A stretch of 64,000 nucleotides of DNA from a virus: positions 1-64,000 of IMG/VR virus record IMGVR_UViG_3300044681_000098; one strand, given 5' to 3'. Shown in pieces: positions 1 through 64,000 of the stretch (positions within the stretch are counted from its first letter, which is position 1; each line of letters begins with the position of its first letter). The translations under genes were made by a program, and so were the position numbers. The notes beneath the pieces are model-generated. The model made no database searches. It was not told where the DNA came from and saw only the letters and a program-made list of their open reading frames with translations.

Positions 1-119
1 TGAAAGATGTCATGGGCACAATTGATAAGTTTTGGTCAGTCCTCAAAGAAGATGAAAAAGATTATTTGCAATCTGCTCGTTGGGCACTTGACAATAAAGC
101 AGAATGGAAGTATGATTAA
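1..119 (+). CDS. 3' end of hypothetical protein (partial)
   Basis: Open frame ...KDVMGTIDKFWSVLKEDEKDYLQSARWALDNKAEWKYD, TAA at 117-119. Confidence 0.6.
   Translation, partial: KDVMGTIDKFWSVLKEDEKDYLQSARWALDNKAEWKYD
88..116 (+). promoter_or_regulatory. sigma70-type promoter for the tRNA cluster
   Basis: TTGACA (88-93), 17 bp spacer, TATGAT (111-116), 10 nt upstream of tRNA-Thr. Confidence 0.7.
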
Positions 120-125
120 GGTTAT

Positions 126-201
126 GCTGGTTTAGCTCAGTTGGTAGAGCAACTGCCTTGTAAGCAGTAGGTCGTCAGTTCGAATCCGACAACCAGCACC
201 A
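126..201 (+). tRNA. tRNA-Thr(UGU)
   Basis: Cloverleaf: GCTGGTT/AACCAGC acceptor, ACTGC-CTTGTAA-GCAGT anticodon arm, TTCGAAT T-loop, encoded CCA. Confidence 0.97.
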
Positions 202-238
202 AATATATCGGAGTATCAGAGTTTGAAATTTGAATTTT

Positions 239-246
239 TATAAATA
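239..246 (+). promoter_or_regulatory. T4-type late promoter
   Basis: TATAAATA upstream of the GGAGG SD of the HNH gene. Confidence 0.75.
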
Positions 247-264
247 ATTGTATAGGAGGATCTT

Positions 265-738
265 ATGCAAACCAATAAAAATTCACTATCAAACTTGAAC
301 ATAGCCAATACGTTAAAACGTGGTTGTGTTCACTGCGGTAAAGAGTTAACCCTCGCTAATATCAAGAAACATGAGAAAGCATGTGGTAAACCGAAAGAGA
401 TGAAAGAATGCCCTGTCTGTGGCACTATGCATAGTAAGGGTGGAGTGACGTGTTCGTATAGTTGTTCAAATACTTACTTTAGAAGTGGTAAGAATAACCC
501 AAACTGGGGTGATAATAACTATCGACAAATATGTTTTAATACACATGGTATGAAATGTATCGTGTGTGGTGAAGAAAAGATTTTAGCTGTGCACCATTTG
601 AATGAAGATCATAGCGACAACCGACCAGAGAATTTGGTTCCGATGTGTCCTACTCATCATCAATATGTTCATAGCAAGTATAGGGATGAAGTTCAACCCT
701 ATATTGACAAGTTTCTCGGTGTAGGACAGTCTGGTTAA
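265..738 (+). CDS. Free-standing HNH homing endonuclease with zinc-finger N-terminus
   Basis: CxxC pairs, CSYSCSN, HHLNEDHSDNRPENLVPMCPTHH HNH motif; lies in the tRNA cluster. Confidence 0.88.
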   Translation: MQTNKNSLSNLNIANTLKRGCVHCGKELTLANIKKHEKACGKPKEMKECPVCGTMHSKGGVTCSYSCSNTYFRSGKNNPNWGDNNYRQICFNTHGMKCIVCGEEKILAVHHLNEDHSDNRPENLVPMCPTHHQYVHSKYRDEVQPYIDKFLGVGQSG

Positions 739-792
739 TCCGTCTGCTTTGGGAGCAGAAGATCGCAAGTTCGAATCTTGCCACCGAGACCA
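715..792 (+). tRNA. tRNA-Pro(UGG)
   Basis: CTCGGTG/CACCGAG acceptor (C1-G72, A73), TCTGC-TTTGGGA-GCAGA anticodon arm, GCAAG-TTCGAAT-CTTGC T arm, CCA. Confidence 0.93.
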
Positions 793-807
793 AAAAAAGA
801 AGTGACC

Positions 808-1470
808 ATGAAACGAATGGCAATCTATGTAAGGCATCCAGAGTGTTCCACTGATTGTGTCAACGCAATGATACATGCTTTGTCATCTGATTACCAGATA
901 AGAGTTTTCACAGAGAATGAGATAGATGATGGATTGTTTGAAGGTTTAGATGTTATTGCTATTCCTGGTGGCTTCGGTGAAGCTGATTCGTATTTTGACT
1001 TCTTCAATAGAACAACTGCGAATCGAATAGCAAAGTTTATTGAAGATGGTGGGCACTACCTTGGTATTTGTATGGGTGCTTACTGGGCTGGGTATAGATA
1101 CTTTGATATACTTGATGGCATTGACGCTGTTCAGTATATCAAGCAACCGAATGCTACGATCAGAAGATCATATTCGACTGTTGCTGAAGTTGATTGGAAT
1201 GGTACGAAAGAACATATGTACTTCTATGATGGATGTGCATTCGTTGGTGAAGTTGATAGGTGTAAGGTGATATCCAGATATGCCAATGGTGATCCAATGG
1301 CAATCATTCAAGGGAGAATCGGAGTCATCGGTTGTCATCCTGAAGCACCAAAGGATTGGTATGAAGGTAAATGGAAATACATAAACAAATACTGGAGTGA
1401 TGGCAAGCATGCCAACCTCTTGTTAGAGTTTGTCAATGAGTTATGTAATGAAACTGTAATCAATTGTTAG
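808..1470 (+). CDS. Class I glutamine amidotransferase-like (BPL_N-type) protein
   Basis: IPGG, GICMGAY nucleophile elbow, CHPE; start moved to ATG 808 because 778 lies inside tRNA-Pro. Confidence 0.75.
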   Translation: MKRMAIYVRHPECSTDCVNAMIHALSSDYQIRVFTENEIDDGLFEGLDVIAIPGGFGEADSYFDFFNRTTANRIAKFIEDGGHYLGICMGAYWAGYRYFDILDGIDAVQYIKQPNATIRRSYSTVAEVDWNGTKEHMYFYDGCAFVGEVDRCKVISRYANGDPMAIIQGRIGVIGCHPEAPKDWYEGKWKYINKYWSDGKHANLLLEFVNELCNETVINC

Positions 1471-1477
1471 AGAAGAT

Positions 1478-1560
1478 GCCCTGATGGCGGAATTGGTAGA
1501 CGCACTGGATTTAGGTTCCAGCGCTTCGGCGTGAGAGTTCGAGTCTCTCTTAGGGCACCA
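1478..1560 (+). tRNA. tRNA-Leu(UAG)
   Basis: GCCCTGA/TTAGGGC acceptor, CTGGA-TTTAGGT-TCCAG anticodon arm, long variable arm, CCA. Confidence 0.96.
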
Positions 1561-1599
1561 CTTATGTTTTGTTGAATTTTTTGTTGAAAGGAAAGTGAA

Positions 1600-2166
1600 A
1601 TGAGAATTAACTTGCGCAAAGCAAGTGCCATTCAAAGCGAGATCCAAAAGATCCTCGCAACCACTCGTCTTGATGCTGATGTTAGCGTCACCGAGTACGA
1701 AGCTAATGTAGAGGAATTTCTCTACAAAGCAACTGTTGAATTCGCCGAGAAGGCACAACGTGTGATTCAACTCAACAACTGCCTATACAACATGCGCCAT
1801 GCTGTTGCTAGTGCGAATGCACAGGCTGTCAATCACTTCCTCACTGAGATCGAGCGCACTAATCGTTTGATCGCTGTTGCTGAAACTATCAGCAAAGCAC
1901 ACGTGATGAAGCCCATCACCGAGATCCGTGCACGTTTGGAAAAACTTGCAAAGACGGATGAGTCTAGCGCACGACTGTATGGTCGTGACCACGTGACAAC
2001 TTCTGCGGTAACGCAAGAGTTGGTTGATGGTGCGAAGGGAGACTTAAAGGCTCTTAAGCGCACTCGTCAGGAACTGCAGGATAAACTTCTTGCAGAGAAC
2101 ATCAACACTACTATCGAGTTGAATGACGAAATGGTAGTGTTGTTGAAAGAGGAAGGTCTCCTCTAA
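1600..2166 (+). CDS. All-helical coiled-coil protein, DIP1984/DUF6847-like
   Basis: SD AAGGA; long amphipathic helices; N-term LRKASAIQSEIQ and C-term LKRTRQELQDKLLAENINTTIEL resemble the DIP1984 pattern (recognition from memory). Confidence 0.55.
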   Translation: MRINLRKASAIQSEIQKILATTRLDADVSVTEYEANVEEFLYKATVEFAEKAQRVIQLNNCLYNMRHAVASANAQAVNHFLTEIERTNRLIAVAETISKAHVMKPITEIRARLEKLAKTDESSARLYGRDHVTTSAVTQELVDGAKGDLKALKRTRQELQDKLLAENINTTIELNDEMVVLLKEEGLL

Positions 2167-2171
2167 TTTTC

Positions 2172-2429
2172 GAGAGGTGGATTGCGATAATAGGCGTAGA
2201 GATGTTGCCACCGTATCTTGTTTACAAGATGCTCCAAAACTACTTAACGACCTGAAATCGTATATTCTCGACTTGCTGCTGATACCATAAAACAACTGCT
2301 TGTTGCTATCAGTAATAGGAGAACATTGCTTTTTGATGATTGCGTTTTGCTGAGACCAGGACATTAAATCCGTCTGCTTGTTTTTTGCCCATGCAATGTT
2401 TCAAAACCTGTTTGACCTTTTCACCTCTC
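2172..2429 (+). ncRNA. Candidate novel structured ncRNA (~258 nt)
   Basis: 10-bp closing stem 2172-2181/2420-2429, at least five internal stems, 7-nt-periodic TTGC repeats; no + strand ORF in the track. Confidence 0.65.
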
Positions 2430-2469
2430 ACCCTTAAACTATATTGAACTATACTCATCGGAGAATTTT

Positions 2470-3021
2470 ATGAAGACAGTAGGTGATACACTTAAACCCT
2501 TTGCCGTAACAGGCATCAATCCAGGTAAAGATGACTTCTTTACCATCACAGAACAGTCCTTTGAAGGTAAATGGAAGGTTATCGTTTACTACCCAAAGGA
2601 CTTCACATTCGTATGCCCAACTGAGATTGTTGCATATGACAAACTATTCCAAGACTTTGCAGATCGTGACGCAGTATTGCTAACAGGTAGCACAGACAAT
2701 GAGTTCTGTAAACTTGCATGGCAACGTAGCCATGAAGATCTGAGCAAGATCAAACATATCCAGTTCGCTGACACACAGCGTGAGAATCCAGACACATACG
2801 AGAATCTGAGTTTGATTGAGCAACTCGGTGTGTTCTATCATCCAGCTGGCGCAGCACTTCGTGCGACATTCATTGTTGATCCAGAGAATGTTATTCAGCA
2901 CGTCACAGTCAACAACTTGAATGTTGGTCGTTCGCCTGAAGAAACTCTGCGTATCCTTGATGCGTTGCAGACTGGTGAACTCTGCGCATGTAACCGTACT
3001 GTTGGAGGAGAAACCCTATAA
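2470..3021 (+). CDS. ahpC: Peroxiredoxin (alkyl hydroperoxide reductase C)
   Basis: YPKDFTFVCPTE peroxidatic motif, GRSPEETLR, resolving Cys in GELCACN. Confidence 0.95.
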   Translation: MKTVGDTLKPFAVTGINPGKDDFFTITEQSFEGKWKVIVYYPKDFTFVCPTEIVAYDKLFQDFADRDAVLLTGSTDNEFCKLAWQRSHEDLSKIKHIQFADTQRENPDTYENLSLIEQLGVFYHPAGAALRATFIVDPENVIQHVTVNNLNVGRSPEETLRILDALQTGELCACNRTVGGETL

Positions 3022-3527
3022 TGGCATTCAACGAAACCATCAAAGGTGCGTTGCCAGAATACGCAAAGGACACCAAGCTAAACTTGGACGCTGTCCTTTT
3101 GCGTAGTACATTGGACGCTGATGTGGCAATGGGTTGTGCTGTTGCTGCATTGGCTGCTACTGGTAACGGTAAGGTATTGAGCATCCTTCTAGCAGATGGA
3201 CCAGTGCATGCAGAGTCGGCAATGACTGCAGCAAGCATCATGGCACAGAACAATGTATGGTATCCGTATGTTGAGATGGCTGATGATGAAGCACTTAAAG
3301 GTCTACCTGCACAGCTACGCATGAACGCTATTATGAACCATGGTGGCACTACAAAGGCAAACTTTGAGGCATTTAGTTTAGCTGCAAGTATTGTTGGTAA
3401 GTGTCACTTCTGTGTCAAAGCCCACTATGATACTCTCAAGAAAGAAGGTTATACTGTAGAACAACTTCGTGACATTGGACGTATTGCTTCTGTCATGAAC
3501 AGTGTAGCCAAAGTTTTGAACTCATAA
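3021..3527 (+). CDS. ahpD: Alkylhydroperoxidase AhpD
   Basis: LPEYAKDTKLNL, MAQNNVWY, GKCHFCVKAH CxxC; coupled to ahpC (TAATG). Confidence 0.92.
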   Translation: MAFNETIKGALPEYAKDTKLNLDAVLLRSTLDADVAMGCAVAALAATGNGKVLSILLADGPVHAESAMTAASIMAQNNVWYPYVEMADDEALKGLPAQLRMNAIMNHGGTTKANFEAFSLAASIVGKCHFCVKAHYDTLKKEGYTVEQLRDIGRIASVMNSVAKVLNS

Positions 3528-3535
3528 ATAGGTTC

Positions 3536-3781
3536 ATGGGAGACATAGTAAGAGACATCATCAATCGAGCAAAGTATAGTTCGTTCTATGCAGTGAAAAC
3601 TCATGTTCGAGAAGGATGGATGCCCATTGGTAAAATCCCATACGACCTTCAGATAACAGGAGAGGACATGATAGTTCGTGTCCTCGCCATAAACGAAACT
3701 GAAGCAGTCAAACGTGTTAGTACTTGGTTAAGCGAGCAGTTAGAAGTTGGTAATGACTGGAGATTAGGATATGATCAATGA
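3536..3781 (+). CDS. Hypothetical protein
   Basis: ORF after a CATAAATA late-promoter-like motif (3523-3530). Confidence 0.6.
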   Translation: MGDIVRDIINRAKYSSFYAVKTHVREGWMPIGKIPYDLQITGEDMIVRVLAINETEAVKRVSTWLSEQLEVGNDWRLGYDQ

Positions 3782-3950
3782 CGTACCCACCATCGCACTT
3801 AAAGAACATAAGTTTGTAAGATTCCCACATCAAAACATAACATTCAAATTTACTCGAGAGAAAGGAGAAGATTGGAAAGTTAGCGTGACCGATGAACAAC
3901 TAAACGAAATTGTTCAAAGGATTGCAGTTACGATCGATGACGGAAAATAA
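3771..3950 (+). CDS. Hypothetical protein (59 aa, not in ORF track)
   Basis: MINDVPTIALKEHKFVRFPHQ...TIDDGK* fills the gap. Confidence 0.5.
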   Translation: MINDVPTIALKEHKFVRFPHQNITFKFTREKGEDWKVSVTDEQLNEIVQRIAVTIDDGK

Positions 3951-3960
3951 GGAGATGTCT

Positions 3961-4221
3961 ATGTCGAGCGAAGAAACCAAAGAAGCAAGAAGTCGCCGAA
4001 ACCTTAAGACAATCAGTGCATGTTTGAAGCAAGCAAAGATTGCCAAAGCACATGGTCTGCAAGTTGACACCGTGCACTACTACGCAAAGCATCATGCAAT
4101 GGATTGCGGAAACCCAAAGTGTGTCATGTGTGGAAACCCAAGGAAAACGTGGAAAGAAAAGACAATCCAAGAGAAGCGATCCGACTCTGGACTAAGGCAT
4201 ATTGAGTTCGATTCAGCCTAA
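3961..4221 (+). CDS. Hypothetical Cys/His protein
   Basis: SD TAAGGAG before ATG 3961; HHAMDCGNPKCVMCGNPRK motif. Confidence 0.7.
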   Translation: MSSEETKEARSRRNLKTISACLKQAKIAKAHGLQVDTVHYYAKHHAMDCGNPKCVMCGNPRKTWKEKTIQEKRSDSGLRHIEFDSA

Positions 4222-4229
4222 AAACCCCT

Positions 4230-4298
4230 AAAACCCTGCCAAAAGTAGGGTTTTTCAGCCAAAAACCTTAGAAAAACCCTCATTTTTTGAGGGTTTTT
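4230..4298. terminator. Two stem-loops (terminator / promoter-cassette hairpins)
   Basis: AAACCCTGC-caaaa-GTAGGGTTT and AAAAACCCTCA-ttttt-TGAGGGTTTTT. Confidence 0.7.
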
Positions 4299-4310
4299 TG
4301 CATTTAGTGC

Positions 4311-4339
4311 TTGACTTTTATTCGGAATTGTTGTATAAT
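4311..4339 (+). promoter_or_regulatory. Early sigma70-type promoter
   Basis: TTGACT, 17 bp spacer, TATAAT. Confidence 0.88.
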
Positions 4340-4369
4340 ATATCCATGAAAGTCGAAAAGGAAAAGAAA

Positions 4370-4759
4370 ATGTCTGATCTGAAAATTACCCTCCCTGCTG
4401 GTCGTTACTTCGTTGGTGATGTCGGTGGTGTTAGTCGTCCATACGTTGCCATCCCTGCTCGGTCTTCGGTGTTCTACTCTGATTGTGGCGCTGTTGAAAT
4501 TGAGATTGCTGGTGGTGGTTCGTGCATGCCTGATGTCGATGCCTTTTCGATCTTCGGTGTCTGCGATGCTGATGATGTCTTTGGCAGTGCTGATTGCGCT
4601 GACGAAAATGGTGTGATTGAATTGACATACCCCACTGAAGTCGTTTACAATTTTGACTATCTTGAGATTGTGAATGTGCTGAAGTTTTCGGTGTGCCGTG
4701 ATGCTGGTCTGAAGTTTACTTCGACTGAAGAAGAATTTGATGGTGCTTCGTTCGCCTGA
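4370..4759 (+). CDS. Hypothetical acidic early protein
   Basis: SD AAGGA; starts MSDLKITLPAGRYFVGD. Confidence 0.7.
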   Translation: MSDLKITLPAGRYFVGDVGGVSRPYVAIPARSSVFYSDCGAVEIEIAGGGSCMPDVDAFSIFGVCDADDVFGSADCADENGVIELTYPTEVVYNFDYLEIVNVLKFSVCRDAGLKFTSTEEEFDGASFA

Positions 4760-4765
4760 GGAAAT

Positions 4766-4942
4766 ATGATGTACGAGAAATACGAATCCGACTTGGCTGT
4801 TGTGAAAAAAGAATTGGAATCTCAAGGTATCAAGAACTATACCGTATACCCTGCCAATAACTGTGTTGGTGTCACCTATGGTCGTGTTAGTTCGTATTAC
4901 ATTGTGAAAAACGGTGTCGTTGTTGACATCCAAATTGACTGA
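4766..4942 (+). CDS. Hypothetical protein (58 aa, not in ORF track)
   Basis: SD GAGGA; MMYEKYESDLAVVKKELESQG...VVDIQID*. Confidence 0.7.
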   Translation: MMYEKYESDLAVVKKELESQGIKNYTVYPANNCVGVTYGRVSSYYIVKNGVVVDIQID

Positions 4943-4951
4943 GGATATATC

Positions 4952-5650
4952 ATGAAACTGTTGACTGTGGGAAACCCCAAATTGCTCAAAGGTGCCAAGA
5001 AAGGTTATCTGTCTTCTGTGCTGCACTTTGCACCTGCGGATCTGTCAGGTAAAGAAGTTTGCCCTAAGCGCACTGCTGGTTGCACAGCTGCATGCCTGAA
5101 CACTGCTGGTCGTGGTGGTATCTTCAAGAAAGGTGAATCGACCAATGTGATTCAGCAAGCACGTATCCGTAAGACCAAGATGTTCTTTGAGAATCGTGCT
5201 GGCTTCTTGAGCGAGTTGTATGCTGAGATTCGTAAGACGATCACTTATGCCGAGAAGAAAGGTTTGATCCCTGTGTTCCGACTGAATGGCACCAGCGATC
5301 TGGCTTGGGAGAAGTATGAAGTGCAAGAAGGTAAGAACATTTTCCAGATGTTCCCTAACGTGCAATTCTATGACTATACTAAGGTGAACAATCGTAAGGT
5401 TAGCCATATTCCTAACTACCACCTGACTTTCTCTAAAGCAGATGGCAACGATATGGACGTGCGTATTGCCCTGTCCAATGGTATGAATGTGGCTGCGGTC
5501 TTCCGCAAAGAGTTGCCTGAGACTTATCTGGGTCGTAAGGTTATCAATGGAGACGAAACTGATCTTCGTTTTCTGGATGAAAAGAATGTGATCGTGGGTC
5601 TGAAGGCTAAAGGTAAAGCCAAGAAAGACACTTCTGGTTTTGTTATTTAA
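4952..5650 (+). CDS. Gp88-family protein (Cys cluster, radical-SAM-like)
   Basis: CPKRTAGCTAACL, RLNGTSD, FYDYTK, GDETDLRFLD motifs. Confidence 0.8.
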   Translation: MKLLTVGNPKLLKGAKKGYLSSVLHFAPADLSGKEVCPKRTAGCTAACLNTAGRGGIFKKGESTNVIQQARIRKTKMFFENRAGFLSELYAEIRKTITYAEKKGLIPVFRLNGTSDLAWEKYEVQEGKNIFQMFPNVQFYDYTKVNNRKVSHIPNYHLTFSKADGNDMDVRIALSNGMNVAAVFRKELPETYLGRKVINGDETDLRFLDEKNVIVGLKAKGKAKKDTSGFVI

Positions 5651-5660
5651 GGAGATTGAC

Positions 5661-6137
5661 ATGGGTTTGGATATGTACTTGGACGCTAAGCGATACTTGT
5701 CTCGTCACTTCGATCACTTCGGTGAAGGTGATACCGAGATCATCGAGACCTGCAATCGTATGCTTGGCATCGATGGTAGTGATGATGAAGACTATTCGGT
5801 GAAGGAAGTTACGGTGCGTGTAGCCTACTGGCGTAAAGCCAATGCCATTCATAGGTGGTTCATTGATAACTGCTCGGACGATGGCGTTGACGACTGCCGA
5901 CCGATGTATGTTAGCACAGACCAGCTGAAGCAGCTGCGAAACGTATGCAGTGAGGTGCTAGCAGATCGTAGTAAAGCAGACCAGTTGCTTCCGACTATGA
6001 CTGGTTTCTTCTTTGGAAACAATGACTATGGCGACTATTACTTTGAGGATGTTCAGCATACGTTGGATCGCCTAGATAAGATTTTGAGCGATAAGAGTTT
6101 GGAACGATGTGATTTTTACTATCAAGCGAGTTGGTAA
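5661..6137 (+). CDS. Conserved phage hypothetical protein
   Basis: SD AAGGAG; MGLDMYL, YWRKANAIHRWF, GFFFG, YYQASW. Confidence 0.8.
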   Translation: MGLDMYLDAKRYLSRHFDHFGEGDTEIIETCNRMLGIDGSDDEDYSVKEVTVRVAYWRKANAIHRWFIDNCSDDGVDDCRPMYVSTDQLKQLRNVCSEVLADRSKADQLLPTMTGFFFGNNDYGDYYFEDVQHTLDRLDKILSDKSLERCDFYYQASW

Positions 6138-6553
6138 TGCGTTGGATTGAGAATGTTAGTATGAGCGATATTCATCTTGGTCACCATAGTGATCTGGGTG
6201 AAAACACGATGCTGATCCGTATACAGGATCCAGCGACTGAGTTCAAGAGCACCAAGTATACTTTCAAAGAGGAACATCGCTTTGAGTTTCTGGATGCCGA
6301 GGACGAAGATGGTTTCCCAGATGAGACCAAGATCAGCGATCAGCAAGCAGCCGAACTCGTTGCTTTGTTGAATCGTGCATTGGCTACTAACATGAATGTC
6401 ATGGTTCACTGCCATGCAGGTATCTGCCGTAGTGGTGCTGTGACTGAAGTTGGAACGATGATAGGGTTTACTGCTACGGAAAGATTCCGTCAACCAAACC
6501 TGCGAGTCAAATACAAAATGATGAAAGAATTGGGGCTAACCTATGGGAACTAA
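6137..6553 (+). CDS. Protein tyrosine / dual-specificity phosphatase-like
   Basis: VHCHAGICRS CX5R P-loop; TAATG coupling. Confidence 0.82.
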   Translation: MRWIENVSMSDIHLGHHSDLGENTMLIRIQDPATEFKSTKYTFKEEHRFEFLDAEDEDGFPDETKISDQQAAELVALLNRALATNMNVMVHCHAGICRSGAVTEVGTMIGFTATERFRQPNLRVKYKMMKELGLTYGN

Positions 6554-6923
6554 CTACTACGTTGCAACCAAGCATTGCGAGTCATGCAATCGTTATGATG
6601 AGGAATATCATATTGGAAAGTCCAGCTGGGGCTGGGCTTTCTCATTCCAAGGTTATAAGCCAGAGCGACTGATCTCATGGCAAGCATGGAAGACTTTCCT
6701 TAAAGATAAGATCATCATGGATGAGTATGGCGACCGACACGACTACGATGATTTTGTAGAGATGATAGAGGGAGTCAAATCACCTAACTTCACCTATCCA
6801 GATGGTCATAAAAACCTTCAGCATAACACTCAGGGCAAGATAGACTCACGCCCATGGTTCAATCCTGAATACGACTGGGACGATCCAGAAGGTTATGCAT
6901 TCTGCTCAAGGGAATTCTCATGA
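6543..6923 (+). CDS. Hypothetical protein
   Basis: MGTNYY, HIGKSSWGWAFSF, EFS; recurrent phage family. Confidence 0.75.
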   Translation: MGTNYYVATKHCESCNRYDEEYHIGKSSWGWAFSFQGYKPERLISWQAWKTFLKDKIIMDEYGDRHDYDDFVEMIEGVKSPNFTYPDGHKNLQHNTQGKIDSRPWFNPEYDWDDPEGYAFCSREFS

Positions 6924-7186
6924 CATCAGCCAACAACAGAAAGAATAGCCAAATGAACATGGATGAACAAAACCTAATAGAACTAAGCAATGCCGTAGAC
7001 CTAACCCTAATGCATATAAGCGAGACATTCGAGGTAGGAACACTAAACCTATCTGCTATTATATTGGCTAGGCTAATGGTACTAAGCCATGAGACTGATA
7101 CGAATGATGACTTCATAAGGCTATTAGCTAGTGTAGTAGGGGATAAGACCATGCAGGTTAGACCTGAAATGCCATCTATGCACTGA
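6920..7186 (+). CDS. Hypothetical protein
   Basis: Overlapping ATGA junction. Confidence 0.55.
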   Translation: MTSANNRKNSQMNMDEQNLIELSNAVDLTLMHISETFEVGTLNLSAIILARLMVLSHETDTNDDFIRLLASVVGDKTMQVRPEMPSMH

Positions 7187-7195
7187 GGAGCTAAC

Positions 7196-7285
7196 ATGAG
7201 TGAACTAGCAATTTTAGCATCTGTTATGATATCCTTTGCCTTTGGTTTCTTACTAGGCTACATTACTGGGAGTGTGAGATTATGA
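7196..7285 (+). CDS. Small membrane peptide (29 aa)
   Basis: SD GAGGAG; MSELAILASVMISFAFGFLLGYITGSVRL*. Confidence 0.55.
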   Translation: MSELAILASVMISFAFGFLLGYITGSVRL

Positions 7286-7500
7286 ACGAACGAATTAAAG
7301 AACTTGCTAAACAGGCTGGATTCTTAAACAAAGATGAAGAATCTATCGAATATTTCGCCGAGTTGATTGTCAAGGAATGCGTTCAGACCTTGCTGGATAA
7401 CACACCAGAGCAGTCAGCCGAGGAAGATTGGGATAAGGGATATGATCGAGCAATGAGGGATTGTGTGCACCATATCAAAGAACATTTCGGAGTTGAATGA
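7282..7500 (+). CDS. Hypothetical protein (MNERIKELA...HFGVE family)
   Basis: Recurrent small phage protein pattern. Confidence 0.75.
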   Translation: MNERIKELAKQAGFLNKDEESIEYFAELIVKECVQTLLDNTPEQSAEEDWDKGYDRAMRDCVHHIKEHFGVE

Positions 7501-7597
7501 GGTTGAGGTGGTTATATAGGAGCGGATTATATGGGGAGAAAATGAAGAGAGAAAATAGAGGTGTTAGCGTTGATGTTGCTCCGTTGGTTTATACAGG

Positions 7598-7605
7598 TAT
7601 AAATA
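7598..7605 (+). promoter_or_regulatory. T4-type late promoter
   Basis: TATAAATA. Confidence 0.65.
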
Positions 7606-7648
7606 GTAATCGCACACCAAAATATACCGACCCAGGAGCAGCAGCACC

Positions 7649-7942
7649 ATGACATACCGTACTAAGACATGCCCACAGTGTTATACTGAGCACAAGCAGC
7701 GTGGTCCATACTGCTCGAAGTCATGCAGCAATAAAGGTAGGACGATATCGAAGGCGACCATAGAGAAGCATCGTGAGAATACGACACGCATGATGAATAG
7801 TAATACTGATACAGCCGAGAAGATCAAGTGGGCGCTCAATGCTTCTAGGGATGAGGTGGAAGAGGGATTACCGATGCCGACTTTCGATGATCTTGGATAT
7901 GGGCAGTTTAGAGCCGATGGTGATCTTTGGGAGGAAAAATAA
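7649..7942 (+). CDS. Zinc-finger DNA-binding-like protein
   Basis: CPQC...CSKSCSN; SD AGGAG. Confidence 0.7.
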   Translation: MTYRTKTCPQCYTEHKQRGPYCSKSCSNKGRTISKATIEKHRENTTRMMNSNTDTAEKIKWALNASRDEVEEGLPMPTFDDLGYGQFRADGDLWEEK

Positions 7943-8070
7943 AGTTTGCAATCATTGACTTAGGGCTTGACTTCAGGCATAATTTACGGTGCTAGGGATG
8001 ATAATGATGCATAGTGTATGGATAGGTGTATAGGCTAATAACCCTACTAGGCTGAGGGGATTAGAGCACG

Positions 8071-8083
8071 TAAGTTGTTGATT
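8071..8083. promoter_or_regulatory. IHF consensus site
   Basis: TAAGTTGTTGATT matches YAANNNNTTGATW; part of a 22-bp repeat also at 26829-26850. Confidence 0.6.
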
Positions 8084-8123
8084 TTACAGGGAATTATTTC
8101 TGTGTATTTTATGCAGAAATATG

Positions 8124-8152
8124 TTGACTTTTATTGGTGGATATGCAATAAT
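8124..8152 (+). promoter_or_regulatory. Early sigma70-type promoter
   Basis: TTGACT, 17 bp spacer, AATAAT with extended -10 TG. Confidence 0.75.
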
Positions 8153-8176
8153 TATACCATTGATAAAGAGGAATGA

Positions 8177-9115
8177 ATGATGAATAACGTGAAGATGACC
8201 CTGAAGACCCTGCGTGGTGGTAAGACCGAGATCTCCCTTGGTGGTTCTAGCCTGACTACAGGTAAGACTGGTCGTGATCTGGAAAAAGCATGTGAGTTTC
8301 TGTACAAGAAGGTCACTGGTCAAAAAGCATCCTACAAGGACATTATGGGCGTTAACGTGGCAGCTGTGCCTGCAAAAGAAGACAAGTTTGGTATCAACAA
8401 GCGATTCGAGTTTGTTGAGAAACTGGTGACCATGGTTGCCTCTGGCGTCCAGCCATCGGCTATCGTCACTGGTGAAGGTGGCTTGGGTAAGACCTATACC
8501 GTGACCAAGACTCTTGAGTCTGCTGGTTACAAAGACATTTCTGATCTGGCTGACTTCCAAGTCGGTTCTGTGATTAACATGCGTAAGTGCTTCACTTTCG
8601 TTAAGGGTTATTCGACACCTAAGGGTTTGTATCGTACCCTGTTCGAGAACAACAAGTCGATCATCGTGTTCGATGACTGTGACTCGGTTCTGAAGGATCC
8701 AGTTGCTCTGAACATTCTGAAGTCGGCTCTGGACAGCTACGGCAAGCGCATCATCAGCTGGAATGCCGATATGCGTGACGATGATCTGCCACGTAGTTTC
8801 AACTTCGAAGGTCGAGTGATTTTCATCTCTAACCTTGACGAAGGTAAGATCGATCAGGCGATTCGTTCACGTAGCATGATGATCGACCTGAGCATGACCA
8901 CTGACCAGAAGATTGAGCGTATGGAGACCATCGCCCAGTCAGCCGAGTTTCTGCCTGAGTACGACAAGAGCATCATCGCTGACGCCATTGCCCTGATCCG
9001 TGAGATCAAGAATGATGTCAAAGAGATTAGCCTTCGTACTCTGATCTCGGTTTCCAAGGTTCGTGCTTCTAACGACGACTGGAAAGATCTGGCTACCTAC
9101 ATGTTGACTGCTTAA
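8177..9115 (+). CDS. AAA+ family ATPase
   Basis: Walker A GEGGLGKT, Walker B IIVFDDCD, FISN sensor, AIRSRS arginine finger. Confidence 0.88.
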   Translation: MMNNVKMTLKTLRGGKTEISLGGSSLTTGKTGRDLEKACEFLYKKVTGQKASYKDIMGVNVAAVPAKEDKFGINKRFEFVEKLVTMVASGVQPSAIVTGEGGLGKTYTVTKTLESAGYKDISDLADFQVGSVINMRKCFTFVKGYSTPKGLYRTLFENNKSIIVFDDCDSVLKDPVALNILKSALDSYGKRIISWNADMRDDDLPRSFNFEGRVIFISNLDEGKIDQAIRSRSMMIDLSMTTDQKIERMETIAQSAEFLPEYDKSIIADAIALIREIKNDVKEISLRTLISVSKVRASNDDWKDLATYMLTA

Positions 9116-9131
9116 TTAGGGGGTGTTTACT

Positions 9132-9401
9132 ATGAGTAGAATGTCTGACCTGCATATTGACGTAATTGATGCGATTGAATCAATGAGTGTGCCTTGTACC
9201 ATGGCTGAGTTGGATCAGATTGCAATTACCTACAATTTGCCCATCACCACTGTGATCGAACTCCATGACGAACTGTTCGCCTCTATGGAGAACGAACAAT
9301 ACCGTGATGATATGGATGGCGACAATGCTTCAGCACTAGCATCAGCTGGCTACGGTACGGATGAAGACTATGGTTACTACGGTGATAACGACTACTATTA
9401 A
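9132..9401 (+). CDS. Hypothetical acidic protein
   Basis: MSRMSDLHID...MDGDNASALASAGYGTDEDYG motif. Confidence 0.7.
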   Translation: MSRMSDLHIDVIDAIESMSVPCTMAELDQIAITYNLPITTVIELHDELFASMENEQYRDDMDGDNASALASAGYGTDEDYGYYGDNDYY

Positions 9402-9591
9402 GATAATGAAGTGGCTATGGACACAGTGGGTTAAGCTGGTTCTAATAGTAGTAGCATTTAGTATGCTAGGTTGCACCACCATTAGAACCAATGTCCATAT
9501 AGAGAAGTGTATTGGCTGCGGTATAGATACAGGGAGTAAACACGAAAGATTAGTAAGAGATCCGCATAATCCCTACAGGCATAGCCGTTAG
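9361..9591 (+). CDS. Putative small lipoprotein (true start probably MKWLW)
   Basis: Hydrophobic stretch followed by LGC lipobox. Confidence 0.5.
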   Translation: MKTMVTTVITTTIKIMKWLWTQWVKLVLIVVAFSMLGCTTIRTNVHIEKCIGCGIDTGSKHERLVRDPHNPYRHSR

Positions 9592-9696
9592 GGGTCGGCG
9601 TTATTAGTGTGATTGGTATAGGGGGTCATTAACAGTGAATAGGGACTCCTAGCGTTTTTATTAAACGGCGAAGCCACACTGAGACTCTCGTTTTTG

Positions 9697-9740
9697 GAAT
9701 CTACACGATTCTCACGAATCTCCACTAATCTCAACTAACC
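9697..9740. repeat. Degenerate ~10-bp tandem repeats (iteron-like)
   Basis: GAATCTACAC GATTCTCAC GAATCTCCAC TAATCTCAAC TAACC. Confidence 0.55.
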
Positions 9741-9756
9741 AAGAGGGGTATCCACT

Positions 9757-9912
9757 ATGAGTGCACTGCAAATCTTTATGGGAATAGTAATAGGATTCCT
9801 TGTCGTAAATTTAATGGCTACACTATTTCTTAAATGGTGGAACTTTGACTATGATGTATTGGATTCTCTAAGGGACTCCTTATACAAAGTATATTACAGG
9901 GATAGACAATAA
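9757..9912 (+). CDS. Small membrane protein (51 aa, not in track)
   Basis: SD AGAGGGG; MSALQIFMGIVIGFLVVNLMATLFLKWW... Confidence 0.6.
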   Translation: MSALQIFMGIVIGFLVVNLMATLFLKWWNFDYDVLDSLRDSLYKVYYRDRQ

Positions 9913-9925
9913 AGGAAGGGAACGT

Positions 9926-10270
9926 ATGGTTGCAAAGAATGATATCACTGGAGACTCTATTCAGACTAAGGGTGTTTCGAATACCTACCGTGATAACTAT
10001 GATTTAATTTTTGGAAAGAAGGGTAATATGAAGACGAATAATGGGGGTATTACTTCCACGGATAACCGTAGTGGTATGACGATTGATTGGGATGTTGCAG
10101 ATGGTATTACCAAGGCTAATCTTCTTGATCATTTTCATTATCTCACGAAAGAGGTAAATGACCACGAGAAAGATGGTTCTTGGATGCATCCTGAGGATTA
10201 CCAAAACAGTAAGGTAAACCTGCTGCCAGCCTTTAGAGTGATTCTGAAGTATTATGGGGAGGATGTATGA
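9926..10270 (+). CDS. Hypothetical protein
   Basis: N-term AKNDITGDSIQTK...YRDNYDLIFGKK motif. Confidence 0.7.
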   Translation: MVAKNDITGDSIQTKGVSNTYRDNYDLIFGKKGNMKTNNGGITSTDNRSGMTIDWDVADGITKANLLDHFHYLTKEVNDHEKDGSWMHPEDYQNSKVNLLPAFRVILKYYGEDV

Positions 10271-10315
10271 AGTTATTAAGATTCTTTTTGGCTGAGATTT
10301 ATAGGGGGTATAAGT

Positions 10316-10603
10316 ATGTGGAGAAAGAGAGAGATTATGAAGGTCGAGAAAAAATCCAGCGAAAGTAAAAACAGCGTTGAACTACTGGAATTGGTAGTAG
10401 ATCTAGCGATGGAAGCGGATAAGTCAGATCCTATTGACTGGGGTATGTTAGCTATTGATGAGGAAAATGCCTATCGGCTAATTGCTAGTCGGATTATTGA
10501 AGATCTGAAGGGTGAGTCCGTTGTTGCCATGTCTGTAATTACTCACCTAATCGTCGAGAACATGGTTCTCAATCTGAAACTTAATGGAATGAAAAATGCT
10601 TGA
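10316..10603 (+). CDS. Hypothetical protein
   Basis: DPIDWGML conserved-looking motif. Confidence 0.7.
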   Translation: MWRKREIMKVEKKSSESKNSVELLELVVDLAMEADKSDPIDWGMLAIDEENAYRLIASRIIEDLKGESVVAMSVITHLIVENMVLNLKLNGMKNA

Positions 10604-10892
10604 CCATGACTTACTACGACCTACCTTTCAATGGATAAAAGATGATTACACTTCTAATCGCTATCGTTTTATTGTGGAACTGTTGGCTTGGTTTGTTAGT
10701 ATTGGATGTTCGATTACAATGGCTTTCACAGTACCCAACCCTCCGCTACTTGTACTATACCCTATTTGGATCAGTGGTTGTGCTATGTATGCTTGGGCTG
10801 CTTATACTAGGAAATCATTTGGCATGCTTGCTAATTACATCCTGCTAACTGCTATTGATACACTGGGATTGTTTAGAATGCTATGGTTCTAA
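10596..10892 (+). CDS. Membrane protein, ~3 TM
   Basis: Three hydrophobic segments. Confidence 0.7.
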   Translation: MLDHDLLRPTFQWIKDDYTSNRYRFIVELLAWFVSIGCSITMAFTVPNPPLLVLYPIWISGCAMYAWAAYTRKSFGMLANYILLTAIDTLGLFRMLWF

Positions 10893-11014
10893 TACTACTG
10901 GAAATACTTGGATACTGGATTGCTATGGCAGGGTTCATGGCAATGCTTATGATATCGGCTCTCGCCTTTGCCAAGGTGTGTGAACTGATATTGGACATCG
11001 TCCTAAATAAATAG
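10883..11014 (+). CDS. Small membrane peptide (43 aa)
   Basis: MVLILLEILGYWIAMAGFMAMLMISALAFAKVCELILDIVLNK*. Confidence 0.45.
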   Translation: MVLILLEILGYWIAMAGFMAMLMISALAFAKVCELILDIVLNK

Positions 11015-11045
11015 TATTTCCCCCTTTCTCACTTTGGAGTTAACA

Positions 11046-11273
11046 ATGCTAATTGCAAGAATTACAGAACACGGTAACCAAGAAATGCTTGGCGACTGGG
11101 TTCTATCAGACACAAAAGCTGCCGATGGGCAGCGCACTCTCGTTGTTGGAACACTTGATGGTGTTACAAAAACTTTCTGGACTAAGAACGAAACTCTTAT
11201 GACTGTTGCAGATCCTGAGCCAGTCGCCGAACCAGAGCCAGAACCAGAAGTTGTAAACGAAGAGACACCTTGA
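11046..11273 (+). CDS. Hypothetical protein with PE-rich tail
   Basis: SD GGAG before ATG 11046; TAAATA motif upstream. Confidence 0.6.
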   Translation: MLIARITEHGNQEMLGDWVLSDTKAADGQRTLVVGTLDGVTKTFWTKNETLMTVADPEPVAEPEPEPEVVNEETP

Positions 11274-11298
11274 CATTTAATGCTACCTAATGTATAAT
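11270..11298 (+). promoter_or_regulatory. Consensus sigma70 promoter
   Basis: TTGACA, 17 bp spacer, TATAAT just upstream of tRNA-Gly. Confidence 0.9.
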
Positions 11299-11307
11299 TA
11301 GGTATAT

Positions 11308-11383
11308 GCGGATGTAGCTCAGTTGGTAGAGCACCTGCCTTCCAAGCAGGATGTCGTGGGTTCGAGACCCATCGTCCGCTCCA
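11308..11383 (+). tRNA. tRNA-Gly(UCC)
   Basis: GCGGATG/CGTCCGC acceptor, U73, CCTGC-CTTCCAA-GCAGG anticodon arm, CCA. Confidence 0.96.
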
Positions 11384-11403
11384 TATCATAAGTTGGAGTT
11401 ATT

Positions 11404-12270
11404 ATGAAAGTTGCGATCACCAGCGATATCCATCTCGAATTCGGAGATTGGAATCCGTCAAACCCTGAGAACGCAGATGTTCTCATCCTTGGAGGCGACA
11501 TTCTAGTTGCATGCGAACTGGAACGTCTACAAGAAGATTCTTACGGTATCCTCGACCACTACAAAGGTGAGCGATACAGAGACTTCCTAATCAAATGTAA
11601 AGAAAACTATAAGCACGTGGTTTACATCATGGGTAACCATGAACATTACCATGGCGACTTTGCTGTCACGTCTAAGGTTCTTCGCAAAGAATGCGATGAT
11701 CATGGCGTTCACTTTCTTGACAATGATATGATCAAGATCGAAGATTACATCTTTATTGGTGGCACTCTTTGGACTGATATGAACAAGCGTGATCCTTTGA
11801 CTCTTTATCAGATTCGAAAGATGATGAACGACTTCCGCACAGTTAACAATAGTGATGAGGTTGTAAACTTCCGTGATACCGATGGTAAGTTTCATACTAG
11901 GGTTGCTAAATTCTCGCCTGAGAATGCAGTTGAGCAACACGAAAAGATGCTTGCCTATATCGACAATCTCGTTAAGGTAGAGCCAGAAGCTAAGTTTGTT
12001 GTCGTTGGACATCATGCGCCTAGTAAGAAATCTACCCATCCTCGTTATGCCAATGAGCAACTAATGAATGGTGGTTACTCGTCTGACCTAGATCAGTTTA
12101 TTATTGATCGCCCACAGATCAAATTGTGGACTCATGGTCATACTCATGAACTGTTTGACTACATGGTTGGTGAAACAAGAATTGTTTGCAACCCTCGTGG
12201 TTACGTAAACTATGAGAGGGGATCTGATGAAGCAGAACCATACCTTGCAAAAGTTATTGAACTACCTTAA
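11404..12270 (+). CDS. Calcineurin-like metallophosphoesterase
   Basis: SDIHLE, GGD, GNHE, GHH, HGHTH. Confidence 0.9.
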   Translation: MKVAITSDIHLEFGDWNPSNPENADVLILGGDILVACELERLQEDSYGILDHYKGERYRDFLIKCKENYKHVVYIMGNHEHYHGDFAVTSKVLRKECDDHGVHFLDNDMIKIEDYIFIGGTLWTDMNKRDPLTLYQIRKMMNDFRTVNNSDEVVNFRDTDGKFHTRVAKFSPENAVEQHEKMLAYIDNLVKVEPEAKFVVVGHHAPSKKSTHPRYANEQLMNGGYSSDLDQFIIDRPQIKLWTHGHTHELFDYMVGETRIVCNPRGYVNYERGSDEAEPYLAKVIELP

Positions 12271-12430
12271 ATACTCAGGAGTTTGGATTGGGTTTGTTCT
12301 CAATCCTTACCACTGGGAAGTTGATATGGATTTGGGTGGTCCAACGGATACGGATCCTTCAATGTATTTTATATACTTGACTTTTGGACCAGTTTGGTGT
12401 AGAATTGTTATAGATGACGGAAGATGGTAA
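12212..12430 (+). CDS. Hypothetical protein
   Basis: YLKYSG...NPYHW...IDDGRW. Confidence 0.6.
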   Translation: MRGDLMKQNHTLQKLLNYLKYSGVWIGFVLNPYHWEVDMDLGGPTDTDPSMYFIYLTFGPVWCRIVIDDGRW

Positions 12431-12624
12431 TGTCTAATTACAAACCTATTAAAACATTTGAGAATCAAAACAAGACTCGAGAAGCAATCGTAGTCTTAAT
12501 TGATGGTACGAAGTATGGTGTGAGCACCAAGAATGATTTTGGTGTTCACTTCTTTAGTCAGTTTGATGAGAACGCAGATGCAGCAATGCACTTTGCAGAA
12601 CAGTGGGTGAACAAATATGAGTAA
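12430..12624 (+). CDS. Hypothetical protein
   Basis: TAATG-coupled ORF. Confidence 0.6.
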   Translation: MSNYKPIKTFENQNKTREAIVVLIDGTKYGVSTKNDFGVHFFSQFDENADAAMHFAEQWVNKYE

Positions 12625-13054
12625 GTATACATTAGATGTTAAGTTTCGCGAAGACGGTGAGGCATACATTGAATTGCCTGATGAGATCATTAAAGAGACT
12701 GGCTGGAAAGTTGGTGACGATCTTGAGTGGCAGGACAATGGTGATGGTAGTTTCACTCTAACTCAATCTGATAAAGAATGGGTTCTTGTTGAATGTATTA
12801 GCACCTTCCGTGAGCGTTATATGGTGCAGGTTCCTAAAGGTAAAGCTGAGTGGGCACTTGACACTGTAGTATGTGAGGAAGCCAAAGAGTTTTCTCAGGA
12901 GCATTTAGGTGAGACTATTGTTTCTCATCGAGTTGTTAGTTATGAAGAGGCTCTCAGAATCTGTGATGTGGATAACGACTATACACGAAGCTGGTCTGAG
13001 GAACAAAAGGTAAGAGCATTCTTTACTAAAGAAGGAGAGAAACGTGACAACTAA
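12617..13054 (+). CDS. AbrB/MazE-like N-terminal domain protein
   Basis: DGEAYIELPDEIIKETGWKVGDDLEW swapped-hairpin pattern. Confidence 0.7.
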   Translation: MSKYTLDVKFREDGEAYIELPDEIIKETGWKVGDDLEWQDNGDGSFTLTQSDKEWVLVECISTFRERYMVQVPKGKAEWALDTVVCEEAKEFSQEHLGETIVSHRVVSYEEALRICDVDNDYTRSWSEEQKVRAFFTKEGEKRDN

Positions 13055-13406
13055 ATTCACATTCAAACAAGAGTATCCAGGGTTTTCTGGAATGAACTAT
13101 TCATCACCACCAGCTACAGTAAGTGTAGAAGTTAGTGGTGATTTATCGGTACAACAACTGCTAGAGAAGTTTGAGGACTTCTTGCGTGGTGCTGGTTATG
13201 TATTCAATGGGCATATAGTCATTGAGGAAGAAGAAGACACCCCTAGTGTTTCCTTTGGTGGTAGTATGGATGACAATGTTACATTCTTTACTGACGACAG
13301 TATCAACCTTACTGGTGCTGCTGCTGGTGAAACTTATGTGGTGACAGATTCTGAACATTCATCTTTCTATTACGATACGGAAAGAAACAAACCTGTAAAG
13401 GTATAA
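13044..13406 (+). CDS. Hypothetical protein
   Basis: LLEKFEDFLRGAGYVF motif. Confidence 0.7.
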   Translation: MTTKFTFKQEYPGFSGMNYSSPPATVSVEVSGDLSVQQLLEKFEDFLRGAGYVFNGHIVIEEEEDTPSVSFGGSMDDNVTFFTDDSINLTGAAAGETYVVTDSEHSSFYYDTERNKPVKV

Positions 13407-13408
13407 CC

Positions 13409-13783
13409 ATGACTAAAGTTTTCACAGACGTTAGTGTATTTTTAGCTGCAGTTGGGCAAGATGTTCCTTCTGCACCTCTGAAGACTGTTTCAGATCAAGC
13501 AGAACTTTATAAGAAACTTATCAAAGAGGAAGTTGAAGAGTTTTGGGAAGCTGAAGCAGCATCCGATGATGTTGAACAGATTGATGCTTGCTTTGACATG
13601 ATGTGGGTTATTGTTGGCTATATGAAGTCTCGTGGTTGGGATTGCGAAGCAATTTGGGATGAGGGTGCTAAGAGTAACTTATCAAAGATTGATCCAGTAA
13701 CATGCAAAGTCCGTAAGCGTGACGATGGTAAGATTCTAAAACCAGAGGGATGGAAGCCACCAGACTTTACGAGATTCGTATGA
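13409..13783 (+). CDS. MazG-like / PRA-PH NTP pyrophosphohydrolase
   Basis: LIKEEVEEF...DACFD...SNLSK...DGKILKPEGWKPP. Confidence 0.85.
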   Translation: MTKVFTDVSVFLAAVGQDVPSAPLKTVSDQAELYKKLIKEEVEEFWEAEAASDDVEQIDACFDMMWVIVGYMKSRGWDCEAIWDEGAKSNLSKIDPVTCKVRKRDDGKILKPEGWKPPDFTRFV

Positions 13784-13905
13784 TACTTGAAATTTTCTTT
13801 GCTGGTTTTATAACTGCTTTTGGTTGGTGGTCTGCAAACCATTATGTTATTGAACCTTACTTTCCACCAAAGATTGAACGTAAACAAGATGAGGACAAAC
13901 AATGA
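13780..13905 (+). CDS. Small membrane protein (41 aa)
   Basis: ATGA overlaps at both ends; MILEIFFAGFITAFGWWSANHYVIEPYFPP... Confidence 0.6.
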   Translation: MILEIFFAGFITAFGWWSANHYVIEPYFPPKIERKQDEDKQ

Positions 13906-14315
13906 TTGAGTGCCTAATCCTTGGCGATTCTATTGCCGTAGGTGTATCACAGATTAAAAAAGAATGCGTATCTTTTGTTAAGTCTGGCATCAACAGTAAA
14001 ACCTTCTATGAGAAGAACAAATCTCTTTTGGGGAAGCAGACTAATACTGGTATCACTATCATTAGCATTGGTCCAAATGATACCAAGTCTATTGACACGA
14101 TTAAGTATGCGAATCTAATTCGAGAAAACATTAAGGGTAGAGTCTTTTGGATCCTACCCTCTCAAACAAAGAAGCCAGATAAGTTTCAAATTATTAAAGA
14201 GGTAGCTGCTGTTTGGGGCGACACTGTTATTGAAAGACCAGCGGATAAAATTTCCCCTGATGGTGTTCACCCAACATACGCAGGATACAAACAAATCGCA
14301 GAGATGGTGAAATGA
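13902..14315 (+). CDS. SGNH/GDSL hydrolase
   Basis: LGDSIA, GPND, DGVHP. Confidence 0.82.
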   Translation: MIECLILGDSIAVGVSQIKKECVSFVKSGINSKTFYEKNKSLLGKQTNTGITIISIGPNDTKSIDTIKYANLIRENIKGRVFWILPSQTKKPDKFQIIKEVAAVWGDTVIERPADKISPDGVHPTYAGYKQIAEMVK

Positions 14316-14809
14316 TTAAATTATACTTAGATATGGATGGTGTGCTCTGCAACTTTGAAGAAAAGTTTGCACCACTTAAACCTGCAGGTAAGAAATACGA
14401 CAAAGAGATCTTTGCCAAGGCAGTAATGGAAGGCAAGATCTTCGAGACTCTTGACTGGATGCCAAACGGTAAACGACTAATTGATGTTGTGCGCATGTTG
14501 CCTGTTACAGTTGAGATTCTAACTTCTGTTGGAACACACAGACCATTGCAAGCTGCTGAAGCTGCACGTCAAAAACAAAAGTGGTTGCATCAGCACAACA
14601 TTCTTTACAAAGCAAACTTTGTGAATATGTTCTCAGAGAAAAAGAACTACGCACACAAGAATACAATCTTGATTGATGATCGTCCAGATTGCGCTTTGCC
14701 CTTTACTTCTGCTGGAGGACATGGTATACTATACTCTGACAGCAAGCATTCTGAAGCTGTTCAAGAGTTACAAAATCTAGTTCTTCAACTAAAGGCTATT
14801 CAAACTTGA
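14312..14809 (+). CDS. HAD 5'(3')-deoxyribonucleotidase-like
   Basis: YLDMDGVL, ILTS, LIDD. Confidence 0.85.
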   Translation: MIKLYLDMDGVLCNFEEKFAPLKPAGKKYDKEIFAKAVMEGKIFETLDWMPNGKRLIDVVRMLPVTVEILTSVGTHRPLQAAEAARQKQKWLHQHNILYKANFVNMFSEKKNYAHKNTILIDDRPDCALPFTSAGGHGILYSDSKHSEAVQELQNLVLQLKAIQT

Positions 14810-14964
14810 GACAATACTGGCGCATTTGGGCTAAGGCATTAGGTGAAAAGGCAGGTGCTACTAAACAGGAAGCTGATAAGGTAGCACTTGTCCGTACTGC
14901 TATTGTTCTTTGCTACATAATTACTAACATCTTTATTATTGCTGGCGTTATACATCATTGGTGA
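14806..14964 (+). CDS. Small membrane protein (52 aa, not in track)
   Basis: WRIWAKALGEKAG...EADKVALVRT...IAGVIHHW*; recurrent T4-like family. Confidence 0.7.
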   Translation: MRQYWRIWAKALGEKAGATKQEADKVALVRTAIVLCYIITNIFIIAGVIHHW

Positions 14965-14968
14965 AATC

Positions 14969-15511
14969 ATGAACATCTTCTATCTTGACAACAATCCTAA
15001 AACCTGCGCACAAATGCATGTCGATAAGCATTGCGTAAAAATGATTCTTGAATATGCCCAACTTCTCTCTACTGCTCACCGTGTTCTTGATGGTACTCCT
15101 TCTGTGGTTCTCAGTGACAAAGGACGACGCAAAACAGTTCATACTTTGCCTGATCATCGTAACGATCTACTGTATAGTGCTACTCACATCAATCATCCTT
15201 CTGCTATTTGGGTAAGACAGTCTGAGCAGAACTATATGTGGTTGTGCGAGTTGCTAGAAGAACTTTGTGTTGAGTATACCTATCGTTATGGTAAGGTTCA
15301 CAAGATCGAAGCCACTGGTTTGATGCAAACTCTAAAGAATAATTTCCCAACCAATATTCCTATTGGACCATTCACTGAGCCAACCCCAGCAATGCCTGAT
15401 GACTTCAAAGTTGCTGGTAACTCTATTCAATCTTATCACAACTACTACCTTGGTGCCAAGACTAGAATGTTTTCTTGGAAGAATCGAGAGACCCCATCAT
15501 GGATTCTTTAA
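14969..15511 (+). CDS. Pyrimidine-dimer DNA glycosylase (DenV-like)
   Basis: MNIFYLD, DKHCVKMILEYAQLLSTAH, THINHPSAIW, EYTYRYGKVH. Confidence 0.8.
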   Translation: MNIFYLDNNPKTCAQMHVDKHCVKMILEYAQLLSTAHRVLDGTPSVVLSDKGRRKTVHTLPDHRNDLLYSATHINHPSAIWVRQSEQNYMWLCELLEELCVEYTYRYGKVHKIEATGLMQTLKNNFPTNIPIGPFTEPTPAMPDDFKVAGNSIQSYHNYYLGAKTRMFSWKNRETPSWIL

Positions 15512-16080
15512 CTCTTTTTCCGACTAAGATAAGCATTTACTATAATGAGGCTCTAGCTAGAAAGATAGAACCACTCATTGACGAATACACCGCAAGAGGT
15601 GAAGCAATGATGGGTATCGATAATCACATCACTACCTATAACAATCCTGAAGAGGGTGCTAGGTTAAACACCGATGGTAGATTAGCGGAAGCATTCCAAT
15701 GGTGTATGTCTACTGCTTTGGATGATTTTCATAACAGAGGGTGGGATGTTAAGAATATAAAATTCCAACCCCACTTCTTTGCCAATGAGATAAGACATGG
15801 TGGGTTCTTCCATAGACATGCTCATCCAAACGCTACTATCTCTGGTTGCTTCTATGTCAATGTTCCTGATGGCGCATCTGATATTATCTTTCATGATCCT
15901 CGCCCATATAAACAATGTGTCATGTTACCCTGTAGAGAAGGGTTCTCAGATCTTCTGGCTGATGAATACCCAATGAAGGTTAAGACAGGAATGTTGTTAA
16001 TTTGGAGTTCATGGTTGGAGCATGAGGTGGTTCAAAACAAATCAAAGCTGCCAAGAAAAACTTTAGTGTTCAACATGTGA
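15499..16080 (+). CDS. 2OG-Fe(II) oxygenase (TIGR02466-like)
   Basis: HRHAHPNATISGCFYV, WSSWLEHEV, terminal R-x-x-x-x-FN. Confidence 0.82.
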   Translation: MDSLTLFPTKISIYYNEALARKIEPLIDEYTARGEAMMGIDNHITTYNNPEEGARLNTDGRLAEAFQWCMSTALDDFHNRGWDVKNIKFQPHFFANEIRHGGFFHRHAHPNATISGCFYVNVPDGASDIIFHDPRPYKQCVMLPCREGFSDLLADEYPMKVKTGMLLIWSSWLEHEVVQNKSKLPRKTLVFNM

Positions 16081-16123
16081 TGTCGCTAAATAGATTTATG
16101 TATTAAAGTGGAGTCAACAACTA

Positions 16124-16381
16124 ATGCCTACGTATAGAATGTTATGTAAGGATTGCGCTACGCAATTCGAAGTGTTCTGCAAGATCGCCGAAATGGACGA
16201 TCCACACAAATGCCCCCAATGCCAATCTACAAGCTGGACTAGGGAAATCACAGCACCAATGATCTGTGATCCTGTCAGAGTTGGTGCACGTAAAATGGAT
16301 ACTGGATTTAAGGAGGTACTGCAAAAGATACACGAAAAGACCCCAGGAAGCATTCTCAATAAACAATCTGGACAACTATAA
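16124..16381 (+). CDS. FmdB-family zinc ribbon protein
   Basis: MPTYRMLCKDC...CPQC. Confidence 0.85.
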   Translation: MPTYRMLCKDCATQFEVFCKIAEMDDPHKCPQCQSTSWTREITAPMICDPVRVGARKMDTGFKEVLQKIHEKTPGSILNKQSGQL

Positions 16382-16393
16382 CAAGGAGAGCGA

Positions 16394-17167
16394 ATGGCTC
16401 GTACGGCTAAGAAACCATTAGTAGAACATGAAGACAGTGAGCCAACCCAAAAAGTCAGACCGATTAATAACTCACTAAGAGTTAGAATTGACGACCTAAA
16501 GACTTTTGAACCATTAACAGCGAATCAGAAAAAATTTTATGATGCCTATAAAAGACAGGATTACTTCATCGCCTTGCATGGAGTTGCAGGAACAGGAAAA
16601 ACATTTATTGCCTTGTATAAAGCGTTGGAGGAAGTTCTCGACAAGTCAAACCCATTCAACAAAATTATCATTGTCCGTAGTGCAGTCCCTTCTAGAGAAG
16701 TCGGTCATTTACCTGGAGACCTAAATGAAAAAACAGAAATCTACAGACAGCCATACCAGCAAATCTGTTCCATTCTGTTTGGTAGACCAGACGCATACCA
16801 GAGACTCGAAGAACAGCACCACATTGAATTCATCTCTACCTCCTTTATTAGAGGGATGTCTTTTGATGATGCAATTATTATCGTAGATGAAATGCAAAAC
16901 TTAACATTTGAAGAAATTGATACTGTCATGACTCGTGTCGGTTATCGTTCTAAGATTGTTTGGTGCGGTGACTATCGTCAGACCGACCTAAATAAGAAGA
17001 AGAACGACATGAGCGGAATTTTAAGATTCTTCGACATTGCTATGCATATGAAAGCGTTTACCAGAATTGAGTTTACGCCTGAAGATATCGTTCGTTCTTC
17101 TTTAGTTAAGGATTATATCCTAGCAAAATTAAAATATGAAGACTCAGGTCTTCACACAAATCAATAG
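16394..17167 (+). CDS. phoH: PhoH-family ATPase
   Basis: GVAGTGKT, GHLPGDLNEK, SFIRGMSF, VDEMQN, GDYRQTDL. Confidence 0.95.
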   Translation: MARTAKKPLVEHEDSEPTQKVRPINNSLRVRIDDLKTFEPLTANQKKFYDAYKRQDYFIALHGVAGTGKTFIALYKALEEVLDKSNPFNKIIIVRSAVPSREVGHLPGDLNEKTEIYRQPYQQICSILFGRPDAYQRLEEQHHIEFISTSFIRGMSFDDAIIIVDEMQNLTFEEIDTVMTRVGYRSKIVWCGDYRQTDLNKKKNDMSGILRFFDIAMHMKAFTRIEFTPEDIVRSSLVKDYILAKLKYEDSGLHTNQ

Positions 17168-17175
17168 GAGGGATT

Positions 17176-17298
17176 ATGATTGAAGTACTATTTTGGCTTC
17201 TCGTAGGAGCGTTCATTGGCTGGCATTTCCCACAACCAGCATGGGCTAAAGTTTTAGAAGATAAAGTAAAGGGATTCTTTACTAGCAAGGGAGAGTGA
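17176..17298 (+). CDS. Small membrane protein upstream of the endolysin (40 aa, not in track)
   Basis: SD GGAGG; MIEVLFWLLVGAFIGWHFPQPAWAK... Confidence 0.7.
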   Translation: MIEVLFWLLVGAFIGWHFPQPAWAKVLEDKVKGFFTSKGE

Positions 17299-17299
17299 T

Positions 17300-17917
17300 A
17301 TGATTACTCTAGAATTACTACAACACATCGCACCAAAGACCAGCGTTGATCGTCTTCAAGAGTTTGTTGAGCCACTTGCACAGGCATGTGAGACTTTTGA
17401 GATCAATACACCTTCTCGCCTTGCTTGCTTCTTAGCGCAGGTAGCACATGAGTCAGGTGGTTTCAGTGCGGTTAAAGAAAACCTTAACTATTCTGCTAAG
17501 TCGTTAGATGCAGTATTCCCAAAGTATTTTAAGAATGCTGGTCGCAATGCTGCTGAGTATGAGAGACAACCAGAAAAGATTGCTAACATCGTTTATGCTA
17601 ACCGCATGGGTAATGGTGATACAGCTTCTGGTGATGGTTTCAAATACCGTGGTCGTGGATTGATTCAACTTACTGGTAAGAATAACTATACAGCATTTGC
17701 TAATGATGTTGGTCTTACTATTGATGAAGCAGTTGACTACCTTGAGACATATGAAGGTGCAGCAATGTCAGCAGGTTGGTTCTGGGCTAATAACAATTTG
17801 AACCAGTGGGCTGATGCAGAAGATATGGTCACTTTGACCAAGCGTATTAACGGTGGCACAATTGGTCTTGAAGACCGTATTCACCACTTCCATATTGTGA
17901 AGGAAGCGTTAGCTTAA
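17300..17917 (+). CDS. GH19 (chitinase-like) endolysin
   Basis: FLAQVAHESGGF, ENLNYS, YRGRGLIQLTGKNNY, TKRINGG. Confidence 0.92.
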   Translation: MITLELLQHIAPKTSVDRLQEFVEPLAQACETFEINTPSRLACFLAQVAHESGGFSAVKENLNYSAKSLDAVFPKYFKNAGRNAAEYERQPEKIANIVYANRMGNGDTASGDGFKYRGRGLIQLTGKNNYTAFANDVGLTIDEAVDYLETYEGAAMSAGWFWANNNLNQWADAEDMVTLTKRINGGTIGLEDRIHHFHIVKEALA

Positions 17918-17928
17918 AATTGAATTGA

Positions 17929-18585
17929 ATGTTTAATCATATACATCATGATATACCCAAATTGGTTAGGACAACTGCCCCAGATGGTTCGAGAGTATAT
18001 CAAACCCCATCTGGTGCAGCCTATCCATCCGTCACTAGCGTCACAGGATTGCTTAACAAAGCGTCCATCATTGAATGGAGAAAGAGAGTCGGAGAAGCAG
18101 AAGCAAACCGAATCTCAAACCAAGCAGCATCAAGAGGAACTAGAATACACACTTTATGCGAGAACTTTCTGCTCAATAAAGAAGTGTTACCAGATCTCTT
18201 TGATCACGAACTCTGGAAAACGATCAAGCCAGAGTTGGATCGTATAAATAATATACATTGTTTAGAAACTCAACTCTATTCTGACCATTTACAAGTAGCA
18301 GGTACTGTTGACTGTATCGCAGAGTATAATGGGAAGGTATCTGTAATAGATTTTAAGACATCCAAGCGAGTTAAGTCTAGAGATGATATCGGCAATTACT
18401 TTATGCAATGCGCAGCTTATGCTGTCGCCTTTGAAGAAAGAACTGGCATCCCTGTACCACGTATTGTGATTATTATGGGGGTGGACGACGAACCAGAGCC
18501 ATTGATCTTCCACGAGAAGCGTGATACATGGATAGATCAATTTATCTCTTTACGCAAGGAGTATCGCAAATGGAAAAGTGTATAA
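17929..18585 (+). CDS. PD-(D/E)xK exonuclease
   Basis: YPSVT, RGTRIH, AGTVDC, IDFKTS, YFMQCAAYA. Confidence 0.88.
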   Translation: MFNHIHHDIPKLVRTTAPDGSRVYQTPSGAAYPSVTSVTGLLNKASIIEWRKRVGEAEANRISNQAASRGTRIHTLCENFLLNKEVLPDLFDHELWKTIKPELDRINNIHCLETQLYSDHLQVAGTVDCIAEYNGKVSVIDFKTSKRVKSRDDIGNYFMQCAAYAVAFEERTGIPVPRIVIIMGVDDEPEPLIFHEKRDTWIDQFISLRKEYRKWKSV

Positions 18586-18920
18586 TCGCATTGTCCATGG
18601 CTTTCGCCACTGCAGCATATGCACAAGAACCAATGAAGGTTAATATTACTGGAGTTTGTTCTGACTTTGCAAGCATAACTGCCACTGCTGCAAAATACCA
18701 AGAGTTGCCATTTATTCGAGGAAGGGTTAACACCCCAGAAAGAAGTTCATATTTCGTTCTATACTTAAATGCTGAAACTAGAACATGGACGTATAGCGAA
18801 CAAATTTCTGATTCTTTATACTGTGTGATTGCCTCTGGTGAGGGTATAGAACCAGTACCTGATGTAATCGTACAGGAGTATAAAGATGCATACGGAAGAA
18901 ACAATAAACAAAACTTTTGA
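18570..18920 (+). CDS. Secreted hypothetical protein
   Basis: SD AAGGAG; signal peptide MEKCIIALSMAFATAAYA. Confidence 0.65.
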   Translation: MEKCIIALSMAFATAAYAQEPMKVNITGVCSDFASITATAAKYQELPFIRGRVNTPERSSYFVLYLNAETRTWTYSEQISDSLYCVIASGEGIEPVPDVIVQEYKDAYGRNNKQNF

Positions 18921-19011
18921 TTATTGGGTTTACTTATGGCTTCAATTTTATTATATGCCGTTCTTTGTGATGGGAGCAGTCAGTGAGCGTGGAAAAAACA
19001 TATGTCCTTGA
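18886..19011 (+). CDS. Small hypothetical protein (41 aa)
   Basis: SD AGGAG; MHTEETINKTFDYWVYLWLQFYYMPFF... Confidence 0.45.
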   Translation: MHTEETINKTFDYWVYLWLQFYYMPFFVMGAVSERGKNICP

Positions 19012-19159
19012 GTTGGTGCGATATAGAGACGCAGGGTTGCCAACGTATACTTGGTTCTACGTAATAGACAGTAGAGTAGTTAGTCCATACTTTGGCTCAG
19101 AACTAGAAGCTGAACAGTGGCTATTCAAAACTCTGAAACAAGATAACACTGGGAGTTAG
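18989..19159 (+). CDS. Small hypothetical protein (56 aa)
   Basis: GTG start; EKTYVLELVRYRD...VVSPYFGSELEAEQWL. Confidence 0.5.
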   Translation: MEKTYVLELVRYRDAGLPTYTWFYVIDSRVVSPYFGSELEAEQWLFKTLKQDNTGS

Positions 19160-19163
19160 ATAG

Positions 19164-19964
19164 TTGACCCAAACGACTTACAAAACTATATTCGTCAGTG
19201 ATGTGCATTTAGGTACACGTGATTCTCAAGCAGACAAGTTAAATAACTTTTTGAAACATAACACCTGCGAGACTTTATATCTCGTGGGTGATATTATTGA
19301 TGCTTGGAAGATTCAACAAAACAAGTGGCGATGGAAACAGAGCCACACAAATGTAGTTCGTAGAATTCTTGGTCACGCTAAACGTGGAACACGAGTTGTA
19401 TATGTTGCTGGAAATCATGATGAATTTTTAAGACCGATGATTCCCTATGGATTCTCATTTGGTCTTATAGAAATACATAATCAGACAGAACACATTGGTG
19501 TAGATGGAAAGAAATATCTTATAACACATGGTGATCTGTTTGATGGAATAACAAGACTTGCTCCATGGTTAGCGTTTCTTGGTGACAAACTTTATGATTT
19601 AGTTTTAGATTGGAATTCCAAGTTTAATTGGGTTCGACGTAAACTTGGTTTTGGATATTGGTCATTATCAAAGTTCTTGAAACACAAAGTTAAGAAAGCG
19701 TCTGACTTTATGTTTCAGTTTGAAAAGAACATTACTGCATATTGTAAGAAACGTGGATTTGATGGTGTGATTTGTGGACATATACATCACGCAGAAATAA
19801 AAGAAATTGATGGTGTCGTTTATATGAACGACGGAGATTGGGTTGAATCATGCTCTGCTTTAGTTGAACATCATGATGGTCGTTGGGAAATAGTAACTTG
19901 GACACAGGAGAGCGATAATGTGGATACTATTGATAATAGCAGTTCATATAAACGATCCAAATGA
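19164..19964 (+). CDS. PlcP / LpxH-like metallophosphoesterase (phospholipase C-type)
   Basis: SDVHLG, LVGDIIDAW, GNHDEFLR, HGDLFD, CGHIHHA, NDGDWVESCSALVE. Confidence 0.82.
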   Translation: MTQTTYKTIFVSDVHLGTRDSQADKLNNFLKHNTCETLYLVGDIIDAWKIQQNKWRWKQSHTNVVRRILGHAKRGTRVVYVAGNHDEFLRPMIPYGFSFGLIEIHNQTEHIGVDGKKYLITHGDLFDGITRLAPWLAFLGDKLYDLVLDWNSKFNWVRRKLGFGYWSLSKFLKHKVKKASDFMFQFEKNITAYCKKRGFDGVICGHIHHAEIKEIDGVVYMNDGDWVESCSALVEHHDGRWEIVTWTQESDNVDTIDNSSSYKRSK

Positions 19965-20091
19965 CATACCAGCAAAGATGACGTTACACTTACCCAATGA
20001 AAAAGAATGCATGCAGGCTGCAAAATCTCTTGAGTACGATTTGAAGTTTAAGCAGTTTAAGTTGGAGGCGACATGCTCTCAGAAAAGATAA
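19918..20091 (+). CDS. Small hypothetical protein (57 aa, not in track)
   Basis: SD AGGAG; MWILLIIAVHINDPNDIPAK...ECMQ...ATC. Confidence 0.6.
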   Translation: MWILLIIAVHINDPNDIPAKMTLHLPNEKECMQAAKSLEYDLKFKQFKLEATCSQKR

Positions 20092-20783
20092 CCATAGTAG
20101 TTCCCTGCAAGAATGAAGAAAACTATATCCATCATTTGCTGTATAGTCTACGCAAGCAGGACATTGGTCAGACACGCATCATCATAGCAGATGCCAGCAC
20201 AGACAATACTAGAGCAGTGATCGAAGCCAACAAAGGCACACTAAACGTAGAAGTGATAGAAGGTGGACCTGTCAGTATTGCTAAGAATAATGGTGCTAGA
20301 TTAGCAACTACACCTTACATTCTATTCATTGACAGCGATGTGCGTTTCTTCAAAGACACAGTGATACATGATTGTGTTCGCATACTGGAAGAAAAGCAAT
20401 TAGACCTAATAGGATTGTACATCAAGTGTTATGACAATGACTTTGTAGCCAAGATAGGTTTTACTCTGTTCAATGCTATCAACGCTGTTATGCAATACTT
20501 CATTCCTTTCGCTGTAGGTGCATTCTTTCTAACACGCAGAGATAAGTTTGAAGAACTAGGTGGCTTCCCTGCTCGCTACGAAACATCGGAAGACTTTTTC
20601 CTAAGCAAGATGTATGATGTCAAGAACTTTACGCTTGTACATCACTATTTTGGGCAGGACAGCAGAAGATTCAAGAAGATGGGCTACTTTGGTATGGCTT
20701 GGTATCTTATTAAAAACTTTTGGAATCGTAACAACCAAAAATATTGGGATAGCATAGACTATTCCAAATATTGGGATAAATAA
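20073..20783 (+). CDS. Family 2 glycosyltransferase
   Basis: IVVPCKNEE, DASTDNT, AKNNGA, FIDSD (DxD), GGF...SEDFFLS. Confidence 0.9.
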   Translation: MLSEKITIVVPCKNEENYIHHLLYSLRKQDIGQTRIIIADASTDNTRAVIEANKGTLNVEVIEGGPVSIAKNNGARLATTPYILFIDSDVRFFKDTVIHDCVRILEEKQLDLIGLYIKCYDNDFVAKIGFTLFNAINAVMQYFIPFAVGAFFLTRRDKFEELGGFPARYETSEDFFLSKMYDVKNFTLVHHYFGQDSRRFKKMGYFGMAWYLIKNFWNRNNQKYWDSIDYSKYWDK

Positions 20784-20787
20784 AAGA

Positions 20788-21107
20788 ATTGTTGTAATCC
20801 CTTCAAAGCGAAGGACTTCTGGACGAGGGTTCGATTCCCTCCATCTCCACCAAAAGCATTCTATCCCCACCTGACGAGGAAGGATCGAAAGAACTAAAAA
20901 GAATGCTTCTGATGGGGATGATCTGGTTTCGACAGGGGTAGATAGCAGAGACGGCAACACGGTAGGCGATGACCGAAACAAGATTCCATAAGGAATAACT
21001 TGGATGACAAAGCAAATCAAAGTAAACGCAAACGAAGAAGTTTACGCTCTTGCTGCCTAAAGCAAGATGAGGTTTCGGCAGGTGTCCTTATAATCAAATC
21101 ACCTGCC
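20788..21107 (+). ncRNA. ssrA: Circularly permuted (two-piece) tmRNA
   Basis: Acceptor piece ends GGGTTCGATTCCC...CATCTCC-A-CCA (20852); coding piece starts GGGGATG (20914) giving G3-U70; tag ANEEVYALAA* at 21028-21060; outer ends approximate. Confidence 0.93.
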
Positions 21108-21129
21108 ACTTATTCTTTTAGGGGGATTT

Positions 21130-21387
21130 ATGCAAAAAGTATTAGTAGGTATTCTCGCAGCACTATTATCATTATCAGTGTTTGCTGCTGAGCCAGTAAA
21201 GAAAAAAGAGCCAGCAAAGAAACAAGCTACAACGCAAAAGGCACCAGCTAAAAAAGCTGATGCCCCTAAACATGCTGACGCAGAAACTCAAAAATCAGTA
21301 ATGGCTAAAGCAAAAGAAAAGATGGCTGAAAAGAAAAAGAAACAAGAGGAAGCTGCTGCTAAGAAGAAGCAGCAACCTAAGAAATAA
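21130..21387 (+). CDS. Secreted Lys/Ala-rich low-complexity protein
   Basis: Signal peptide ending VFA; PAKK repeats. Confidence 0.75.
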   Translation: MQKVLVGILAALLSLSVFAAEPVKKKEPAKKQATTQKAPAKKADAPKHADAETQKSVMAKAKEKMAEKKKKQEEAAAKKKQQPKK

Positions 21388-21933
21388 TTACTTACCAGCT
21401 AGTGGGTTGTCTAATGCTCTTTGAATCTTAGAGTTCATTCTTTCTTCTAGATCTTTGATCTTACGATCTGATTCAGAAGCAAGTTGATCTCTTTTATTCT
21501 CGAATCTTCCAGCTGCAATGTCAATCATTTGACGAACCTTCTCTTCGCTTTCTTTAGTTCTTTGTTCGGTTCTGTCAACTTGCTTTTCGATTCTCATAAT
21601 ATCTTCACGCAACCCATTCTTAATATCTCGGCTGTAATCAACCGTCTCTTGAACTGACGTCTTGGTTGCAGCCATTTCTTTTGTTATGAGTTCAAGTCTC
21701 TTATCAAACTCAGTTAAGTCTGGTGCGACATAAGTTTGAATCTTCTCTTTCATATCCATATAGTCTTTATAGACTTCAAATGCTCCATAGAGACCACCTA
21801 GCACAGTTGATATAATACCACCAACAATCATTAGTTTAGCAGGTGTGAAGTTTATACCACCTACGCTAATAACTGTGTTTGGGTCTACTGCTGCTTCTAG
21901 TTGATCTACTTTTTCGTCTAAGTTTTTTGACAT
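21388..21933 (-). CDS. Membrane-anchored coiled-coil protein
   Basis: One TM (IVGGIISTVLGGLYGAF), long heptad region, C-term ALDNPLAGK. Confidence 0.75.
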   Translation of the reverse strand: MSKNLDEKVDQLEAAVDPNTVISVGGINFTPAKLMIVGGIISTVLGGLYGAFEVYKDYMDMKEKIQTYVAPDLTEFDKRLELITKEMAATKTSVQETVDYSRDIKNGLREDIMRIEKQVDRTEQRTKESEEKVRQMIDIAAGRFENKRDQLASESDRKIKDLEERMNSKIQRALDNPLAGK

Positions 21934-21934
21934 G

Positions 21935-22345
21935 TTAGTCCTCTATCTTCTTTGGAGTTGGTCTTTGATACGGTGAAGTTGGTGGTGGAGGTGGTGGCGT
22001 TGGCGCATCATTCTTTTTAGATTGTGAGTACGCATTTGCACCAAAGAATGCTGCTACCAAACCAGCGATAGCTACAAAGTAGGTTGGAGCAATATCACCA
22101 ATGATTGTTGCTGCTCTATCAAGTCCGAAGAATGATGTAATCATGATTGTAGTTGGATACAGTAACATACCCCACAAAGCAAACCAAGCCATCTTACGCA
22201 TGGCATCTCGTTGAGCATCTTGGTCTTCTAGTTCCCTACGCTTAAATTCAAGATACATATCCAATTCATCTTGGGAAACGTGTCCATCGCCGTTGGTATC
22301 TGCTGCTTCCAATCCTTCTACTGTTACTTTATGTTTATTGTTCAT
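21935..22345 (-). CDS. EF-hand, two-TM membrane protein
   Basis: DTNGDGHVSQDE loop, 2 TM, Pro-rich tail. Confidence 0.75.
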   Translation of the reverse strand: MNNKHKVTVEGLEAADTNGDGHVSQDELDMYLEFKRRELEDQDAQRDAMRKMAWFALWGMLLYPTTIMITSFFGLDRAATIIGDIAPTYFVAIAGLVAAFFGANAYSQSKKNDAPTPPPPPPTSPYQRPTPKKIED

Positions 22346-23949
22346 TTCTTCTCCCTATTATATTGTTGCTCCACCATTCTATCCCAAAGAACTTCAGAAG
22401 CTAATCCCATTCTTAGTGCGCTCTTGTTTTCTTTAATTCTAACTTTGGCGTATATCTCAGTGGCTTTATAAAAATCGGCATCGGTTAAAGTCTTGCTTGT
22501 ATAGTTTGAAAACCCTTCAACTGCTCCGAGTGATGATAGTTTATCATTTTCTGCTTTCTCCTCTGGTGTCAATTCTCTAGCAGCAACTGATTGTGCGCTT
22601 GATGTTGCACCAGAAGAAATAGATCTTTGGGTAGCAGATGCTACAGCTTGCGACTCTGCTGATGATGTTGAGTTTGTCGAACTACTTGTATCCATTGCAG
22701 CAGCTGCTGCTTGTTGAACAAGTTCAGTGTTTCTTCTTGCTGTCGCTGCAGGTGATGTCATGTTTGCTGGTGAGTTCATATTTGAAGCTGCAGACGATGA
22801 TGAAGTAGTAGACGGAAGTGCGCTACCTCCAGTTGCTGCTGTTCCACCTGCTGCTACGCTGTTTGATACTACACTCATAATTTGACTAACGCTAAGAGAG
22901 GTTCCAGGTTGTGTCTGGTTTGATGATGACGCTGCTGTTTGTTGTTGACTACTTTCAGTAGATGATGCAGTCGTCTGCTGTTGAGTGGTATCTGTTGTTG
23001 CTGCTTGCTGAGTAGTTGTTTCTGTTGTCGCAGAAATTGTTGTTACTTCTGGTGTTGGAACCGCAAAGGTTTCAGCTACCACTGTAGTTGTAGTAGAAAC
23101 ATTAGATGTGTTTCCTGTAGTCGCTGCGGATTGAGTCGTAGTACTCGAAGTTGCACTGGTTGTGGGTGTGGTTGTTCCTCCAGTTGCAACACTCCCCCCA
23201 GTAGTTGTGCTCGTTGTTGTGTTACCAATATATGTGGAACACGATGGGTCGGTTACAGGGATTTTGGTGCATGGGTCTTCCTTGACAGGAGCCAGTGACC
23301 AATTCAAAGAGAAAGAATTTAGTCTAAATTCTGGACCATAGTATCCAGCCCAGTATCCAGCATCTTGCCCTCTAACTGAGAACTGGACTTCAGATAAGTC
23401 TGCCCCAAGATATGATTTACTGAATACTTGCGTTCCGCTATAATCATACCACTGCCCTGCTAGAAATTGAGAGTAATCATACGTGTATGATTCAACTACC
23501 GTACCAACTTTGTCTTTGATCAGAACAGTTACTACTAATGGGTCTTGTGCTCTTCCTTGCCCACTTTCTGTATTAGCGTTCTTCAAAGACCAACTGTAGT
23601 TATACCCATCAACTTGAATACCAGTTTGTTTCAATGCTTGATTGATTGCCCAAGTTTGGATAGCGATTTGGTTTGTGTATCCGAAACGCATAACTCCACT
23701 ACCATTTTCAATTTGTAGTTGACTTCCTCCACTGTAGCCATTCCACCATCCTTGGTCGACACAATATACGCCTGTGTTTACACTCCATGCTGAGCATGAA
23801 TTGTTTACTAAGTTTCCAGTAGTACCAGATGTTGGTACTGCTGTGTCTTGTGCTGTTGCTGACTTAGAATAAAATGAGCAACAAAACGCCAAGACCAATA
23901 CCAGACCAGAAACCTGGATCAATCTTTTTGAGCATTCCATCTTTTGCAT
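22342..23949 (-). CDS. Exported protein with a beta-rich (carbohydrate-binding-like) domain and Ser/Thr-rich stalk
   Basis: Signal/TM segment, GQDAGYWAGYYGP, DPC...DPSC, long S/T/A/Q-rich region. Confidence 0.75.
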   Translation of the reverse strand: MQKMECSKRLIQVSGLVLVLAFCCSFYSKSATAQDTAVPTSGTTGNLVNNSCSAWSVNTGVYCVDQGWWNGYSGGSQLQIENGSGVMRFGYTNQIAIQTWAINQALKQTGIQVDGYNYSWSLKNANTESGQGRAQDPLVVTVLIKDKVGTVVESYTYDYSQFLAGQWYDYSGTQVFSKSYLGADLSEVQFSVRGQDAGYWAGYYGPEFRLNSFSLNWSLAPVKEDPCTKIPVTDPSCSTYIGNTTTSTTTGGSVATGGTTTPTTSATSSTTTQSAATTGNTSNVSTTTTVVAETFAVPTPEVTTISATTETTTQQAATTDTTQQQTTASSTESSQQQTAASSSNQTQPGTSLSVSQIMSVVSNSVAAGGTAATGGSALPSTTSSSSAASNMNSPANMTSPAATARRNTELVQQAAAAAMDTSSSTNSTSSAESQAVASATQRSISSGATSSAQSVAARELTPEEKAENDKLSSLGAVEGFSNYTSKTLTDADFYKATEIYAKVRIKENKSALRMGLASEVLWDRMVEQQYNREKK

Positions 23950-24778
23950 GTTTTACCTTTGTTGGATCTTCGCCATTTTTAATTGCATCCTGAACATTCT
24001 TAAGATAATCTTGATTGTCTTTCCATTCAACGAAGTCAGGTCTTAATGCTGGCGCAGCTGCCCAACCTGCTGCTGCTTTTGGACCAATCTCGCCTAAGAA
24101 TGGGCAAGGTGTTCCAGCCATTTCCATCGCTTTGAAAATTCTTTCATCTTGACACATAACTGATACTGCTGCAACTTTCATTCCCATATCATAAAGTGTT
24201 TTGCTTAGTTTCAATCTTTCGCAATTCATATCTCTTACAGTACTACCACCTGCGATACCTAGGATCTGAGTTTGCACTGCACCAGAGATTCCAGTAGTAC
24301 ATAGATCGTTATTGTTTGACATGATCGCTGGAGCAATAGCACTCGCTGGAGGAGATTTAATGTTTTGCGTAGTCTCTCCAGAGTTTATCTGTCTAACTGT
24401 GCTATCGTTCTGGTTTATATTTGTGTTGGTAGCTGTGGAACTGTTCACGTTATTGTTATTATTTGTGTTCGTGTTCGTCGAGTTCACAGTTTGGTTAATA
24501 GTACTGTTGGATGTTTGATTTACGTTACTGTTTGAGGTAGAATTGATAGTCTGATTGATCGTGTCATTGTTGGTATTGATGTTTGTGTTGGTGCTCGTAG
24601 ACGTTGAGTTTACGGTCTGGTTAATGGTATCATTGTTGTTGTTAGTATTCGTACTAGTCGAAGTGCTAACATTGTTGTTATTATTGGTATTTGTAGTTAC
24701 TATCTCGGTCACCTGTGCGTGAGCGAAATTTGCTGCCACCAATAATAAGGCAGTTACTGCTAGTTTTGCATTCATCAT
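23864..24778 (-). CDS. Exported Asn/Thr-repeat protein with a Cys-rich domain and C-terminal anchor
   Basis: Signal peptide ending AHA, N/T repeats, DLC...NCERLKLS...MCQD...GTPCP, C-term TM. Confidence 0.78.
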   Translation of the reverse strand: MMNAKLAVTALLLVAANFAHAQVTEIVTTNTNNNNNVSTSTSTNTNNNNDTINQTVNSTSTSTNTNINTNNDTINQTINSTSNSNVNQTSNSTINQTVNSTNTNTNNNNNVNSSTATNTNINQNDSTVRQINSGETTQNIKSPPASAIAPAIMSNNNDLCTTGISGAVQTQILGIAGGSTVRDMNCERLKLSKTLYDMGMKVAAVSVMCQDERIFKAMEMAGTPCPFLGEIGPKAAAGWAAAPALRPDFVEWKDNQDYLKNVQDAIKNGEDPTKVKHAKDGMLKKIDPGFWSGIGLGVLLLILF

Positions 24779-24914
24779 GAATCCTTGTGTTATAATTTTG
24801 TTGGATTATGATGCGGAAGATGGTATAATATATCGACTTCTCAACCTCAAACTTTAGATAATGTATGCTGCCATCCGCATACTAAATTATTTAGGCAAAC
24901 CGAACCTTCCAAAC

Positions 24915-24943
24915 TTGACATTTCAAGAATGACTAAATATAAT
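24915..24943 (+). promoter_or_regulatory. Consensus sigma70 promoter with an overlapping late-promoter motif
   Basis: TTGACA, 17 bp spacer, TATAAT; ACTAAATA at 24932-24939. Confidence 0.88.
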
Positions 24944-25015
24944 TACACTAGGGTTGAAAGATCCCTTAAAAACTTTCATTTCACACAACACTCATAACAC
25001 ACAAAGGAGCTTTAT

Positions 25016-25288
25016 ATGAGTAATATGACACCGTTCGAGATTCGCCTTGAACTACTAAAAATGGCGAAAGATATGCTAACTGAAGATTACTATGGTAAAC
25101 GTGAGATAGTTAGCCAAGACTGGCAGATGAAAGTCGAGTCAGCCAGACTTAATGGCGGAGCAATTCCTGACCATCCAGGCTACCCAGCGTATCCTACCGA
25201 AGCTGAGATCATCACAAAAGCTGCATCTCTCAACGGCTTCGTTTCTAACACCACTCAGGTCGCAGAAAAATCAACTAAGAAAGTTTAA
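25016..25288 (+). CDS. Conserved T4-like hypothetical protein (TPFEIRLELLKMAK family)
   Basis: SD AAGGAG; conserved N-term and YPTEAEII motif. Confidence 0.85.
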   Translation: MSNMTPFEIRLELLKMAKDMLTEDYYGKREIVSQDWQMKVESARLNGGAIPDHPGYPAYPTEAEIITKAASLNGFVSNTTQVAEKSTKKV

Positions 25289-25296
25289 TTCTTGGT

Positions 25297-25323
25297 GGGT
25301 GTGGGTTTCCCACACCCTTTTTT
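25297..25323 (+). terminator. Rho-independent terminator
   Basis: GGGTGTGGG-ttt-CCCACACCC followed by T6. Confidence 0.75.
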
Positions 25324-25338
25324 CAAAGGAGGTAACAA

Positions 25339-25908
25339 TTGTATATCCAACCAAAGAAACTAGGTTTGATTTTCACAATAGCTGTTATGCTCGCTGTCAC
25401 TTTCGCTTTCATGACAGCAAAAGCAAATAACTACGAAGTTAGTAATAAACCCATTGTTGTGGGGTTTGATAATTTAACAACAGAAGCACAAAGACAAGTC
25501 AAGTGCTTAGCAGATAACATATTTTTTGAATCTGCGTATGAGCCAATTCAAGGGCAAATTGGCGTAGCGATGGTAACTCTAAATAGAGTTGGACATCCTG
25601 AATTTGAGAGCAGCATTTGCGGAGTTGTTAAAGAACGACAAAGAAATGTCTGTCAGTTTTCTTGGTATTGCGAAGATAGGCAAAGAGAGAGATCTATAAC
25701 TATCCTTAGCAGTGACAACCAAGTGTATCGTAAGATCTTGGAACTTGCGGTTTATGTTTATGTGAATCATGAACATATCGTAGATCCAACGAATGGTGCT
25801 TTGTTTTACCATGCGGATTATGTTCGCCCTAATTGGCGTGGAGTGGTAAAGACTACACAAATAGGTAGGCACATTTTTTATATCCACCCAAAACTACAAG
25901 GGGTTTAA
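25339..25908 (+). CDS. SleB / Hydrolase_2 cell wall hydrolase
   Basis: CLADNIFFES, VTLNRV, ICGVV, CQFSWYC, GALFYHADYV, IGRHIFY; N-term TM. Confidence 0.88.
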   Translation: MYIQPKKLGLIFTIAVMLAVTFAFMTAKANNYEVSNKPIVVGFDNLTTEAQRQVKCLADNIFFESAYEPIQGQIGVAMVTLNRVGHPEFESSICGVVKERQRNVCQFSWYCEDRQRERSITILSSDNQVYRKILELAVYVYVNHEHIVDPTNGALFYHADYVRPNWRGVVKTTQIGRHIFYIHPKLQGV

Positions 25909-25911
25909 CTA

Positions 25912-26481
25912 ATGCTTTCTAAATTAAATTTGGATTTGTTGTTTGGTAAAGATGACTCGGATCAGAATCATTCTTTTTATTTACTTATGGAGGAAGTCTC
26001 GCATTCTTCGATTAAACCACTTATTGAATGGGTGATGGAAGCGAACTTTTCAGAGAAACGTCCAGATTTACTTAATCTAATGATCTGTTCTCCAGGTGGA
26101 GAACTCTCTTCTGCGTTTGCACTGATTGATGTGATGCGTGGTTCAGCAGTTCCAATCCGTACTATCGGTTTGGGGCAGATTGCTTCAGCAGGATTGTTAA
26201 TCTTTATTGCTGGTAGCGAAGGACAAAGAATCTTGACACCGAACACATCAATTCTATCTCATCAGTATACATGGGGTTCGTTTGGTAAAGAACATGAGTT
26301 GATGGCAGTCGCAAAAGAGTATGACTTAACCACCAAAAGGTTAATCGCTCACTATAAAAAGTGCACTGGTCTTAAAGAAGATCAGATTAGAAAGTTTTTA
26401 TTACCACCACAAGACGTTTGGCTTGACTCAGCTGAAGCCAAGAAACTTAACCTATGTGACACCGTAAAGGATCTGAAATAA
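25912..26481 (+). CDS. clpP: ClpP-like protease subunit
   Basis: ICSPGG, GQIASAG (Ser), ILSHQY (His), QDVWLDSAEA (Asp). Confidence 0.88.
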   Translation: MLSKLNLDLLFGKDDSDQNHSFYLLMEEVSHSSIKPLIEWVMEANFSEKRPDLLNLMICSPGGELSSAFALIDVMRGSAVPIRTIGLGQIASAGLLIFIAGSEGQRILTPNTSILSHQYTWGSFGKEHELMAVAKEYDLTTKRLIAHYKKCTGLKEDQIRKFLLPPQDVWLDSAEAKKLNLCDTVKDLK

Positions 26482-26750
26482 TGGAAAACAAGGGGAAACT
26501 AATGAGAGACATATCAGTAATCATAGCAGTTGTTCTTCTCGCTGCTATCTTTTCAATCTCGTATGTTGAGTATAATAGAAGTATTTTGATGTCCACAAAC
26601 ATTCAGAATGCGATAGACAAAGGAATTGACCCACTTGCGGTTCGTTGTTCCTACTCAGCTAAAGAAGATGTGGTCTGCGCTTTGTATGCAGGCACTCAGA
26701 GGACGTCAGTAGACGCACCGAAGGTCGAACTTAAGACTACTAAGAGGTAA
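26481..26750 (+). CDS. Hypothetical membrane-anchored protein
   Basis: N-term TM; KGIDPLAVRCSY. Confidence 0.7.
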   Translation: MENKGKLMRDISVIIAVVLLAAIFSISYVEYNRSILMSTNIQNAIDKGIDPLAVRCSYSAKEDVVCALYAGTQRTSVDAPKVELKTTKR

Positions 26751-26801
26751 AACCACCTTCCGAGGCTGAAATTAAGGCTAAATTAAGGCTGCCCTGCCCC
26801 T

Positions 26802-26828
26802 AAAACCCCACTTTTTGTGGGGTTTTTT
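26802..26828 (+). terminator. Stem-loop terminator / cassette hairpin
   Basis: AAAACCCCAC-ttttt-GTGGGGTTTTTT. Confidence 0.75.
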
Positions 26829-26829
26829 G

Positions 26830-26842
26830 TAAGTTGTTGATT
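26830..26842. promoter_or_regulatory. IHF consensus site
   Basis: TAAGTTGTTGATT; 22-bp identity with 8070-8091. Confidence 0.6.
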
Positions 26843-26861
26843 TTACAGGGGAAAAATCTTC

Positions 26862-26890
26862 AAAAAAAGTGAAAAAAAGTGAAAAAAGTG
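26862..26890. repeat. Three phased A-tract repeats (A6-7GTG)
   Basis: AAAAAAAGTG AAAAAAAGTG AAAAAAGTG directly upstream of the -35. Confidence 0.8.
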
Positions 26891-26891
26891 C

Positions 26892-26920
26892 TTGACTTTT
26901 ATTCCGAGATGGGCTAAAAT
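26892..26920 (+). promoter_or_regulatory. Early sigma70-type promoter
   Basis: TTGACT, 17 bp spacer, TAAAAT. Confidence 0.85.
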
Positions 26921-26950
26921 AGCTGTATCAAAGTCGAAAAGGAGCCAAAA

Positions 26951-27331
26951 ATGTCGGATTTTAGGTCTTGGGAGGAACTTTCCCTGCTAGAACAGATGCA
27001 GTGCCAGTTTTGGGATATGTATAAGGATGCCCACGGCATTCGCCCACGTGGTATCGACACTTCCAGCTGGACCGAGGAAGACTTCCGCACGGAATTTGAG
27101 TATCTTGGCAAAGTCATCGACGCTAACTTCGAGGAAGAGAAGCGTCAACAGGCAGAAGCCATCGTTCGGTTCGAAGATCGTGTGGCGAACTTGATGCATG
27201 CCAACACAAATCGTGAGCGTGTCATCGCTTGGTTGATGGATGCTGAGGGTGCTGATGGCGATCCTGAGTATATGTGCTACCTGTGTGGTCTTCCGTATGG
27301 GTATTTCAACAAAGAATTGCAAAATGCTTGA
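26951..27331 (+). CDS. Hypothetical early protein
   Basis: WDMYKDAHGIRPR...GLPYGYF; recurrent family. Confidence 0.8.
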   Translation: MSDFRSWEELSLLEQMQCQFWDMYKDAHGIRPRGIDTSSWTEEDFRTEFEYLGKVIDANFEEEKRQQAEAIVRFEDRVANLMHANTNRERVIAWLMDAEGADGDPEYMCYLCGLPYGYFNKELQNA

Positions 27332-27356
27332 CTTTTAATCAGACTTATGGTATAAT
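27328..27356 (+). promoter_or_regulatory. Early sigma70-type promoter
   Basis: TTGACT, 17 bp spacer, TATAAT with extended -10 TG; the next ATG is near +1 (possibly leaderless). Confidence 0.85.
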
Positions 27357-27362
27357 TGAATC

Positions 27363-27713
27363 ATGATGATACTTCACACATCGTTCAAAAAGACTAAACC
27401 TAAGAAAAAGCCAGGATGGCAACAAGCACAGGCTGAGCACGATGCTTGGCTGAAGAAGCATGGCGTTCATCCTGACCAAAAGAAGGCTAAGAAAGTCGCC
27501 AATGAGGTTTACGTACCACCGAAGACCACCTATCGCAGAGAGACCGAGAAGTATCCTAGCCTTCCCTTCTCTGGTGCGCCATGCACAAAACCTGCTGAGA
27601 AAGTTTATACTGGCACACTCATCAAAGGTATCGGAACTATGCACAAGTCAAATGCTGTTCCAATCTTCTCTGATGAGCAAGCTATTGACATCGCAACCAT
27701 GAGGAGAAACTAA
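27363..27713 (+). CDS. Conserved basic hypothetical protein
   Basis: YTGTLIKGIGTMHKSNAVP motif. Confidence 0.8.
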   Translation: MMILHTSFKKTKPKKKPGWQQAQAEHDAWLKKHGVHPDQKKAKKVANEVYVPPKTTYRRETEKYPSLPFSGAPCTKPAEKVYTGTLIKGIGTMHKSNAVPIFSDEQAIDIATMRRN

Positions 27714-27714
27714 A

Positions 27715-27870
27715 GTGAAAATTGAAATTCGTGAGGCTAAAAATGGCTTCGTATTATTTGTGACAAATGAGGTTGATGGTGAGTTTATTGAAGAGGAACA
27801 TGTCTTCACTAGATTCAGCCAAGTCGTGAAATACCTTCGTGAGAACTTTGCATCCAACAAAGGAGAATGA
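27715..27870 (+). CDS. Hypothetical protein (51 aa, not in track)
   Basis: SD GAGGAG, GTG start; KIEIREAKNGFVLFV. Confidence 0.65.
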   Translation: MKIEIREAKNGFVLFVTNEVDGEFIEEEHVFTRFSQVVKYLRENFASNKGE

Positions 27871-28148
27871 TGATGCGTCAAGCAATTGAATCCCAGACCC
27901 TGAACTTTGCAGTTATGCGTGACCTAGTCGGTCTCGAGAAGTTACTCAAGGATCTGACAATGCAGCGTAAGAAACTTGATGCTTGGTTCGACAAGTATCT
28001 CGACAAGTTTGATCGCCAAATGGATCCAGCTGACCCTAAGACTGCAGTATGGGTATTATACAACAAGAAATTTTCCGAGTATGAGGAACTGAAGGGTTGT
28101 ATCACTACAGTGACTTACTACCGAGACAAGGTTAAGAAGAATGTTTGA
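27867..28148 (+). CDS. Hypothetical protein
   Basis: SD AAGGAG; coupled ORF. Confidence 0.7.
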   Translation: MMMRQAIESQTLNFAVMRDLVGLEKLLKDLTMQRKKLDAWFDKYLDKFDRQMDPADPKTAVWVLYNKKFSEYEELKGCITTVTYYRDKVKKNV

Positions 28149-28359
28149 AGATTCGAACTCTTTCTCGACTTACATCGAGAAGAAGGTGCGTGAGGGTAAA
28201 GGTCTTACGCACCTTGATGCCGTCCTAACATATTGCAAGGAGAACTTCATCGATCCTGAAGAAATGAAGAAACTCATAAATAAATCTCTAAGGGAAAAGA
28301 TTGAACTCGACTTTCAAAATGAAGGATACCTTCCAAAGAATGCGACACTAGACTTATGA
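28141..28359 (+). CDS. 33: Late transcription coactivator gp33
   Basis: FSTYIEKKV...HLDAVLTYCKENFIDPE...LINKSLREKIE; synteny with 59 and 32. Confidence 0.85.
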   Translation: MFEDSNSFSTYIEKKVREGKGLTHLDAVLTYCKENFIDPEEMKKLINKSLREKIELDFQNEGYLPKNATLDL

Positions 28360-28360
28360 T

Positions 28361-28966
28361 ATGGATGGGTTCAAAGCGTATAAGTATTACATGGCAACTA
28401 AGTTGCATTTTACCACTGACAAGTTTGATGTTTTTACCAATAGGAATGTAAAGGGAACTCGTGATGCGTATAACAATCGAAACGATCGTTACTTATTTGA
28501 GAAACTTGCAAGAAAGTTTTCTTCAGACCATGATCTCATTCAGTATTATGTGGCAAACATGGCTTACGGAAACATCGGCGTTATTTATAGTGATCTTGAT
28601 GCAGAAGATAATCTACTCACTTGGGTAAAACGTAAACAGTCTATCACTAAAGTCTTTTCAGACGACTTATCAAAGATAGTATTTCATCTAGAGACGAATA
28701 AAAAGTCCCAGTCAGAACTATTCACTTTTGATCATGACAATTTCCCAGAATTACTCAAGATGTTTCTTGGAGACCATGTTACTTTGGAAACGATGGTCAT
28801 CTTGGATCACTACACACAATACCTACCTGAATGGAAGAAGTTTACAAACTTGCTTTGGGAGGAAGAATGTCGTAGAATAGTTAAATCAAAGGGATTCGTT
28901 AAGTTTGACGAATCAAGAACAACCTCAGTTTACCAACATTTTTTACAGGAACTTCAAGAGTTATAA
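28361..28966 (+). CDS. 59: Helicase loader gp59
   Basis: AYKYYMATKLHFT...RNDRYLFEKLA...LETMVIL. Confidence 0.88.
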   Translation: MDGFKAYKYYMATKLHFTTDKFDVFTNRNVKGTRDAYNNRNDRYLFEKLARKFSSDHDLIQYYVANMAYGNIGVIYSDLDAEDNLLTWVKRKQSITKVFSDDLSKIVFHLETNKKSQSELFTFDHDNFPELLKMFLGDHVTLETMVILDHYTQYLPEWKKFTNLLWEEECRRIVKSKGFVKFDESRTTSVYQHFLQELQEL

Positions 28967-28967
28967 A

Positions 28968-29159
28968 ATGGGACGAACATATAGGCGAGAGAAGAACGAA
29001 TACGAAGATAACTTCTACTCGAAAAAAAGTAAGAACTCTGCCAAGAAGCAGAAAAAAGAATTTATTGCTCGTGGTATGAGAGCACTAAATAATGATACCG
29101 AGGATTCTTTTATTGAATCTGAGGTATACAAAAACCATACTAAACGTAATATACATTAA
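28968..29159 (+). CDS. Small basic hypothetical protein
   Basis: MGRTYRREK. Confidence 0.55.
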   Translation: MGRTYRREKNEYEDNFYSKKSKNSAKKQKKEFIARGMRALNNDTEDSFIESEVYKNHTKRNIH

Positions 29160-29182
29160 ACATACGACAAAGGAAAACATAC

Positions 29183-30115
29183 ATGGATATCACAGCCCTT
29201 CGCAAAATGCGCAATAACGACTTCTCTAAAATCACTGGTGAGTTTGAGAAGATCGCTAACCCTTCTACAGAAACTAAGTCTTACAAAGACGATCGTGTCT
29301 GGAAACTTGAGCCAGATAAAGCAGGTAACGCTACTGCAGTTATTCGCTTTCTTCCTCGCTCAGAGGGTGACGAACTCCCATGGGTTCGTATCTTTAACCA
29401 CTCATTCCAAGGTCCAACTGGTAAGTGGTATATTGAAAACTCTCTAACAACCCTCAACGAAAAAGATCCTGTCGGTGAACTGAATTCACGTTTGTGGAAT
29501 TCTGGTTCGGAAGCCAACAAGGAAATTGCTCGTAAGCAAAAGCGTAAACTTACCTACATTGCTAACGTGCTTATCGTTTCTGATCCTAAGCATCCAGAAA
29601 ACGAAGGTAAGGTTATGTTGTTTAAGTTTGGTAAGAAAATCTTTGATAAGATTATGGACAAGGCTCGTCCTACTTTCGAAGATGAGAAACCAGTCAACGT
29701 ATTTGACTTGTGGGAAGGTGCAGACTTCAAACTGCGTATGCGTAAAGTAGATGGTTATGCCAACTACGACCAATCTCAGTTTATGGAACCATCTGCTCTT
29801 TTTGATGGTGATGAGGAAAAACTACTTGAGGTAGTTAGCAAGCAATACAAACTCTCAGAGTTTCTTGATGCTAAGAACTTCAAGTCTTTCGATGAACTTG
29901 CTAAGAAGCTAGCAGATGTGTTGGATGAAACTGCACCAACTCGTAAGGCTGCTGCGGAGATGGAAGATCAAGATGATTACACTCCACCTGCAAAGTTCAA
30001 AGCAGTTGAGTCAAAGCCAATTGCTTCGAAACCTGAACCTGCAATGGCATCAGCATCGTCAGAAGATGATGAGGATATGATGTCATACTTCCAAAAGATT
30101 GCCAACGAAAAGTAA
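29183..30115 (+). CDS. 32: Single-stranded DNA-binding protein gp32
   Basis: DDRVWK, AVIRFLP, WYIENSLTT, FGKKIFDK, NYDQS, acidic tail. Confidence 0.96.
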   Translation: MDITALRKMRNNDFSKITGEFEKIANPSTETKSYKDDRVWKLEPDKAGNATAVIRFLPRSEGDELPWVRIFNHSFQGPTGKWYIENSLTTLNEKDPVGELNSRLWNSGSEANKEIARKQKRKLTYIANVLIVSDPKHPENEGKVMLFKFGKKIFDKIMDKARPTFEDEKPVNVFDLWEGADFKLRMRKVDGYANYDQSQFMEPSALFDGDEEKLLEVVSKQYKLSEFLDAKNFKSFDELAKKLADVLDETAPTRKAAAEMEDQDDYTPPAKFKAVESKPIASKPEPAMASASSEDDEDMMSYFQKIANEK

Positions 30116-30135
30116 TCTTAGGATATACCAAAAAG

Positions 30136-30159
30136 AAAGGGAGCGAAAGCTCCCTTTTT
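30136..30159. terminator. Bidirectional terminator between convergent genes
   Basis: AAAGGGAGC-GAAA-GCTCCCTTTTT. Confidence 0.9.
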
Positions 30160-30163
30160 CATT

Positions 30164-32269
30164 TTAACCAACTGCCCTAGTTCGTAAGTAGTTGTTCATA
30201 GTTCCATCAGGATTTCTTGGACTTGCTGCAGGCGCATATGTGTTAGTCACTTTGGTGTTGTTAGTGGTTGGCGCATTCACTACTGTTTGTTGTGATACTT
30301 GCGCTTGCCCACCTCTAGCAACATCCTTTGAAGCAGAGTCAACAGCAGCTGCCTTTTGAGGATACCCTTGTGCTTCAACTCCCCTAGATTTCTCTGAACG
30401 CAACCTCATCATTGCTGCTTTTCTGTCTTCACGATTTGGAACTTTTCTACCAAACTTCTGCGCTTCTTCCATTGCGTATTTCGTTAGGACTCCTTTATCC
30501 TTCTCAACATCCACTGCTGACTTTGATAATATTGGACTCTCAGAAGGGGGAACTTTTTCAACTTGAGGTGATCCTGCAGGGGATGCTCTTGACGCCAATC
30601 GTTTAGTTTCTGCATCACTCTGGTTTGCTGGATCATATACTACAGATCTATTTGGGGCAGCAGCTGGTGCATTTGACCCTGCAGGGGGAACTGGTGCACC
30701 AGAAGTGTCACCACCTGAAGTTTGGACCTCAGCCTTTTGATCTGGTCTGAATGGATACCATGGTCCAATACCAATCTGTTTACCGAATGCTTCAAATCCA
30801 ATTGCTGGAATTTCAAAATCTTTGAACCAACCAAGAACTGAGTCTGAAAGATTCTTAACGAAGTCTGTTAGTGGCTTAAAGAATTCAGCGATTGGGTTTA
30901 AGATGTATTCATCAACCAAATTAAACACCGTGTCGAATGCGCTCTTTATCGGCTCCATAACATAGTCTTTGAATATGTCGCCCATAAAACTAAAGAAGTC
31001 AGCGATAGGTTCAATAATGTAGTCATTAACGAATCCGCTAACCCAATCAACTAATGCTTGAACCTGTTCTTTGCCAATCAAGCCAAAGGTTAAGAATTCC
31101 AAAATACCACCTAAGCCAGCAATCAATGCCTTGCCTATATCTCCGCTTTCGGAGAACTCTTTGAAACCAGCGAACAGACCACTAGCAAGTGAACCGATGA
31201 TCGCAGCAATTGGTAATACTTTAGTGATGAACTTTAGAATGGTTGCTGGGTTCAATAAGAATCTAGCTGCGCTAATTAGTCCACGACCAATAACTGAACC
31301 AAGACTCATCAAACCACTAACAACGAACTTACCAATACCCATAATTCCACGACCGATTGACATTACCATCCTGCCAACCCAACCGAGTGCTCTCTTGGTT
31401 AGGAAGTCAGATATCTTATCTAACAACCCACCCTTTTCTTCCTTCTCTTCTTCTTTCTTTCCACCAGCTGGTCTGGTGTTTTCTTCAATCTTTGCCAATA
31501 GTGCAGTTTGCTCATCCATCTTTCTAGCATTCTCTACTTCTTCTTCGCTAGTAGTGATTGAGTCTGCTAATTCTTCTGATCGTTTAGCTTCAAATACCTT
31601 CTTGCCTGCATCACCTTTGGAATCTTTACCACCAGTTATAATGTTTCTGAATCTAGGATCAACTTTAGCTAAACCTGCTTCTAGTTCTGCTTTCTTTTTC
31701 ATCTCAGGGCTGCGCTTGATCTGATCGTCAGTCAGCCCCATTGCTCTCATTCTTTCAATTTCTTTTTCATTCTTTTGGATCTTGATAATCTCTTTGTTAG
31801 ACTTCTCAAATCTCTCTTTGAATACTTCTTTAGCCTTGTCCTTACCCAACAGGTTAACTGATGGGTCAGTTTTCATCATCGTCTTAACATAATCTTGTTT
31901 AGCTTCTCTCTTCTCGAGAGTCTTGTCTATAATTCCACCTTTGCCACGTTCAACTATGCCAGTCTTATCAAGAAACCCTCTAAGAGTGAAGAAGTCTTTG
32001 AATGCATCAATCTTTTCTCCAATGGCACCTCTGCCACCAACAAATCCCTGCATAGCCTTTGCTTTATCTGAGATACCACCAAGCTGATTGCTCTTCTTGA
32101 TTGTTTCTGCCAGCTTTACGATGTTCATGTTCAACATCTGCTGGGTCGTCAGCGTCTTTTGGGATAACTCGTTTGACTTTTTAACCTGTTCGTCAACCTT
32201 TTTGGATGTGTCATCACCCTCTGTCTTTTGACGATAATCAGCAAGTCTTATGATAGCAGCTTTAGCCAT
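30164..32269 (-). CDS. Tape measure / baseplate hub (gp29-like)
   Basis: Charged helical N-half, hydrophobic Gly/Ala region, aromatic-periodic repeats; follows gp26/gp51. Confidence 0.6.
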   Translation of the reverse strand: MAKAAIIRLADYRQKTEGDDTSKKVDEQVKKSNELSQKTLTTQQMLNMNIVKLAETIKKSNQLGGISDKAKAMQGFVGGRGAIGEKIDAFKDFFTLRGFLDKTGIVERGKGGIIDKTLEKREAKQDYVKTMMKTDPSVNLLGKDKAKEVFKERFEKSNKEIIKIQKNEKEIERMRAMGLTDDQIKRSPEMKKKAELEAGLAKVDPRFRNIITGGKDSKGDAGKKVFEAKRSEELADSITTSEEEVENARKMDEQTALLAKIEENTRPAGGKKEEEKEEKGGLLDKISDFLTKRALGWVGRMVMSIGRGIMGIGKFVVSGLMSLGSVIGRGLISAARFLLNPATILKFITKVLPIAAIIGSLASGLFAGFKEFSESGDIGKALIAGLGGILEFLTFGLIGKEQVQALVDWVSGFVNDYIIEPIADFFSFMGDIFKDYVMEPIKSAFDTVFNLVDEYILNPIAEFFKPLTDFVKNLSDSVLGWFKDFEIPAIGFEAFGKQIGIGPWYPFRPDQKAEVQTSGGDTSGAPVPPAGSNAPAAAPNRSVVYDPANQSDAETKRLASRASPAGSPQVEKVPPSESPILSKSAVDVEKDKGVLTKYAMEEAQKFGRKVPNREDRKAAMMRLRSEKSRGVEAQGYPQKAAAVDSASKDVARGGQAQVSQQTVVNAPTTNNTKVTNTYAPAASPRNPDGTMNNYLRTRAVG

Positions 32270-32408
32270 TTCTTTGTGCCTGTTGTCTAAGTTTTTCTTC
32301 TTCTAAAAATTGTAATAATAAAGACACATATACTTCACGCTCAAATGGAACCATATCTTCTAGTTCTGATAAACTATATTTATGATATTGCATTAAGGCG
32401 AAGTTCAT
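32262..32408 (-). CDS. 51: gp51-like baseplate hub assembly protein (not in track; probably reached by frameshift)
   Basis: MNFALMQYHKYSLSELEDMVPFEREVYVSLL...; the frame is open upstream through the gp26 stop. Confidence 0.8.
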   Translation of the reverse strand: MNFALMQYHKYSLSELEDMVPFEREVYVSLLLQFLEEEKLRQQAQRNG

Positions 32409-32446
32409 TTTGTAGTAGTTGTGGAGCGATTCGTGGCAAAGGTTTA

Positions 32447-33160
32447 TTAAAAAAAACTGTCTAGCCCTTGGACTCTTACTTTATTTTCCTTGGCGCAGAC
32501 TGGGCATTTGAAGTCCATAGTCTTTTCTAGTCTAGGCATGGTCTCAAAGAATCCCTGAACCTTTCTAAACTGATCTTGTGTCAAGTTTTCTAAGAACTCC
32601 ATCAATTCCTCTTTTGTGTATTCATCAGTATGATGGACTTCTTCACCAGCGTAGATTTTATCAATGCTCTTTGCTACGATGCTGAACACTGCCTCAGCGT
32701 CTTCTTCTGAGATAGATTGAAGATCTGATAGCAGTTCAATCGAAGGGTAGCGCATAATCACACCAACATCTTCAAATAGCCTGATGTTGTTTGTATGCCC
32801 TTCTGGCTTTTCTACCTGCAGCTTTGTTAAATCAATAGATACCTGCACCTTTGCCTTCTCATCCTCACAGGTATCACACTTGAGGATAAGATCCACGTTT
32901 TCTCCAACCGACTTCGCTCTTAATTGAGTAAATAGAAACTCAATATCGAACAAAGCCAGTTTATTTACATCGTAGTCACCCACGACGCAAGATTGAATGA
33001 CACCTTTTAGTGTATCAACCATAACTTGTTGGTCGTCGCTTTGCTGCGCTACCAGTAATGCTTTTTCTTCTTTGACCAAGAATGGTCTAAACTTAACAAC
33101 TGTGTCGGTCGACGGAATCTTGGTTGTATACGTAACAGTCTTTTGAATTGGTAAACCCAT
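32447..33160 (-). CDS. 26: Baseplate hub subunit / assembly chaperone gp26
   Basis: FRPFLVKEEK, FDIEFLFTQLRAKSVGE, CxxC pairs, ends GLDSFF. Confidence 0.88.
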   Translation of the reverse strand: MGLPIQKTVTYTTKIPSTDTVVKFRPFLVKEEKALLVAQQSDDQQVMVDTLKGVIQSCVVGDYDVNKLALFDIEFLFTQLRAKSVGENVDLILKCDTCEDEKAKVQVSIDLTKLQVEKPEGHTNNIRLFEDVGVIMRYPSIELLSDLQSISEEDAEAVFSIVAKSIDKIYAGEEVHHTDEYTKEELMEFLENLTQDQFRKVQGFFETMPRLEKTMDFKCPVCAKENKVRVQGLDSFF

Positions 33161-33164
33161 AGTA

Positions 33165-33581
33165 TTATTCTCCTCTTTGCAAATTCTTAATAACTTTATT
33201 CAAGTCAGATGTAGTCCCAACAAATAGATTGTTGTTGACTGTTTTTGGTGAAGACCCTTCGTCCTTCGTTGCCTCCAATTTTTGTTTCTGTTGGTGTAGA
33301 TCTAAAAGTTGTTGATTGATGTCAGCTAACTGTTTCATCAAATTACCAACAACCTCAAATGCTCTAGGGTGCTCACTTTGTTGCGCAACTGCTAGTGCTG
33401 ATTGAAGAGCAGCTTGACCATCTAGTATCAGTTGCCTTAAATTATTCCTACCGACATCAAAGTCGTCTTGAATAATCGAACCACTACCTTCGATGATCTC
33501 TCCATCGATAGTAACTATCTCAGTTTTTGTTTTTTGTGGAATCTCTTCAACTCCGAATGTTTTAGACAGTGAATCACTCAT
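33165..33581 (-). CDS. 16: Terminase small subunit gp16
   Basis: RNNLRQLI...SEHPRAFEVVGNLMK...NNNLFVGTTSDL. Confidence 0.85.
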   Translation of the reverse strand: MSDSLSKTFGVEEIPQKTKTEIVTIDGEIIEGSGSIIQDDFDVGRNNLRQLILDGQAALQSALAVAQQSEHPRAFEVVGNLMKQLADINQQLLDLHQQKQKLEATKDEGSSPKTVNNNLFVGTTSDLNKVIKNLQRGE

Positions 33582-33597
33582 AATATTTCATTCCTTA

Positions 33598-34431
33598 TTA
33601 ACCGAATAATCCTTTAGTCAAACCAGCCAACCCTGATCCACCACCACCGAGGAATGTCCCAACAGGATCGCTCTGGAATGAGTTGAATGTGTTTTGGAAT
33701 TGACTAAATGAACTTAAAAATTCTGATGGTGCACCAAACAAACTTGACTCCGTGAAGTAGTTTTGTAGGACGTTGCCGAAGTCGAATGCATTACCAAGAT
33801 CTAGAGCACCGAATGCATCATCTATACCTAGTTCTTCTGCTAACTGACCAGCAGCACCCTTCCCTCCTACGTTGGAGCGTTGAGCATTAGCATCAACACC
33901 AGCAAGTGGTTCTCTTCTCCAATATTTGTATTGAAGCGTGACTGTTAGTTTAGCGATATCTTTTGAGTTGTTGTCTAGGTTAATTGGAGCAACAACTTTA
34001 GGGTATGCTTGAAAGAGTTTGATAGCAAACGCAGCATCTTCCTCTTTATTGTAAACGTAGACAGTTACGTCTTGGGTGTAATCGTTATAATAGTTTTGGT
34101 ATCTTGCGGTGTCATTGAAAATAGATGATTGCCAAGTGTCGAAGTATTCTTTAACCTGATAATTCTTATCAACATACAACACAAGGTTCATTGGTTCGTA
34201 TGCTACCTCATACGGAGTTTCTCTAACCTCTCCGTATGTTCTAGCAGGGGTTGTTAGAATGTTCTTTCCAGGGATTGATGCGCTTTCGCAGAACAAACCA
34301 ACACGTCTTGCAATACTACCAGCAATTGGGTTGACTGATCCGATGGAAACGAAAAATCTATTCGTTACTGCCATCCCACCTTTTATTTCAGAGATGAAAT
34401 CTGATAATCCTACTTTGACTGCTTCTGTCAT
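33598..34431 (-). CDS. Tail tube-like / baseplate tail-tube initiator (gp54/gp19 fold)
   Basis: LFCESASIPG, PY, FDTWQ, AYPK, VTLQYKYW. Confidence 0.65.
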   Translation of the reverse strand: MTEAVKVGLSDFISEIKGGMAVTNRFFVSIGSVNPIAGSIARRVGLFCESASIPGKNILTTPARTYGEVRETPYEVAYEPMNLVLYVDKNYQVKEYFDTWQSSIFNDTARYQNYYNDYTQDVTVYVYNKEEDAAFAIKLFQAYPKVVAPINLDNNSKDIAKLTVTLQYKYWRREPLAGVDANAQRSNVGGKGAAGQLAEELGIDDAFGALDLGNAFDFGNVLQNYFTESSLFGAPSEFLSSFSQFQNTFNSFQSDPVGTFLGGGGSGLAGLTKGLFG

Positions 34432-35024
34432 CTGGATGCTTTCCTAGAGTCTGCCCAGACCTTGGAAGTGCTTGCTTTCTGGAATTGCTCAACAGGAAGC
34501 ATCATTGCCGTAGTCCAGTCGTTTACGTCAATCCTTCTGAATGAGGATTGCACATTTGAACTTAGATATTCTTTAACGCAAGGTTTCGCTAACTTCAGTC
34601 TAGAAGTGGCTTCAATAATAGCCCATGATAATCTCAATCTTGTAGTTTGATCCATTTTTTGATTGGTCATGTAACTCATAAGTCTGTCTAGCAACAACAC
34701 TCTTAGCGGATATGGTAAGTAGTGAAGATTTAATCCTAGAAAGCCATTTGGAGTTTTTCTAAACGGAAACACCAGTGGGAAGGCATCCCAATATGGTAGT
34801 TCGTCTTTCCACTTTGCGTCATAAATGAACATATAGAGGTGTCCAGGGGTTATCCTCTGCTTCACCTCTTGTGGGTTTCTGGTCAACAGTTGTTTTGGTG
34901 TTACTCGTTCTTTTCTTAGTAGCAGAATCTGTTGGGTGAACCAAGACCTCGACTTAGACCAAGCTGATCTGTCGTACTTATACTTGTCGAAGATTTCTCT
35001 AACTGTTTTGGTTTTTTCTTTCAT
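34428..35024 (-). CDS. 2: DNA end protector gp2
   Basis: YDAKWKDELPYWDAFPLV, GLNLHYLP, CVKEYL. Confidence 0.9.
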   Translation of the reverse strand: MKEKTKTVREIFDKYKYDRSAWSKSRSWFTQQILLLRKERVTPKQLLTRNPQEVKQRITPGHLYMFIYDAKWKDELPYWDAFPLVFPFRKTPNGFLGLNLHYLPYPLRVLLLDRLMSYMTNQKMDQTTRLRLSWAIIEATSRLKLAKPCVKEYLSSNVQSSFRRIDVNDWTTAMMLPVEQFQKASTSKVWADSRKASR

Positions 35025-35032
35025 GAGTATAT

Positions 35033-35473
35033 TTAGCCTTTCAAACCTAACTCATTTTCAGTCACTATCATAAATTTGTAGTTACGGTCAAGTGCCCATT
35101 TTCTTGCAGCCTCCCACTTGGCTTGGTTGACTAAGAAGGTGTAACTTTCCTTTAGGTATCTTTTTGTCTGCTTTCCTGGGTAATCAGGTGGTATTGTCTG
35201 CTTAGATGGTTTAATCTCAACTAAATATGTTTGGATTAGTCCATTTTTGTCTTTCACAGTGATTTTGAAGTCCACGAAGTATCGGTGTATGGTGTTTCTA
35301 ACTGGGCATCTGTATGGAATTACGGTTTCTTCAGAAGACCACTTTACTACGCTTGGATTGTGGTCACACCATATAGCAAACTGGGTCTCCCAACTTGAAC
35401 GCATTATGATGTTCGTTGGGTCGCCTTTGTACTTGTGTGGGTTTATAGGAACATATCGTCTTTTGTGGAACAT
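35033..35473 (-). CDS. 4: Head completion nuclease gp4
   Basis: NPHKYKGD, RSSWE, WSSEE, HRYFVDF, VEIKP, NQAKW. Confidence 0.93.
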   Translation of the reverse strand: MFHKRRYVPINPHKYKGDPTNIIMRSSWETQFAIWCDHNPSVVKWSSEETVIPYRCPVRNTIHRYFVDFKITVKDKNGLIQTYLVEIKPSKQTIPPDYPGKQTKRYLKESYTFLVNQAKWEAARKWALDRNYKFMIVTENELGLKG

Positions 35474-35514
35474 AAATAATTCTGTTGAATATGGACAGTC
35501 TTCAACTATTTATA
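35471..35514. promoter_or_regulatory. Face-to-face late promoters for the two structural operons
   Basis: CATAAATA (+, 35471-35478) and TATAAATA (-, 35514-35507). Confidence 0.75.
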
Positions 35515-35530
35515 GAGAGAAACATAACAA

Positions 35531-36580
35531 ATGGCAACCGCATTCAAATCGTCAACGCCGACTCCAGGTAATACTGTTGGCGTTGCAAGCGAAGCATCTG
35601 GGTATAAGTTAAACGACTTAACGTACCCAGAAGACTTATTTGGAACACTAGATTATGGTGGCAACTATGTTGTATTCTTTATCAATGTCTCCGAGGATTC
35701 AACTTTGTTGTCTAGTGGTGCATCGACTGCCTATAAAGGTGATGTGCCTCCTCGCCTTCGTGGTCAGGGTATTGCAGCAGCCGCAGATAAAAACGTCGTG
35801 ACTGGTATAGCTACAGTTCTTGGTGCTACTGCTGGAACAGCATTAGGTAGTGGACCACTTGGTGCTGTTATTGCTGGTGGTGGAACTGCAGCAGTACCTA
35901 CACCAGCTGGTGGTAAGTTAACAAGACCACAGAAAAGATTAGATACTGCTATTGCTTTATATATGCCTAACCAGTTGAATATTAGATATGGTGTTCAGTA
36001 TGAAGAAGAAACTATGATGGTGTTGGCTGCAGCAGGTAAGGTTTCTGAGATTGTGAACAACGCAATCGGCGATGGTAACTTTGATGCAAAATCGGCAGGA
36101 AGTGCTGCTAGAAACTTCATAGCAAACCAAGCAATAAGTAAAGATGTTCCAGGTGCAGCTGCTGCAGCCTTTGGCGCAGGTGTTGCTGCAAACCCAAAGA
36201 AAGAACAAGTTTTCAAGGGTGTTGATTTTAGATCATTTCAGTTTAACTACCAGTTCTTCCCAAGAAGCGAAACAGAAGCAAGGAAGGTTCTAGACATAAT
36301 TCAAACATTCAAACTTCACATGCACCCAGAACTGAAGGGTGATGATGGCTTCTTATACATCTACCCATCAGAGTTTGATATTATGTATTTTAACGGTGGC
36401 AGTCAAAACGGAGCAGTCCATAAGCACACATCTTGTGTATTGAAAGAGATGAACGTGAACTATTCTCCACAAGGGCAGTTCAATGCTTTCAAAAACGGCA
36501 TGCCAGTTCAAATTAACATAGATATGACTTTCTTAGAACTTGGATTGCTTACCAAGAAAGAAATTCAAGAGGGGTTATAA
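35531..36580 (+). CDS. 48: Baseplate tail-tube cap gp48
   Basis: IALYMP, NPKKEQVFKGVDFRSFQF, FKLHMHP, YPSEFDI, F.EL. Confidence 0.88.
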   Translation: MATAFKSSTPTPGNTVGVASEASGYKLNDLTYPEDLFGTLDYGGNYVVFFINVSEDSTLLSSGASTAYKGDVPPRLRGQGIAAAADKNVVTGIATVLGATAGTALGSGPLGAVIAGGGTAAVPTPAGGKLTRPQKRLDTAIALYMPNQLNIRYGVQYEEETMMVLAAAGKVSEIVNNAIGDGNFDAKSAGSAARNFIANQAISKDVPGAAAAAFGAGVAANPKKEQVFKGVDFRSFQFNYQFFPRSETEARKVLDIIQTFKLHMHPELKGDDGFLYIYPSEFDIMYFNGGSQNGAVHKHTSCVLKEMNVNYSPQGQFNAFKNGMPVQINIDMTFLELGLLTKKEIQEGL

Positions 36581-37077
36581 TGGCATACTTTTCAAAATTC
36601 CCATCAATCTATTACGACTTCAATTACGGTAAGAATGATACCAGACTACAAGTATTACGAGACATCACAATAAATGTTAGGCTACAGAAAGATGTTCTTA
36701 CCAATGTTGTTGCTTATGATTGGTACGACATAAAAGATGGAGAGACACCTGAGATTCTAGCACACAAGTGGTATGGTCATGCGGAATATCATTGGATCAT
36801 TATGATCGCAAATGAGAAGTATGATTACATCGCAGACTTCCCAATGGATGTTGTGTCATTAGAAAAATACATTGACGACAAATACGGAGTAACTAAAGAT
36901 GATGTTCACCATTATCTAGACTCTAATGGTTACATTGTCGATCCATTCTCGAATGGAACACCTGTTAGTAACTACCAATATGAATTTGATCTGAACGATA
37001 AAAAACGTAGAGTTAAAATGATTAGACCTGAGTATATTAATACTATCGTCACGACTCTTGATAAACTGGTTTCCTAA
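36580..37077 (+). CDS. 53: Baseplate wedge gp53
   Basis: YFSKFP, DGETPEILAHKWYG...HWII, YEFDLNDKKR. Confidence 0.9.
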   Translation: MAYFSKFPSIYYDFNYGKNDTRLQVLRDITINVRLQKDVLTNVVAYDWYDIKDGETPEILAHKWYGHAEYHWIIMIANEKYDYIADFPMDVVSLEKYIDDKYGVTKDDVHHYLDSNGYIVDPFSNGTPVSNYQYEFDLNDKKRRVKMIRPEYINTIVTTLDKLVS

Positions 37078-37088
37078 GGTAATATTTA

Positions 37089-38405
37089 ATGGCTGAGATT
37101 AATACAACTGATGTTTCTCCAAATAAGTTAAGATTTGGTGGCGACGTCAACATCAGTGATGCTACTATCCTTAGCAAGAATGCATCATTGAATGTGGCGA
37201 ACATGATCAAACGTATTGAGTTGTTTGAGGATGTATATTCACCATTCATTACTGGTTCTATTGTCATCCAAGATTCTTTGGATATGCTTAACTACTTCCC
37301 ATTTGTTGGTGAAGAGTATATCCGTCTGAAAATATTTACCCCAACATTTGACTCAGACCCAAAGAGGACTATTGATGATACCTTTTACATATATAAAATG
37401 ACAGACCACACAATCAGTGGTGACAATCAAATTGTTTATGCTTTACACTTTATAAACATTGATGTTATTAAAGATGTTAACACTAAACTTAGTATCCCAC
37501 TTGAGGGTAGCTGTAGCGATATTGTTAAAAATTTGCTAACAAGCGAATATGGTCTAAAGAGTTCAAAGCAAATTGCTACTTGGGAACAGACAAACAATAA
37601 TATTAAATTTATTGCTTGCAACTGGAACCCTGTTAAGGCGATCAATTTTGTTTGTAAAAACTCACAGAGTGGTCCAAGATCGGACTTCGTGTTCTTTGAG
37701 AATAGGTATGGTTATAATTTTTCTACGATAGGTAACCTAATCTCTTCTCAATCACAACCATTTCAAGAGTTCACTGTTGCGAAACAAGTTAGGGATCAGA
37801 ACGCAGGTGCTTCTGTGAAAAATCCAGAACTTGATTATAAGAAAACTATTGATTACAAACTACCAGTCGGTTTTGATTACATCGACAGAATCACTAGTGG
37901 TTCCATTGCTTCAAAACTAATAACTTATGATTATGTTACCAAGAAGTATACTAATCTCTCTTGGTCAACCCCAGAAAATTATGATAAGTTTCCACACTTG
38001 AATGAATTCAAACCATTTAGTTCTTCGCTAGCATTTAATACTAGTGGCACTCAAATGCTTGATGCCAAACACTATGGAATCTTTAACGGATATGGTGATA
38101 TATCCAATACTAAAAATATGCAAGCACGAGTTGCTATGATGAAGTTGTATGAATACTTTAAGGTTGAGTTAACAGTTAGGGGAAGAACAGATTATACGGT
38201 TGGTATGAGAGTTAACTTAAAAGTTCCTGCACGTGAACCAGTAAGGTCTGATACCCCACCGCAGGACTCTATTGATAAAATGTTCTCTGGTGATTATTTG
38301 GTCACTGCTTTGAATCACATTATTACTCCAGAATCACATGAGTGTGTTATGGAAGTCGTTAAGGATTCGTTAATATTTAATTTGGATGGGATGAGACAAC
38401 AATGA
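37089..38405 (+). CDS. Baseplate hub protein (gp27-like)
   Basis: FEDVYSPFITG, FVFFEN, SGDYLVTALNH; position between 53 and 5. Confidence 0.6.
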   Translation: MAEINTTDVSPNKLRFGGDVNISDATILSKNASLNVANMIKRIELFEDVYSPFITGSIVIQDSLDMLNYFPFVGEEYIRLKIFTPTFDSDPKRTIDDTFYIYKMTDHTISGDNQIVYALHFINIDVIKDVNTKLSIPLEGSCSDIVKNLLTSEYGLKSSKQIATWEQTNNNIKFIACNWNPVKAINFVCKNSQSGPRSDFVFFENRYGYNFSTIGNLISSQSQPFQEFTVAKQVRDQNAGASVKNPELDYKKTIDYKLPVGFDYIDRITSGSIASKLITYDYVTKKYTNLSWSTPENYDKFPHLNEFKPFSSSLAFNTSGTQMLDAKHYGIFNGYGDISNTKNMQARVAMMKLYEYFKVELTVRGRTDYTVGMRVNLKVPAREPVRSDTPPQDSIDKMFSGDYLVTALNHIITPESHECVMEVVKDSLIFNLDGMRQQ

Positions 38406-41092
38406 GACTTTATGTTGGTGTAGTTGAAAATAGATTAGATCCGCTCAAACTTGGTAGATGCCAAGTTAGGGTTGTTGGTATTCACGACCCAAGAAAGGCA
38501 GTATTGCCTACTGACCAATTGCCATGGGCTATGCCGATGCAGCCTTTGGTTTCTGCTGGTATAAGCGGAATTGGTCACGCACCTGTCGGTCCAGTTGAAG
38601 GAACAACAGTCATTTGTGCGTTTCAGGATGAAGATACACAGTTTCCTATTATCCTTGGTTCGCTTGGTGGTATTCCTCAGAAGGAAGGTAAAATTGAAGA
38701 GGATCTTGGTACTCTCAGCACAGGAACACCGAACACAACTACCACTTACGACAGTTCAGGTAATATCATCCAAAGTGGAACACCTTCTGATGCCCCTGTT
38801 AAAGAAGAACCACCAGCTAAAGATCAGGTAGTTGATCCAAACCAAACACCTGGTCTTGGAAAGCCAGGAAATCAATACACAACTATCTCAAGTGCTGCTA
38901 TTGAACTAATTAAAAAGGGTGAAGGTCTTGCTAAGAAGATTGGTAACAATCAGGTTCAAGCATATCCAGATCCAGGTACAGGTGGTAAACCTTGGACTAT
39001 TGGCTACGGTACTACGAGAATTAACGGTCAAGAGGTTCAGCCTGGACAAGTTATTACTATCGCTGAAGCAGAAAGAATTTTCACTGAACAAGTAAAGTCT
39101 GTCTACTTACCAGCAGTCACAAGCAGAGTACGTGGTGTTGTGACCCAAAGTATGATCGATGCTATGGTTTCATTGACATATAATATTGGTGCTGGTAACT
39201 TCGCAAAGTCAAGTGTTCTACGAGAAGTGAATGCAGGAAACTATGAAGCTGCAGCTAACGCATTTTCTTCTTGGAATAAAGCAGCAGGAAAGGTTTTAGC
39301 TGGATTGACAAAAAGACGAGATGAAGAAGCACGTCTATTCTTAAAAGATGGCATTCCAGGGAAGGGTAAAGCAGTACAGACGCAGGATGATAGACCACCA
39401 GTAGACTCACCGACACAAAGTGGTGCTCCGTCAACTGGTACAGGTTCTGGTGCAAATACAACCAGCAACCCTTCTAGTGAATTTGGATTTAGAGACCCCA
39501 ACAACAAATACCCACTATACACTAATGAGCCAGATACCAATAGATTGGCTAGACATGAGACTATTGAAAACACAGTAGTATATTCTAAGGAAGCAGCAAG
39601 GGTTAAGGGTGTCGAAACTGCTAGGGGTAAAACATGGGATCAATCTCCTGTTCCTTACAACGCAGAGTATCCTTGGAATAAGACTTTTGAATCCGAGAGT
39701 GGGCATATCATGGAGTTTGATGATACGCCTGAAGCAGAGCGTGTTCATCTATATCACAAGAAGGGAACTTTCTTTGAGATCGACCACAACGGAACTAGAG
39801 TAACTAGAGTTGTTGGTGACGACTATTTGATTCTCGAACGAAACGGAAAGATTGCAGTTTTTGGTAACGTAGATGTTACCGTTGAGGGTGCGCTAAACGT
39901 ATTAGTTCAAAACTCTGCTAATGTTGATATTAGCGGAAGCATGAATATCAATGTTTACAATGATGCAAACATTAACGTAGCAGGTGACGCAAAGTTACGT
40001 GCAGCAGGCAACCTCGACATAAAGGCAGATAACATTCACATAGAATCTGAAGGTGACTTCTTTGTTAAATCAGGTGGGTTGGTCAATATTGAATCTAGTG
40101 ATGGTATGAACTTAAAGTCTGGTGCCTATTTAGGTGCGCTTTCTTCAGGAAACATGTATCACAAAACCAGTGGGGCATACTATGCCACTTCAGGTGCTGG
40201 CATGGATTTGAAAGCAGGTGGTTTGTTTAGAGCAGATTACTCTAAGGGTAACTTCGGTATGGGTGCTTCCTCAGCACCTAGTGCTAATGGATCTGAGTCA
40301 GCGTCAGATCTTGGTTCTATTGGTAAGCGTGAAACAACTGAACCAGAAATTTCTGAACTCAAAGTTAACAGCAGACAAGAAAGAGCTGCTAAACGATATG
40401 AGACTGAAGACGATGAGGGTGGCGACAGAGAAGAGTTTATTAAAGAGCAAACTAGAAGTGGTGCCATCGATCCTACCGAACAAGGTAAACCAAACCCAGC
40501 AGCTACTCCTGCTGAAGAATCTACACCTAAAGCAAACCAAATTCAACCTAAGGGTGCTAAGTGTGATATGATTTATGGTATGACTACATTCCCACGTGAT
40601 ATGAAACTGTCTAAGTATTTCACTGTCAATGACATGACTAAAGGATTCACACGACCTATCGCTGATTGTAACGGAAAGTCTGCGCAGGAGATTGCGTGTA
40701 ACCTTAAAGGTGTTTGCGAAAACGTCATGGATGTCATCAAAGCGAAATATCCAGGTCTTACCATTACAAGCGCATTTAGAAGACCAGGAGATATTAGCGT
40801 CGGCGCATTAGAGAAGTCGCAGCACACAGCTGGTCAGGCTGTTGATTTTGCTATTGCTGGATTTAGTAGAAAACAACACTTTGAGGCAGTTCAGTGGATT
40901 CAACAAGCAGTTCCATACGACCAACTTATCTTAGAGTATGATGCTAAGTCTACTGTTTGGATTCACGTTAGTTACACGTATGGTCAACTACGTAGAATGC
41001 ACTTCACAATGTATCACCATGTTAGAACTGGTAAGATGGGGCAGTTTATTTACATCCCAGAAGGTTCTACTGATATTCCTCCGAGGGTCTAA
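38402..41092 (+). CDS. 5: Baseplate hub / spike gp5 with GH24 lysozyme and C-terminal peptidase M15 domain
   Basis: OB fold (DPLKLGRCQVRV), lysozyme (EG...YPDP...WTIGYG), ESGHIMEFDDT, beta-helix repeats, TSAFR...SQH...AVD...WIHVSY. Confidence 0.9.
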   Translation: MRLYVGVVENRLDPLKLGRCQVRVVGIHDPRKAVLPTDQLPWAMPMQPLVSAGISGIGHAPVGPVEGTTVICAFQDEDTQFPIILGSLGGIPQKEGKIEEDLGTLSTGTPNTTTTYDSSGNIIQSGTPSDAPVKEEPPAKDQVVDPNQTPGLGKPGNQYTTISSAAIELIKKGEGLAKKIGNNQVQAYPDPGTGGKPWTIGYGTTRINGQEVQPGQVITIAEAERIFTEQVKSVYLPAVTSRVRGVVTQSMIDAMVSLTYNIGAGNFAKSSVLREVNAGNYEAAANAFSSWNKAAGKVLAGLTKRRDEEARLFLKDGIPGKGKAVQTQDDRPPVDSPTQSGAPSTGTGSGANTTSNPSSEFGFRDPNNKYPLYTNEPDTNRLARHETIENTVVYSKEAARVKGVETARGKTWDQSPVPYNAEYPWNKTFESESGHIMEFDDTPEAERVHLYHKKGTFFEIDHNGTRVTRVVGDDYLILERNGKIAVFGNVDVTVEGALNVLVQNSANVDISGSMNINVYNDANINVAGDAKLRAAGNLDIKADNIHIESEGDFFVKSGGLVNIESSDGMNLKSGAYLGALSSGNMYHKTSGAYYATSGAGMDLKAGGLFRADYSKGNFGMGASSAPSANGSESASDLGSIGKRETTEPEISELKVNSRQERAAKRYETEDDEGGDREEFIKEQTRSGAIDPTEQGKPNPAATPAEESTPKANQIQPKGAKCDMIYGMTTFPRDMKLSKYFTVNDMTKGFTRPIADCNGKSAQEIACNLKGVCENVMDVIKAKYPGLTITSAFRRPGDISVGALEKSQHTAGQAVDFAIAGFSRKQHFEAVQWIQQAVPYDQLILEYDAKSTVWIHVSYTYGQLRRMHFTMYHHVRTGKMGQFIYIPEGSTDIPPRV

Positions 41093-41094
41093 TT

Positions 41095-41787
41095 ATGGGT
41101 ATTGTGAAGGCTACAATAACATATGATGACAGTTACCCAACTGGTAATCCTGAATACTTTTATGGACCATTGGGGCAAGATCCATCTGCAGGCGCATCCC
41201 CTAGACTGTTGTCAGTTTATGAGATTCTTGATACTTGGAAAGTCACTATTCTGTATACGTATTGGGAAACTTTGTTGCAAGAGATTGAGAAACCAGATGT
41301 CCCAACAGACATCATTAGTGTTACTTCTAGTTTAGACGCACAAGGTGTGAAGTTTGAGATAGACAATACTGGAGTTAGGGGTGTTCTTACAATTAGTGGG
41401 ACTTACTCTGGTATCTTTGAGCAGAGACAATACGATCTTAGGATGGTTAATGATTCACTATTGATTGACGCTGATTTGGAAACTGTTGGTGATGATTATT
41501 ATGCTCCATTTAACTACATACCAGACCTAAGAATTTGGTTAGAACAGGACATAACAGTTAAGGTTAAGGTTGACGATCCACTCACTGGCGAGGAAACATT
41601 TGATTGGAATATTAAACAAACCGTCCTAAATAATTGGGAAGCTAACAGAAAACGACTAATTCAGATTAGGGATAACCTAAACCGAGAAGAAGAAAAAGAA
41701 GCTAACAGATATCAAGCCACTGCTCTATCGGATGAAACTATTCTCCCTGATGCTGATGGTGTGACTCCAGTAACTAAGTTGAGGTAA
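41095..41787 (+). CDS. Hypothetical baseplate-associated protein
   Basis: Between gp5 and PAAR. Confidence 0.65.
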   Translation: MGIVKATITYDDSYPTGNPEYFYGPLGQDPSAGASPRLLSVYEILDTWKVTILYTYWETLLQEIEKPDVPTDIISVTSSLDAQGVKFEIDNTGVRGVLTISGTYSGIFEQRQYDLRMVNDSLLIDADLETVGDDYYAPFNYIPDLRIWLEQDITVKVKVDDPLTGEETFDWNIKQTVLNNWEANRKRLIQIRDNLNREEEKEANRYQATALSDETILPDADGVTPVTKLR

Positions 41788-41789
41788 AA

Positions 41790-42083
41790 ATGCCAGCAAT
41801 TGCTTTACAAGGTGGTAGATCTACAGGGCACGGATGTTTCCCACCAAAGAGTGCTCTTGGACCATATACGACAAAAACCTATGTCAATGGCGTTCCTTGT
41901 CAGCGCATAGGAACTGCTTATGGACCAGTACACAATTGTGGTAAGTCTGTTCATGGGATGGGTGGTGTCGTATCAGGTTCTTCTAAGAATTTGATGGAAG
42001 GTTCTCCAGTCGTTAGAATCGGCGATAAGATCGCTTGTGGCGATATGGTCGCCAAAGGATCTTCCAACACGTTTTTCGCATAA
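41790..42083 (+). CDS. PAAR spike-tip protein (gp5.4-like)
   Basis: GHGCFPP, HNCGKSVH, RIGDKIACG. Confidence 0.88.
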   Translation: MPAIALQGGRSTGHGCFPPKSALGPYTTKTYVNGVPCQRIGTAYGPVHNCGKSVHGMGGVVSGSSKNLMEGSPVVRIGDKIACGDMVAKGSSNTFFA

Positions 42084-42098
42084 GGTAATAAATAAAAG

Positions 42099-42491
42099 AT
42101 GGCTACTGCAACTAAGATTTTCACCGATTTGGATTTGTCGTTCATACCACATCCATTGACAGGGGATATCGTAAAACGAACTAACGAGAATGCAGTAAAG
42201 GCATCACTAAGAAATTTATTGCAGACGAATAACTACGAGAGAAGGTTTCATCCTGAAATCGGAACTCCATTAAGACAATTACTATTTAAGAACGCAGACC
42301 CTTTAACTAGAGCGATGGTTGAGAGGGCTATTACAGATACCGTAAGAAATTACGAACCAAGAGTTACCCTCACGGCAGTTGATGTCAATTTCTCCCCAGA
42401 CAATAATTCGATTATGATTAGGGTCGAATTTAAGATCTTGAATACGTCAACAATCCAGAGACTCAATTTAACTTTAGAGAGAACACGATAA
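42099..42491 (+). CDS. 25: Baseplate wedge gp25
   Basis: DLDLSF, AVKASLRNLL, ERRFHPEIG, YEPRV. Confidence 0.93.
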   Translation: MATATKIFTDLDLSFIPHPLTGDIVKRTNENAVKASLRNLLQTNNYERRFHPEIGTPLRQLLFKNADPLTRAMVERAITDTVRNYEPRVTLTAVDVNFSPDNNSIMIRVEFKILNTSTIQRLNLTLERTR

Positions 42492-44345
42492 ATGGCTGTC
42501 GATAATAAAAGAATTAGAGTTGGCGAGCTAGATTTTGACGGAATCAAGCAGAACCTAAAAACATACCTACAAGGTCAATCTGAGTTTTCGGATTATGACT
42601 TCGAAGGTTCTGGTATGTCTGTCTTGCTGGATGTATTAGCGTATAACACTCACTATAATGCTTTGTATACCAACCTAGCTATTAATGAGATGTTTTTGGA
42701 TTCAGCAGCAAAACGATCAAGCATCACATCAATCGCTTCTATGCTTGGTTACACTCCTAGGTCAGCAATTGGTTCAAGAGCATTAGTTAATGTTACCGTA
42801 ACCAACGTGCCAAATAACCCACCTGTTCTTTATATCCCAACACTTCAGCCATTTCCAGCTAGTGGTTCTTTTAGCAATACATATGGTGCATATAATTTCT
42901 ACAACCTAAATGCTGCAGTTGCCCAAAGAACAGAAAGCAACACATACGTATTTCAGAATGTAGAAATCATCGAAGGTACTCCGCTAACATATAGATTCTT
43001 AGTTGAAGAGAATACTCAATACATTCTCCCAAATGATAATGTTGATACGTCAACCATTAGGGTTCGTGTTCAAGATTCTCCAGATGCTCCAACATACGTT
43101 TCTTATTCTCTGAATACCTCCGTCGTCAACACAACAAATAAAACAAAGATTTTCTTCTTAAAAGAAATTGAAGGTGGTAGATTCCAAATTTACTTTGGTG
43201 ATGGTGTTGTTTCAGAAAAACCAAGCGTTGGTAACATTGTAACTGTAGAATATATGACTGTGAATGGTGATGCAGTCAATAATGTTAGAATCTTCACTTA
43301 TGGTGGAACATCAATTGGTGGTGGTATTGCTTCGGTGACGACTGTTCAACCATCTTCTGGTGGATCTCCTGCAGAAACTAATGAGAGCGTTAGGTTCAAT
43401 GCAGTTAGAGCGTTTGCTGCTCAGAATAGAACAGTCACTGCTGAAGACTATAAGATTATCATCCCTCAGCTATATCCAAACATTGATACCATTTCTGTTT
43501 GGGGTGGTGAAGAAAACGACCCACCTATTTACGGTAAGGTGTTCATCTGTATTAAACCAAAGACTGGTAGTGTGCTTTCGGCTGCAGCAAAAAGCAATTT
43601 GATTGAAACAATATTGACGTCAAGAAACGTCGTTTCAATCACACCAACAATTATCGATCCAACGTATTTGGATATTGTCCTAGAGGTTAACTACTACTTC
43701 AATCAGCTTAAAACAAAATACTCTGAATCTACTTTAACCTCTTTGGTTAAGGATACGATATCATCATACAACTCAACTGAACTAAAATCTTTTGATTCGG
43801 TATTCAGACTATCAAGATTGCAAAGGTTGATTGACACAACTGAGGACGCAATTGTTTCGTCAGTTGTTAGAGTTAAACTCAACAGAAGTATTGTTCCAAA
43901 CTTTACTACAAACTCATCCTATACGATTAACTTCCACAACCCAATCTATAATGAGCCAGGAAGCACAGCTGGTAGTAACGTAACTTCTACTTCGTTCACT
44001 ATTAGTGGGCAGACCAATAACTACTTCTTTGATGACGACACTCAGGGTAACTTAAGATTATTCTATCTGGCTACTGATGGACAAAGAGTTTACGTAGACA
44101 ACGCTGCTGGTAGTATCGATTACGGTTTAGGTAAGATTGTTATTAACAGTATTAACATCTCTTCTGCTGTCAATGATATTTTGACATTCACAGTAGAACC
44201 ATCTTCTTATGATGTAATCTCTGTTAGAGACCAATTGGTTAGAATTGATGAGGCAAGAACTTTAGTGTATGGAATTCCAGATAGAGTTGCTTCAGGTGAA
44301 TATGTAAGTGGATCTAATTATATCTTCACGCCAAATAGGAATTAA
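42492..44345 (+). CDS. 6: Baseplate wedge gp6
   Basis: ELDFDGIK, DYDFEGSG, LLDVLAYNTHY, QNRTVTAEDY, WGGEEN. Confidence 0.95.
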   Translation: MAVDNKRIRVGELDFDGIKQNLKTYLQGQSEFSDYDFEGSGMSVLLDVLAYNTHYNALYTNLAINEMFLDSAAKRSSITSIASMLGYTPRSAIGSRALVNVTVTNVPNNPPVLYIPTLQPFPASGSFSNTYGAYNFYNLNAAVAQRTESNTYVFQNVEIIEGTPLTYRFLVEENTQYILPNDNVDTSTIRVRVQDSPDAPTYVSYSLNTSVVNTTNKTKIFFLKEIEGGRFQIYFGDGVVSEKPSVGNIVTVEYMTVNGDAVNNVRIFTYGGTSIGGGIASVTTVQPSSGGSPAETNESVRFNAVRAFAAQNRTVTAEDYKIIIPQLYPNIDTISVWGGEENDPPIYGKVFICIKPKTGSVLSAAAKSNLIETILTSRNVVSITPTIIDPTYLDIVLEVNYYFNQLKTKYSESTLTSLVKDTISSYNSTELKSFDSVFRLSRLQRLIDTTEDAIVSSVVRVKLNRSIVPNFTTNSSYTINFHNPIYNEPGSTAGSNVTSTSFTISGQTNNYFFDDDTQGNLRLFYLATDGQRVYVDNAAGSIDYGLGKIVINSINISSAVNDILTFTVEPSSYDVISVRDQLVRIDEARTLVYGIPDRVASGEYVSGSNYIFTPNRN

Positions 44346-44347
44346 TA

Positions 44348-47300
44348 ATGGCATCTCTAGTCAAGGCTAAAGTATCAGCTGTAGTATCCCAACAACTACC
44401 AGAGTTTGTTAGGGAAGACCACCCACAGTTCAGCGTATTCTTAAAAGCATACTATGAGTGGTTGGAACAGAACTACCCAATGAGAGAATTGGAGTCGATC
44501 ATGAGCATCGACTCGACATTAGATGAGTATGTTGAATACTTTGCTGATCAATTAATGCACCTGATGCCGAAGGCAATGGTAGCAGATAGAAGATTGGTTC
44601 TTAAACACGCTAAAGATTTGTACTTAGCTAAGGGAACTCCTGGCTCGTATGAACTGTTATTCAAGTTGATGTTTAATGAGACCCCACAGCAGATCTATTA
44701 TCCTAAGAGGGATATGCTTAGAATCTCTGATGGTAAGTGGTCTTCTAATAGAGTTATCAGAGCAGTTCAAATTTATGACAACAATGGAACACCTACTACA
44801 TTAGAAGGTGAGTCCTTTGAGCTAGTTGGTCAAACAATTTACCAAGATGCTTATAGTGGATTGGACAAACCTGCTAGTGCTAGGGTTGAGTCAATCATTA
44901 AGTACTATGTTGGCACAGCACTAATCAATGAGATCACAATCTCAGAAGAAGGTATTCTTGGATTCTTCGAGCCAAATCAGTTAATCTACGGAACATCAAA
45001 CGTAACAGGGCAAAGGGTTGAACTGTATGTTCTTCCTTTTATCTCTAAAGTCACAATCGACCACCCAGGAAAGTATTATTCTCCTGGTGATCTGCTATCA
45101 GTTATAAGTGGTGATGGCTCTGGATTTAGAGCGGAAGTTTCCTCAATCCAGAACGGATCTGTTTCTAGAGTTGAAGTAGTCACAGGTGGTGAGGGTCACT
45201 ACGTTGGACAGCCTGTTGTATTCGATAACACTGATGCAGGTTATGGTGGGTCATCCTCAGTTGAAACTGCAACAGCTTATGTTAGCGAAGTTGAGTATGG
45301 TTACTTCATGTTGGAAGATACAGATCGTTGGGCACCATCGACAAACTATTTCTCAACTGGTGCAAGAATTGTTTATGATGGATCTGAATATCAGGTAACA
45401 ACAACTGGTAGAACATCTGACACTACTCCACCATCCCATTTATATGGAACAGCATACAACGGAACAGTTGCATTAAAATATGTAGGCACTGCATCAGGTA
45501 GATTAGTTTCAGAAGATGAATACCCTATCTCCCTTGAAAGAGATCGTGTCTACAGAATTGATGAGTTCGGTAATTATATCGGAACTGATACATCATCTGA
45601 TTCAGAGATAATTGAGTATAGATCTACAGGAGCAGTAAAGGCTGTTAAATTAACTTATGGCGGAAAACACTATAACAAACTTCCTAAGGCATATACAGCA
45701 ACTGATTACATCAGTGCTATTTCAACTCCAGCTGGTGACGATGCGACTGTCAATGTCACTACTGTGTTACCTCATGGACTAACCCAAGGTGACACTATCG
45801 TATTGGTTGGAACTGTTAAGGGTGTCGCAGATGGAACATACGTTGTTAGCGCTGTCGTTGACTTATATAACTTCAAATACATAGCACCATCCGTAACAAA
45901 GTTGACTGGTAACTTACAGAAGTTTGGATATAAACAATACTTCTACCCTATTAGACAGAACGCCAATTTACAAAGCAGCAAGGTTAAACTCAAACCCCTA
46001 TCTGAAACTATTGGTGCTGTTACCGATATTGTGGTTGCTAACTTCGGTTACAATTACAATACTGCAGTATTACATCTACCAACAGTTATGCAAGTTGAGG
46101 ACACTGTTGGTATATTCTTGAATGGTGAAACTGTTGAGATTCAATCGCAGACATTTGCTCTGGAGATTACTGGTGATGAATTCCTTTTAGAGAATGGTCA
46201 ACCATTCGAACTTGAAAATCAATTAACATCATCAGGTATCGTTAAAGCGTTCGATCGTGATACAAATGTTTTGCAGTTATCGCCTTCTGATGTAACATTC
46301 AGAAACAGAGGAAGAATTGTAGGGCAAACAAGTGGTGCTTCTGCCAAAATTCTAGACGTTAACACTGGTCTTGTTACACCTATTATTGCAGGTAATGGTC
46401 TAACGGCAGGTAAGTTTACTAACTCAGATGGTAAAGTTTCTGATGCGTCTAAACGTATTCAAGACAGCTTCTACTATCAAGATTACTCGTATGTTATTCG
46501 TATTGGTCAATCTGTAAACAAATATCGTGACGCTGTTAAGAAACTTCTACACCCAGTTGGTCTTGCGCTGTTCGGTGAAGTTAGTTTGATTAATGCAGTT
46601 AGAGCATTAATGCGAATCATGAATGACAACAAAGCTGTATTGACAAGCATTGTTGATACGCAATCTAGAGCTTCTATGCTAGCTGTTGGTAATTGGCAAG
46701 AAGAAACATATAGAGTCCTCTATGAGAACTCTGATGTCCTTAATCATCTAAGTTTAGAAGGTGGTTATCTAGAAAGATTTGTGACTGAGGATGGAAAAGA
46801 TAGAATCATTTCTGAAGAAAACAACATCTTTATCACGGAACGTAGTGATGAGGATGGTAGAATTCTTCTATTAGAGAATGGTGATAAGTTCAACTCAGAA
46901 GAGCAAATCTCTATCTTTGAACCTGAGCACGTCTTAGGTGAAACTTATAATTTCTTCCGTTTAGAGAACGACAATACTCATACTAAGTCTAGAAACCCAG
47001 ATAAGAGAAAAGAGCAGTGGATTCTTAGATTAGAGGACTTCGTTCCTTCTTACTACGATTCAGATACGTTGAAACTTGAGACTGCTGCGCTCAATAATGA
47101 TGGTGTGCTTGCTGATGATGGTAATGATCTATTGCTAGAAGATGGTGGAAGAATCTTAAATCAGATTCAGCTATCAAAACCTGCACCAAGTATGCGTGTT
47201 CTGCAGTCCGAGATGTTGCCACCAGTTATTATTCCAGAGATGGATATCAATACCGTCCATCTGTTGGAAATGTCGCCAGAAGTGTTCAAAGAACTTGTCT

Positions 47301-48535
47301 TCAATATCAAGACAAAAGTTGCAATGGATCAATTGCGTCGTGGCGTCTACTTACTAGAAACAGGAGATCAGTTACTTCTAGAGAATGGTGATAGACTATC
47401 GATTGGTTCAACTCAATATCCTGAGAATACCACTGAACACTATATTGCAGTAACTATGAATCCAACTAACGTAGAGTTGGACAACTTGTTGCTAGAAACT
47501 GGATACTTACTACAATCTGAAGATGGCGAGACTCCTGGTTATTCCTACACTGTAGAGATCGACGATACTCCTGTTAACGCAAGAGTTATCACTATGAGAT
47601 CGCTTTCATACCAGATGAATAACCCAATCTTTATCGGAATGAGAACAAATAACGGATTCCGTTTCATCTTTAACGATAAATATGATTTACCAGAGGGAAC
47701 TGTTACTGATACGAGAAAGACTACAATTGCGGATCAAGAATACGATGAATGGGACGTGTTGCTAGACTATGGATTGTTGGATGCGATCGACAATGGTGGG
47801 TCAACCAAATACTTCAGTATTGTTTGGTCTGCACCAAGAAACAAGTTTATTCTAGATAGCCAGTCACAGCATATTTTTGCAGGAAACTTTGCTAGCGATA
47901 TGACAGTTATTGGTAACAAACAAAATAAGGTTGTTAGACAGATCAGACCATCATTCGCTTCTCTAGGATCCAGCTTCAAATTCTTAGAACAAAGAAAGTT
48001 TACTTTCCCACCATACACATACGGTTCGGCAGGATCGCTACAGGTTGTCCCTGGAACTTCATACGTGGGAACAGAATGGACTGCTACTACCCCTGTGTTG
48101 ACGAAACAAGTATTCAACTATGATGGTAATGCTTATGAAGTAACAGTTGCAGGAACCACAGGTTCTTCTGCCCCTACCCATACCAGCGGATCTGTTGTTG
48201 ATGGTGATGCGGAACTAACTTATATTGGTCCAGCAAAGGAAACAATTCAATATCTACCAGATGATTCTAATGGTGGATTTACTGGTGGTTGGTATCTACA
48301 ATACCCAGCGCCAAACAGAGAGTATTGGAACAATGAGACCATTACGCTCGAATCAGGCGACACACTACTAACCGAAGCTGGAGGAGCGCAGTTAGTGGAA
48401 GTCTCAGAAAACTCAGGTGATGTTCAAATCAAAGATTTTGAGAATGTCACTCTTTATGATGTAATAAATAGAAAGCATAAGAGAACAAACTATGCTGTTG
48501 GATCTTACATAGAAATTTACAAGGGTAATCCCTAA
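44348..48535 (+). CDS. 7: Baseplate wedge initiator gp7-like
   Basis: QLPEFVREDHP...FLKAYYEWLE, KGTPGS, IQDSFYYQDYSY, LLHPVG. Confidence 0.8.
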   Translation: MASLVKAKVSAVVSQQLPEFVREDHPQFSVFLKAYYEWLEQNYPMRELESIMSIDSTLDEYVEYFADQLMHLMPKAMVADRRLVLKHAKDLYLAKGTPGSYELLFKLMFNETPQQIYYPKRDMLRISDGKWSSNRVIRAVQIYDNNGTPTTLEGESFELVGQTIYQDAYSGLDKPASARVESIIKYYVGTALINEITISEEGILGFFEPNQLIYGTSNVTGQRVELYVLPFISKVTIDHPGKYYSPGDLLSVISGDGSGFRAEVSSIQNGSVSRVEVVTGGEGHYVGQPVVFDNTDAGYGGSSSVETATAYVSEVEYGYFMLEDTDRWAPSTNYFSTGARIVYDGSEYQVTTTGRTSDTTPPSHLYGTAYNGTVALKYVGTASGRLVSEDEYPISLERDRVYRIDEFGNYIGTDTSSDSEIIEYRSTGAVKAVKLTYGGKHYNKLPKAYTATDYISAISTPAGDDATVNVTTVLPHGLTQGDTIVLVGTVKGVADGTYVVSAVVDLYNFKYIAPSVTKLTGNLQKFGYKQYFYPIRQNANLQSSKVKLKPLSETIGAVTDIVVANFGYNYNTAVLHLPTVMQVEDTVGIFLNGETVEIQSQTFALEITGDEFLLENGQPFELENQLTSSGIVKAFDRDTNVLQLSPSDVTFRNRGRIVGQTSGASAKILDVNTGLVTPIIAGNGLTAGKFTNSDGKVSDASKRIQDSFYYQDYSYVIRIGQSVNKYRDAVKKLLHPVGLALFGEVSLINAVRALMRIMNDNKAVLTSIVDTQSRASMLAVGNWQEETYRVLYENSDVLNHLSLEGGYLERFVTEDGKDRIISEENNIFITERSDEDGRILLLENGDKFNSEEQISIFEPEHVLGETYNFFRLENDNTHTKSRNPDKRKEQWILRLEDFVPSYYDSDTLKLETAALNNDGVLADDGNDLLLEDGGRILNQIQLSKPAPSMRVLQSEMLPPVIIPEMDINTVHLLEMSPEVFKELVFNIKTKVAMDQLRRGVYLLETGDQLLLENGDRLSIGSTQYPENTTEHYIAVTMNPTNVELDNLLLETGYLLQSEDGETPGYSYTVEIDDTPVNARVITMRSLSYQMNNPIFIGMRTNNGFRFIFNDKYDLPEGTVTDTRKTTIADQEYDEWDVLLDYGLLDAIDNGGSTKYFSIVWSAPRNKFILDSQSQHIFAGNFASDMTVIGNKQNKVVRQIRPSFASLGSSFKFLEQRKFTFPPYTYGSAGSLQVVPGTSYVGTEWTATTPVLTKQVFNYDGNAYEVTVAGTTGSSAPTHTSGSVVDGDAELTYIGPAKETIQYLPDDSNGGFTGGWYLQYPAPNREYWNNETITLESGDTLLTEAGGAQLVEVSENSGDVQIKDFENVTLYDVINRKHKRTNYAVGSYIEIYKGNP

Positions 48536-48552
48536 AAGATAGGAGAATTTAA

Positions 48553-49986
48553 GTGGCTGCTATTATCACTAACAAGTTTCGCATTCACAATGCGCAATCT
48601 TTCAAAGAAGGATTTAGTGAGGTTGCCGATACAAAGATGTATCTTGGTATTGGACGCCCACAATCTTGGGACAACGAAAACTCACCAGATACACCATACG
48701 ACACCGTAGGATCTGAGTATTACAATTGGGACGACATGCTTGCGTTAAAGCGCATTCAGTCTACCGATGTTTCTCTATCCGTCGTTCGTCGTAACTGGGT
48801 GTCAGGTAAGTATTACGACATCTATCGTCACGATTACGATGGAACAACTACTGGCGTTAACATTGATTCTGGTGCTACAACTACACCAGCATCTTTATAT
48901 GACGCTAACTTTTACGTCATCACTGACGAATATAACGTATACAAGTGCTTAAAGAACACAAGTAACGGTAACGTAGTTCAGTCTACTGTCAAACCAACAG
49001 GAACTGACTCAAACAATATTACAACTTCAGACGGCTACATCTGGAAATACATGTATACTGTTGCACCTGCTGACGTTCTTAAGTTTGTTTCTACTGACTT
49101 CATCCCAGTAAAAACACTAGGTTCAAACCCAGGATCTACAGATTCCTACTATGGTCAATACCTAGTTGAACAAGCAGCAGTTGATGGTGCTATCGATCGC
49201 ATCGTGATTGATGACTTTGGATCAAACTACAATAGAGCAGCTAGTGAAATTAGCGTAACTATTATTGGTGATGGTCTTGGCGCTGAAGCTGAAGTCACAA
49301 CTTCTGATGGTCAGGTTAAAGAAGTTATCGTTACCAATCGTGGAACAGGGTATACTTGGGCACGTGTTGAGATCGGTCTTCCTGATCTTGGTTCAGGTAA
49401 CGCAGCTGCTACAGCTATCATTTCACCAAAGGGTGGTCATGGTAAAGACGCTGTTGAAGAATTAGGTGGCTTCTATGTTATGATGAACGTGCGTCTTGAG
49501 TATGATGATGGCGCTGGCGACTTCCCAATTGACAACGATTATCGCCGTATCTGCTTGATCCGTGATCCAATCAACTTTGGTGCAAGTAGCGTTGCTTCCA
49601 ACGTAACTCTAATTGCAAATAGAACTATTAGCTACTCTGCTGTTAGTGGAACATTTGCTCTTGATGAAGAGTTCAAAGGAAACACAAGTGGCGCACGTGG
49701 ACGTATTGTCTCGTTGAACACTGGTTCATCACCTAAGACTCTACGTTATATCCAAACTAAAGACGATGGCGCTGGCTTAGGATCTCCTGATCCAACTATC
49801 GGTGCATTGTTCCAAAATGGAGAAACTATTGTTGGTTCAACAACAGGTGCTCAGGGAACTATTACTGGTATTGCTGATCCAGACGTTACATCTGATAGTG
49901 GTGATATTATCTACGTTGAGAATCGTCGTCCAATTAACCGTGCTGGCGATCAAATTGAAGATATCAAAATCATTGTTGAAATGTAA
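48553..49986 (+). CDS. 8: Baseplate wedge gp8
   Basis: AAIITNKFRIHNA, VYKCL, DGYIWKYMY, PKGGHG, YVENRRPI. Confidence 0.9.
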   Translation: MAAIITNKFRIHNAQSFKEGFSEVADTKMYLGIGRPQSWDNENSPDTPYDTVGSEYYNWDDMLALKRIQSTDVSLSVVRRNWVSGKYYDIYRHDYDGTTTGVNIDSGATTTPASLYDANFYVITDEYNVYKCLKNTSNGNVVQSTVKPTGTDSNNITTSDGYIWKYMYTVAPADVLKFVSTDFIPVKTLGSNPGSTDSYYGQYLVEQAAVDGAIDRIVIDDFGSNYNRAASEISVTIIGDGLGAEAEVTTSDGQVKEVIVTNRGTGYTWARVEIGLPDLGSGNAAATAIISPKGGHGKDAVEELGGFYVMMNVRLEYDDGAGDFPIDNDYRRICLIRDPINFGASSVASNVTLIANRTISYSAVSGTFALDEEFKGNTSGARGRIVSLNTGSSPKTLRYIQTKDDGAGLGSPDPTIGALFQNGETIVGSTTGAQGTITGIADPDVTSDSGDIIYVENRRPINRAGDQIEDIKIIVEM

Positions 49987-50029
49987 AATAAATAATTGTT
50001 ATACAACAATTTAATAAAGAGAACGAAGA

Positions 50030-53000
50030 ATGGCTATTAACTTTAACGTCGCACCGTATTATGATGATTATGCTGATGAAGATGGATACTTGAGAGTCCT
50101 GTTCCGACCTGGATATGCTATTCAGGCTCGAGAACTAACTCAGCTTCAAACTATCCTGCAGAAACAAGTAAGTCGCTTCGGTGATCACGTCTTCAAGAAC
50201 GGCTCTATGGTTGTTCCTGGAGGCGTGAACGTGGACAACTTGGTCCACTTTGCTAAACTTGACACTTTGTTCGATAACCAATCAGTTTCTTCATACATTG
50301 ATTCTTTTAGAAATAAAATTATCACTGGTGTTGAATCTGGTGTTAAGGCACTTGTTATCGACACAAGCAACTGTGAGTGTATGGTTCCAGAAGATGGCGA
50401 TACTCCAACTCTTTATTTCAAGATTGAACAGACAGGTGGCGATGGAGAAACCAAGAGATTTATTCCTGGTGAATCTATTGTTGCCTATGAAGATGACAAC
50501 TCAACTACAACAAACTATCGTTTAACCGAAGATCAAGTCGGAGACATCTACGTCAACGTCAGATCTTTCGGTGACGGTGGTGTCCCTGCTACATCATATA
50601 CTAAGAATCCAGTAAGCGACGTTCTGGGTTACTCATATGCTGTTGAAGTAGAACAGGGTGTTTACTACATTGACGGATTCTTTGTTCAGAACGAAGAACT
50701 TCACTTATATGTTGGTCGTTTCCAACAAAACCCAACATGTAGGGTTGGCTTCAAAGTTGAAGAACAAATCATCACACCTGAAGAAGAGCCAGCATTATCG
50801 GATAATGCTCAGGGCACAACTAACTATGCTGCTCCAGGTGCTCACCGTTACAAGATTAACCTTTCTCTAGTTAGACTACCACTAGATTCAACTGACGACA
50901 TTAAGTTCATCGAACTCGTTCGTATCGTTGATGGTCGTATTCAATCTAAACTCGAGAAATCATCATATGCTGAACTAGAGAAGACACTTGCTCGTAGAAC
51001 CTTCGATGAGTCAGGCAACTACGAAGTTAACAAGTTTAAGCTAACAACTAGAGAGCATTTGAACTATGATGGTGGAGGTGTTTACCCACCAGTCCCTACA
51101 GATTCAGCTTTAATTGATGGTCAAACATATGGAGACATCGACAAATTTGTTGTTGCTGTTTCTCCAGGTAAAGCATACGTCCAAGGTTTTGAAATTGAAT
51201 CAACTGCTACTCAGTTTATCCCTATCGACAAGGCTAGAGAAAATTCAGTAACAGGAGATGAAGGTGGTCACATCATTCGTGAAGATGACTATCCAATCCA
51301 AACACCTATTGGAAACTACGTTATTGTAGATAATGTGTTTAATTTCCCAGAAAGCACATTCCCTACTGTCAATCTATATTCAGTATCAAGAAAACCACCA
51401 AACGGAACTACGATAACTGATGGTGTTGCTCCAGATAGCACTACTAAGGTTGGTACTGCTAGAGTTAAATCATTCCAATTACATTCTGGAACATACAACG
51501 GAGATGCGTCTCAGTTCAAACTCGCATTGTTTGATGTTCAGATGAGCACCAATAATACTACTGGTCTCAAGTATGTCTTTTCAGATACTGTAAAATCAGT
51601 TGCTTTGGATTCGAATGATAGCAACATATTTACTGCTGATATTGTTACAACTGAACTTGGGATTATCGGTTCTGCTGATGTCTCAAATGCTTCTGATTCT
51701 GTAACAGGTATTGGTACTTTGTTCCAAGACCAAGTGTCAGTTGGTGATGTTCTTTACATTGACGGAAATAAAGTTGGTGTTGTTGCAAGCATTGAATCAA
51801 ACGTAGCCCTAACTTTAGAAAACGCTGCTGATGATACATATTCAGGTATTGTTGGCGTTGCAAGAGCAATCATTGAAGACCAGAGATATGAATCTTTAAT
51901 CTTCAAATCAGAATTCAAACCTCTCAAGACATTGAGAGGTGTAGACGCTAACGGTAACGACACAGTTGACTCTTCTGTATTAACAGTTAGACGTCAGATT
52001 ACAAACACGTCAGATAGCCAAGGTGGCTTGTGGTCTTACCAGTTGACTTCATCTTTTGAAGCATTCCAGTCAACCCAAGATTTATCTAACTATACTTTAT
52101 TCTATACCCACCCACTAACTGGATCTAGACGTTTCGTTGAGATTACTTCTAGCCAATTATCTCTGTCTACCAACAACAGAGAAATTACAATCACCAACCC
52201 TAACATTATTGCTTCTCAAGAATATACTCTCCTTGCTAGCGTTGAGCAAAGAAAAGCGACAGCTAAAGAAAGAATTAAGACTCTCAACACAGATGAGCAG
52301 TATACAATTACTAGCAAGAAGTCTGTTACAGAGAAAACCATTCTGCTACCTCATGCTGACGTACTGAGAATCAAAGACATTAGAGTAAATCCAGGAAACT
52401 TTGATTCTTATGTTGAGTTAAATTCTGTTAGCGTGTTGAACAAGTATTCATTTGACAATGGTCAAAGATCTACACATTACCAGAAAGCAAGTATTAGTCT
52501 GTTGCCTAACGTATCCCCTCCATCTGGGGCTATTAAAGTCATTTACGATTACTTCTCTTACAGTGGTAACGGTAACTATTTCTCTGTTGATTCATACACT
52601 GCTACCATCGACGATGACACCAATGACTTCACATATTCTGATATTCCATCGTTCTCTGTTAGAGGTAGTGATGGTGTAACTGAAACATTATATCTGCATG
52701 ATGTTATTGACTTTAGACCAGTTGTCGAGGGGTTGAACACATTCACCCCAGACATTCCAAAAGTTGGTTCTTCTTTTAGCACAAGCATTGCATACTACTT
52801 ACCACGTTTTGATAAGATTAGCTTGGATTCTATTGGTAGATTTGTAGTAACAAAAGGAATTCCTGATCTAGATCCCAAAGAACCAAAGGATCCTACTGAG
52901 GGAATGGTAATGGCTACCATTTATGTTCCTGCGTATACAAAGAACGTAAGCGACATCAGAGTGTTCCAGCGTGACAACAAACGCTACACAATGAAAGAGA

Positions 53001-56000
53001 TTGGTAACCTAGAGAAGCGTATTCAGAACTTAGAATACTATGTTTCTCTAACACTACTAGAGCAAGAAACTGCGTCATTGCAAATTAAGGACGCACAAAC
53101 AGGTCTAGACAGATTCAAGAACGGATTCATTGTTGACCAGTTCACAGGACATGGCGTAGGTGATGTTCAGAATATTGATTATAGAATCGCTGTTGATTCT
53201 GAGCGTAATGAACTACGCCCAATGCACTTTACTGATGCGTTAGATATCGTTGAAGATGTAAACTCATCAGATGAACGTCTTGCCACAAATTACAAAAAGT
53301 CTGGTGATATTATTACCCTACCATATACAGAAAACCTGTATATGTTTAACCCTAACGGCACTAGAACTATTGACGTTAACCCATACAAGATTGGTGCGTT
53401 CAAAGGTGAGATTGTTCTAAACCCAGAAGGCGATAACTGGAAAGACACAGATCGTCGTCCAGACTTACAAGTTACAGATGACAACAACTTTGATGCTATT
53501 AAATTCTTAGCTGATGAGTTGGGTGTCACAGGAACTGTTTGGAACGAATGGCAAACAACTTGGACTGGTTCTTCAACAACTACTAGAACTTGGCAAACTG
53601 GTGACCCAACTCGTCGTCGTCAGATTGTTACTGGTTACCAGCAAACCACTAGAGTTGATACTGGTGTACAATCTAGAACTGGTATTAGAACTTCGGTTCA
53701 GTCTTCAGTGAACACAGAAGATTATGGTGATAGAGTTGTTGACGTTTCTTTTGCTCCATATATGAGAGCAAGACCAGTCACCTTTGTCGCAAAGAACTTG
53801 AAAGCTAATACAAGATACTACTCTTTCTTCGACAAGCAAGCAGTTTCATCTTACGTAACACCAGCTGACGTATTTAAGGTTACTCGTGCTGCTGGAACTA
53901 CGTTCATGACATTTGACCCTGCTGAACTTTCTGACAGAGTTATTGTTGGCGATACGGAAAGAACCGTAGAAGGTGCTGCAGAACCAGCGTTCCAAATCGG
54001 TGAAGTGTTGAGACAGGGTGTTCATACTCCTTGCACAATTCAATCCATCGCAAATATTACTGCTGATGCTGGCGCAGGTAACTTCACTGTTACTGTTGAC
54101 ACTGTAGCGAACTTGGCTGTTGGTCACCAAGTTAGACTGTACAACATGGCTCCAGTTAGAGTCGTTCCTGCTGTTAGAACCAGAAGACCAAATGGTAGTT
54201 ACCAGACACAAGCTAGTATGACTGTTCCTCTTGGATCAACATCTAGACAGTTGAACAACAGAAGATTCGTAATCACAGCAATCAATGGAACTACTTTAAC
54301 ATTAGCTAATATCAATGGTGGTGTTATTGGTAAGTTTGACGCATACTCAAGAACTGGAGCATATGCTGGATCTGATGGCGCTAAACTTGTTAGGGTTCGT
54401 GCTTCTGCTGTTGTTGCGTTTGCTGGCGTAGTAGACGATGAGGATTCAAACGGTCCAGTTGTTCAAGACGTCCATGTAGTTAACATAAAAGGTGGATTCG
54501 CAATTGGAGAAACCTTAGTTGGTAAGATTGTATTTAATAATGCTGCTAGAAATACAGTAACGCTAACTGCCATTAATGGAAACTCTACAGTTGGCACATT
54601 ACCAGTTTACAAACAAATCGGCGATGCCGTAAGATCTGATACATGGGGTTCTTGTGTTGGTGTGTTCAACATCCCTAACGACGACACTCTGAGATTCAGA
54701 ACTGGTGAACGTGAGTTCAAACTGACAGACAACATCTCCAATAGTGATGCTGATTTTGACTCTAAGGGAACTGTGCTGTATTATTCACAAGGTGTTACAC
54801 TTTCTAAAGAAAGAACAATTGTCAATAGCAGACAGGCGAACTTCGTTCAAGACAGATTGTATGAATCAATTCCAGTAAGACGTGTTTCTACCTCTACTAG
54901 ACAGTTGTATTCTTACTATACAGGTCACGACCCAGTCGCTCAGACATTTACTGTCCAATCTGAAGGTGGTGTCTTTATTACTGGCGTCGATCTATATTTC
55001 TCTGAAGCTGGAAACAGACCAACTACTGTTGAATTTAGAAACACAAACAATGGTGTTCCTTCTTCTAAGATTATGCCATTCACAACTGTGACTAAGACTC
55101 CACAGCAGATCAATGTGTCTGATGATGGCTCTGTTGCAACAAGATTCACTTTCGCTTCGCCAGTGTATCTACTAGACAACGAAACTTATGCGTTGGTTGT
55201 TAAGACTGACGAACCTGGAGCGCAGGTTTGGGTTTCCGAAGTCGGTCAAACAGATATCTTGACAGGCAACATTGTTACTTCCCAGCCACTAACTGGTTCG
55301 TTGTATCTATCACAGAACAGTAAAGAATTTGAGATTAATCCACTTCTAGACATGAAGTTTAGAATGTATGCAGCTGAGTTTGATACTACTCAAATTGCAA
55401 CAGTTAACTTGAAGGCTGAACACGCTAGAAACATCAACTTGCCAGCTAACCCATTCCAGATTAGTCAAGGAACTGACATCGTTAGGGTTCGTGCACCAAG
55501 ACACGGTTTCCAAGCAGGTGATTATGCTTACATCTCAGGTGTAGAGGAATTCCTTGATCCAGATACGCAAGAGTTGAAGCGTTATGGTACTGCAAGTAGC
55601 GAATATGGTATTCCTGCTTCATTATTAACTGGTCCAGTTCAAGTTATTGCTGAGGGTTTGGACATCGATTACTTCTGTTTTGTTCTTGACACCACTGATG
55701 ACTTTATTGATCCAGATACTGGATTGAGCAGACCAATTCGACTGATAAGCAACGCTGCTGGAACAGAAAACGAATACAATTCGTTAACAAGCAGCTATAC
55801 CGTAACTGTTCAACAGATTCTTGATGAGTTCGTTAACGGTAACTACGGTGGCACTGGTGTTATTTGCTCTAGACAGTTGTTACTCGATACTCTATTCTTG
55901 AAGAGCGATAGCGTTGTTCCAACAGGAACACGTTTGGAGTGGTCTGTTCAGGCAACTAACGAAGATAACTCTACTACTGGTTACAAGAACATTTCTGAGA

Positions 56001-57757
56001 ATACAAACTTCTCGTTCGGCACCAGAAAAGTTATTCGCTCATATGAAAACGAAGCGATCATTTCCGCAGCATCTGGAGTTGTGAGACCATCGTTGTCAAT
56101 CAGAGCTAAATTGTATTCTGATAACAAGAATGTATCTCCAGTTCTTGATTTGGCTAAGTTGTCTTCTTATGTTGTTCGCAACCTTGTTGACAATCCTACT
56201 GAAGAACTTGTCAACATTAATGGCGTTGATGACACAACATTGCTGGCAGAAGGTTCTGTAACAGCAGCAGATATCGGAACACAAAACGGAACAGGAACTG
56301 TTGTCTCTTATTACCTAACCAACGTGTTCGGTACTGATGTGACATTGAGTGAGTTCACTTCATCAGGAAGCGATTGGTCGATCACAAACTCCGATCCAAG
56401 TGCATATAACTGGTTGGGTACTGGTACTTCTCAAACATCAACACCATGGAAATACTTGTCTGTTGGTGATGAGTTGTACTCAACTTCTGCTACTGAGGCT
56501 CTTGAGTCTGCAGAGAAATATGGTAGAGTTAAGTCTATTAATGCTTCGACTCTAGTGTTGGAAAATTCCAACAAGCAAGTCACTGCAGGAAACTTCCCTC
56601 AATTCAAGGTTCTATCTAAAGTTATCCGTGGCGTTGGAACTGACTTCTCTAGAGAGATTCCAGCAGGAAGTGCTGTCAACGGAGCGAATGGAACTTTTGT
56701 AGGTATCGTGAACAGCGTTCAGTCTGCGACAAAAGCTACTCTATTAAGTTTCGCAGAATATGCAAACATTGATGGTTCAGGTGTTGGTCTATCGTTCCAA
56801 ACTGAAACTAAGGAAGGTAAGTTGACATTTGGTAATACTGAAGATGGTGTTTATGGTTTAATTTCTACCAATATCGATACAGCAGACAACTTACTTGCAT
56901 TAGCTAAAGCAGGTAAATATCTGTTGCTTGAAGGATTTAACGCTGTATTGAATGGTAAGTATCTGGTGCATAATGTTGATGTTAGCAGCGATATCAGCGT
57001 ATATGTTGGTAATGCTGATGATGATAAAGTTGTTATCAAAGTAACCCCTGCGTTCAGTATTGCCTCTGGTAAAACTTGGACTCTAGATTTGGTAAATGAC
57101 TATATCTACTTCCAAGGAGAGGGTTTTGTTACTGATGCAGCTGGAACAGGCAAGACTGTTACATTCTCTGGTGCATCCTTAGCGACCCAAGCAGCTGCTG
57201 GCGATATTATCACTCTAAAATCTAGCGGAGTAGGTTCGTTTGAAGGCGATGATTCTCAGATTGGAGTTGTTGATGTTATCAATACTGCAAACACTCTAAC
57301 TCTTGTAGACAATGCCGAGGAAGCGATTGCAACTCCGACTGTTTACTATATCAGAAAGAATGCAGCAAATTACAGAATCGCTCAACTTGATAAATTCGTT
57401 GAAGACTGGGCACCAGTAGGCGCAACCAACTACGCCAACTATGTAACAAGACCGTTGGTTCTTTCGTCACCTGCTGACTCATTGAAGATCTTGTTTGACG
57501 CAAGCGTTCCAGTCGGAACAGTTATCAAGATTTACTATAAGACTTGGGATGGTGCAGACGATCCTGCTACTCTAAACTATGTTGATAGCGGATTCGCTAC
57601 AAGCACTTCTGACCCAGAAGATACGTTTAGCGAGCGTTCTTTAGATATCACTGATATTGCTCCATTTAAGAATGCTGTTGTTAAGATTGTTATGAAGGCA
57701 GATAACCCAGCTATCGTTCCTAAAGTTAAGAATCTAAGGATTGTTACTCACTCATGA
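50030..57757 (+). CDS. VrlC-like (DUF4815) large virion structural protein
   Basis: FNVAPYYDD, VLFRPG...QARELTQLQ, APGAHR, LARRTFDESGNY, RFKNGFIVD, DPVAQTF. Confidence 0.85.
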   Translation: MAINFNVAPYYDDYADEDGYLRVLFRPGYAIQARELTQLQTILQKQVSRFGDHVFKNGSMVVPGGVNVDNLVHFAKLDTLFDNQSVSSYIDSFRNKIITGVESGVKALVIDTSNCECMVPEDGDTPTLYFKIEQTGGDGETKRFIPGESIVAYEDDNSTTTNYRLTEDQVGDIYVNVRSFGDGGVPATSYTKNPVSDVLGYSYAVEVEQGVYYIDGFFVQNEELHLYVGRFQQNPTCRVGFKVEEQIITPEEEPALSDNAQGTTNYAAPGAHRYKINLSLVRLPLDSTDDIKFIELVRIVDGRIQSKLEKSSYAELEKTLARRTFDESGNYEVNKFKLTTREHLNYDGGGVYPPVPTDSALIDGQTYGDIDKFVVAVSPGKAYVQGFEIESTATQFIPIDKARENSVTGDEGGHIIREDDYPIQTPIGNYVIVDNVFNFPESTFPTVNLYSVSRKPPNGTTITDGVAPDSTTKVGTARVKSFQLHSGTYNGDASQFKLALFDVQMSTNNTTGLKYVFSDTVKSVALDSNDSNIFTADIVTTELGIIGSADVSNASDSVTGIGTLFQDQVSVGDVLYIDGNKVGVVASIESNVALTLENAADDTYSGIVGVARAIIEDQRYESLIFKSEFKPLKTLRGVDANGNDTVDSSVLTVRRQITNTSDSQGGLWSYQLTSSFEAFQSTQDLSNYTLFYTHPLTGSRRFVEITSSQLSLSTNNREITITNPNIIASQEYTLLASVEQRKATAKERIKTLNTDEQYTITSKKSVTEKTILLPHADVLRIKDIRVNPGNFDSYVELNSVSVLNKYSFDNGQRSTHYQKASISLLPNVSPPSGAIKVIYDYFSYSGNGNYFSVDSYTATIDDDTNDFTYSDIPSFSVRGSDGVTETLYLHDVIDFRPVVEGLNTFTPDIPKVGSSFSTSIAYYLPRFDKISLDSIGRFVVTKGIPDLDPKEPKDPTEGMVMATIYVPAYTKNVSDIRVFQRDNKRYTMKEIGNLEKRIQNLEYYVSLTLLEQETASLQIKDAQTGLDRFKNGFIVDQFTGHGVGDVQNIDYRIAVDSERNELRPMHFTDALDIVEDVNSSDERLATNYKKSGDIITLPYTENLYMFNPNGTRTIDVNPYKIGAFKGEIVLNPEGDNWKDTDRRPDLQVTDDNNFDAIKFLADELGVTGTVWNEWQTTWTGSSTTTRTWQTGDPTRRRQIVTGYQQTTRVDTGVQSRTGIRTSVQSSVNTEDYGDRVVDVSFAPYMRARPVTFVAKNLKANTRYYSFFDKQAVSSYVTPADVFKVTRAAGTTFMTFDPAELSDRVIVGDTERTVEGAAEPAFQIGEVLRQGVHTPCTIQSIANITADAGAGNFTVTVDTVANLAVGHQVRLYNMAPVRVVPAVRTRRPNGSYQTQASMTVPLGSTSRQLNNRRFVITAINGTTLTLANINGGVIGKFDAYSRTGAYAGSDGAKLVRVRASAVVAFAGVVDDEDSNGPVVQDVHVVNIKGGFAIGETLVGKIVFNNAARNTVTLTAINGNSTVGTLPVYKQIGDAVRSDTWGSCVGVFNIPNDDTLRFRTGEREFKLTDNISNSDADFDSKGTVLYYSQGVTLSKERTIVNSRQANFVQDRLYESIPVRRVSTSTRQLYSYYTGHDPVAQTFTVQSEGGVFITGVDLYFSEAGNRPTTVEFRNTNNGVPSSKIMPFTTVTKTPQQINVSDDGSVATRFTFASPVYLLDNETYALVVKTDEPGAQVWVSEVGQTDILTGNIVTSQPLTGSLYLSQNSKEFEINPLLDMKFRMYAAEFDTTQIATVNLKAEHARNINLPANPFQISQGTDIVRVRAPRHGFQAGDYAYISGVEEFLDPDTQELKRYGTASSEYGIPASLLTGPVQVIAEGLDIDYFCFVLDTTDDFIDPDTGLSRPIRLISNAAGTENEYNSLTSSYTVTVQQILDEFVNGNYGGTGVICSRQLLLDTLFLKSDSVVPTGTRLEWSVQATNEDNSTTGYKNISENTNFSFGTRKVIRSYENEAIISAASGVVRPSLSIRAKLYSDNKNVSPVLDLAKLSSYVVRNLVDNPTEELVNINGVDDTTLLAEGSVTAADIGTQNGTGTVVSYYLTNVFGTDVTLSEFTSSGSDWSITNSDPSAYNWLGTGTSQTSTPWKYLSVGDELYSTSATEALESAEKYGRVKSINASTLVLENSNKQVTAGNFPQFKVLSKVIRGVGTDFSREIPAGSAVNGANGTFVGIVNSVQSATKATLLSFAEYANIDGSGVGLSFQTETKEGKLTFGNTEDGVYGLISTNIDTADNLLALAKAGKYLLLEGFNAVLNGKYLVHNVDVSSDISVYVGNADDDKVVIKVTPAFSIASGKTWTLDLVNDYIYFQGEGFVTDAAGTGKTVTFSGASLATQAAAGDIITLKSSGVGSFEGDDSQIGVVDVINTANTLTLVDNAEEAIATPTVYYIRKNAANYRIAQLDKFVEDWAPVGATNYANYVTRPLVLSSPADSLKILFDASVPVGTVIKIYYKTWDGADDPATLNYVDSGFATSTSDPEDTFSERSLDITDIAPFKNAVVKIVMKADNPAIVPKVKNLRIVTHS

Positions 57758-58014
57758 TCGATTCTCCAAACTTTGTTAAGGTTCAGAACAGCCCAGGACT
57801 TGTTAAAGACAAAAGAACTGGTGCTGTTCTGAATGTAGATGTTGACAAGTATCGTCAGCACAAGCAGCTTCAAGCAATCACTAAAAAGAATCTTTCAGAG
57901 AAGAGTCAAATGAGTTCGCAAATTAACTCTTTGAATTCAGAGATAAATAATATAAAGAACGACATCAACGAGATTAAAGACTTGTTGCAGATTCTAATTA
58001 AAGATAGGAATTAA
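57754..58014 (+). CDS. Small coiled-coil virion-associated protein
   Basis: LVKDKRTGAVLN...IKNDINEIKDLL. Confidence 0.75.
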   Translation: MIDSPNFVKVQNSPGLVKDKRTGAVLNVDVDKYRQHKQLQAITKKNLSEKSQMSSQINSLNSEINNIKNDINEIKDLLQILIKDRN

Positions 58015-58015
58015 T

Positions 58016-58234
58016 ATGGCTCTCCCATATCAAGAAACACCAATTAACACGGTTCCAAAAACTGACGACTTTGATCAGTGGCGTGTGAAAACAAATCAAG
58101 CTATTGAACGAACAAACAACCAAGAAGTCAAGATTGGTGACCTAAATACATTGTTGGATCCACAAGATAACTTAGTTAACGCAGTTAACAGTGGTCGCCA
58201 ATTTTCAATAGCAATCACTCTTGCTCTAGGATAA
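58016..58234 (+). CDS. Small fibre/adaptor protein
   Basis: DDFDQWRVKTN...IGDLNTL...AITLALG. Confidence 0.7.
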   Translation: MALPYQETPINTVPKTDDFDQWRVKTNQAIERTNNQEVKIGDLNTLLDPQDNLVNAVNSGRQFSIAITLALG

Positions 58235-58240
58235 TAAAAC

Positions 58241-58561
58241 ATGGCAAACGTATTCAAAAATTCACTTAAAAAAGATGTGGGAACATCTGCTGTAGAAGTA
58301 TACACAGTTCCGACAGGTCAAAAATCAATCATCATTGAACTTGATGTATGTAACACTGCTATCGGAGCAACACAGTGTGATGTTTTTATCACTAAGAGTG
58401 CAGTTGATTACTACGTAGTTAAAAATGCACCAGTTCCAGTCGGTGGTTCTTTGCAAGTTATCGCAGGGCAAAAGATTGTATTGGAAGCAGGTGACTCAAT
58501 TTATGTTAAATCAGCTGCTGGAACATTAGACGTAATCGCTTCTATTCTTGAGGACGTATAA
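58241..58561 (+). CDS. Small virion structural protein
   Basis: MANVFKN...YTVP...KIVLEAGD...ASILE. Confidence 0.75.
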   Translation: MANVFKNSLKKDVGTSAVEVYTVPTGQKSIIIELDVCNTAIGATQCDVFITKSAVDYYVVKNAPVPVGGSLQVIAGQKIVLEAGDSIYVKSAAGTLDVIASILEDV

Positions 58562-59754
58562 TGGCATATCTTGGTAACTCTTTCCCAGACGTTTCTTCTG
58601 GTACTAGAACTAGAGAGGACTTCATCGGTGATGGAGTCCAAACCACATTTTTACTTCAGCAACCTGTTCCTGGTGCTTTTGAGGGTAACATTTCAGTCAT
58701 TGTTGATAACGTAAACCAACAACCTGAAGACGCATATAACATCGTAACAGTAAAAAAGTTAAACTTCAACAATCAGGTTCTTGAGTTCCAAAGAAACAAA
58801 GTAGTAACTCAATCAAGTAGTGGTGCAACAGGCATCATTATCGAATATCAGCAGAACACAGGATATCTTTATGTTTTACAGACATCTTCTGCAGACTTCG
58901 TTTCTACTGGTAGCACACAAATAGTTCAACAGAATGATAACTCAACAACGTCTACTGCTTTTGTGACAAGTATCGAGACACTGTATGGTAGAGGGTTATC
59001 CTTTACTGGTATTCCAGATGTTGGTCAGGTTATTTACGCTACGCATCTTGGTGGGTTGTCATACCAGAGTGCACCAGCTGCTGGCTCGGTAACTGCTGAG
59101 ACATTAGCAGACAACCTTAGAGATTTTAGTACAGTTAAGTATACAGCAATTGCTGCCGATGACACATTTGATTTGAATAGACAAGAACAATTTGTCAATT
59201 CATTATTGGTAACAGTTGATGGGCAGATTAAAAGTCCAGGAGATGATTATAGTATTTCGAACAGTGGAAATTCTATAACCTTCACTACCCCAATGAGCGG
59301 TGGGGAAGCTATTGTTATTAGACATTTGTCATTCTCAACAGTATCTAGAACTGCTGTCGAAGAATATGGGTCATGGACTCCTAACTTTACTATTGGTGGC
59401 GGAACAAGCAACTTAAACTTTCTATCGAAAATTGGAGTCTATAATAAAATAGGAAGGATGGTAAGCATTAACGTATCAATGCGTTTGATTCAAGCTGGTG
59501 ACTCAACAGGTGTGTTGACAATTTCTGGACTTCCATATATTTCTTATGGTGTTACTGATCATGTGTTCCCAATTTTCATCGATGAATGTGATTCCCTAGA
59601 TGGCGTCCCTATGGCTAAACTTCAACCACAAACATCAACAATTCAACTTGGGTATATCAACCAAGCTACTGGAAGATGGGTAGCATTTGACCACCAAGTA
59701 TTGACTAACTCCTCACAAATTATTCTATCATTCTCTTACATGAGTGCTAAATAA
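58561..59754 (+). CDS. Tail fibre-associated structural protein
   Basis: MAYLGN, FIGDGVQTTF, VDNVNQQP, YGSWTP...YNKIGRMV fibre-tip pattern. Confidence 0.7.
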   Translation: MAYLGNSFPDVSSGTRTREDFIGDGVQTTFLLQQPVPGAFEGNISVIVDNVNQQPEDAYNIVTVKKLNFNNQVLEFQRNKVVTQSSSGATGIIIEYQQNTGYLYVLQTSSADFVSTGSTQIVQQNDNSTTSTAFVTSIETLYGRGLSFTGIPDVGQVIYATHLGGLSYQSAPAAGSVTAETLADNLRDFSTVKYTAIAADDTFDLNRQEQFVNSLLVTVDGQIKSPGDDYSISNSGNSITFTTPMSGGEAIVIRHLSFSTVSRTAVEEYGSWTPNFTIGGGTSNLNFLSKIGVYNKIGRMVSINVSMRLIQAGDSTGVLTISGLPYISYGVTDHVFPIFIDECDSLDGVPMAKLQPQTSTIQLGYINQATGRWVAFDHQVLTNSSQIILSFSYMSAK

Positions 59755-59775
59755 TAGAAGGAAACAGGAGACAAA

Positions 59776-60003
59776 ATGGCGTTAAGTAAAATCAAGTCTG
59801 GTTCACTACAACCAGACATCAAACTCCAAGGCGACATCGTTGACTTGCCAGGTGGCTTAAGTGAAGAAAGAACTGGTGCTCCTGAACCTGGAAACCTAAG
59901 GTTTAACGATACGTTAAGAAAAATGGAAATATATAATGGTTCTACTTGGGACGTTTACAACACCCAAGCATTACAAATTGCTTTATCAGTTGCACTTGCA
60001 TAA
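59776..60003 (+). CDS. Small fibre/adaptor protein
   Basis: LPGG...ER...GNLRFN...EIYNGSTW; ends ALSVALA. Confidence 0.7.
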   Translation: MALSKIKSGSLQPDIKLQGDIVDLPGGLSEERTGAPEPGNLRFNDTLRKMEIYNGSTWDVYNTQALQIALSVALA

Positions 60004-60029
60004 CAAAATATTGGAATCAGAGGAAATAA

Positions 60030-63000
60030 ATGGCTAAGAAACTCCTAGCAACAGGTTACAGAATTGATAGAAATAACAACTCAATCTTTCTTGAGGGTAA
60101 CGTCCTTCACCAAAGATTGTTGCTTATTACAGATGTAACATTAAATAGAATCCTTTATAACTTCGCTGACGAAGGTTCTGGTCTTATTTCCATCAACTAT
60201 GATGGAGATACACAAGAAACAGAACTGATTCTACGTCAGTCTCTTTCTAATCTGAATGTTTTAGACACAGACACTCTTCAAGTTTTGATTGAAGAGGAAT
60301 CGACTTCATTCAGACCAGAAGATCCTTTCCTAGATCCTGTTAGCAAGATTCGTGTTAGCCAACCAGAAAACCTTATTGACACTGACTTTGAATATGGTCT
60401 TCAGTCAACTAAGTGGGAAACACTAAAGTTAGTTAATAACATCCCATCGTTCTATTCAAAGAATGGTGTTTCTTCTGTAACTGTAACCTCTGTGCAGTCA
60501 ACTGTTCAGGATAACAAAGTAATCGTTACTGCGCCAAACCATGGGTTAGCAGTCGGTTCACCTTTTGAGATCACTGGACTATCGAACTCTCAGTTTGAGG
60601 GTGGCTATATTGTAACTACTATCATTAGTCCAGACCAATTCTCTTACCAATTACCATTTAAGTCATTAGTTACGCAAGAACTAGCAACTGTTTACACTAA
60701 CATTCTACCTGGAGCTTTCTATTTCGGCTCTCAGATCACAGTTGTTGATATCACAACTAATGGTTTACCAGAATCACACTTAACTGTTCAGACACGTTAC
60801 CCACACGGTTTCTCTATCAACACTCCATTCTACTTCTTGAATACTGTTGCGGTTTTCCGTCAAGACATTCCAGTTACCCAGTTCGTTATTGACGACACAG
60901 TGACTAACGATGTGTCAACTACAACAGAATCTGTTGGTGAATCTGTTAACGACTACAGAATCTCTTCAGTAACACCTTATAACTTTATCGGTAGAAATAC
61001 ACGTTATATCGATTCTACTAATGCAATTATTAGCACTTATGTTCCTATCTCTTCGGTAAGAGTCACAAGTGGTGGTGCTGGTTATCAGCAAGATCCAGTT
61101 GTTCTACCTAAAGGTGTTAATACTGGAACTATCAGCCAAACATCATATGAAATTGCTTGGAACGCAAGCACTGGTGTTGCTCTAGCTACTGATATCATCA
61201 CTACTGCTGCAAACAATTTCCAAACTGGCGACAGAATTGAGTATTTTGGTCCAGCAACAGCTAACACTGCAACTTCTTCAGGTGTTATTTCGGGAAATAG
61301 CTTAGTCGATAATCTGACTGGCACGGACAACTATACTGGTGTTACAGACACTAATGGTAGAGGTTTCGTTGCTACTATGATTACAACGTCAGCTACCTTT
61401 AATGGTGCTGCGCTTGGTGCAACAACAGCAACAATGTCTATCCCAGAGATTAATGTGGATAGCAACTTGTCTCTACCACAGATTGGTATGGCAATTCAAC
61501 TAAGAGTTGGCGCTGCATATATTCTTCCTAATGGCACTAAGATCTCTAACGTATCGTTGAGCGCAGGAACATACACTCTATCTCTAGAGTTCCCTGCTCC
61601 TCTTTCTGCTGCTATTAACGCCACATTGCCTGGAGCAGCATTTGCTACTGGCATCGATCCTATCGATAATACATTCTACGCTAAGTCTCACGGATTTGAG
61701 ACAGGCGACTACATCAATTATGTCTATACTGCCGCAACTGGTGGTACTGGTAACTTCCCAGCTTCATCTGTTGGTCCAACAGGATTGACATCTGGTACAC
61801 GTTACAACTTAATTAAACTTGATGATGATCGTTTCAGACTTGCTACTTCTAGAGAAAATGCCCACAGAGGAATTCCTGTTGACATCACAGACATTGGCTT
61901 CCCAACACAAACTGCTGGGCAGAACGTAGTACCTGGAATTAAGTTTTACGGACAAAACAAGAGCATTTACTACAGAAGAATCAGCGCAACAACAGGTACT
62001 TTGCACCCAACACAAGCTGATGCTCTTTCAAACACAAACATCCTGAACTTCACTGCTGCTGGTACAAACGTGGCACACAACTTCAGTGCAGCTAGAGCTG
62101 TATTGACTGCAGTAAGAACAGGAAACCAATTAACTGGCGTTACCGTTGATGATGGTGGTAATACCTATGAAAAGAATAGTGCTATTACTGTTCTTGCTAA
62201 ACAAACAGTTAGATCTATCCAATCAACAAACAATGGTGGTGGTTACGCTTCTGGAACAACTAACGTACTTAGATTCAAGACTCAGGAATGGGATTCTCCA
62301 ATCTATGTTGGTATGAGAGTCACAGGAACAGGTATTCCTGCTAACTACTCAGTTCAATCTATTAGCGATGACCCAGTTAACCCAGGATATCAGTCTATCT
62401 CGATCAACGGTAACATTAATGCAAACATTGCCGTTGGTAATGTATTGACATTTGAAGATCCAGCTGGAACAGCTGCTGTTGCAGTTCCTAATGTTAGAAC
62501 TCAATGTGTATACTATCCAAACCACAATTACGTAATTGGAGATGTTGTTTACTTCGCAGCACCACCAAATCCAGTTGGCGTAACAGGAACACAATTCTAT
62601 GGTGGGGTTGCTGAGTCTAGAGCATACTATGTATACCCAATCGATTCCGATTACTTCGCTCTAGTGACATCATTCCCATCTACTGGTTATACCGTAACGA
62701 CATCAAACTCTAGAGTTGCTATCACAACTACTGGAACAGTATACCTAGACAGAAAGTTCATGATGACTACGGCAGCTAGGGTAACTAGCGTTGGATCAAA
62801 CATTATTAACTGGTCTAGCCCAACTCCAATTAGTTTGGTGAACGGTGATGCTATTGTTATCTCTTCTGGATCAGGTGGAACTGATACTATTGCAAGTTTA
62901 CCAGCAAACTCAGTATCAGCTGCCGTAGGCGCAACCTATGATAATGGTTTACATAGAGTATTTTATATTGTCAACTCAAACCAAAATGGCTTGGCACAAT

Positions 63001-64000
63001 CTGGCGCAATTCAAATTTCTCAAACACCAAATGGTGCAATCCAGACACTAGGTGCTATGACTGGTGCTGTATTACTAATACCAGCTGTGGTTATCCCTGA
63101 AGCGGATTCTATCTATTCTCCAAACCATGGATTCCAGAACGATGACTTCGTAACTTATACATCTACTGGAACTGCTATCACTGGATTGAATGCGCAGATC
63201 GGATCCAACGGATATCTAATCAATAGAATTTCAGACAATAGATTCAAACTTAAGACTACTGCTGGTGCTATCGTCGACTTAAAGAACTTTGGTAGCGGAA
63301 CACATGCGTTCAGCAACACCAAGTATGCCGAATCCGCAAACGTAATTAACAAAGTCGGTCACGGTTTCAATACTGGTGATGAGGTTATCTATGACGCTGA
63401 CGGTAATCCAATTATCGACGGTCTTGTTAGTAACGGTGTTTATGTCATTAAGAAGGTTAGCGATGATGCATTCCGTGTTAGTGCAGCATCAAATTCTGCT
63501 GATATGAAGATCACCAGAGTTGCTAAACTTGCAGCAAACACTACGATCACTGTAGAATTCCAAATTAACCATGGTCTATCGGTTGGTGATTCAATTATTA
63601 TTCGTGACAACCCAATTCAATACATGAATAACTATTGGACAGTTGCATCAGTTCCTGCCACTCCAACAGTTAACGGTTCACCTTCTTCTATCACTATCAC
63701 TGTACCATACTTTATTGATTCTTCTCCAGCTGTTACACAAAACATTGTAGCTGGAACTACCTATGGTATTGGTTACAAATACGTGAACTTTAAGTATGTT
63801 ACTGCAAACAATGCTTTGATTACTCCAGCTGCTGTTGGAAATACATTCACAACATTCCAAGCGTTTGATTCGCAAATCACTAAGGAAACACCAGCTGTTC
63901 AAGGTGGTAGCATTGTTTCTGCTCTAAGAACTAGACAGAGTACGGTTATCCCTACTGGTTCTTACGTTGATACTGTGAGTGGCACATCAATTAGAAAAGC
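60030..64000 (+). CDS. Large virion structural / tail fibre protein (partial, runs off the window)
   Basis: SD GAGGA, ATG 60030; MAKKLL...DPVSKIRVSQPENLIDTDFEYGLQSTKWE; repeated HG(F/L)xxGD modules; absent from the track, consistent with no stop inside the window (frame not checked codon by codon). Confidence 0.8.
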   Translation, partial: MAKKLLATGYRIDRNNNSIFLEGNVLHQRLLLITDVTLNRILYNFADEGSGLISINYDGDTQETELILRQSLSNLNVLDTDTLQVLIEEESTSFRPEDPFLDPVSKIRVSQPENLIDTDFEYGLQSTKWETLKLVNNIPSFYSKNGVSSVTVTSVQSTVQDNKVIVTAPNHGLAVGSPFEITGLSNSQFEGGYIVTTIISPDQFSYQLPFKSLVTQELATVYTNILPGAFYFGSQITVVDITTNGLPESHLTVQTRYPHGFSINTPFYFLNTVAVFRQDIPVTQFVIDDTVTNDVSTTTESVGESVNDYRISSVTPYNFIGRNTRYIDSTNAIISTYVPISSVRVTSGGAGYQQDPVVLPKGVNTGTISQTSYEIAWNASTGVALATDIITTAANNFQTGDRIEYFGPATANTATSSGVISGNSLVDNLTGTDNYTGVTDTNGRGFVATMITTSATFNGAALGATTATMSIPEINVDSNLSLPQIGMAIQLRVGAAYILPNGTKISNVSLSAGTYTLSLEFPAPLSAAINATLPGAAFATGIDPIDNTFYAKSHGFETGDYINYVYTAATGGTGNFPASSVGPTGLTSGTRYNLIKLDDDRFRLATSRENAHRGIPVDITDIGFPTQTAGQNVVPGIKFYGQNKSIYYRRISATTGTLHPTQADALSNTNILNFTAAGTNVAHNFSAARAVLTAVRTGNQLTGVTVDDGGNTYEKNSAITVLAKQTVRSIQSTNNGGGYASGTTNVLRFKTQEWDSPIYVGMRVTGTGIPANYSVQSISDDPVNPGYQSISINGNINANIAVGNVLTFEDPAGTAAVAVPNVRTQCVYYPNHNYVIGDVVYFAAPPNPVGVTGTQFYGGVAESRAYYVYPIDSDYFALVTSFPSTGYTVTTSNSRVAITTTGTVYLDRKFMMTTAARVTSVGSNIINWSSPTPISLVNGDAIVISSGSGGTDTIASLPANSVSAAVGATYDNGLHRVFYIVNSNQNGLAQSGAIQISQTPNGAIQTLGAMTGAVLLIPAVVIPEADSIYSPNHGFQNDDFVTYTSTGTAITGLNAQIGSNGYLINRISDNRFKLKTTAGAIVDLKNFGSGTHAFSNTKYAESANVINKVGHGFNTGDEVIYDADGNPIIDGLVSNGVYVIKKVSDDAFRVSAASNSADMKITRVAKLAANTTITVEFQINHGLSVGDSIIIRDNPIQYMNNYWTVASVPATPTVNGSPSSITITVPYFIDSSPAVTQNIVAGTTYGIGYKYVNFKYVTANNALITPAAVGNTFTTFQAFDSQITKETPAVQGGSIVSALRTRQSTVIPTGSYVDTVSGTSIRK

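What the first reader, a model, noticed from the sequence alone, without database searches (positions are those of the whole stretch)
1600..2429. Candidate undescribed protein-ncRNA system: DIP1984-like coiled-coil gene followed by a closed ~258-nt RNA with 7-nt-periodic UUGC repeats
Seen: 5 nt after the stop, GAGAGGTGGA (2172-2181) pairs with TTCACCTCTC (2420-2429) and encloses almost the whole 300-nt gap, which is unusually long for this dense genome. Internal stems are GTATCTTG/CAAGATGC (2213-2232), ACGA/TCGT, a long TGCTGATA/TATCAGTA arm capped by CAAC/GTTG, AACATTGC/GCAATGTT (2322-2329/2393-2400), AGAC/GTCT and TCAAA/TTTGA. Four heptamers sit in exact 7-nt register (TTGCTTT TTGATGA TTGCGTT TTGCTGA, 2326-2353), with a second pair at 2296/2303 and CTGCTTGTT duplicated (2296, 2374). 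TGC occurs 13 times versus GCA once on this strand (hand count), which suggests a single-stranded RNA motif. The gene leader also carries TTTTGTTGAA twice (1567, 1579). Inference: the helical protein resembles the DIP1984/DUF6847 family, recalled as forming ring or barrel oligomers. A repeat-per-subunit RNA would fit an oligomeric ribonucleoprotein, an RNA antitoxin (type III-like) or an autoregulatory decoy, co-transcribed behind tRNA-Leu.
Basis: partly seen in the sequence, partly recalled or inferred. Interest (0 to 1): 0.85.

Follow-up and report, generated by a model that had tools for sequence, protein, structure and literature searches.

The report
Phage heptad-repeat RNA with partner protein
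The 300 "empty" bases behind a small helical-protein gene of this freshwater T4-like phage encode a real, evolutionarily conserved folded RNA with a track of UUG triplets spaced every 7 bases. The RNA always travels with that gene in large phages, matches no catalogued RNA family, and probably forms an undescribed protein-RNA particle whose job is unknown.

Summary
Bases 2172-2433 (+) form a closed RNA. The 10-bp closing stem, most internal stems, the four in-register heptads and the TGC/GCA bias (13 vs 1) are all there.

Comparative data make it a true RNA gene:
- More than 30 related elements lie 1-5 nt after the homologous ~190-aa gene.
- 93.5% of cells pair, against about 42% for slid controls, and 30 of 43 pairs show compensatory change.
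- A covariance model built without the window finds 2166-2435 as the window's best hit (E 1.8e-5).
- UUG spacing of 7, 14 and 21 nt is enriched (z = 25, 15 and 11.5).
- No Rfam 15 family matches, including RAGATH-27.

Gene and RNA stay linked in every clade examined. This holds where the order is reversed, and in cultured Vibrio and Brevundimonas jumbo phages.

New here: the gene's 5' leader carries the same UUGAA(UUGAA) box as the RNA, next to the ribosome-binding site. The protein is also predicted to self-associate.

Best reading (about 45%): a stable RNA, cut out of the tRNA operon by tRNA-processing enzymes, is bound along its UUG track by the oligomeric helical protein, which autoregulates through the leader box. 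The function is unknown.

This scan has already reported look-alike "heptad-repeat RNA plus helical partner" pairs on other phage DNA. I could not show sequence homology to those.

The parts
1478..1560 (+). tRNA-Leu(UAG), 39 nt upstream of the gene. The unit sits in a tRNA cluster.
   Evidence: ARAGORN; Rfam
1567..1592 (+). mRNA leader. It holds two copies of UUUUGUUGAA (1567, 1579). The second runs into UUGAAAGGA (1584-1592), the family's leader box, which overlaps the Shine-Dalgarno sequence.
   Evidence: Sequence. UUGAA(A)(A)GGA is in the leader of 12 of 20 core relatives, against 6 sites elsewhere in 307 kb, and there are only 4 sites in the window on both strands. The exact UUGAAUUGAA occurs 6 times in leaders, 6 times in RNAs and once elsewhere in about 300 kb.
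1600..2166 (+). Gene for a 188-aa all-helical protein, the partner protein. The N-terminus MxINLRKA is conserved, as are R66, N73 and N167.
   Evidence: ORF; homologues; alignment A4; AF2 pLDDT 84.8; homodimer model
2172..2433 (+). The structured non-coding RNA: closing stem P1, interior, and 3' ACC(C) tail.
2172..2181 (+). P1, 5' strand (pairs with 2420-2429).
   Evidence: In relatives, 10 of 11 P1 pairs show compensatory changes.
2186..2194 (+). GAUAAUAGG, the family motif GAUARGAGA. UAA 2188-2190 can pair with UUG 2412-2414, and AGG 2192-2194 with CCU 2407-2409 (helices 2 and 3 of the family model).
   Evidence: Alignments; helix 3 covaries; threading onto the window (inferred by homology)
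2213..2232 (+). P2 hairpin, GUAUCUUG/CAAGAUGC. Its sequence varies in relatives but it is always a hairpin.
2247..2261 (+). P3 hairpin, ACGA/UCGU, with the conserved 7-nt loop CCUGAAA (family consensus YUUGAAA).
   Evidence: helix 5: all 5 pairs covary
2265..2323 (+). Domain closed by P5 (UUCUC 2265-2269 with GAGAA 2319-2323). It contains P6 (2277-2284 with 2307-2314) and the conserved single-stranded CUGCUUGUUG (2296-2305).
   Evidence: (helices 6, 7)
2326..2353 (+). Four UUGNNNN heptads in exact register.
2353..2375 (+). Hairpin inserted into the heptad track (AGAC/GUCU, GGA/UCC). It is shared, with different sequence, by L004, L032 and L039.
2374..2400 (+). Second U/G-rich stretch (CUGCUUG UUUUUUG) and the hairpin UUGC-CCAU-GCAA (2385-2396), equivalent to the family's UUGC-N3-GCGA. 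GCAAUGUU can alternatively pair with 2322-2329.
   Evidence: (helix 9)
2407..2416 (+). 3' box CCUGUUUGAC, at the position of the family's GCUUGAAUUGAA box.
2420..2433 (+). P1 3' strand (2420-2429) followed by the ACCC tail (2430-2433).
   Evidence: ACC follows P1 in most relatives. In L032 and L039 a tRNA gene starts within 1-3 nt of it.

Best explanation
Bases 2172-2433 encode a stable, trans-acting structured RNA of a phage-specific family. It works together with the helical protein encoded just upstream, as a ribonucleoprotein.

Proposed steps:
1. Gene and RNA are transcribed together. Here that is behind tRNA-Leu; in many relatives it is from their own sigma-70-type early promoter.
2. The 10-12-bp closing stem plus the 3' ACC tail resembles an acceptor/T-arm minihelix. 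The enzymes that mature the neighbouring tRNAs (RNase P, 3' trimming) therefore cut the RNA out and leave a nuclease-resistant closed molecule.
3. The protein, which self-associates, binds the single-stranded track of UUG triplets spaced 7 nt apart, one triplet per binding site, as HutP does with its NAG triplets. It also binds the UUGAA box near the closing stem.
4. Surplus protein binds the look-alike UUGAA box that overlaps its own ribosome-binding site and represses its own translation.

Shown: the RNA is real and conserved, it is linked to the gene, the heptad periodicity holds, and the leader and RNA share a box.
Inferred: processing, binding, autoregulation.
The cellular target of the particle is unknown.
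For: RNA reality:
- The about 255-265 nt after the gene are conserved in more than 30 loci, with indels that are not multiples of 3.
- On 29 sequences, 93.5% of cells pair against 34-43% for slid partners. 30 of 43 pairs have double changes, and 0 of 500 shuffles reach the observed values.
- Model R2, built only from L004, L032 and L039, finds window 2166-2435 full length at 23.8 bits, E 1.8e-5. It is the only such hit in the 73.7-kb record.
- The family structure threads onto the window with canonical pairs only.

Linkage:
- 16 of 16 true RNA hits found by an RNA-only pattern scan have the gene 4-5 nt upstream.
- 67 of 77 loci have a BLAST-detectable element next to the gene. Of the rest, 4 lack flanking sequence, 4 are singletons with their own closed or heptad element, and 2 carry only a truncated weak homologue.
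- In clade C the RNA lies about 282 nt upstream of the gene, so linkage survives rearrangement.
- Cultured Vibrio phage 2.275.O and Brevundimonas phage Bambus have a 273-nt and a 314-nt gap after the homologue, each with a closing stem and UUG or UGC periodic units.

Heptads: spacing 7 is seen 67 times against 5.9 +/- 2.5 expected (z 25). Spacings 14, 21 and 28 are also enriched.

Processing: ACC follows P1 in most members, and tRNA genes abut it in L032 and L039. There is no terminator or promoter inside the unit. One RNA-library contig spans 2022-2249.

Protein:
- The family has 2027 representatives.
- The homodimer model gives ipSAE 0.55 against a best control of 0.01. That mark was reached by 20 of 30 proteins solved as pairs and 1 of 23 solved as single chains. 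The runs share at least 97% of contacts, and partner pLDDT is 85.

Autoregulation: the exact UUGAAUUGAA occurs 6 times in 0.9 kb of leaders, 6 times in 5.5 kb of RNAs and once in about 300 kb elsewhere. UUGAA(A)(A)GGA is in 12 of 20 leaders against 6 sites in 307 kb.

Precedent: the HutP hexamer reads triplets separated by 4-nt spacers (PMC2425495).
Against: - No binding experiment or RNA-protein structure exists.
- The protein family is not basic (median pI 6.4, net charge about 0) and has no known RNA-binding domain.
- Heptad regularity is weak in clades B and C.
- The window's own leader has UUGUUGAA rather than UUGAAUUGAA, and its 3' box is diverged.
- The ACC tail is not universal (GCC, AUC and UCC occur), and clades C and D have other tails.
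- The RNA-library contig may derive from DNA and cannot show RNA ends.
- Sequences in the covariation and motif counts are related by descent, so the counts overstate the number of independent events.
Confidence: 0.45

Rival explanations
1. A stable RNA that acts on its own or on a host factor, for example a sponge for a host UUG- or U/G-binding protein, or an RNA-only assembly like ROOL or GOLLD. The upstream protein would be a co-expressed helper or unrelated passenger that does not bind the RNA.
For: - The RNA is conserved and structured.
- The protein is not basic and has no RNA-binding domain.
- Repeat-bearing sponge RNAs such as CsrB, with its GGA heptamers, are an established precedent (my own knowledge).
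- GOLLD sits in the same tRNA arrays (L003:887-1349).
- RNA-only cages are known for GOLLD and ROOL (PMC12286853, listed).
Against: - The gene-RNA linkage is kept across all clades and through a change of gene order.
- The box shared by the gene's leader and the RNA is hard to explain if the protein never meets the RNA.
Confidence: 0.25
2. A cis-acting part of the gene's mRNA: a 3' UTR that stabilises, localises or processes the message, or a decoy for the protein that has no function of its own.
For: - The RNA starts 1-5 nt after the stop codon and is co-transcribed.
- A closed 3' structure would block 3' exonucleases.
Against: - In clade C the RNA lies upstream and is separated from the gene by another ORF.
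- 260 nt of multi-helix structure with conserved single-stranded motifs and a tRNA-like end is far more than a stabiliser needs.
- tRNAs that abut it imply it is cut free.
Confidence: 0.1
3. A type III-like toxin-antitoxin or abortive-infection pair in which the repeat RNA neutralises a toxic protein.
Against: - The units are 7 nt and embedded in a single folded RNA. They are not tandem units of about 36 nt that are cleaved into monomers.
- The RNA follows the gene rather than preceding it.
- The protein is an all-helical hairpin bundle, not a ToxN/Kid-like endoribonuclease.
- PADLOC gives only noise-level coiled-coil hits.
- The pair occurs in lytic T4-like and jumbo phages, and none was found in 185,579 bacterial and archaeal genomes with the N-terminal motif scan.
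Confidence: 0.04
4. Not an RNA gene: a DNA-level element (iterons, a promoter cluster, an origin) or unannotated small ORFs.
For: - TTGNNN units resemble -35 hexamers.
- Short ORFs exist on both strands.
Against: - Compensatory base-pair changes occur in 30 of 43 pairs.
- There is strand asymmetry in folding and in TGC/GCA.
- Element lengths of 252-278 nt differ by non-multiples of 3, and no frame is consistently open.
Confidence: 0.02

Closest known systems
The 'heptad-repeat phage RNA with helical partner protein' pairs noted earlier by this scan on other phage DNA, whose first 86 nt are said to match RAGATH-27 (Rfam RF03100)
   Same: A small helical-protein gene is followed at once by a closed 250-450-nt RNA with 7-nt periodic units, often in tRNA clusters. 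It is uncatalogued and its function is unknown.
   Different: - RF03100 does not match this element or 9 related loci.
- By-sequence look-ups found no shared stretch.
- I found neither an A4-profile homologue in bases 1-100,000 of phage T5, nor PF20935 in the whole T5 record, nor RAGATH-27 in its tRNA region.
Membership of one superfamily is likely by architecture but is not shown by sequence.
HutP (and TRAP): ring oligomers that read short triplets at fixed spacing on single-stranded RNA
   Same: The RNA shows triplets (here UUG) repeated with 4-nt spacers, the 7-nt period that HutP reads as NAG-N4 (PMC2425495). The protein here is predicted to self-associate.
   Different: - The fold is different (all-helical) and there is no sequence relation.
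- Here the triplet track lies inside a stand-alone folded RNA, not in an mRNA terminator.
- Binding is not shown.
Stable RNAs of phage tRNA clusters (T4 species 1 and 2 RNAs; T5 RNAI, RNAIII, RNA1, RNA2, RNAX 'stable RNA with unknown functions')
   Same: They are encoded among phage tRNA genes, are expected to be released by tRNA-processing enzymes, have tRNA-like ends, and have unknown function (T5 annotation; the T4 part is from my own knowledge).
   Different: Those RNAs have no described partner protein or heptad track, and no sequence match was found.
DIP1984 (PDB 3kdq) / DUF6847 (PF20935) helical proteins
   Same: - 3kdq is the top structural hit of the partner protein in both aligners, covering 140 of its 152 residues.
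- An Atlas cluster of 149-aa viral proteins, 19% of which carry PF20935, aligns at TM 0.65/0.80.
   Different: - Z 9.1 does not stand clear of unrelated helical proteins (8.5).
- The Pfam and NCBIfam profiles give no hit.
- This protein is about 40 residues longer.
- These families have no known function either.
Ribosomal-protein-type autoregulation (an mRNA operator that mimics the rRNA binding site)
   Same: The same 10-mer box occurs in the partner RNA and, next to the Shine-Dalgarno sequence, in the protein's own leader.
   Different: This is inferred from sequence only. The window's leader carries a variant, UUGUUGAA twice.

Membership tests
RAGATH-27 RNA (Rfam RF03100) | Match to the covariance model at or above the gathering score (76.1 bits) | tested here: not met
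   No hit at the element. The best hits in the record score 14 bits and lie elsewhere. There is no hit at E<=1 in window 1-8000 or at E<=0.1 in 9 related loci.
Any Rfam 15 family (tmRNA, 6S, RNase P, SRP, GOLLD, ROOL, Y RNA and others) | cmscan match over the element | tested here: not met
   Searches hit only tRNAs and one GOLLD elsewhere. ARAGORN finds no tmRNA here.
Scan's heptad-repeat RNA plus helical partner pair | Helical ~150-190-aa gene immediately next to a closed 250-450-nt RNA | tested here: met
Scan's heptad-repeat RNA plus helical partner pair | Evenly spaced 7-nt units in the RNA | tested here: met
Scan's heptad-repeat RNA plus helical partner pair | Sequence or profile homology of protein or RNA to previously noted members (T5 relatives and others) | tested here: inconclusive
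   By-sequence look-ups were empty. T5 itself has no A4-profile hit in bases 1-100,000 and no PF20935 hit in the whole record. The sequences of earlier members were not available to me.
DUF6847 (PF20935) / DIP1984 family | Pfam or NCBIfam profile match above cut-off | tested here: not met
   No PF20935 hit at E<=0.1. No DIP1984 NCBIfam hit. The six-frame search of the record is empty.
DUF6847 (PF20935) / DIP1984 family | Same fold as PDB 3kdq | tested here: inconclusive
   Foldseek rank 1, probability 0.99 but E 0.057. VIA Z 9.1, rmsd 7.1, 140 residues aligned, with the next unrelated helical chains at Z 8.5. Atlas TM 0.65/0.80 to a cluster that is 19% PF20935.
Type III toxin-antitoxin (ToxIN-like) | Tandem RNA repeats of about 34-36 nt upstream of a ToxN/AbiQ-type endoribonuclease gene | tested here: not met
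   The units are 7 nt, the RNA is downstream and it is a single folded molecule. The protein is all-helical. PADLOC finds no ToxN-type family.
tRNA-like / RNase P substrate RNAs | Terminal helix of about 12 bp with a 3' NCCA-type tail | tested here: inconclusive
   P1 is 10-12 bp and followed by ACC in most members, with tRNAs abutting in L032 and L039. Cleavage was not tested, and there is no T-arm or D-arm.
HutP/TRAP-type triplet-reading oligomers | Protein of the HutP or TRAP fold | tested here: not met
   No Pfam hit. The model is an all-helical bundle.

The most novel reading that the evidence does not exclude
The helical protein polymerises or forms a ring on the RNA, with one subunit site per 7-nt UUG unit. 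This would be a new mode of sequence-specific protein-RNA recognition and a new phage ribonucleoprotein. Large phages make it early from the tRNA operon to act on the host's translation, tRNA or transcription machinery. In one clade an RNA polymerase omega-like gene sits between the RNA and the partner gene.
Probability: 0.25. Interest if true: 0.9.

Novelty: categorically new. Interest (0 to 1): 0.8.

Why it matters
Structured RNAs of about 260 nt with strong covariation and no known relatives are rare. One that is always tied to a protein gene of a 2000-cluster viral family, sits in phage tRNA operons and shows a strict 7-nt triplet track points to an unknown ribonucleoprotein. That particle would be widespread in aquatic T4-like and jumbo phages.

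It offers a testable case of periodic RNA reading by a helical protein, and a likely autoregulatory loop. It may also explain part of the long-known but unexplained "stable RNAs" of phage tRNA clusters.

Cultured carriers exist (a Vibrio phage and several Brevundimonas jumbo phages), so the question is directly open to experiment.

Tried and rejected
I used the search for related loci instead.
- Direct BLAST or nhmmer of the window's gap against relatives gave only weak co-located hits. Homology needed the bridge through L004, L032 and L039 and model R2. Model R1, from the core group, scored the window's copy at only 15 bits and misaligned it.
- Known families were rejected. All Rfam families, including RAGATH-27, gave no match. 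ARAGORN finds no tmRNA here, and the window's real two-piece tmRNA is at 20760-21151.
- Protein profile and sequence searches (Pfam, PHROGs, NCBIfam, PADLOC, PDB) gave nothing above noise. A weak phrog_25230 match (E 2e-4) has no annotated function.
- Link to phage T5, claimed in earlier scan notes: there is no A4-profile hit in T5 bases 1-100,000, no RAGATH-27 in bases 27-44 kb, and no PF20935 in the whole record. I did not search the last 21.7 kb of T5 with the A4 profile.
- A tblastn of the window's protein against 50,697 phage records found nothing. Only a clade-C query reached distant cultured homologues.
- A scan of 185,579 bacterial and archaeal genomes with the N-terminal motif found no relative. 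This is one pattern only, so it is not proof of absence.
- A pattern scan for more members of the window's own subgroup found only the L004 contig again.
- Model R2 did not reach clades B, C or D. Their kinship rests on position, closing stem, shared motifs and weak R1 hits (E about 0.003).
- Reads: all runs are assembled contigs, so RNA ends, strand and level could not be read. RNA run X19 covered only the tRNA and the downstream gene.
- Literature searches for RAGATH-27, DUF6847 and DIP1984 returned no relevant paper.
Full report
**What is there.** The window is the first 64 kb of a 73.7-kb IMG/VR virus record. An earlier scan note calls it a T4-like freshwater phage. tRNA-Leu (1478-1560) is followed by a 188-aa ORF (1600-2166), then 303 nt without a credible ORF, then an AhpC-like and an AhpD-like gene. 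The + strand of the gap folds markedly better than shuffles (z = -3.45). The - strand does not (z = -1.93).

**Relatives.** The protein has no Pfam, NCBIfam or PDB sequence match. It does belong to a large, almost purely viral family:
- 6 close clusters in the 90% database;
- 82 loci in viral and metagenome contigs;
- 2027 representatives at E<=1e-3 in the 50% library.

An all-against-all comparison of the DNA downstream of these genes showed that the first 255-265 nt after the stop codon are conserved at 70-85% identity in over 20 loci. The similarity begins at nucleotide 1-2 and ends abruptly. The alignment shows indels that are not multiples of three and a closing stem that changes sequence while keeping its pairing. 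Examples are GAGAGGUGG/CCACCUCUC here, GGAGGUAAGAA/UUCUUAUCUCC in L002 and GGGGAACAGUG/CAUUGUUCCUC in L003.

**Structure and covariation.** I built covariance model R1 from 15 core sequences (267 positions, 43 pairs). It finds full-length hits of 55-260 bits directly after the gene in all group-A loci. On the 29-sequence alignment:
- 93.5% of cells form standard pairs, against 34-43% when partners are slid by 1-3 columns;
- 30 of 43 pairs show changes on both sides;
- none of 500 column shuffles reaches any observed measure.

The alignment was fitted to the model and the sequences are related, so these figures lean towards the structure. The slid-partner contrast and the many pair types still make an RNA-level constraint very likely.

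The architecture, 5' to 3', is:
- P1, a 10-12-bp closing stem;
- a conserved GAUARGAGA junction whose UAA and GAG pair with the 3' box;
- a variable hairpin P2;
- hairpin P3 with a YUUGAAA loop;
- a domain closed by P5 that holds P6, P7 and single-stranded CUGCUUGUUG;
- the heptad track;
- a small UUGC-N3-GCGA hairpin;
- the GCUUGAAUUGAA box;
- the P1 3' strand and an ACC tail.

**Is the window's copy a member?** R1 scores it at only 15 bits and misaligns it. By eye it aligns best to the L004/L032/L039 subgroup. Model R2, built from those three sequences alone, finds window 2166-2435 over the full model at 23.8 bits, E 1.8e-5. That is the best hit in the window and the only one in the record. 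R2 scores undoubted core members similarly (L002 at 23.9 bits, L008 at 20.4, L026 at 44.3). All family helices thread onto the window with canonical pairs, and with covariation relative to relatives:
- P5 is UUCUC/GAGAA, against GUCCA/UGGAC;
- P6 is CUGAUA/UAUCAG, against CUGGG/CCCAG;
- helix 3 is AGG/CCU, against GAG/CUU.

**Heptads.** I took 22 elements from all clades and compared the distances between UUG triplets with dinucleotide shuffles.

| Spacing (nt) | Observed | Expected | z |
|---|---|---|---|
| 7 | 67 | 5.9 +/- 2.5 | 25 |
| 14 | 43 | 5.6 +/- 2.5 | 15 |
| 21 | 33 | 5.7 +/- 2.4 | 11.5 |
| 28 | 25 | 5.3 +/- 2.4 | 8 |

A strict test (at least 4 of 6 UUG in register) marks one site in the whole window, at 2326. 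It marks 15 loci next to the gene and only 2 other clusters in 429 kb. Regularity is lower in clades B and C.

**Linkage.**
- An RNA-only pattern scan of 2.9 million viral contigs gave 25 matches. The 16 that R1 confirms all have the gene 4-5 nt upstream.
- Of 77 loci, 67 carry a BLAST-detectable element of one of four clades beside the gene. Four others lack the needed flank. Four singletons (L019, L021, L041, L047) have their own non-coding stretch with closing-stem, P3-type hairpin and/or heptad features after the gene. Two have only a truncated 133-aa weak homologue and no element.
- In clade C (26 loci by BLAST) the RNA lies about 282 nt upstream of the gene. An ORF with an RNA polymerase omega/Rpb6 domain (PF01192, 37.4 bits) lies between them. 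Linkage thus survives a change of order.
- Distant cultured homologues exist in Vibrio phage 2.275.O (349 kb) and in five Brevundimonas jumbo phages. Behind the gene there are gaps of 273 and 314 nt, each with a closing stem (GUGCGAUA/UAUCGCAC, and a 14-bp GC-rich stem ending ...CCCACCC). They carry UUG heptads or 14-nt UGC-rich repeats, and in the Vibrio phage an intrinsic terminator.

**Context and processing.** In group A the pair sits inside arrays of dozens of tRNA genes, and one locus also carries GOLLD. P1 is followed by ACC in most members. In L032 and L039 the next tRNA starts within 1-3 nt of that tail. In L004, L027, L024 and L047 a tRNA follows within a few to about 13 nt. A 10-12-bp terminal helix plus ACC resembles the acceptor/T minihelix that RNase P and the CCA-adding enzyme recognise (established knowledge). 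Release by the tRNA-processing machinery is therefore my inference.

In this window no promoter-like or terminator-like site separates tRNA-Leu, the gene and the RNA. One 228-nt contig of a metatranscriptome run spans 2022-2249, crossing the stop codon into the RNA. That is a weak hint only, because the data are contigs and DNA carry-over is possible. Many relatives have a near-consensus sigma-70-type promoter (TTGACT...TATAAT) right before the gene, which suggests early expression by host polymerase.

**The protein.**
- AlphaFold2 with 58 homologues gives an all-helical hairpin bundle (pLDDT 84.8).
- The best PDB match in both aligners is 3kdq, an uncharacterised Corynebacterium diphtheriae protein. 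Foldseek gives probability 0.99 and E 0.057. VIA gives Z 9.1, rmsd 7.1 and 140 aligned residues, with unrelated helical proteins reaching 8.5.
- The ESM Atlas places it next to a 2572-member, mostly viral cluster of 149-aa proteins, 19% of which carry PF20935/DUF6847 (feature score 0.91, TM 0.65/0.80).
- The profiles themselves do not match. The 'DIP1984/DUF6847-like' label is a plausible remote relation, not a membership.
- A homodimer prediction reached the mark. ipSAE is 0.55, against a best control of 0.01. The mark was reached by 20 of 30 proteins solved as pairs and 1 of 23 solved as single chains. The runs agree in at least 97% of contacts, and partner pLDDT is 85. My own alignment was used, so these counts hold only roughly.
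- The family is not basic (median pI 6.4), which counts against generic RNA binding.

**A new clue: the leader mimics the RNA.** In many core loci the short 5' leader of the gene carries UUGAAUUGAA immediately before the Shine-Dalgarno AAGGA. This is the same 10-mer as the conserved 3' box of the RNA.
- Exact copies: 6 in 0.9 kb of leaders, 6 in 5.5 kb of RNAs and 1 in about 300 kb of other sequence.
- The shorter UUGAA(A)(A)GGA is in 12 of 20 leaders, against 6 sites in 307 kb. It occurs at 1584 in this window, one of 4 sites on both strands.

A binding site shared by a partner RNA and the protein's own ribosome-binding region is the classic signature of autoregulated RNA-binding proteins, for example ribosomal proteins (established knowledge). 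That raises my odds that protein and RNA interact.

**Comparison with the known.**
- No Rfam 15 family matches.
- Literature searches for RAGATH-27, DUF6847 and DIP1984 found nothing relevant.
- Mechanistically, the nearest precedent for a 7-nt triplet period is HutP, whose hexamer reads NAG triplets separated by 4-nt spacers (PMC2425495).
- By context, the nearest are the stable RNAs of unknown function in the T4 and T5 tRNA clusters (T5 annotation).
- This scan has already reported, on at least 33 other genomes, 'heptad-repeat phage RNA with helical partner protein' pairs with RAGATH-27 as closest known. The present pair has the same architecture. I could not show sequence homology to those, and I could not reproduce the claimed presence in T5 itself.

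**Verdict.** The RNA gene is real (about 95%), and its coupling to the helical-protein gene is very likely functional (about 80%). A direct RNP with heptad reading, tRNA-type processing and leader autoregulation is the best-supported mechanism, at about 45% as a whole. The biological role is unknown.

Noticed in passing
L010:4733-5029 (also L048, L011, L042 and other clade-C loci): A phage-encoded 98-aa ORF with an RNA polymerase omega/Rpb6 domain (PF01192, 37.4 bits; N-terminus resembles bacterial RpoZ). It lies between the RNA and the partner gene and overlaps the partner gene's start by 29 nt. No such gene is in the window's 73.7-kb record.
   Followed up: partly
L003:887-1349: A GOLLD RNA (RF02032, 191 bits) inside the same tRNA array that holds the gene-RNA pair.
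   Followed up: no
window 2470-3527: The phage carries an AhpC/TSA peroxiredoxin (2470-3021) followed directly by an AhpD/CMD-family gene (3021-3527). This is a peroxide-detoxifying pair right behind the RNA, and it is not conserved next to the pair in relatives.
   Followed up: no
L010:1720-3615: A full-length Hsp70/DnaK gene (PF00012, E 1e-272) and two 2OG-Fe(II) oxygenase genes in the marine clade-C phage contigs.
   Followed up: no
Upstream of the gene in L003, L004, L005, L012, L025, L027, L032, L035, L013, L076, L041: Near-consensus sigma-70-type promoters (TTGACT/TTGCCT, 17 nt, TATAAT) lie directly before the partner gene. This implies early, host-polymerase-driven expression. The window's copy lacks one and follows tRNA-Leu.
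   Followed up: partly
L008:2272-2358 and L012:433-522: tRNA-Sec-model hits (47.1 bits, at the gathering score of 47, and 34 bits) within phage tRNA arrays. They may be long-arm class II tRNAs rather than true tRNA-Sec.
   Followed up: no
window 778-1470: A 230-aa ORF between tRNA-Pro and tRNA-Leu with a BPL_N / class-I glutamine amidotransferase-like domain (PF09825, E 5e-14).
   Followed up: no
L115 (phage T5 NC_005859) 28000-41600: The T5 record annotates eight 'stable RNAs with unknown functions' among its tRNA genes, including a 719-nt RNAX (40848-41566). Rfam finds a tRNA-like hit at 41432-41503 inside it.
   Followed up: no
window 37702-37768 (-): A weak hit of RNA model R2 (14.1 bits, E about 0.01), covering only 67 nt. 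It is probably noise.
   Followed up: no
window 2022-2249: A 228-nt contig from a metatranscriptome run (X11) matches with one mismatch and bridges the end of the gene and the first 78 nt of the RNA.
   Followed up: partly
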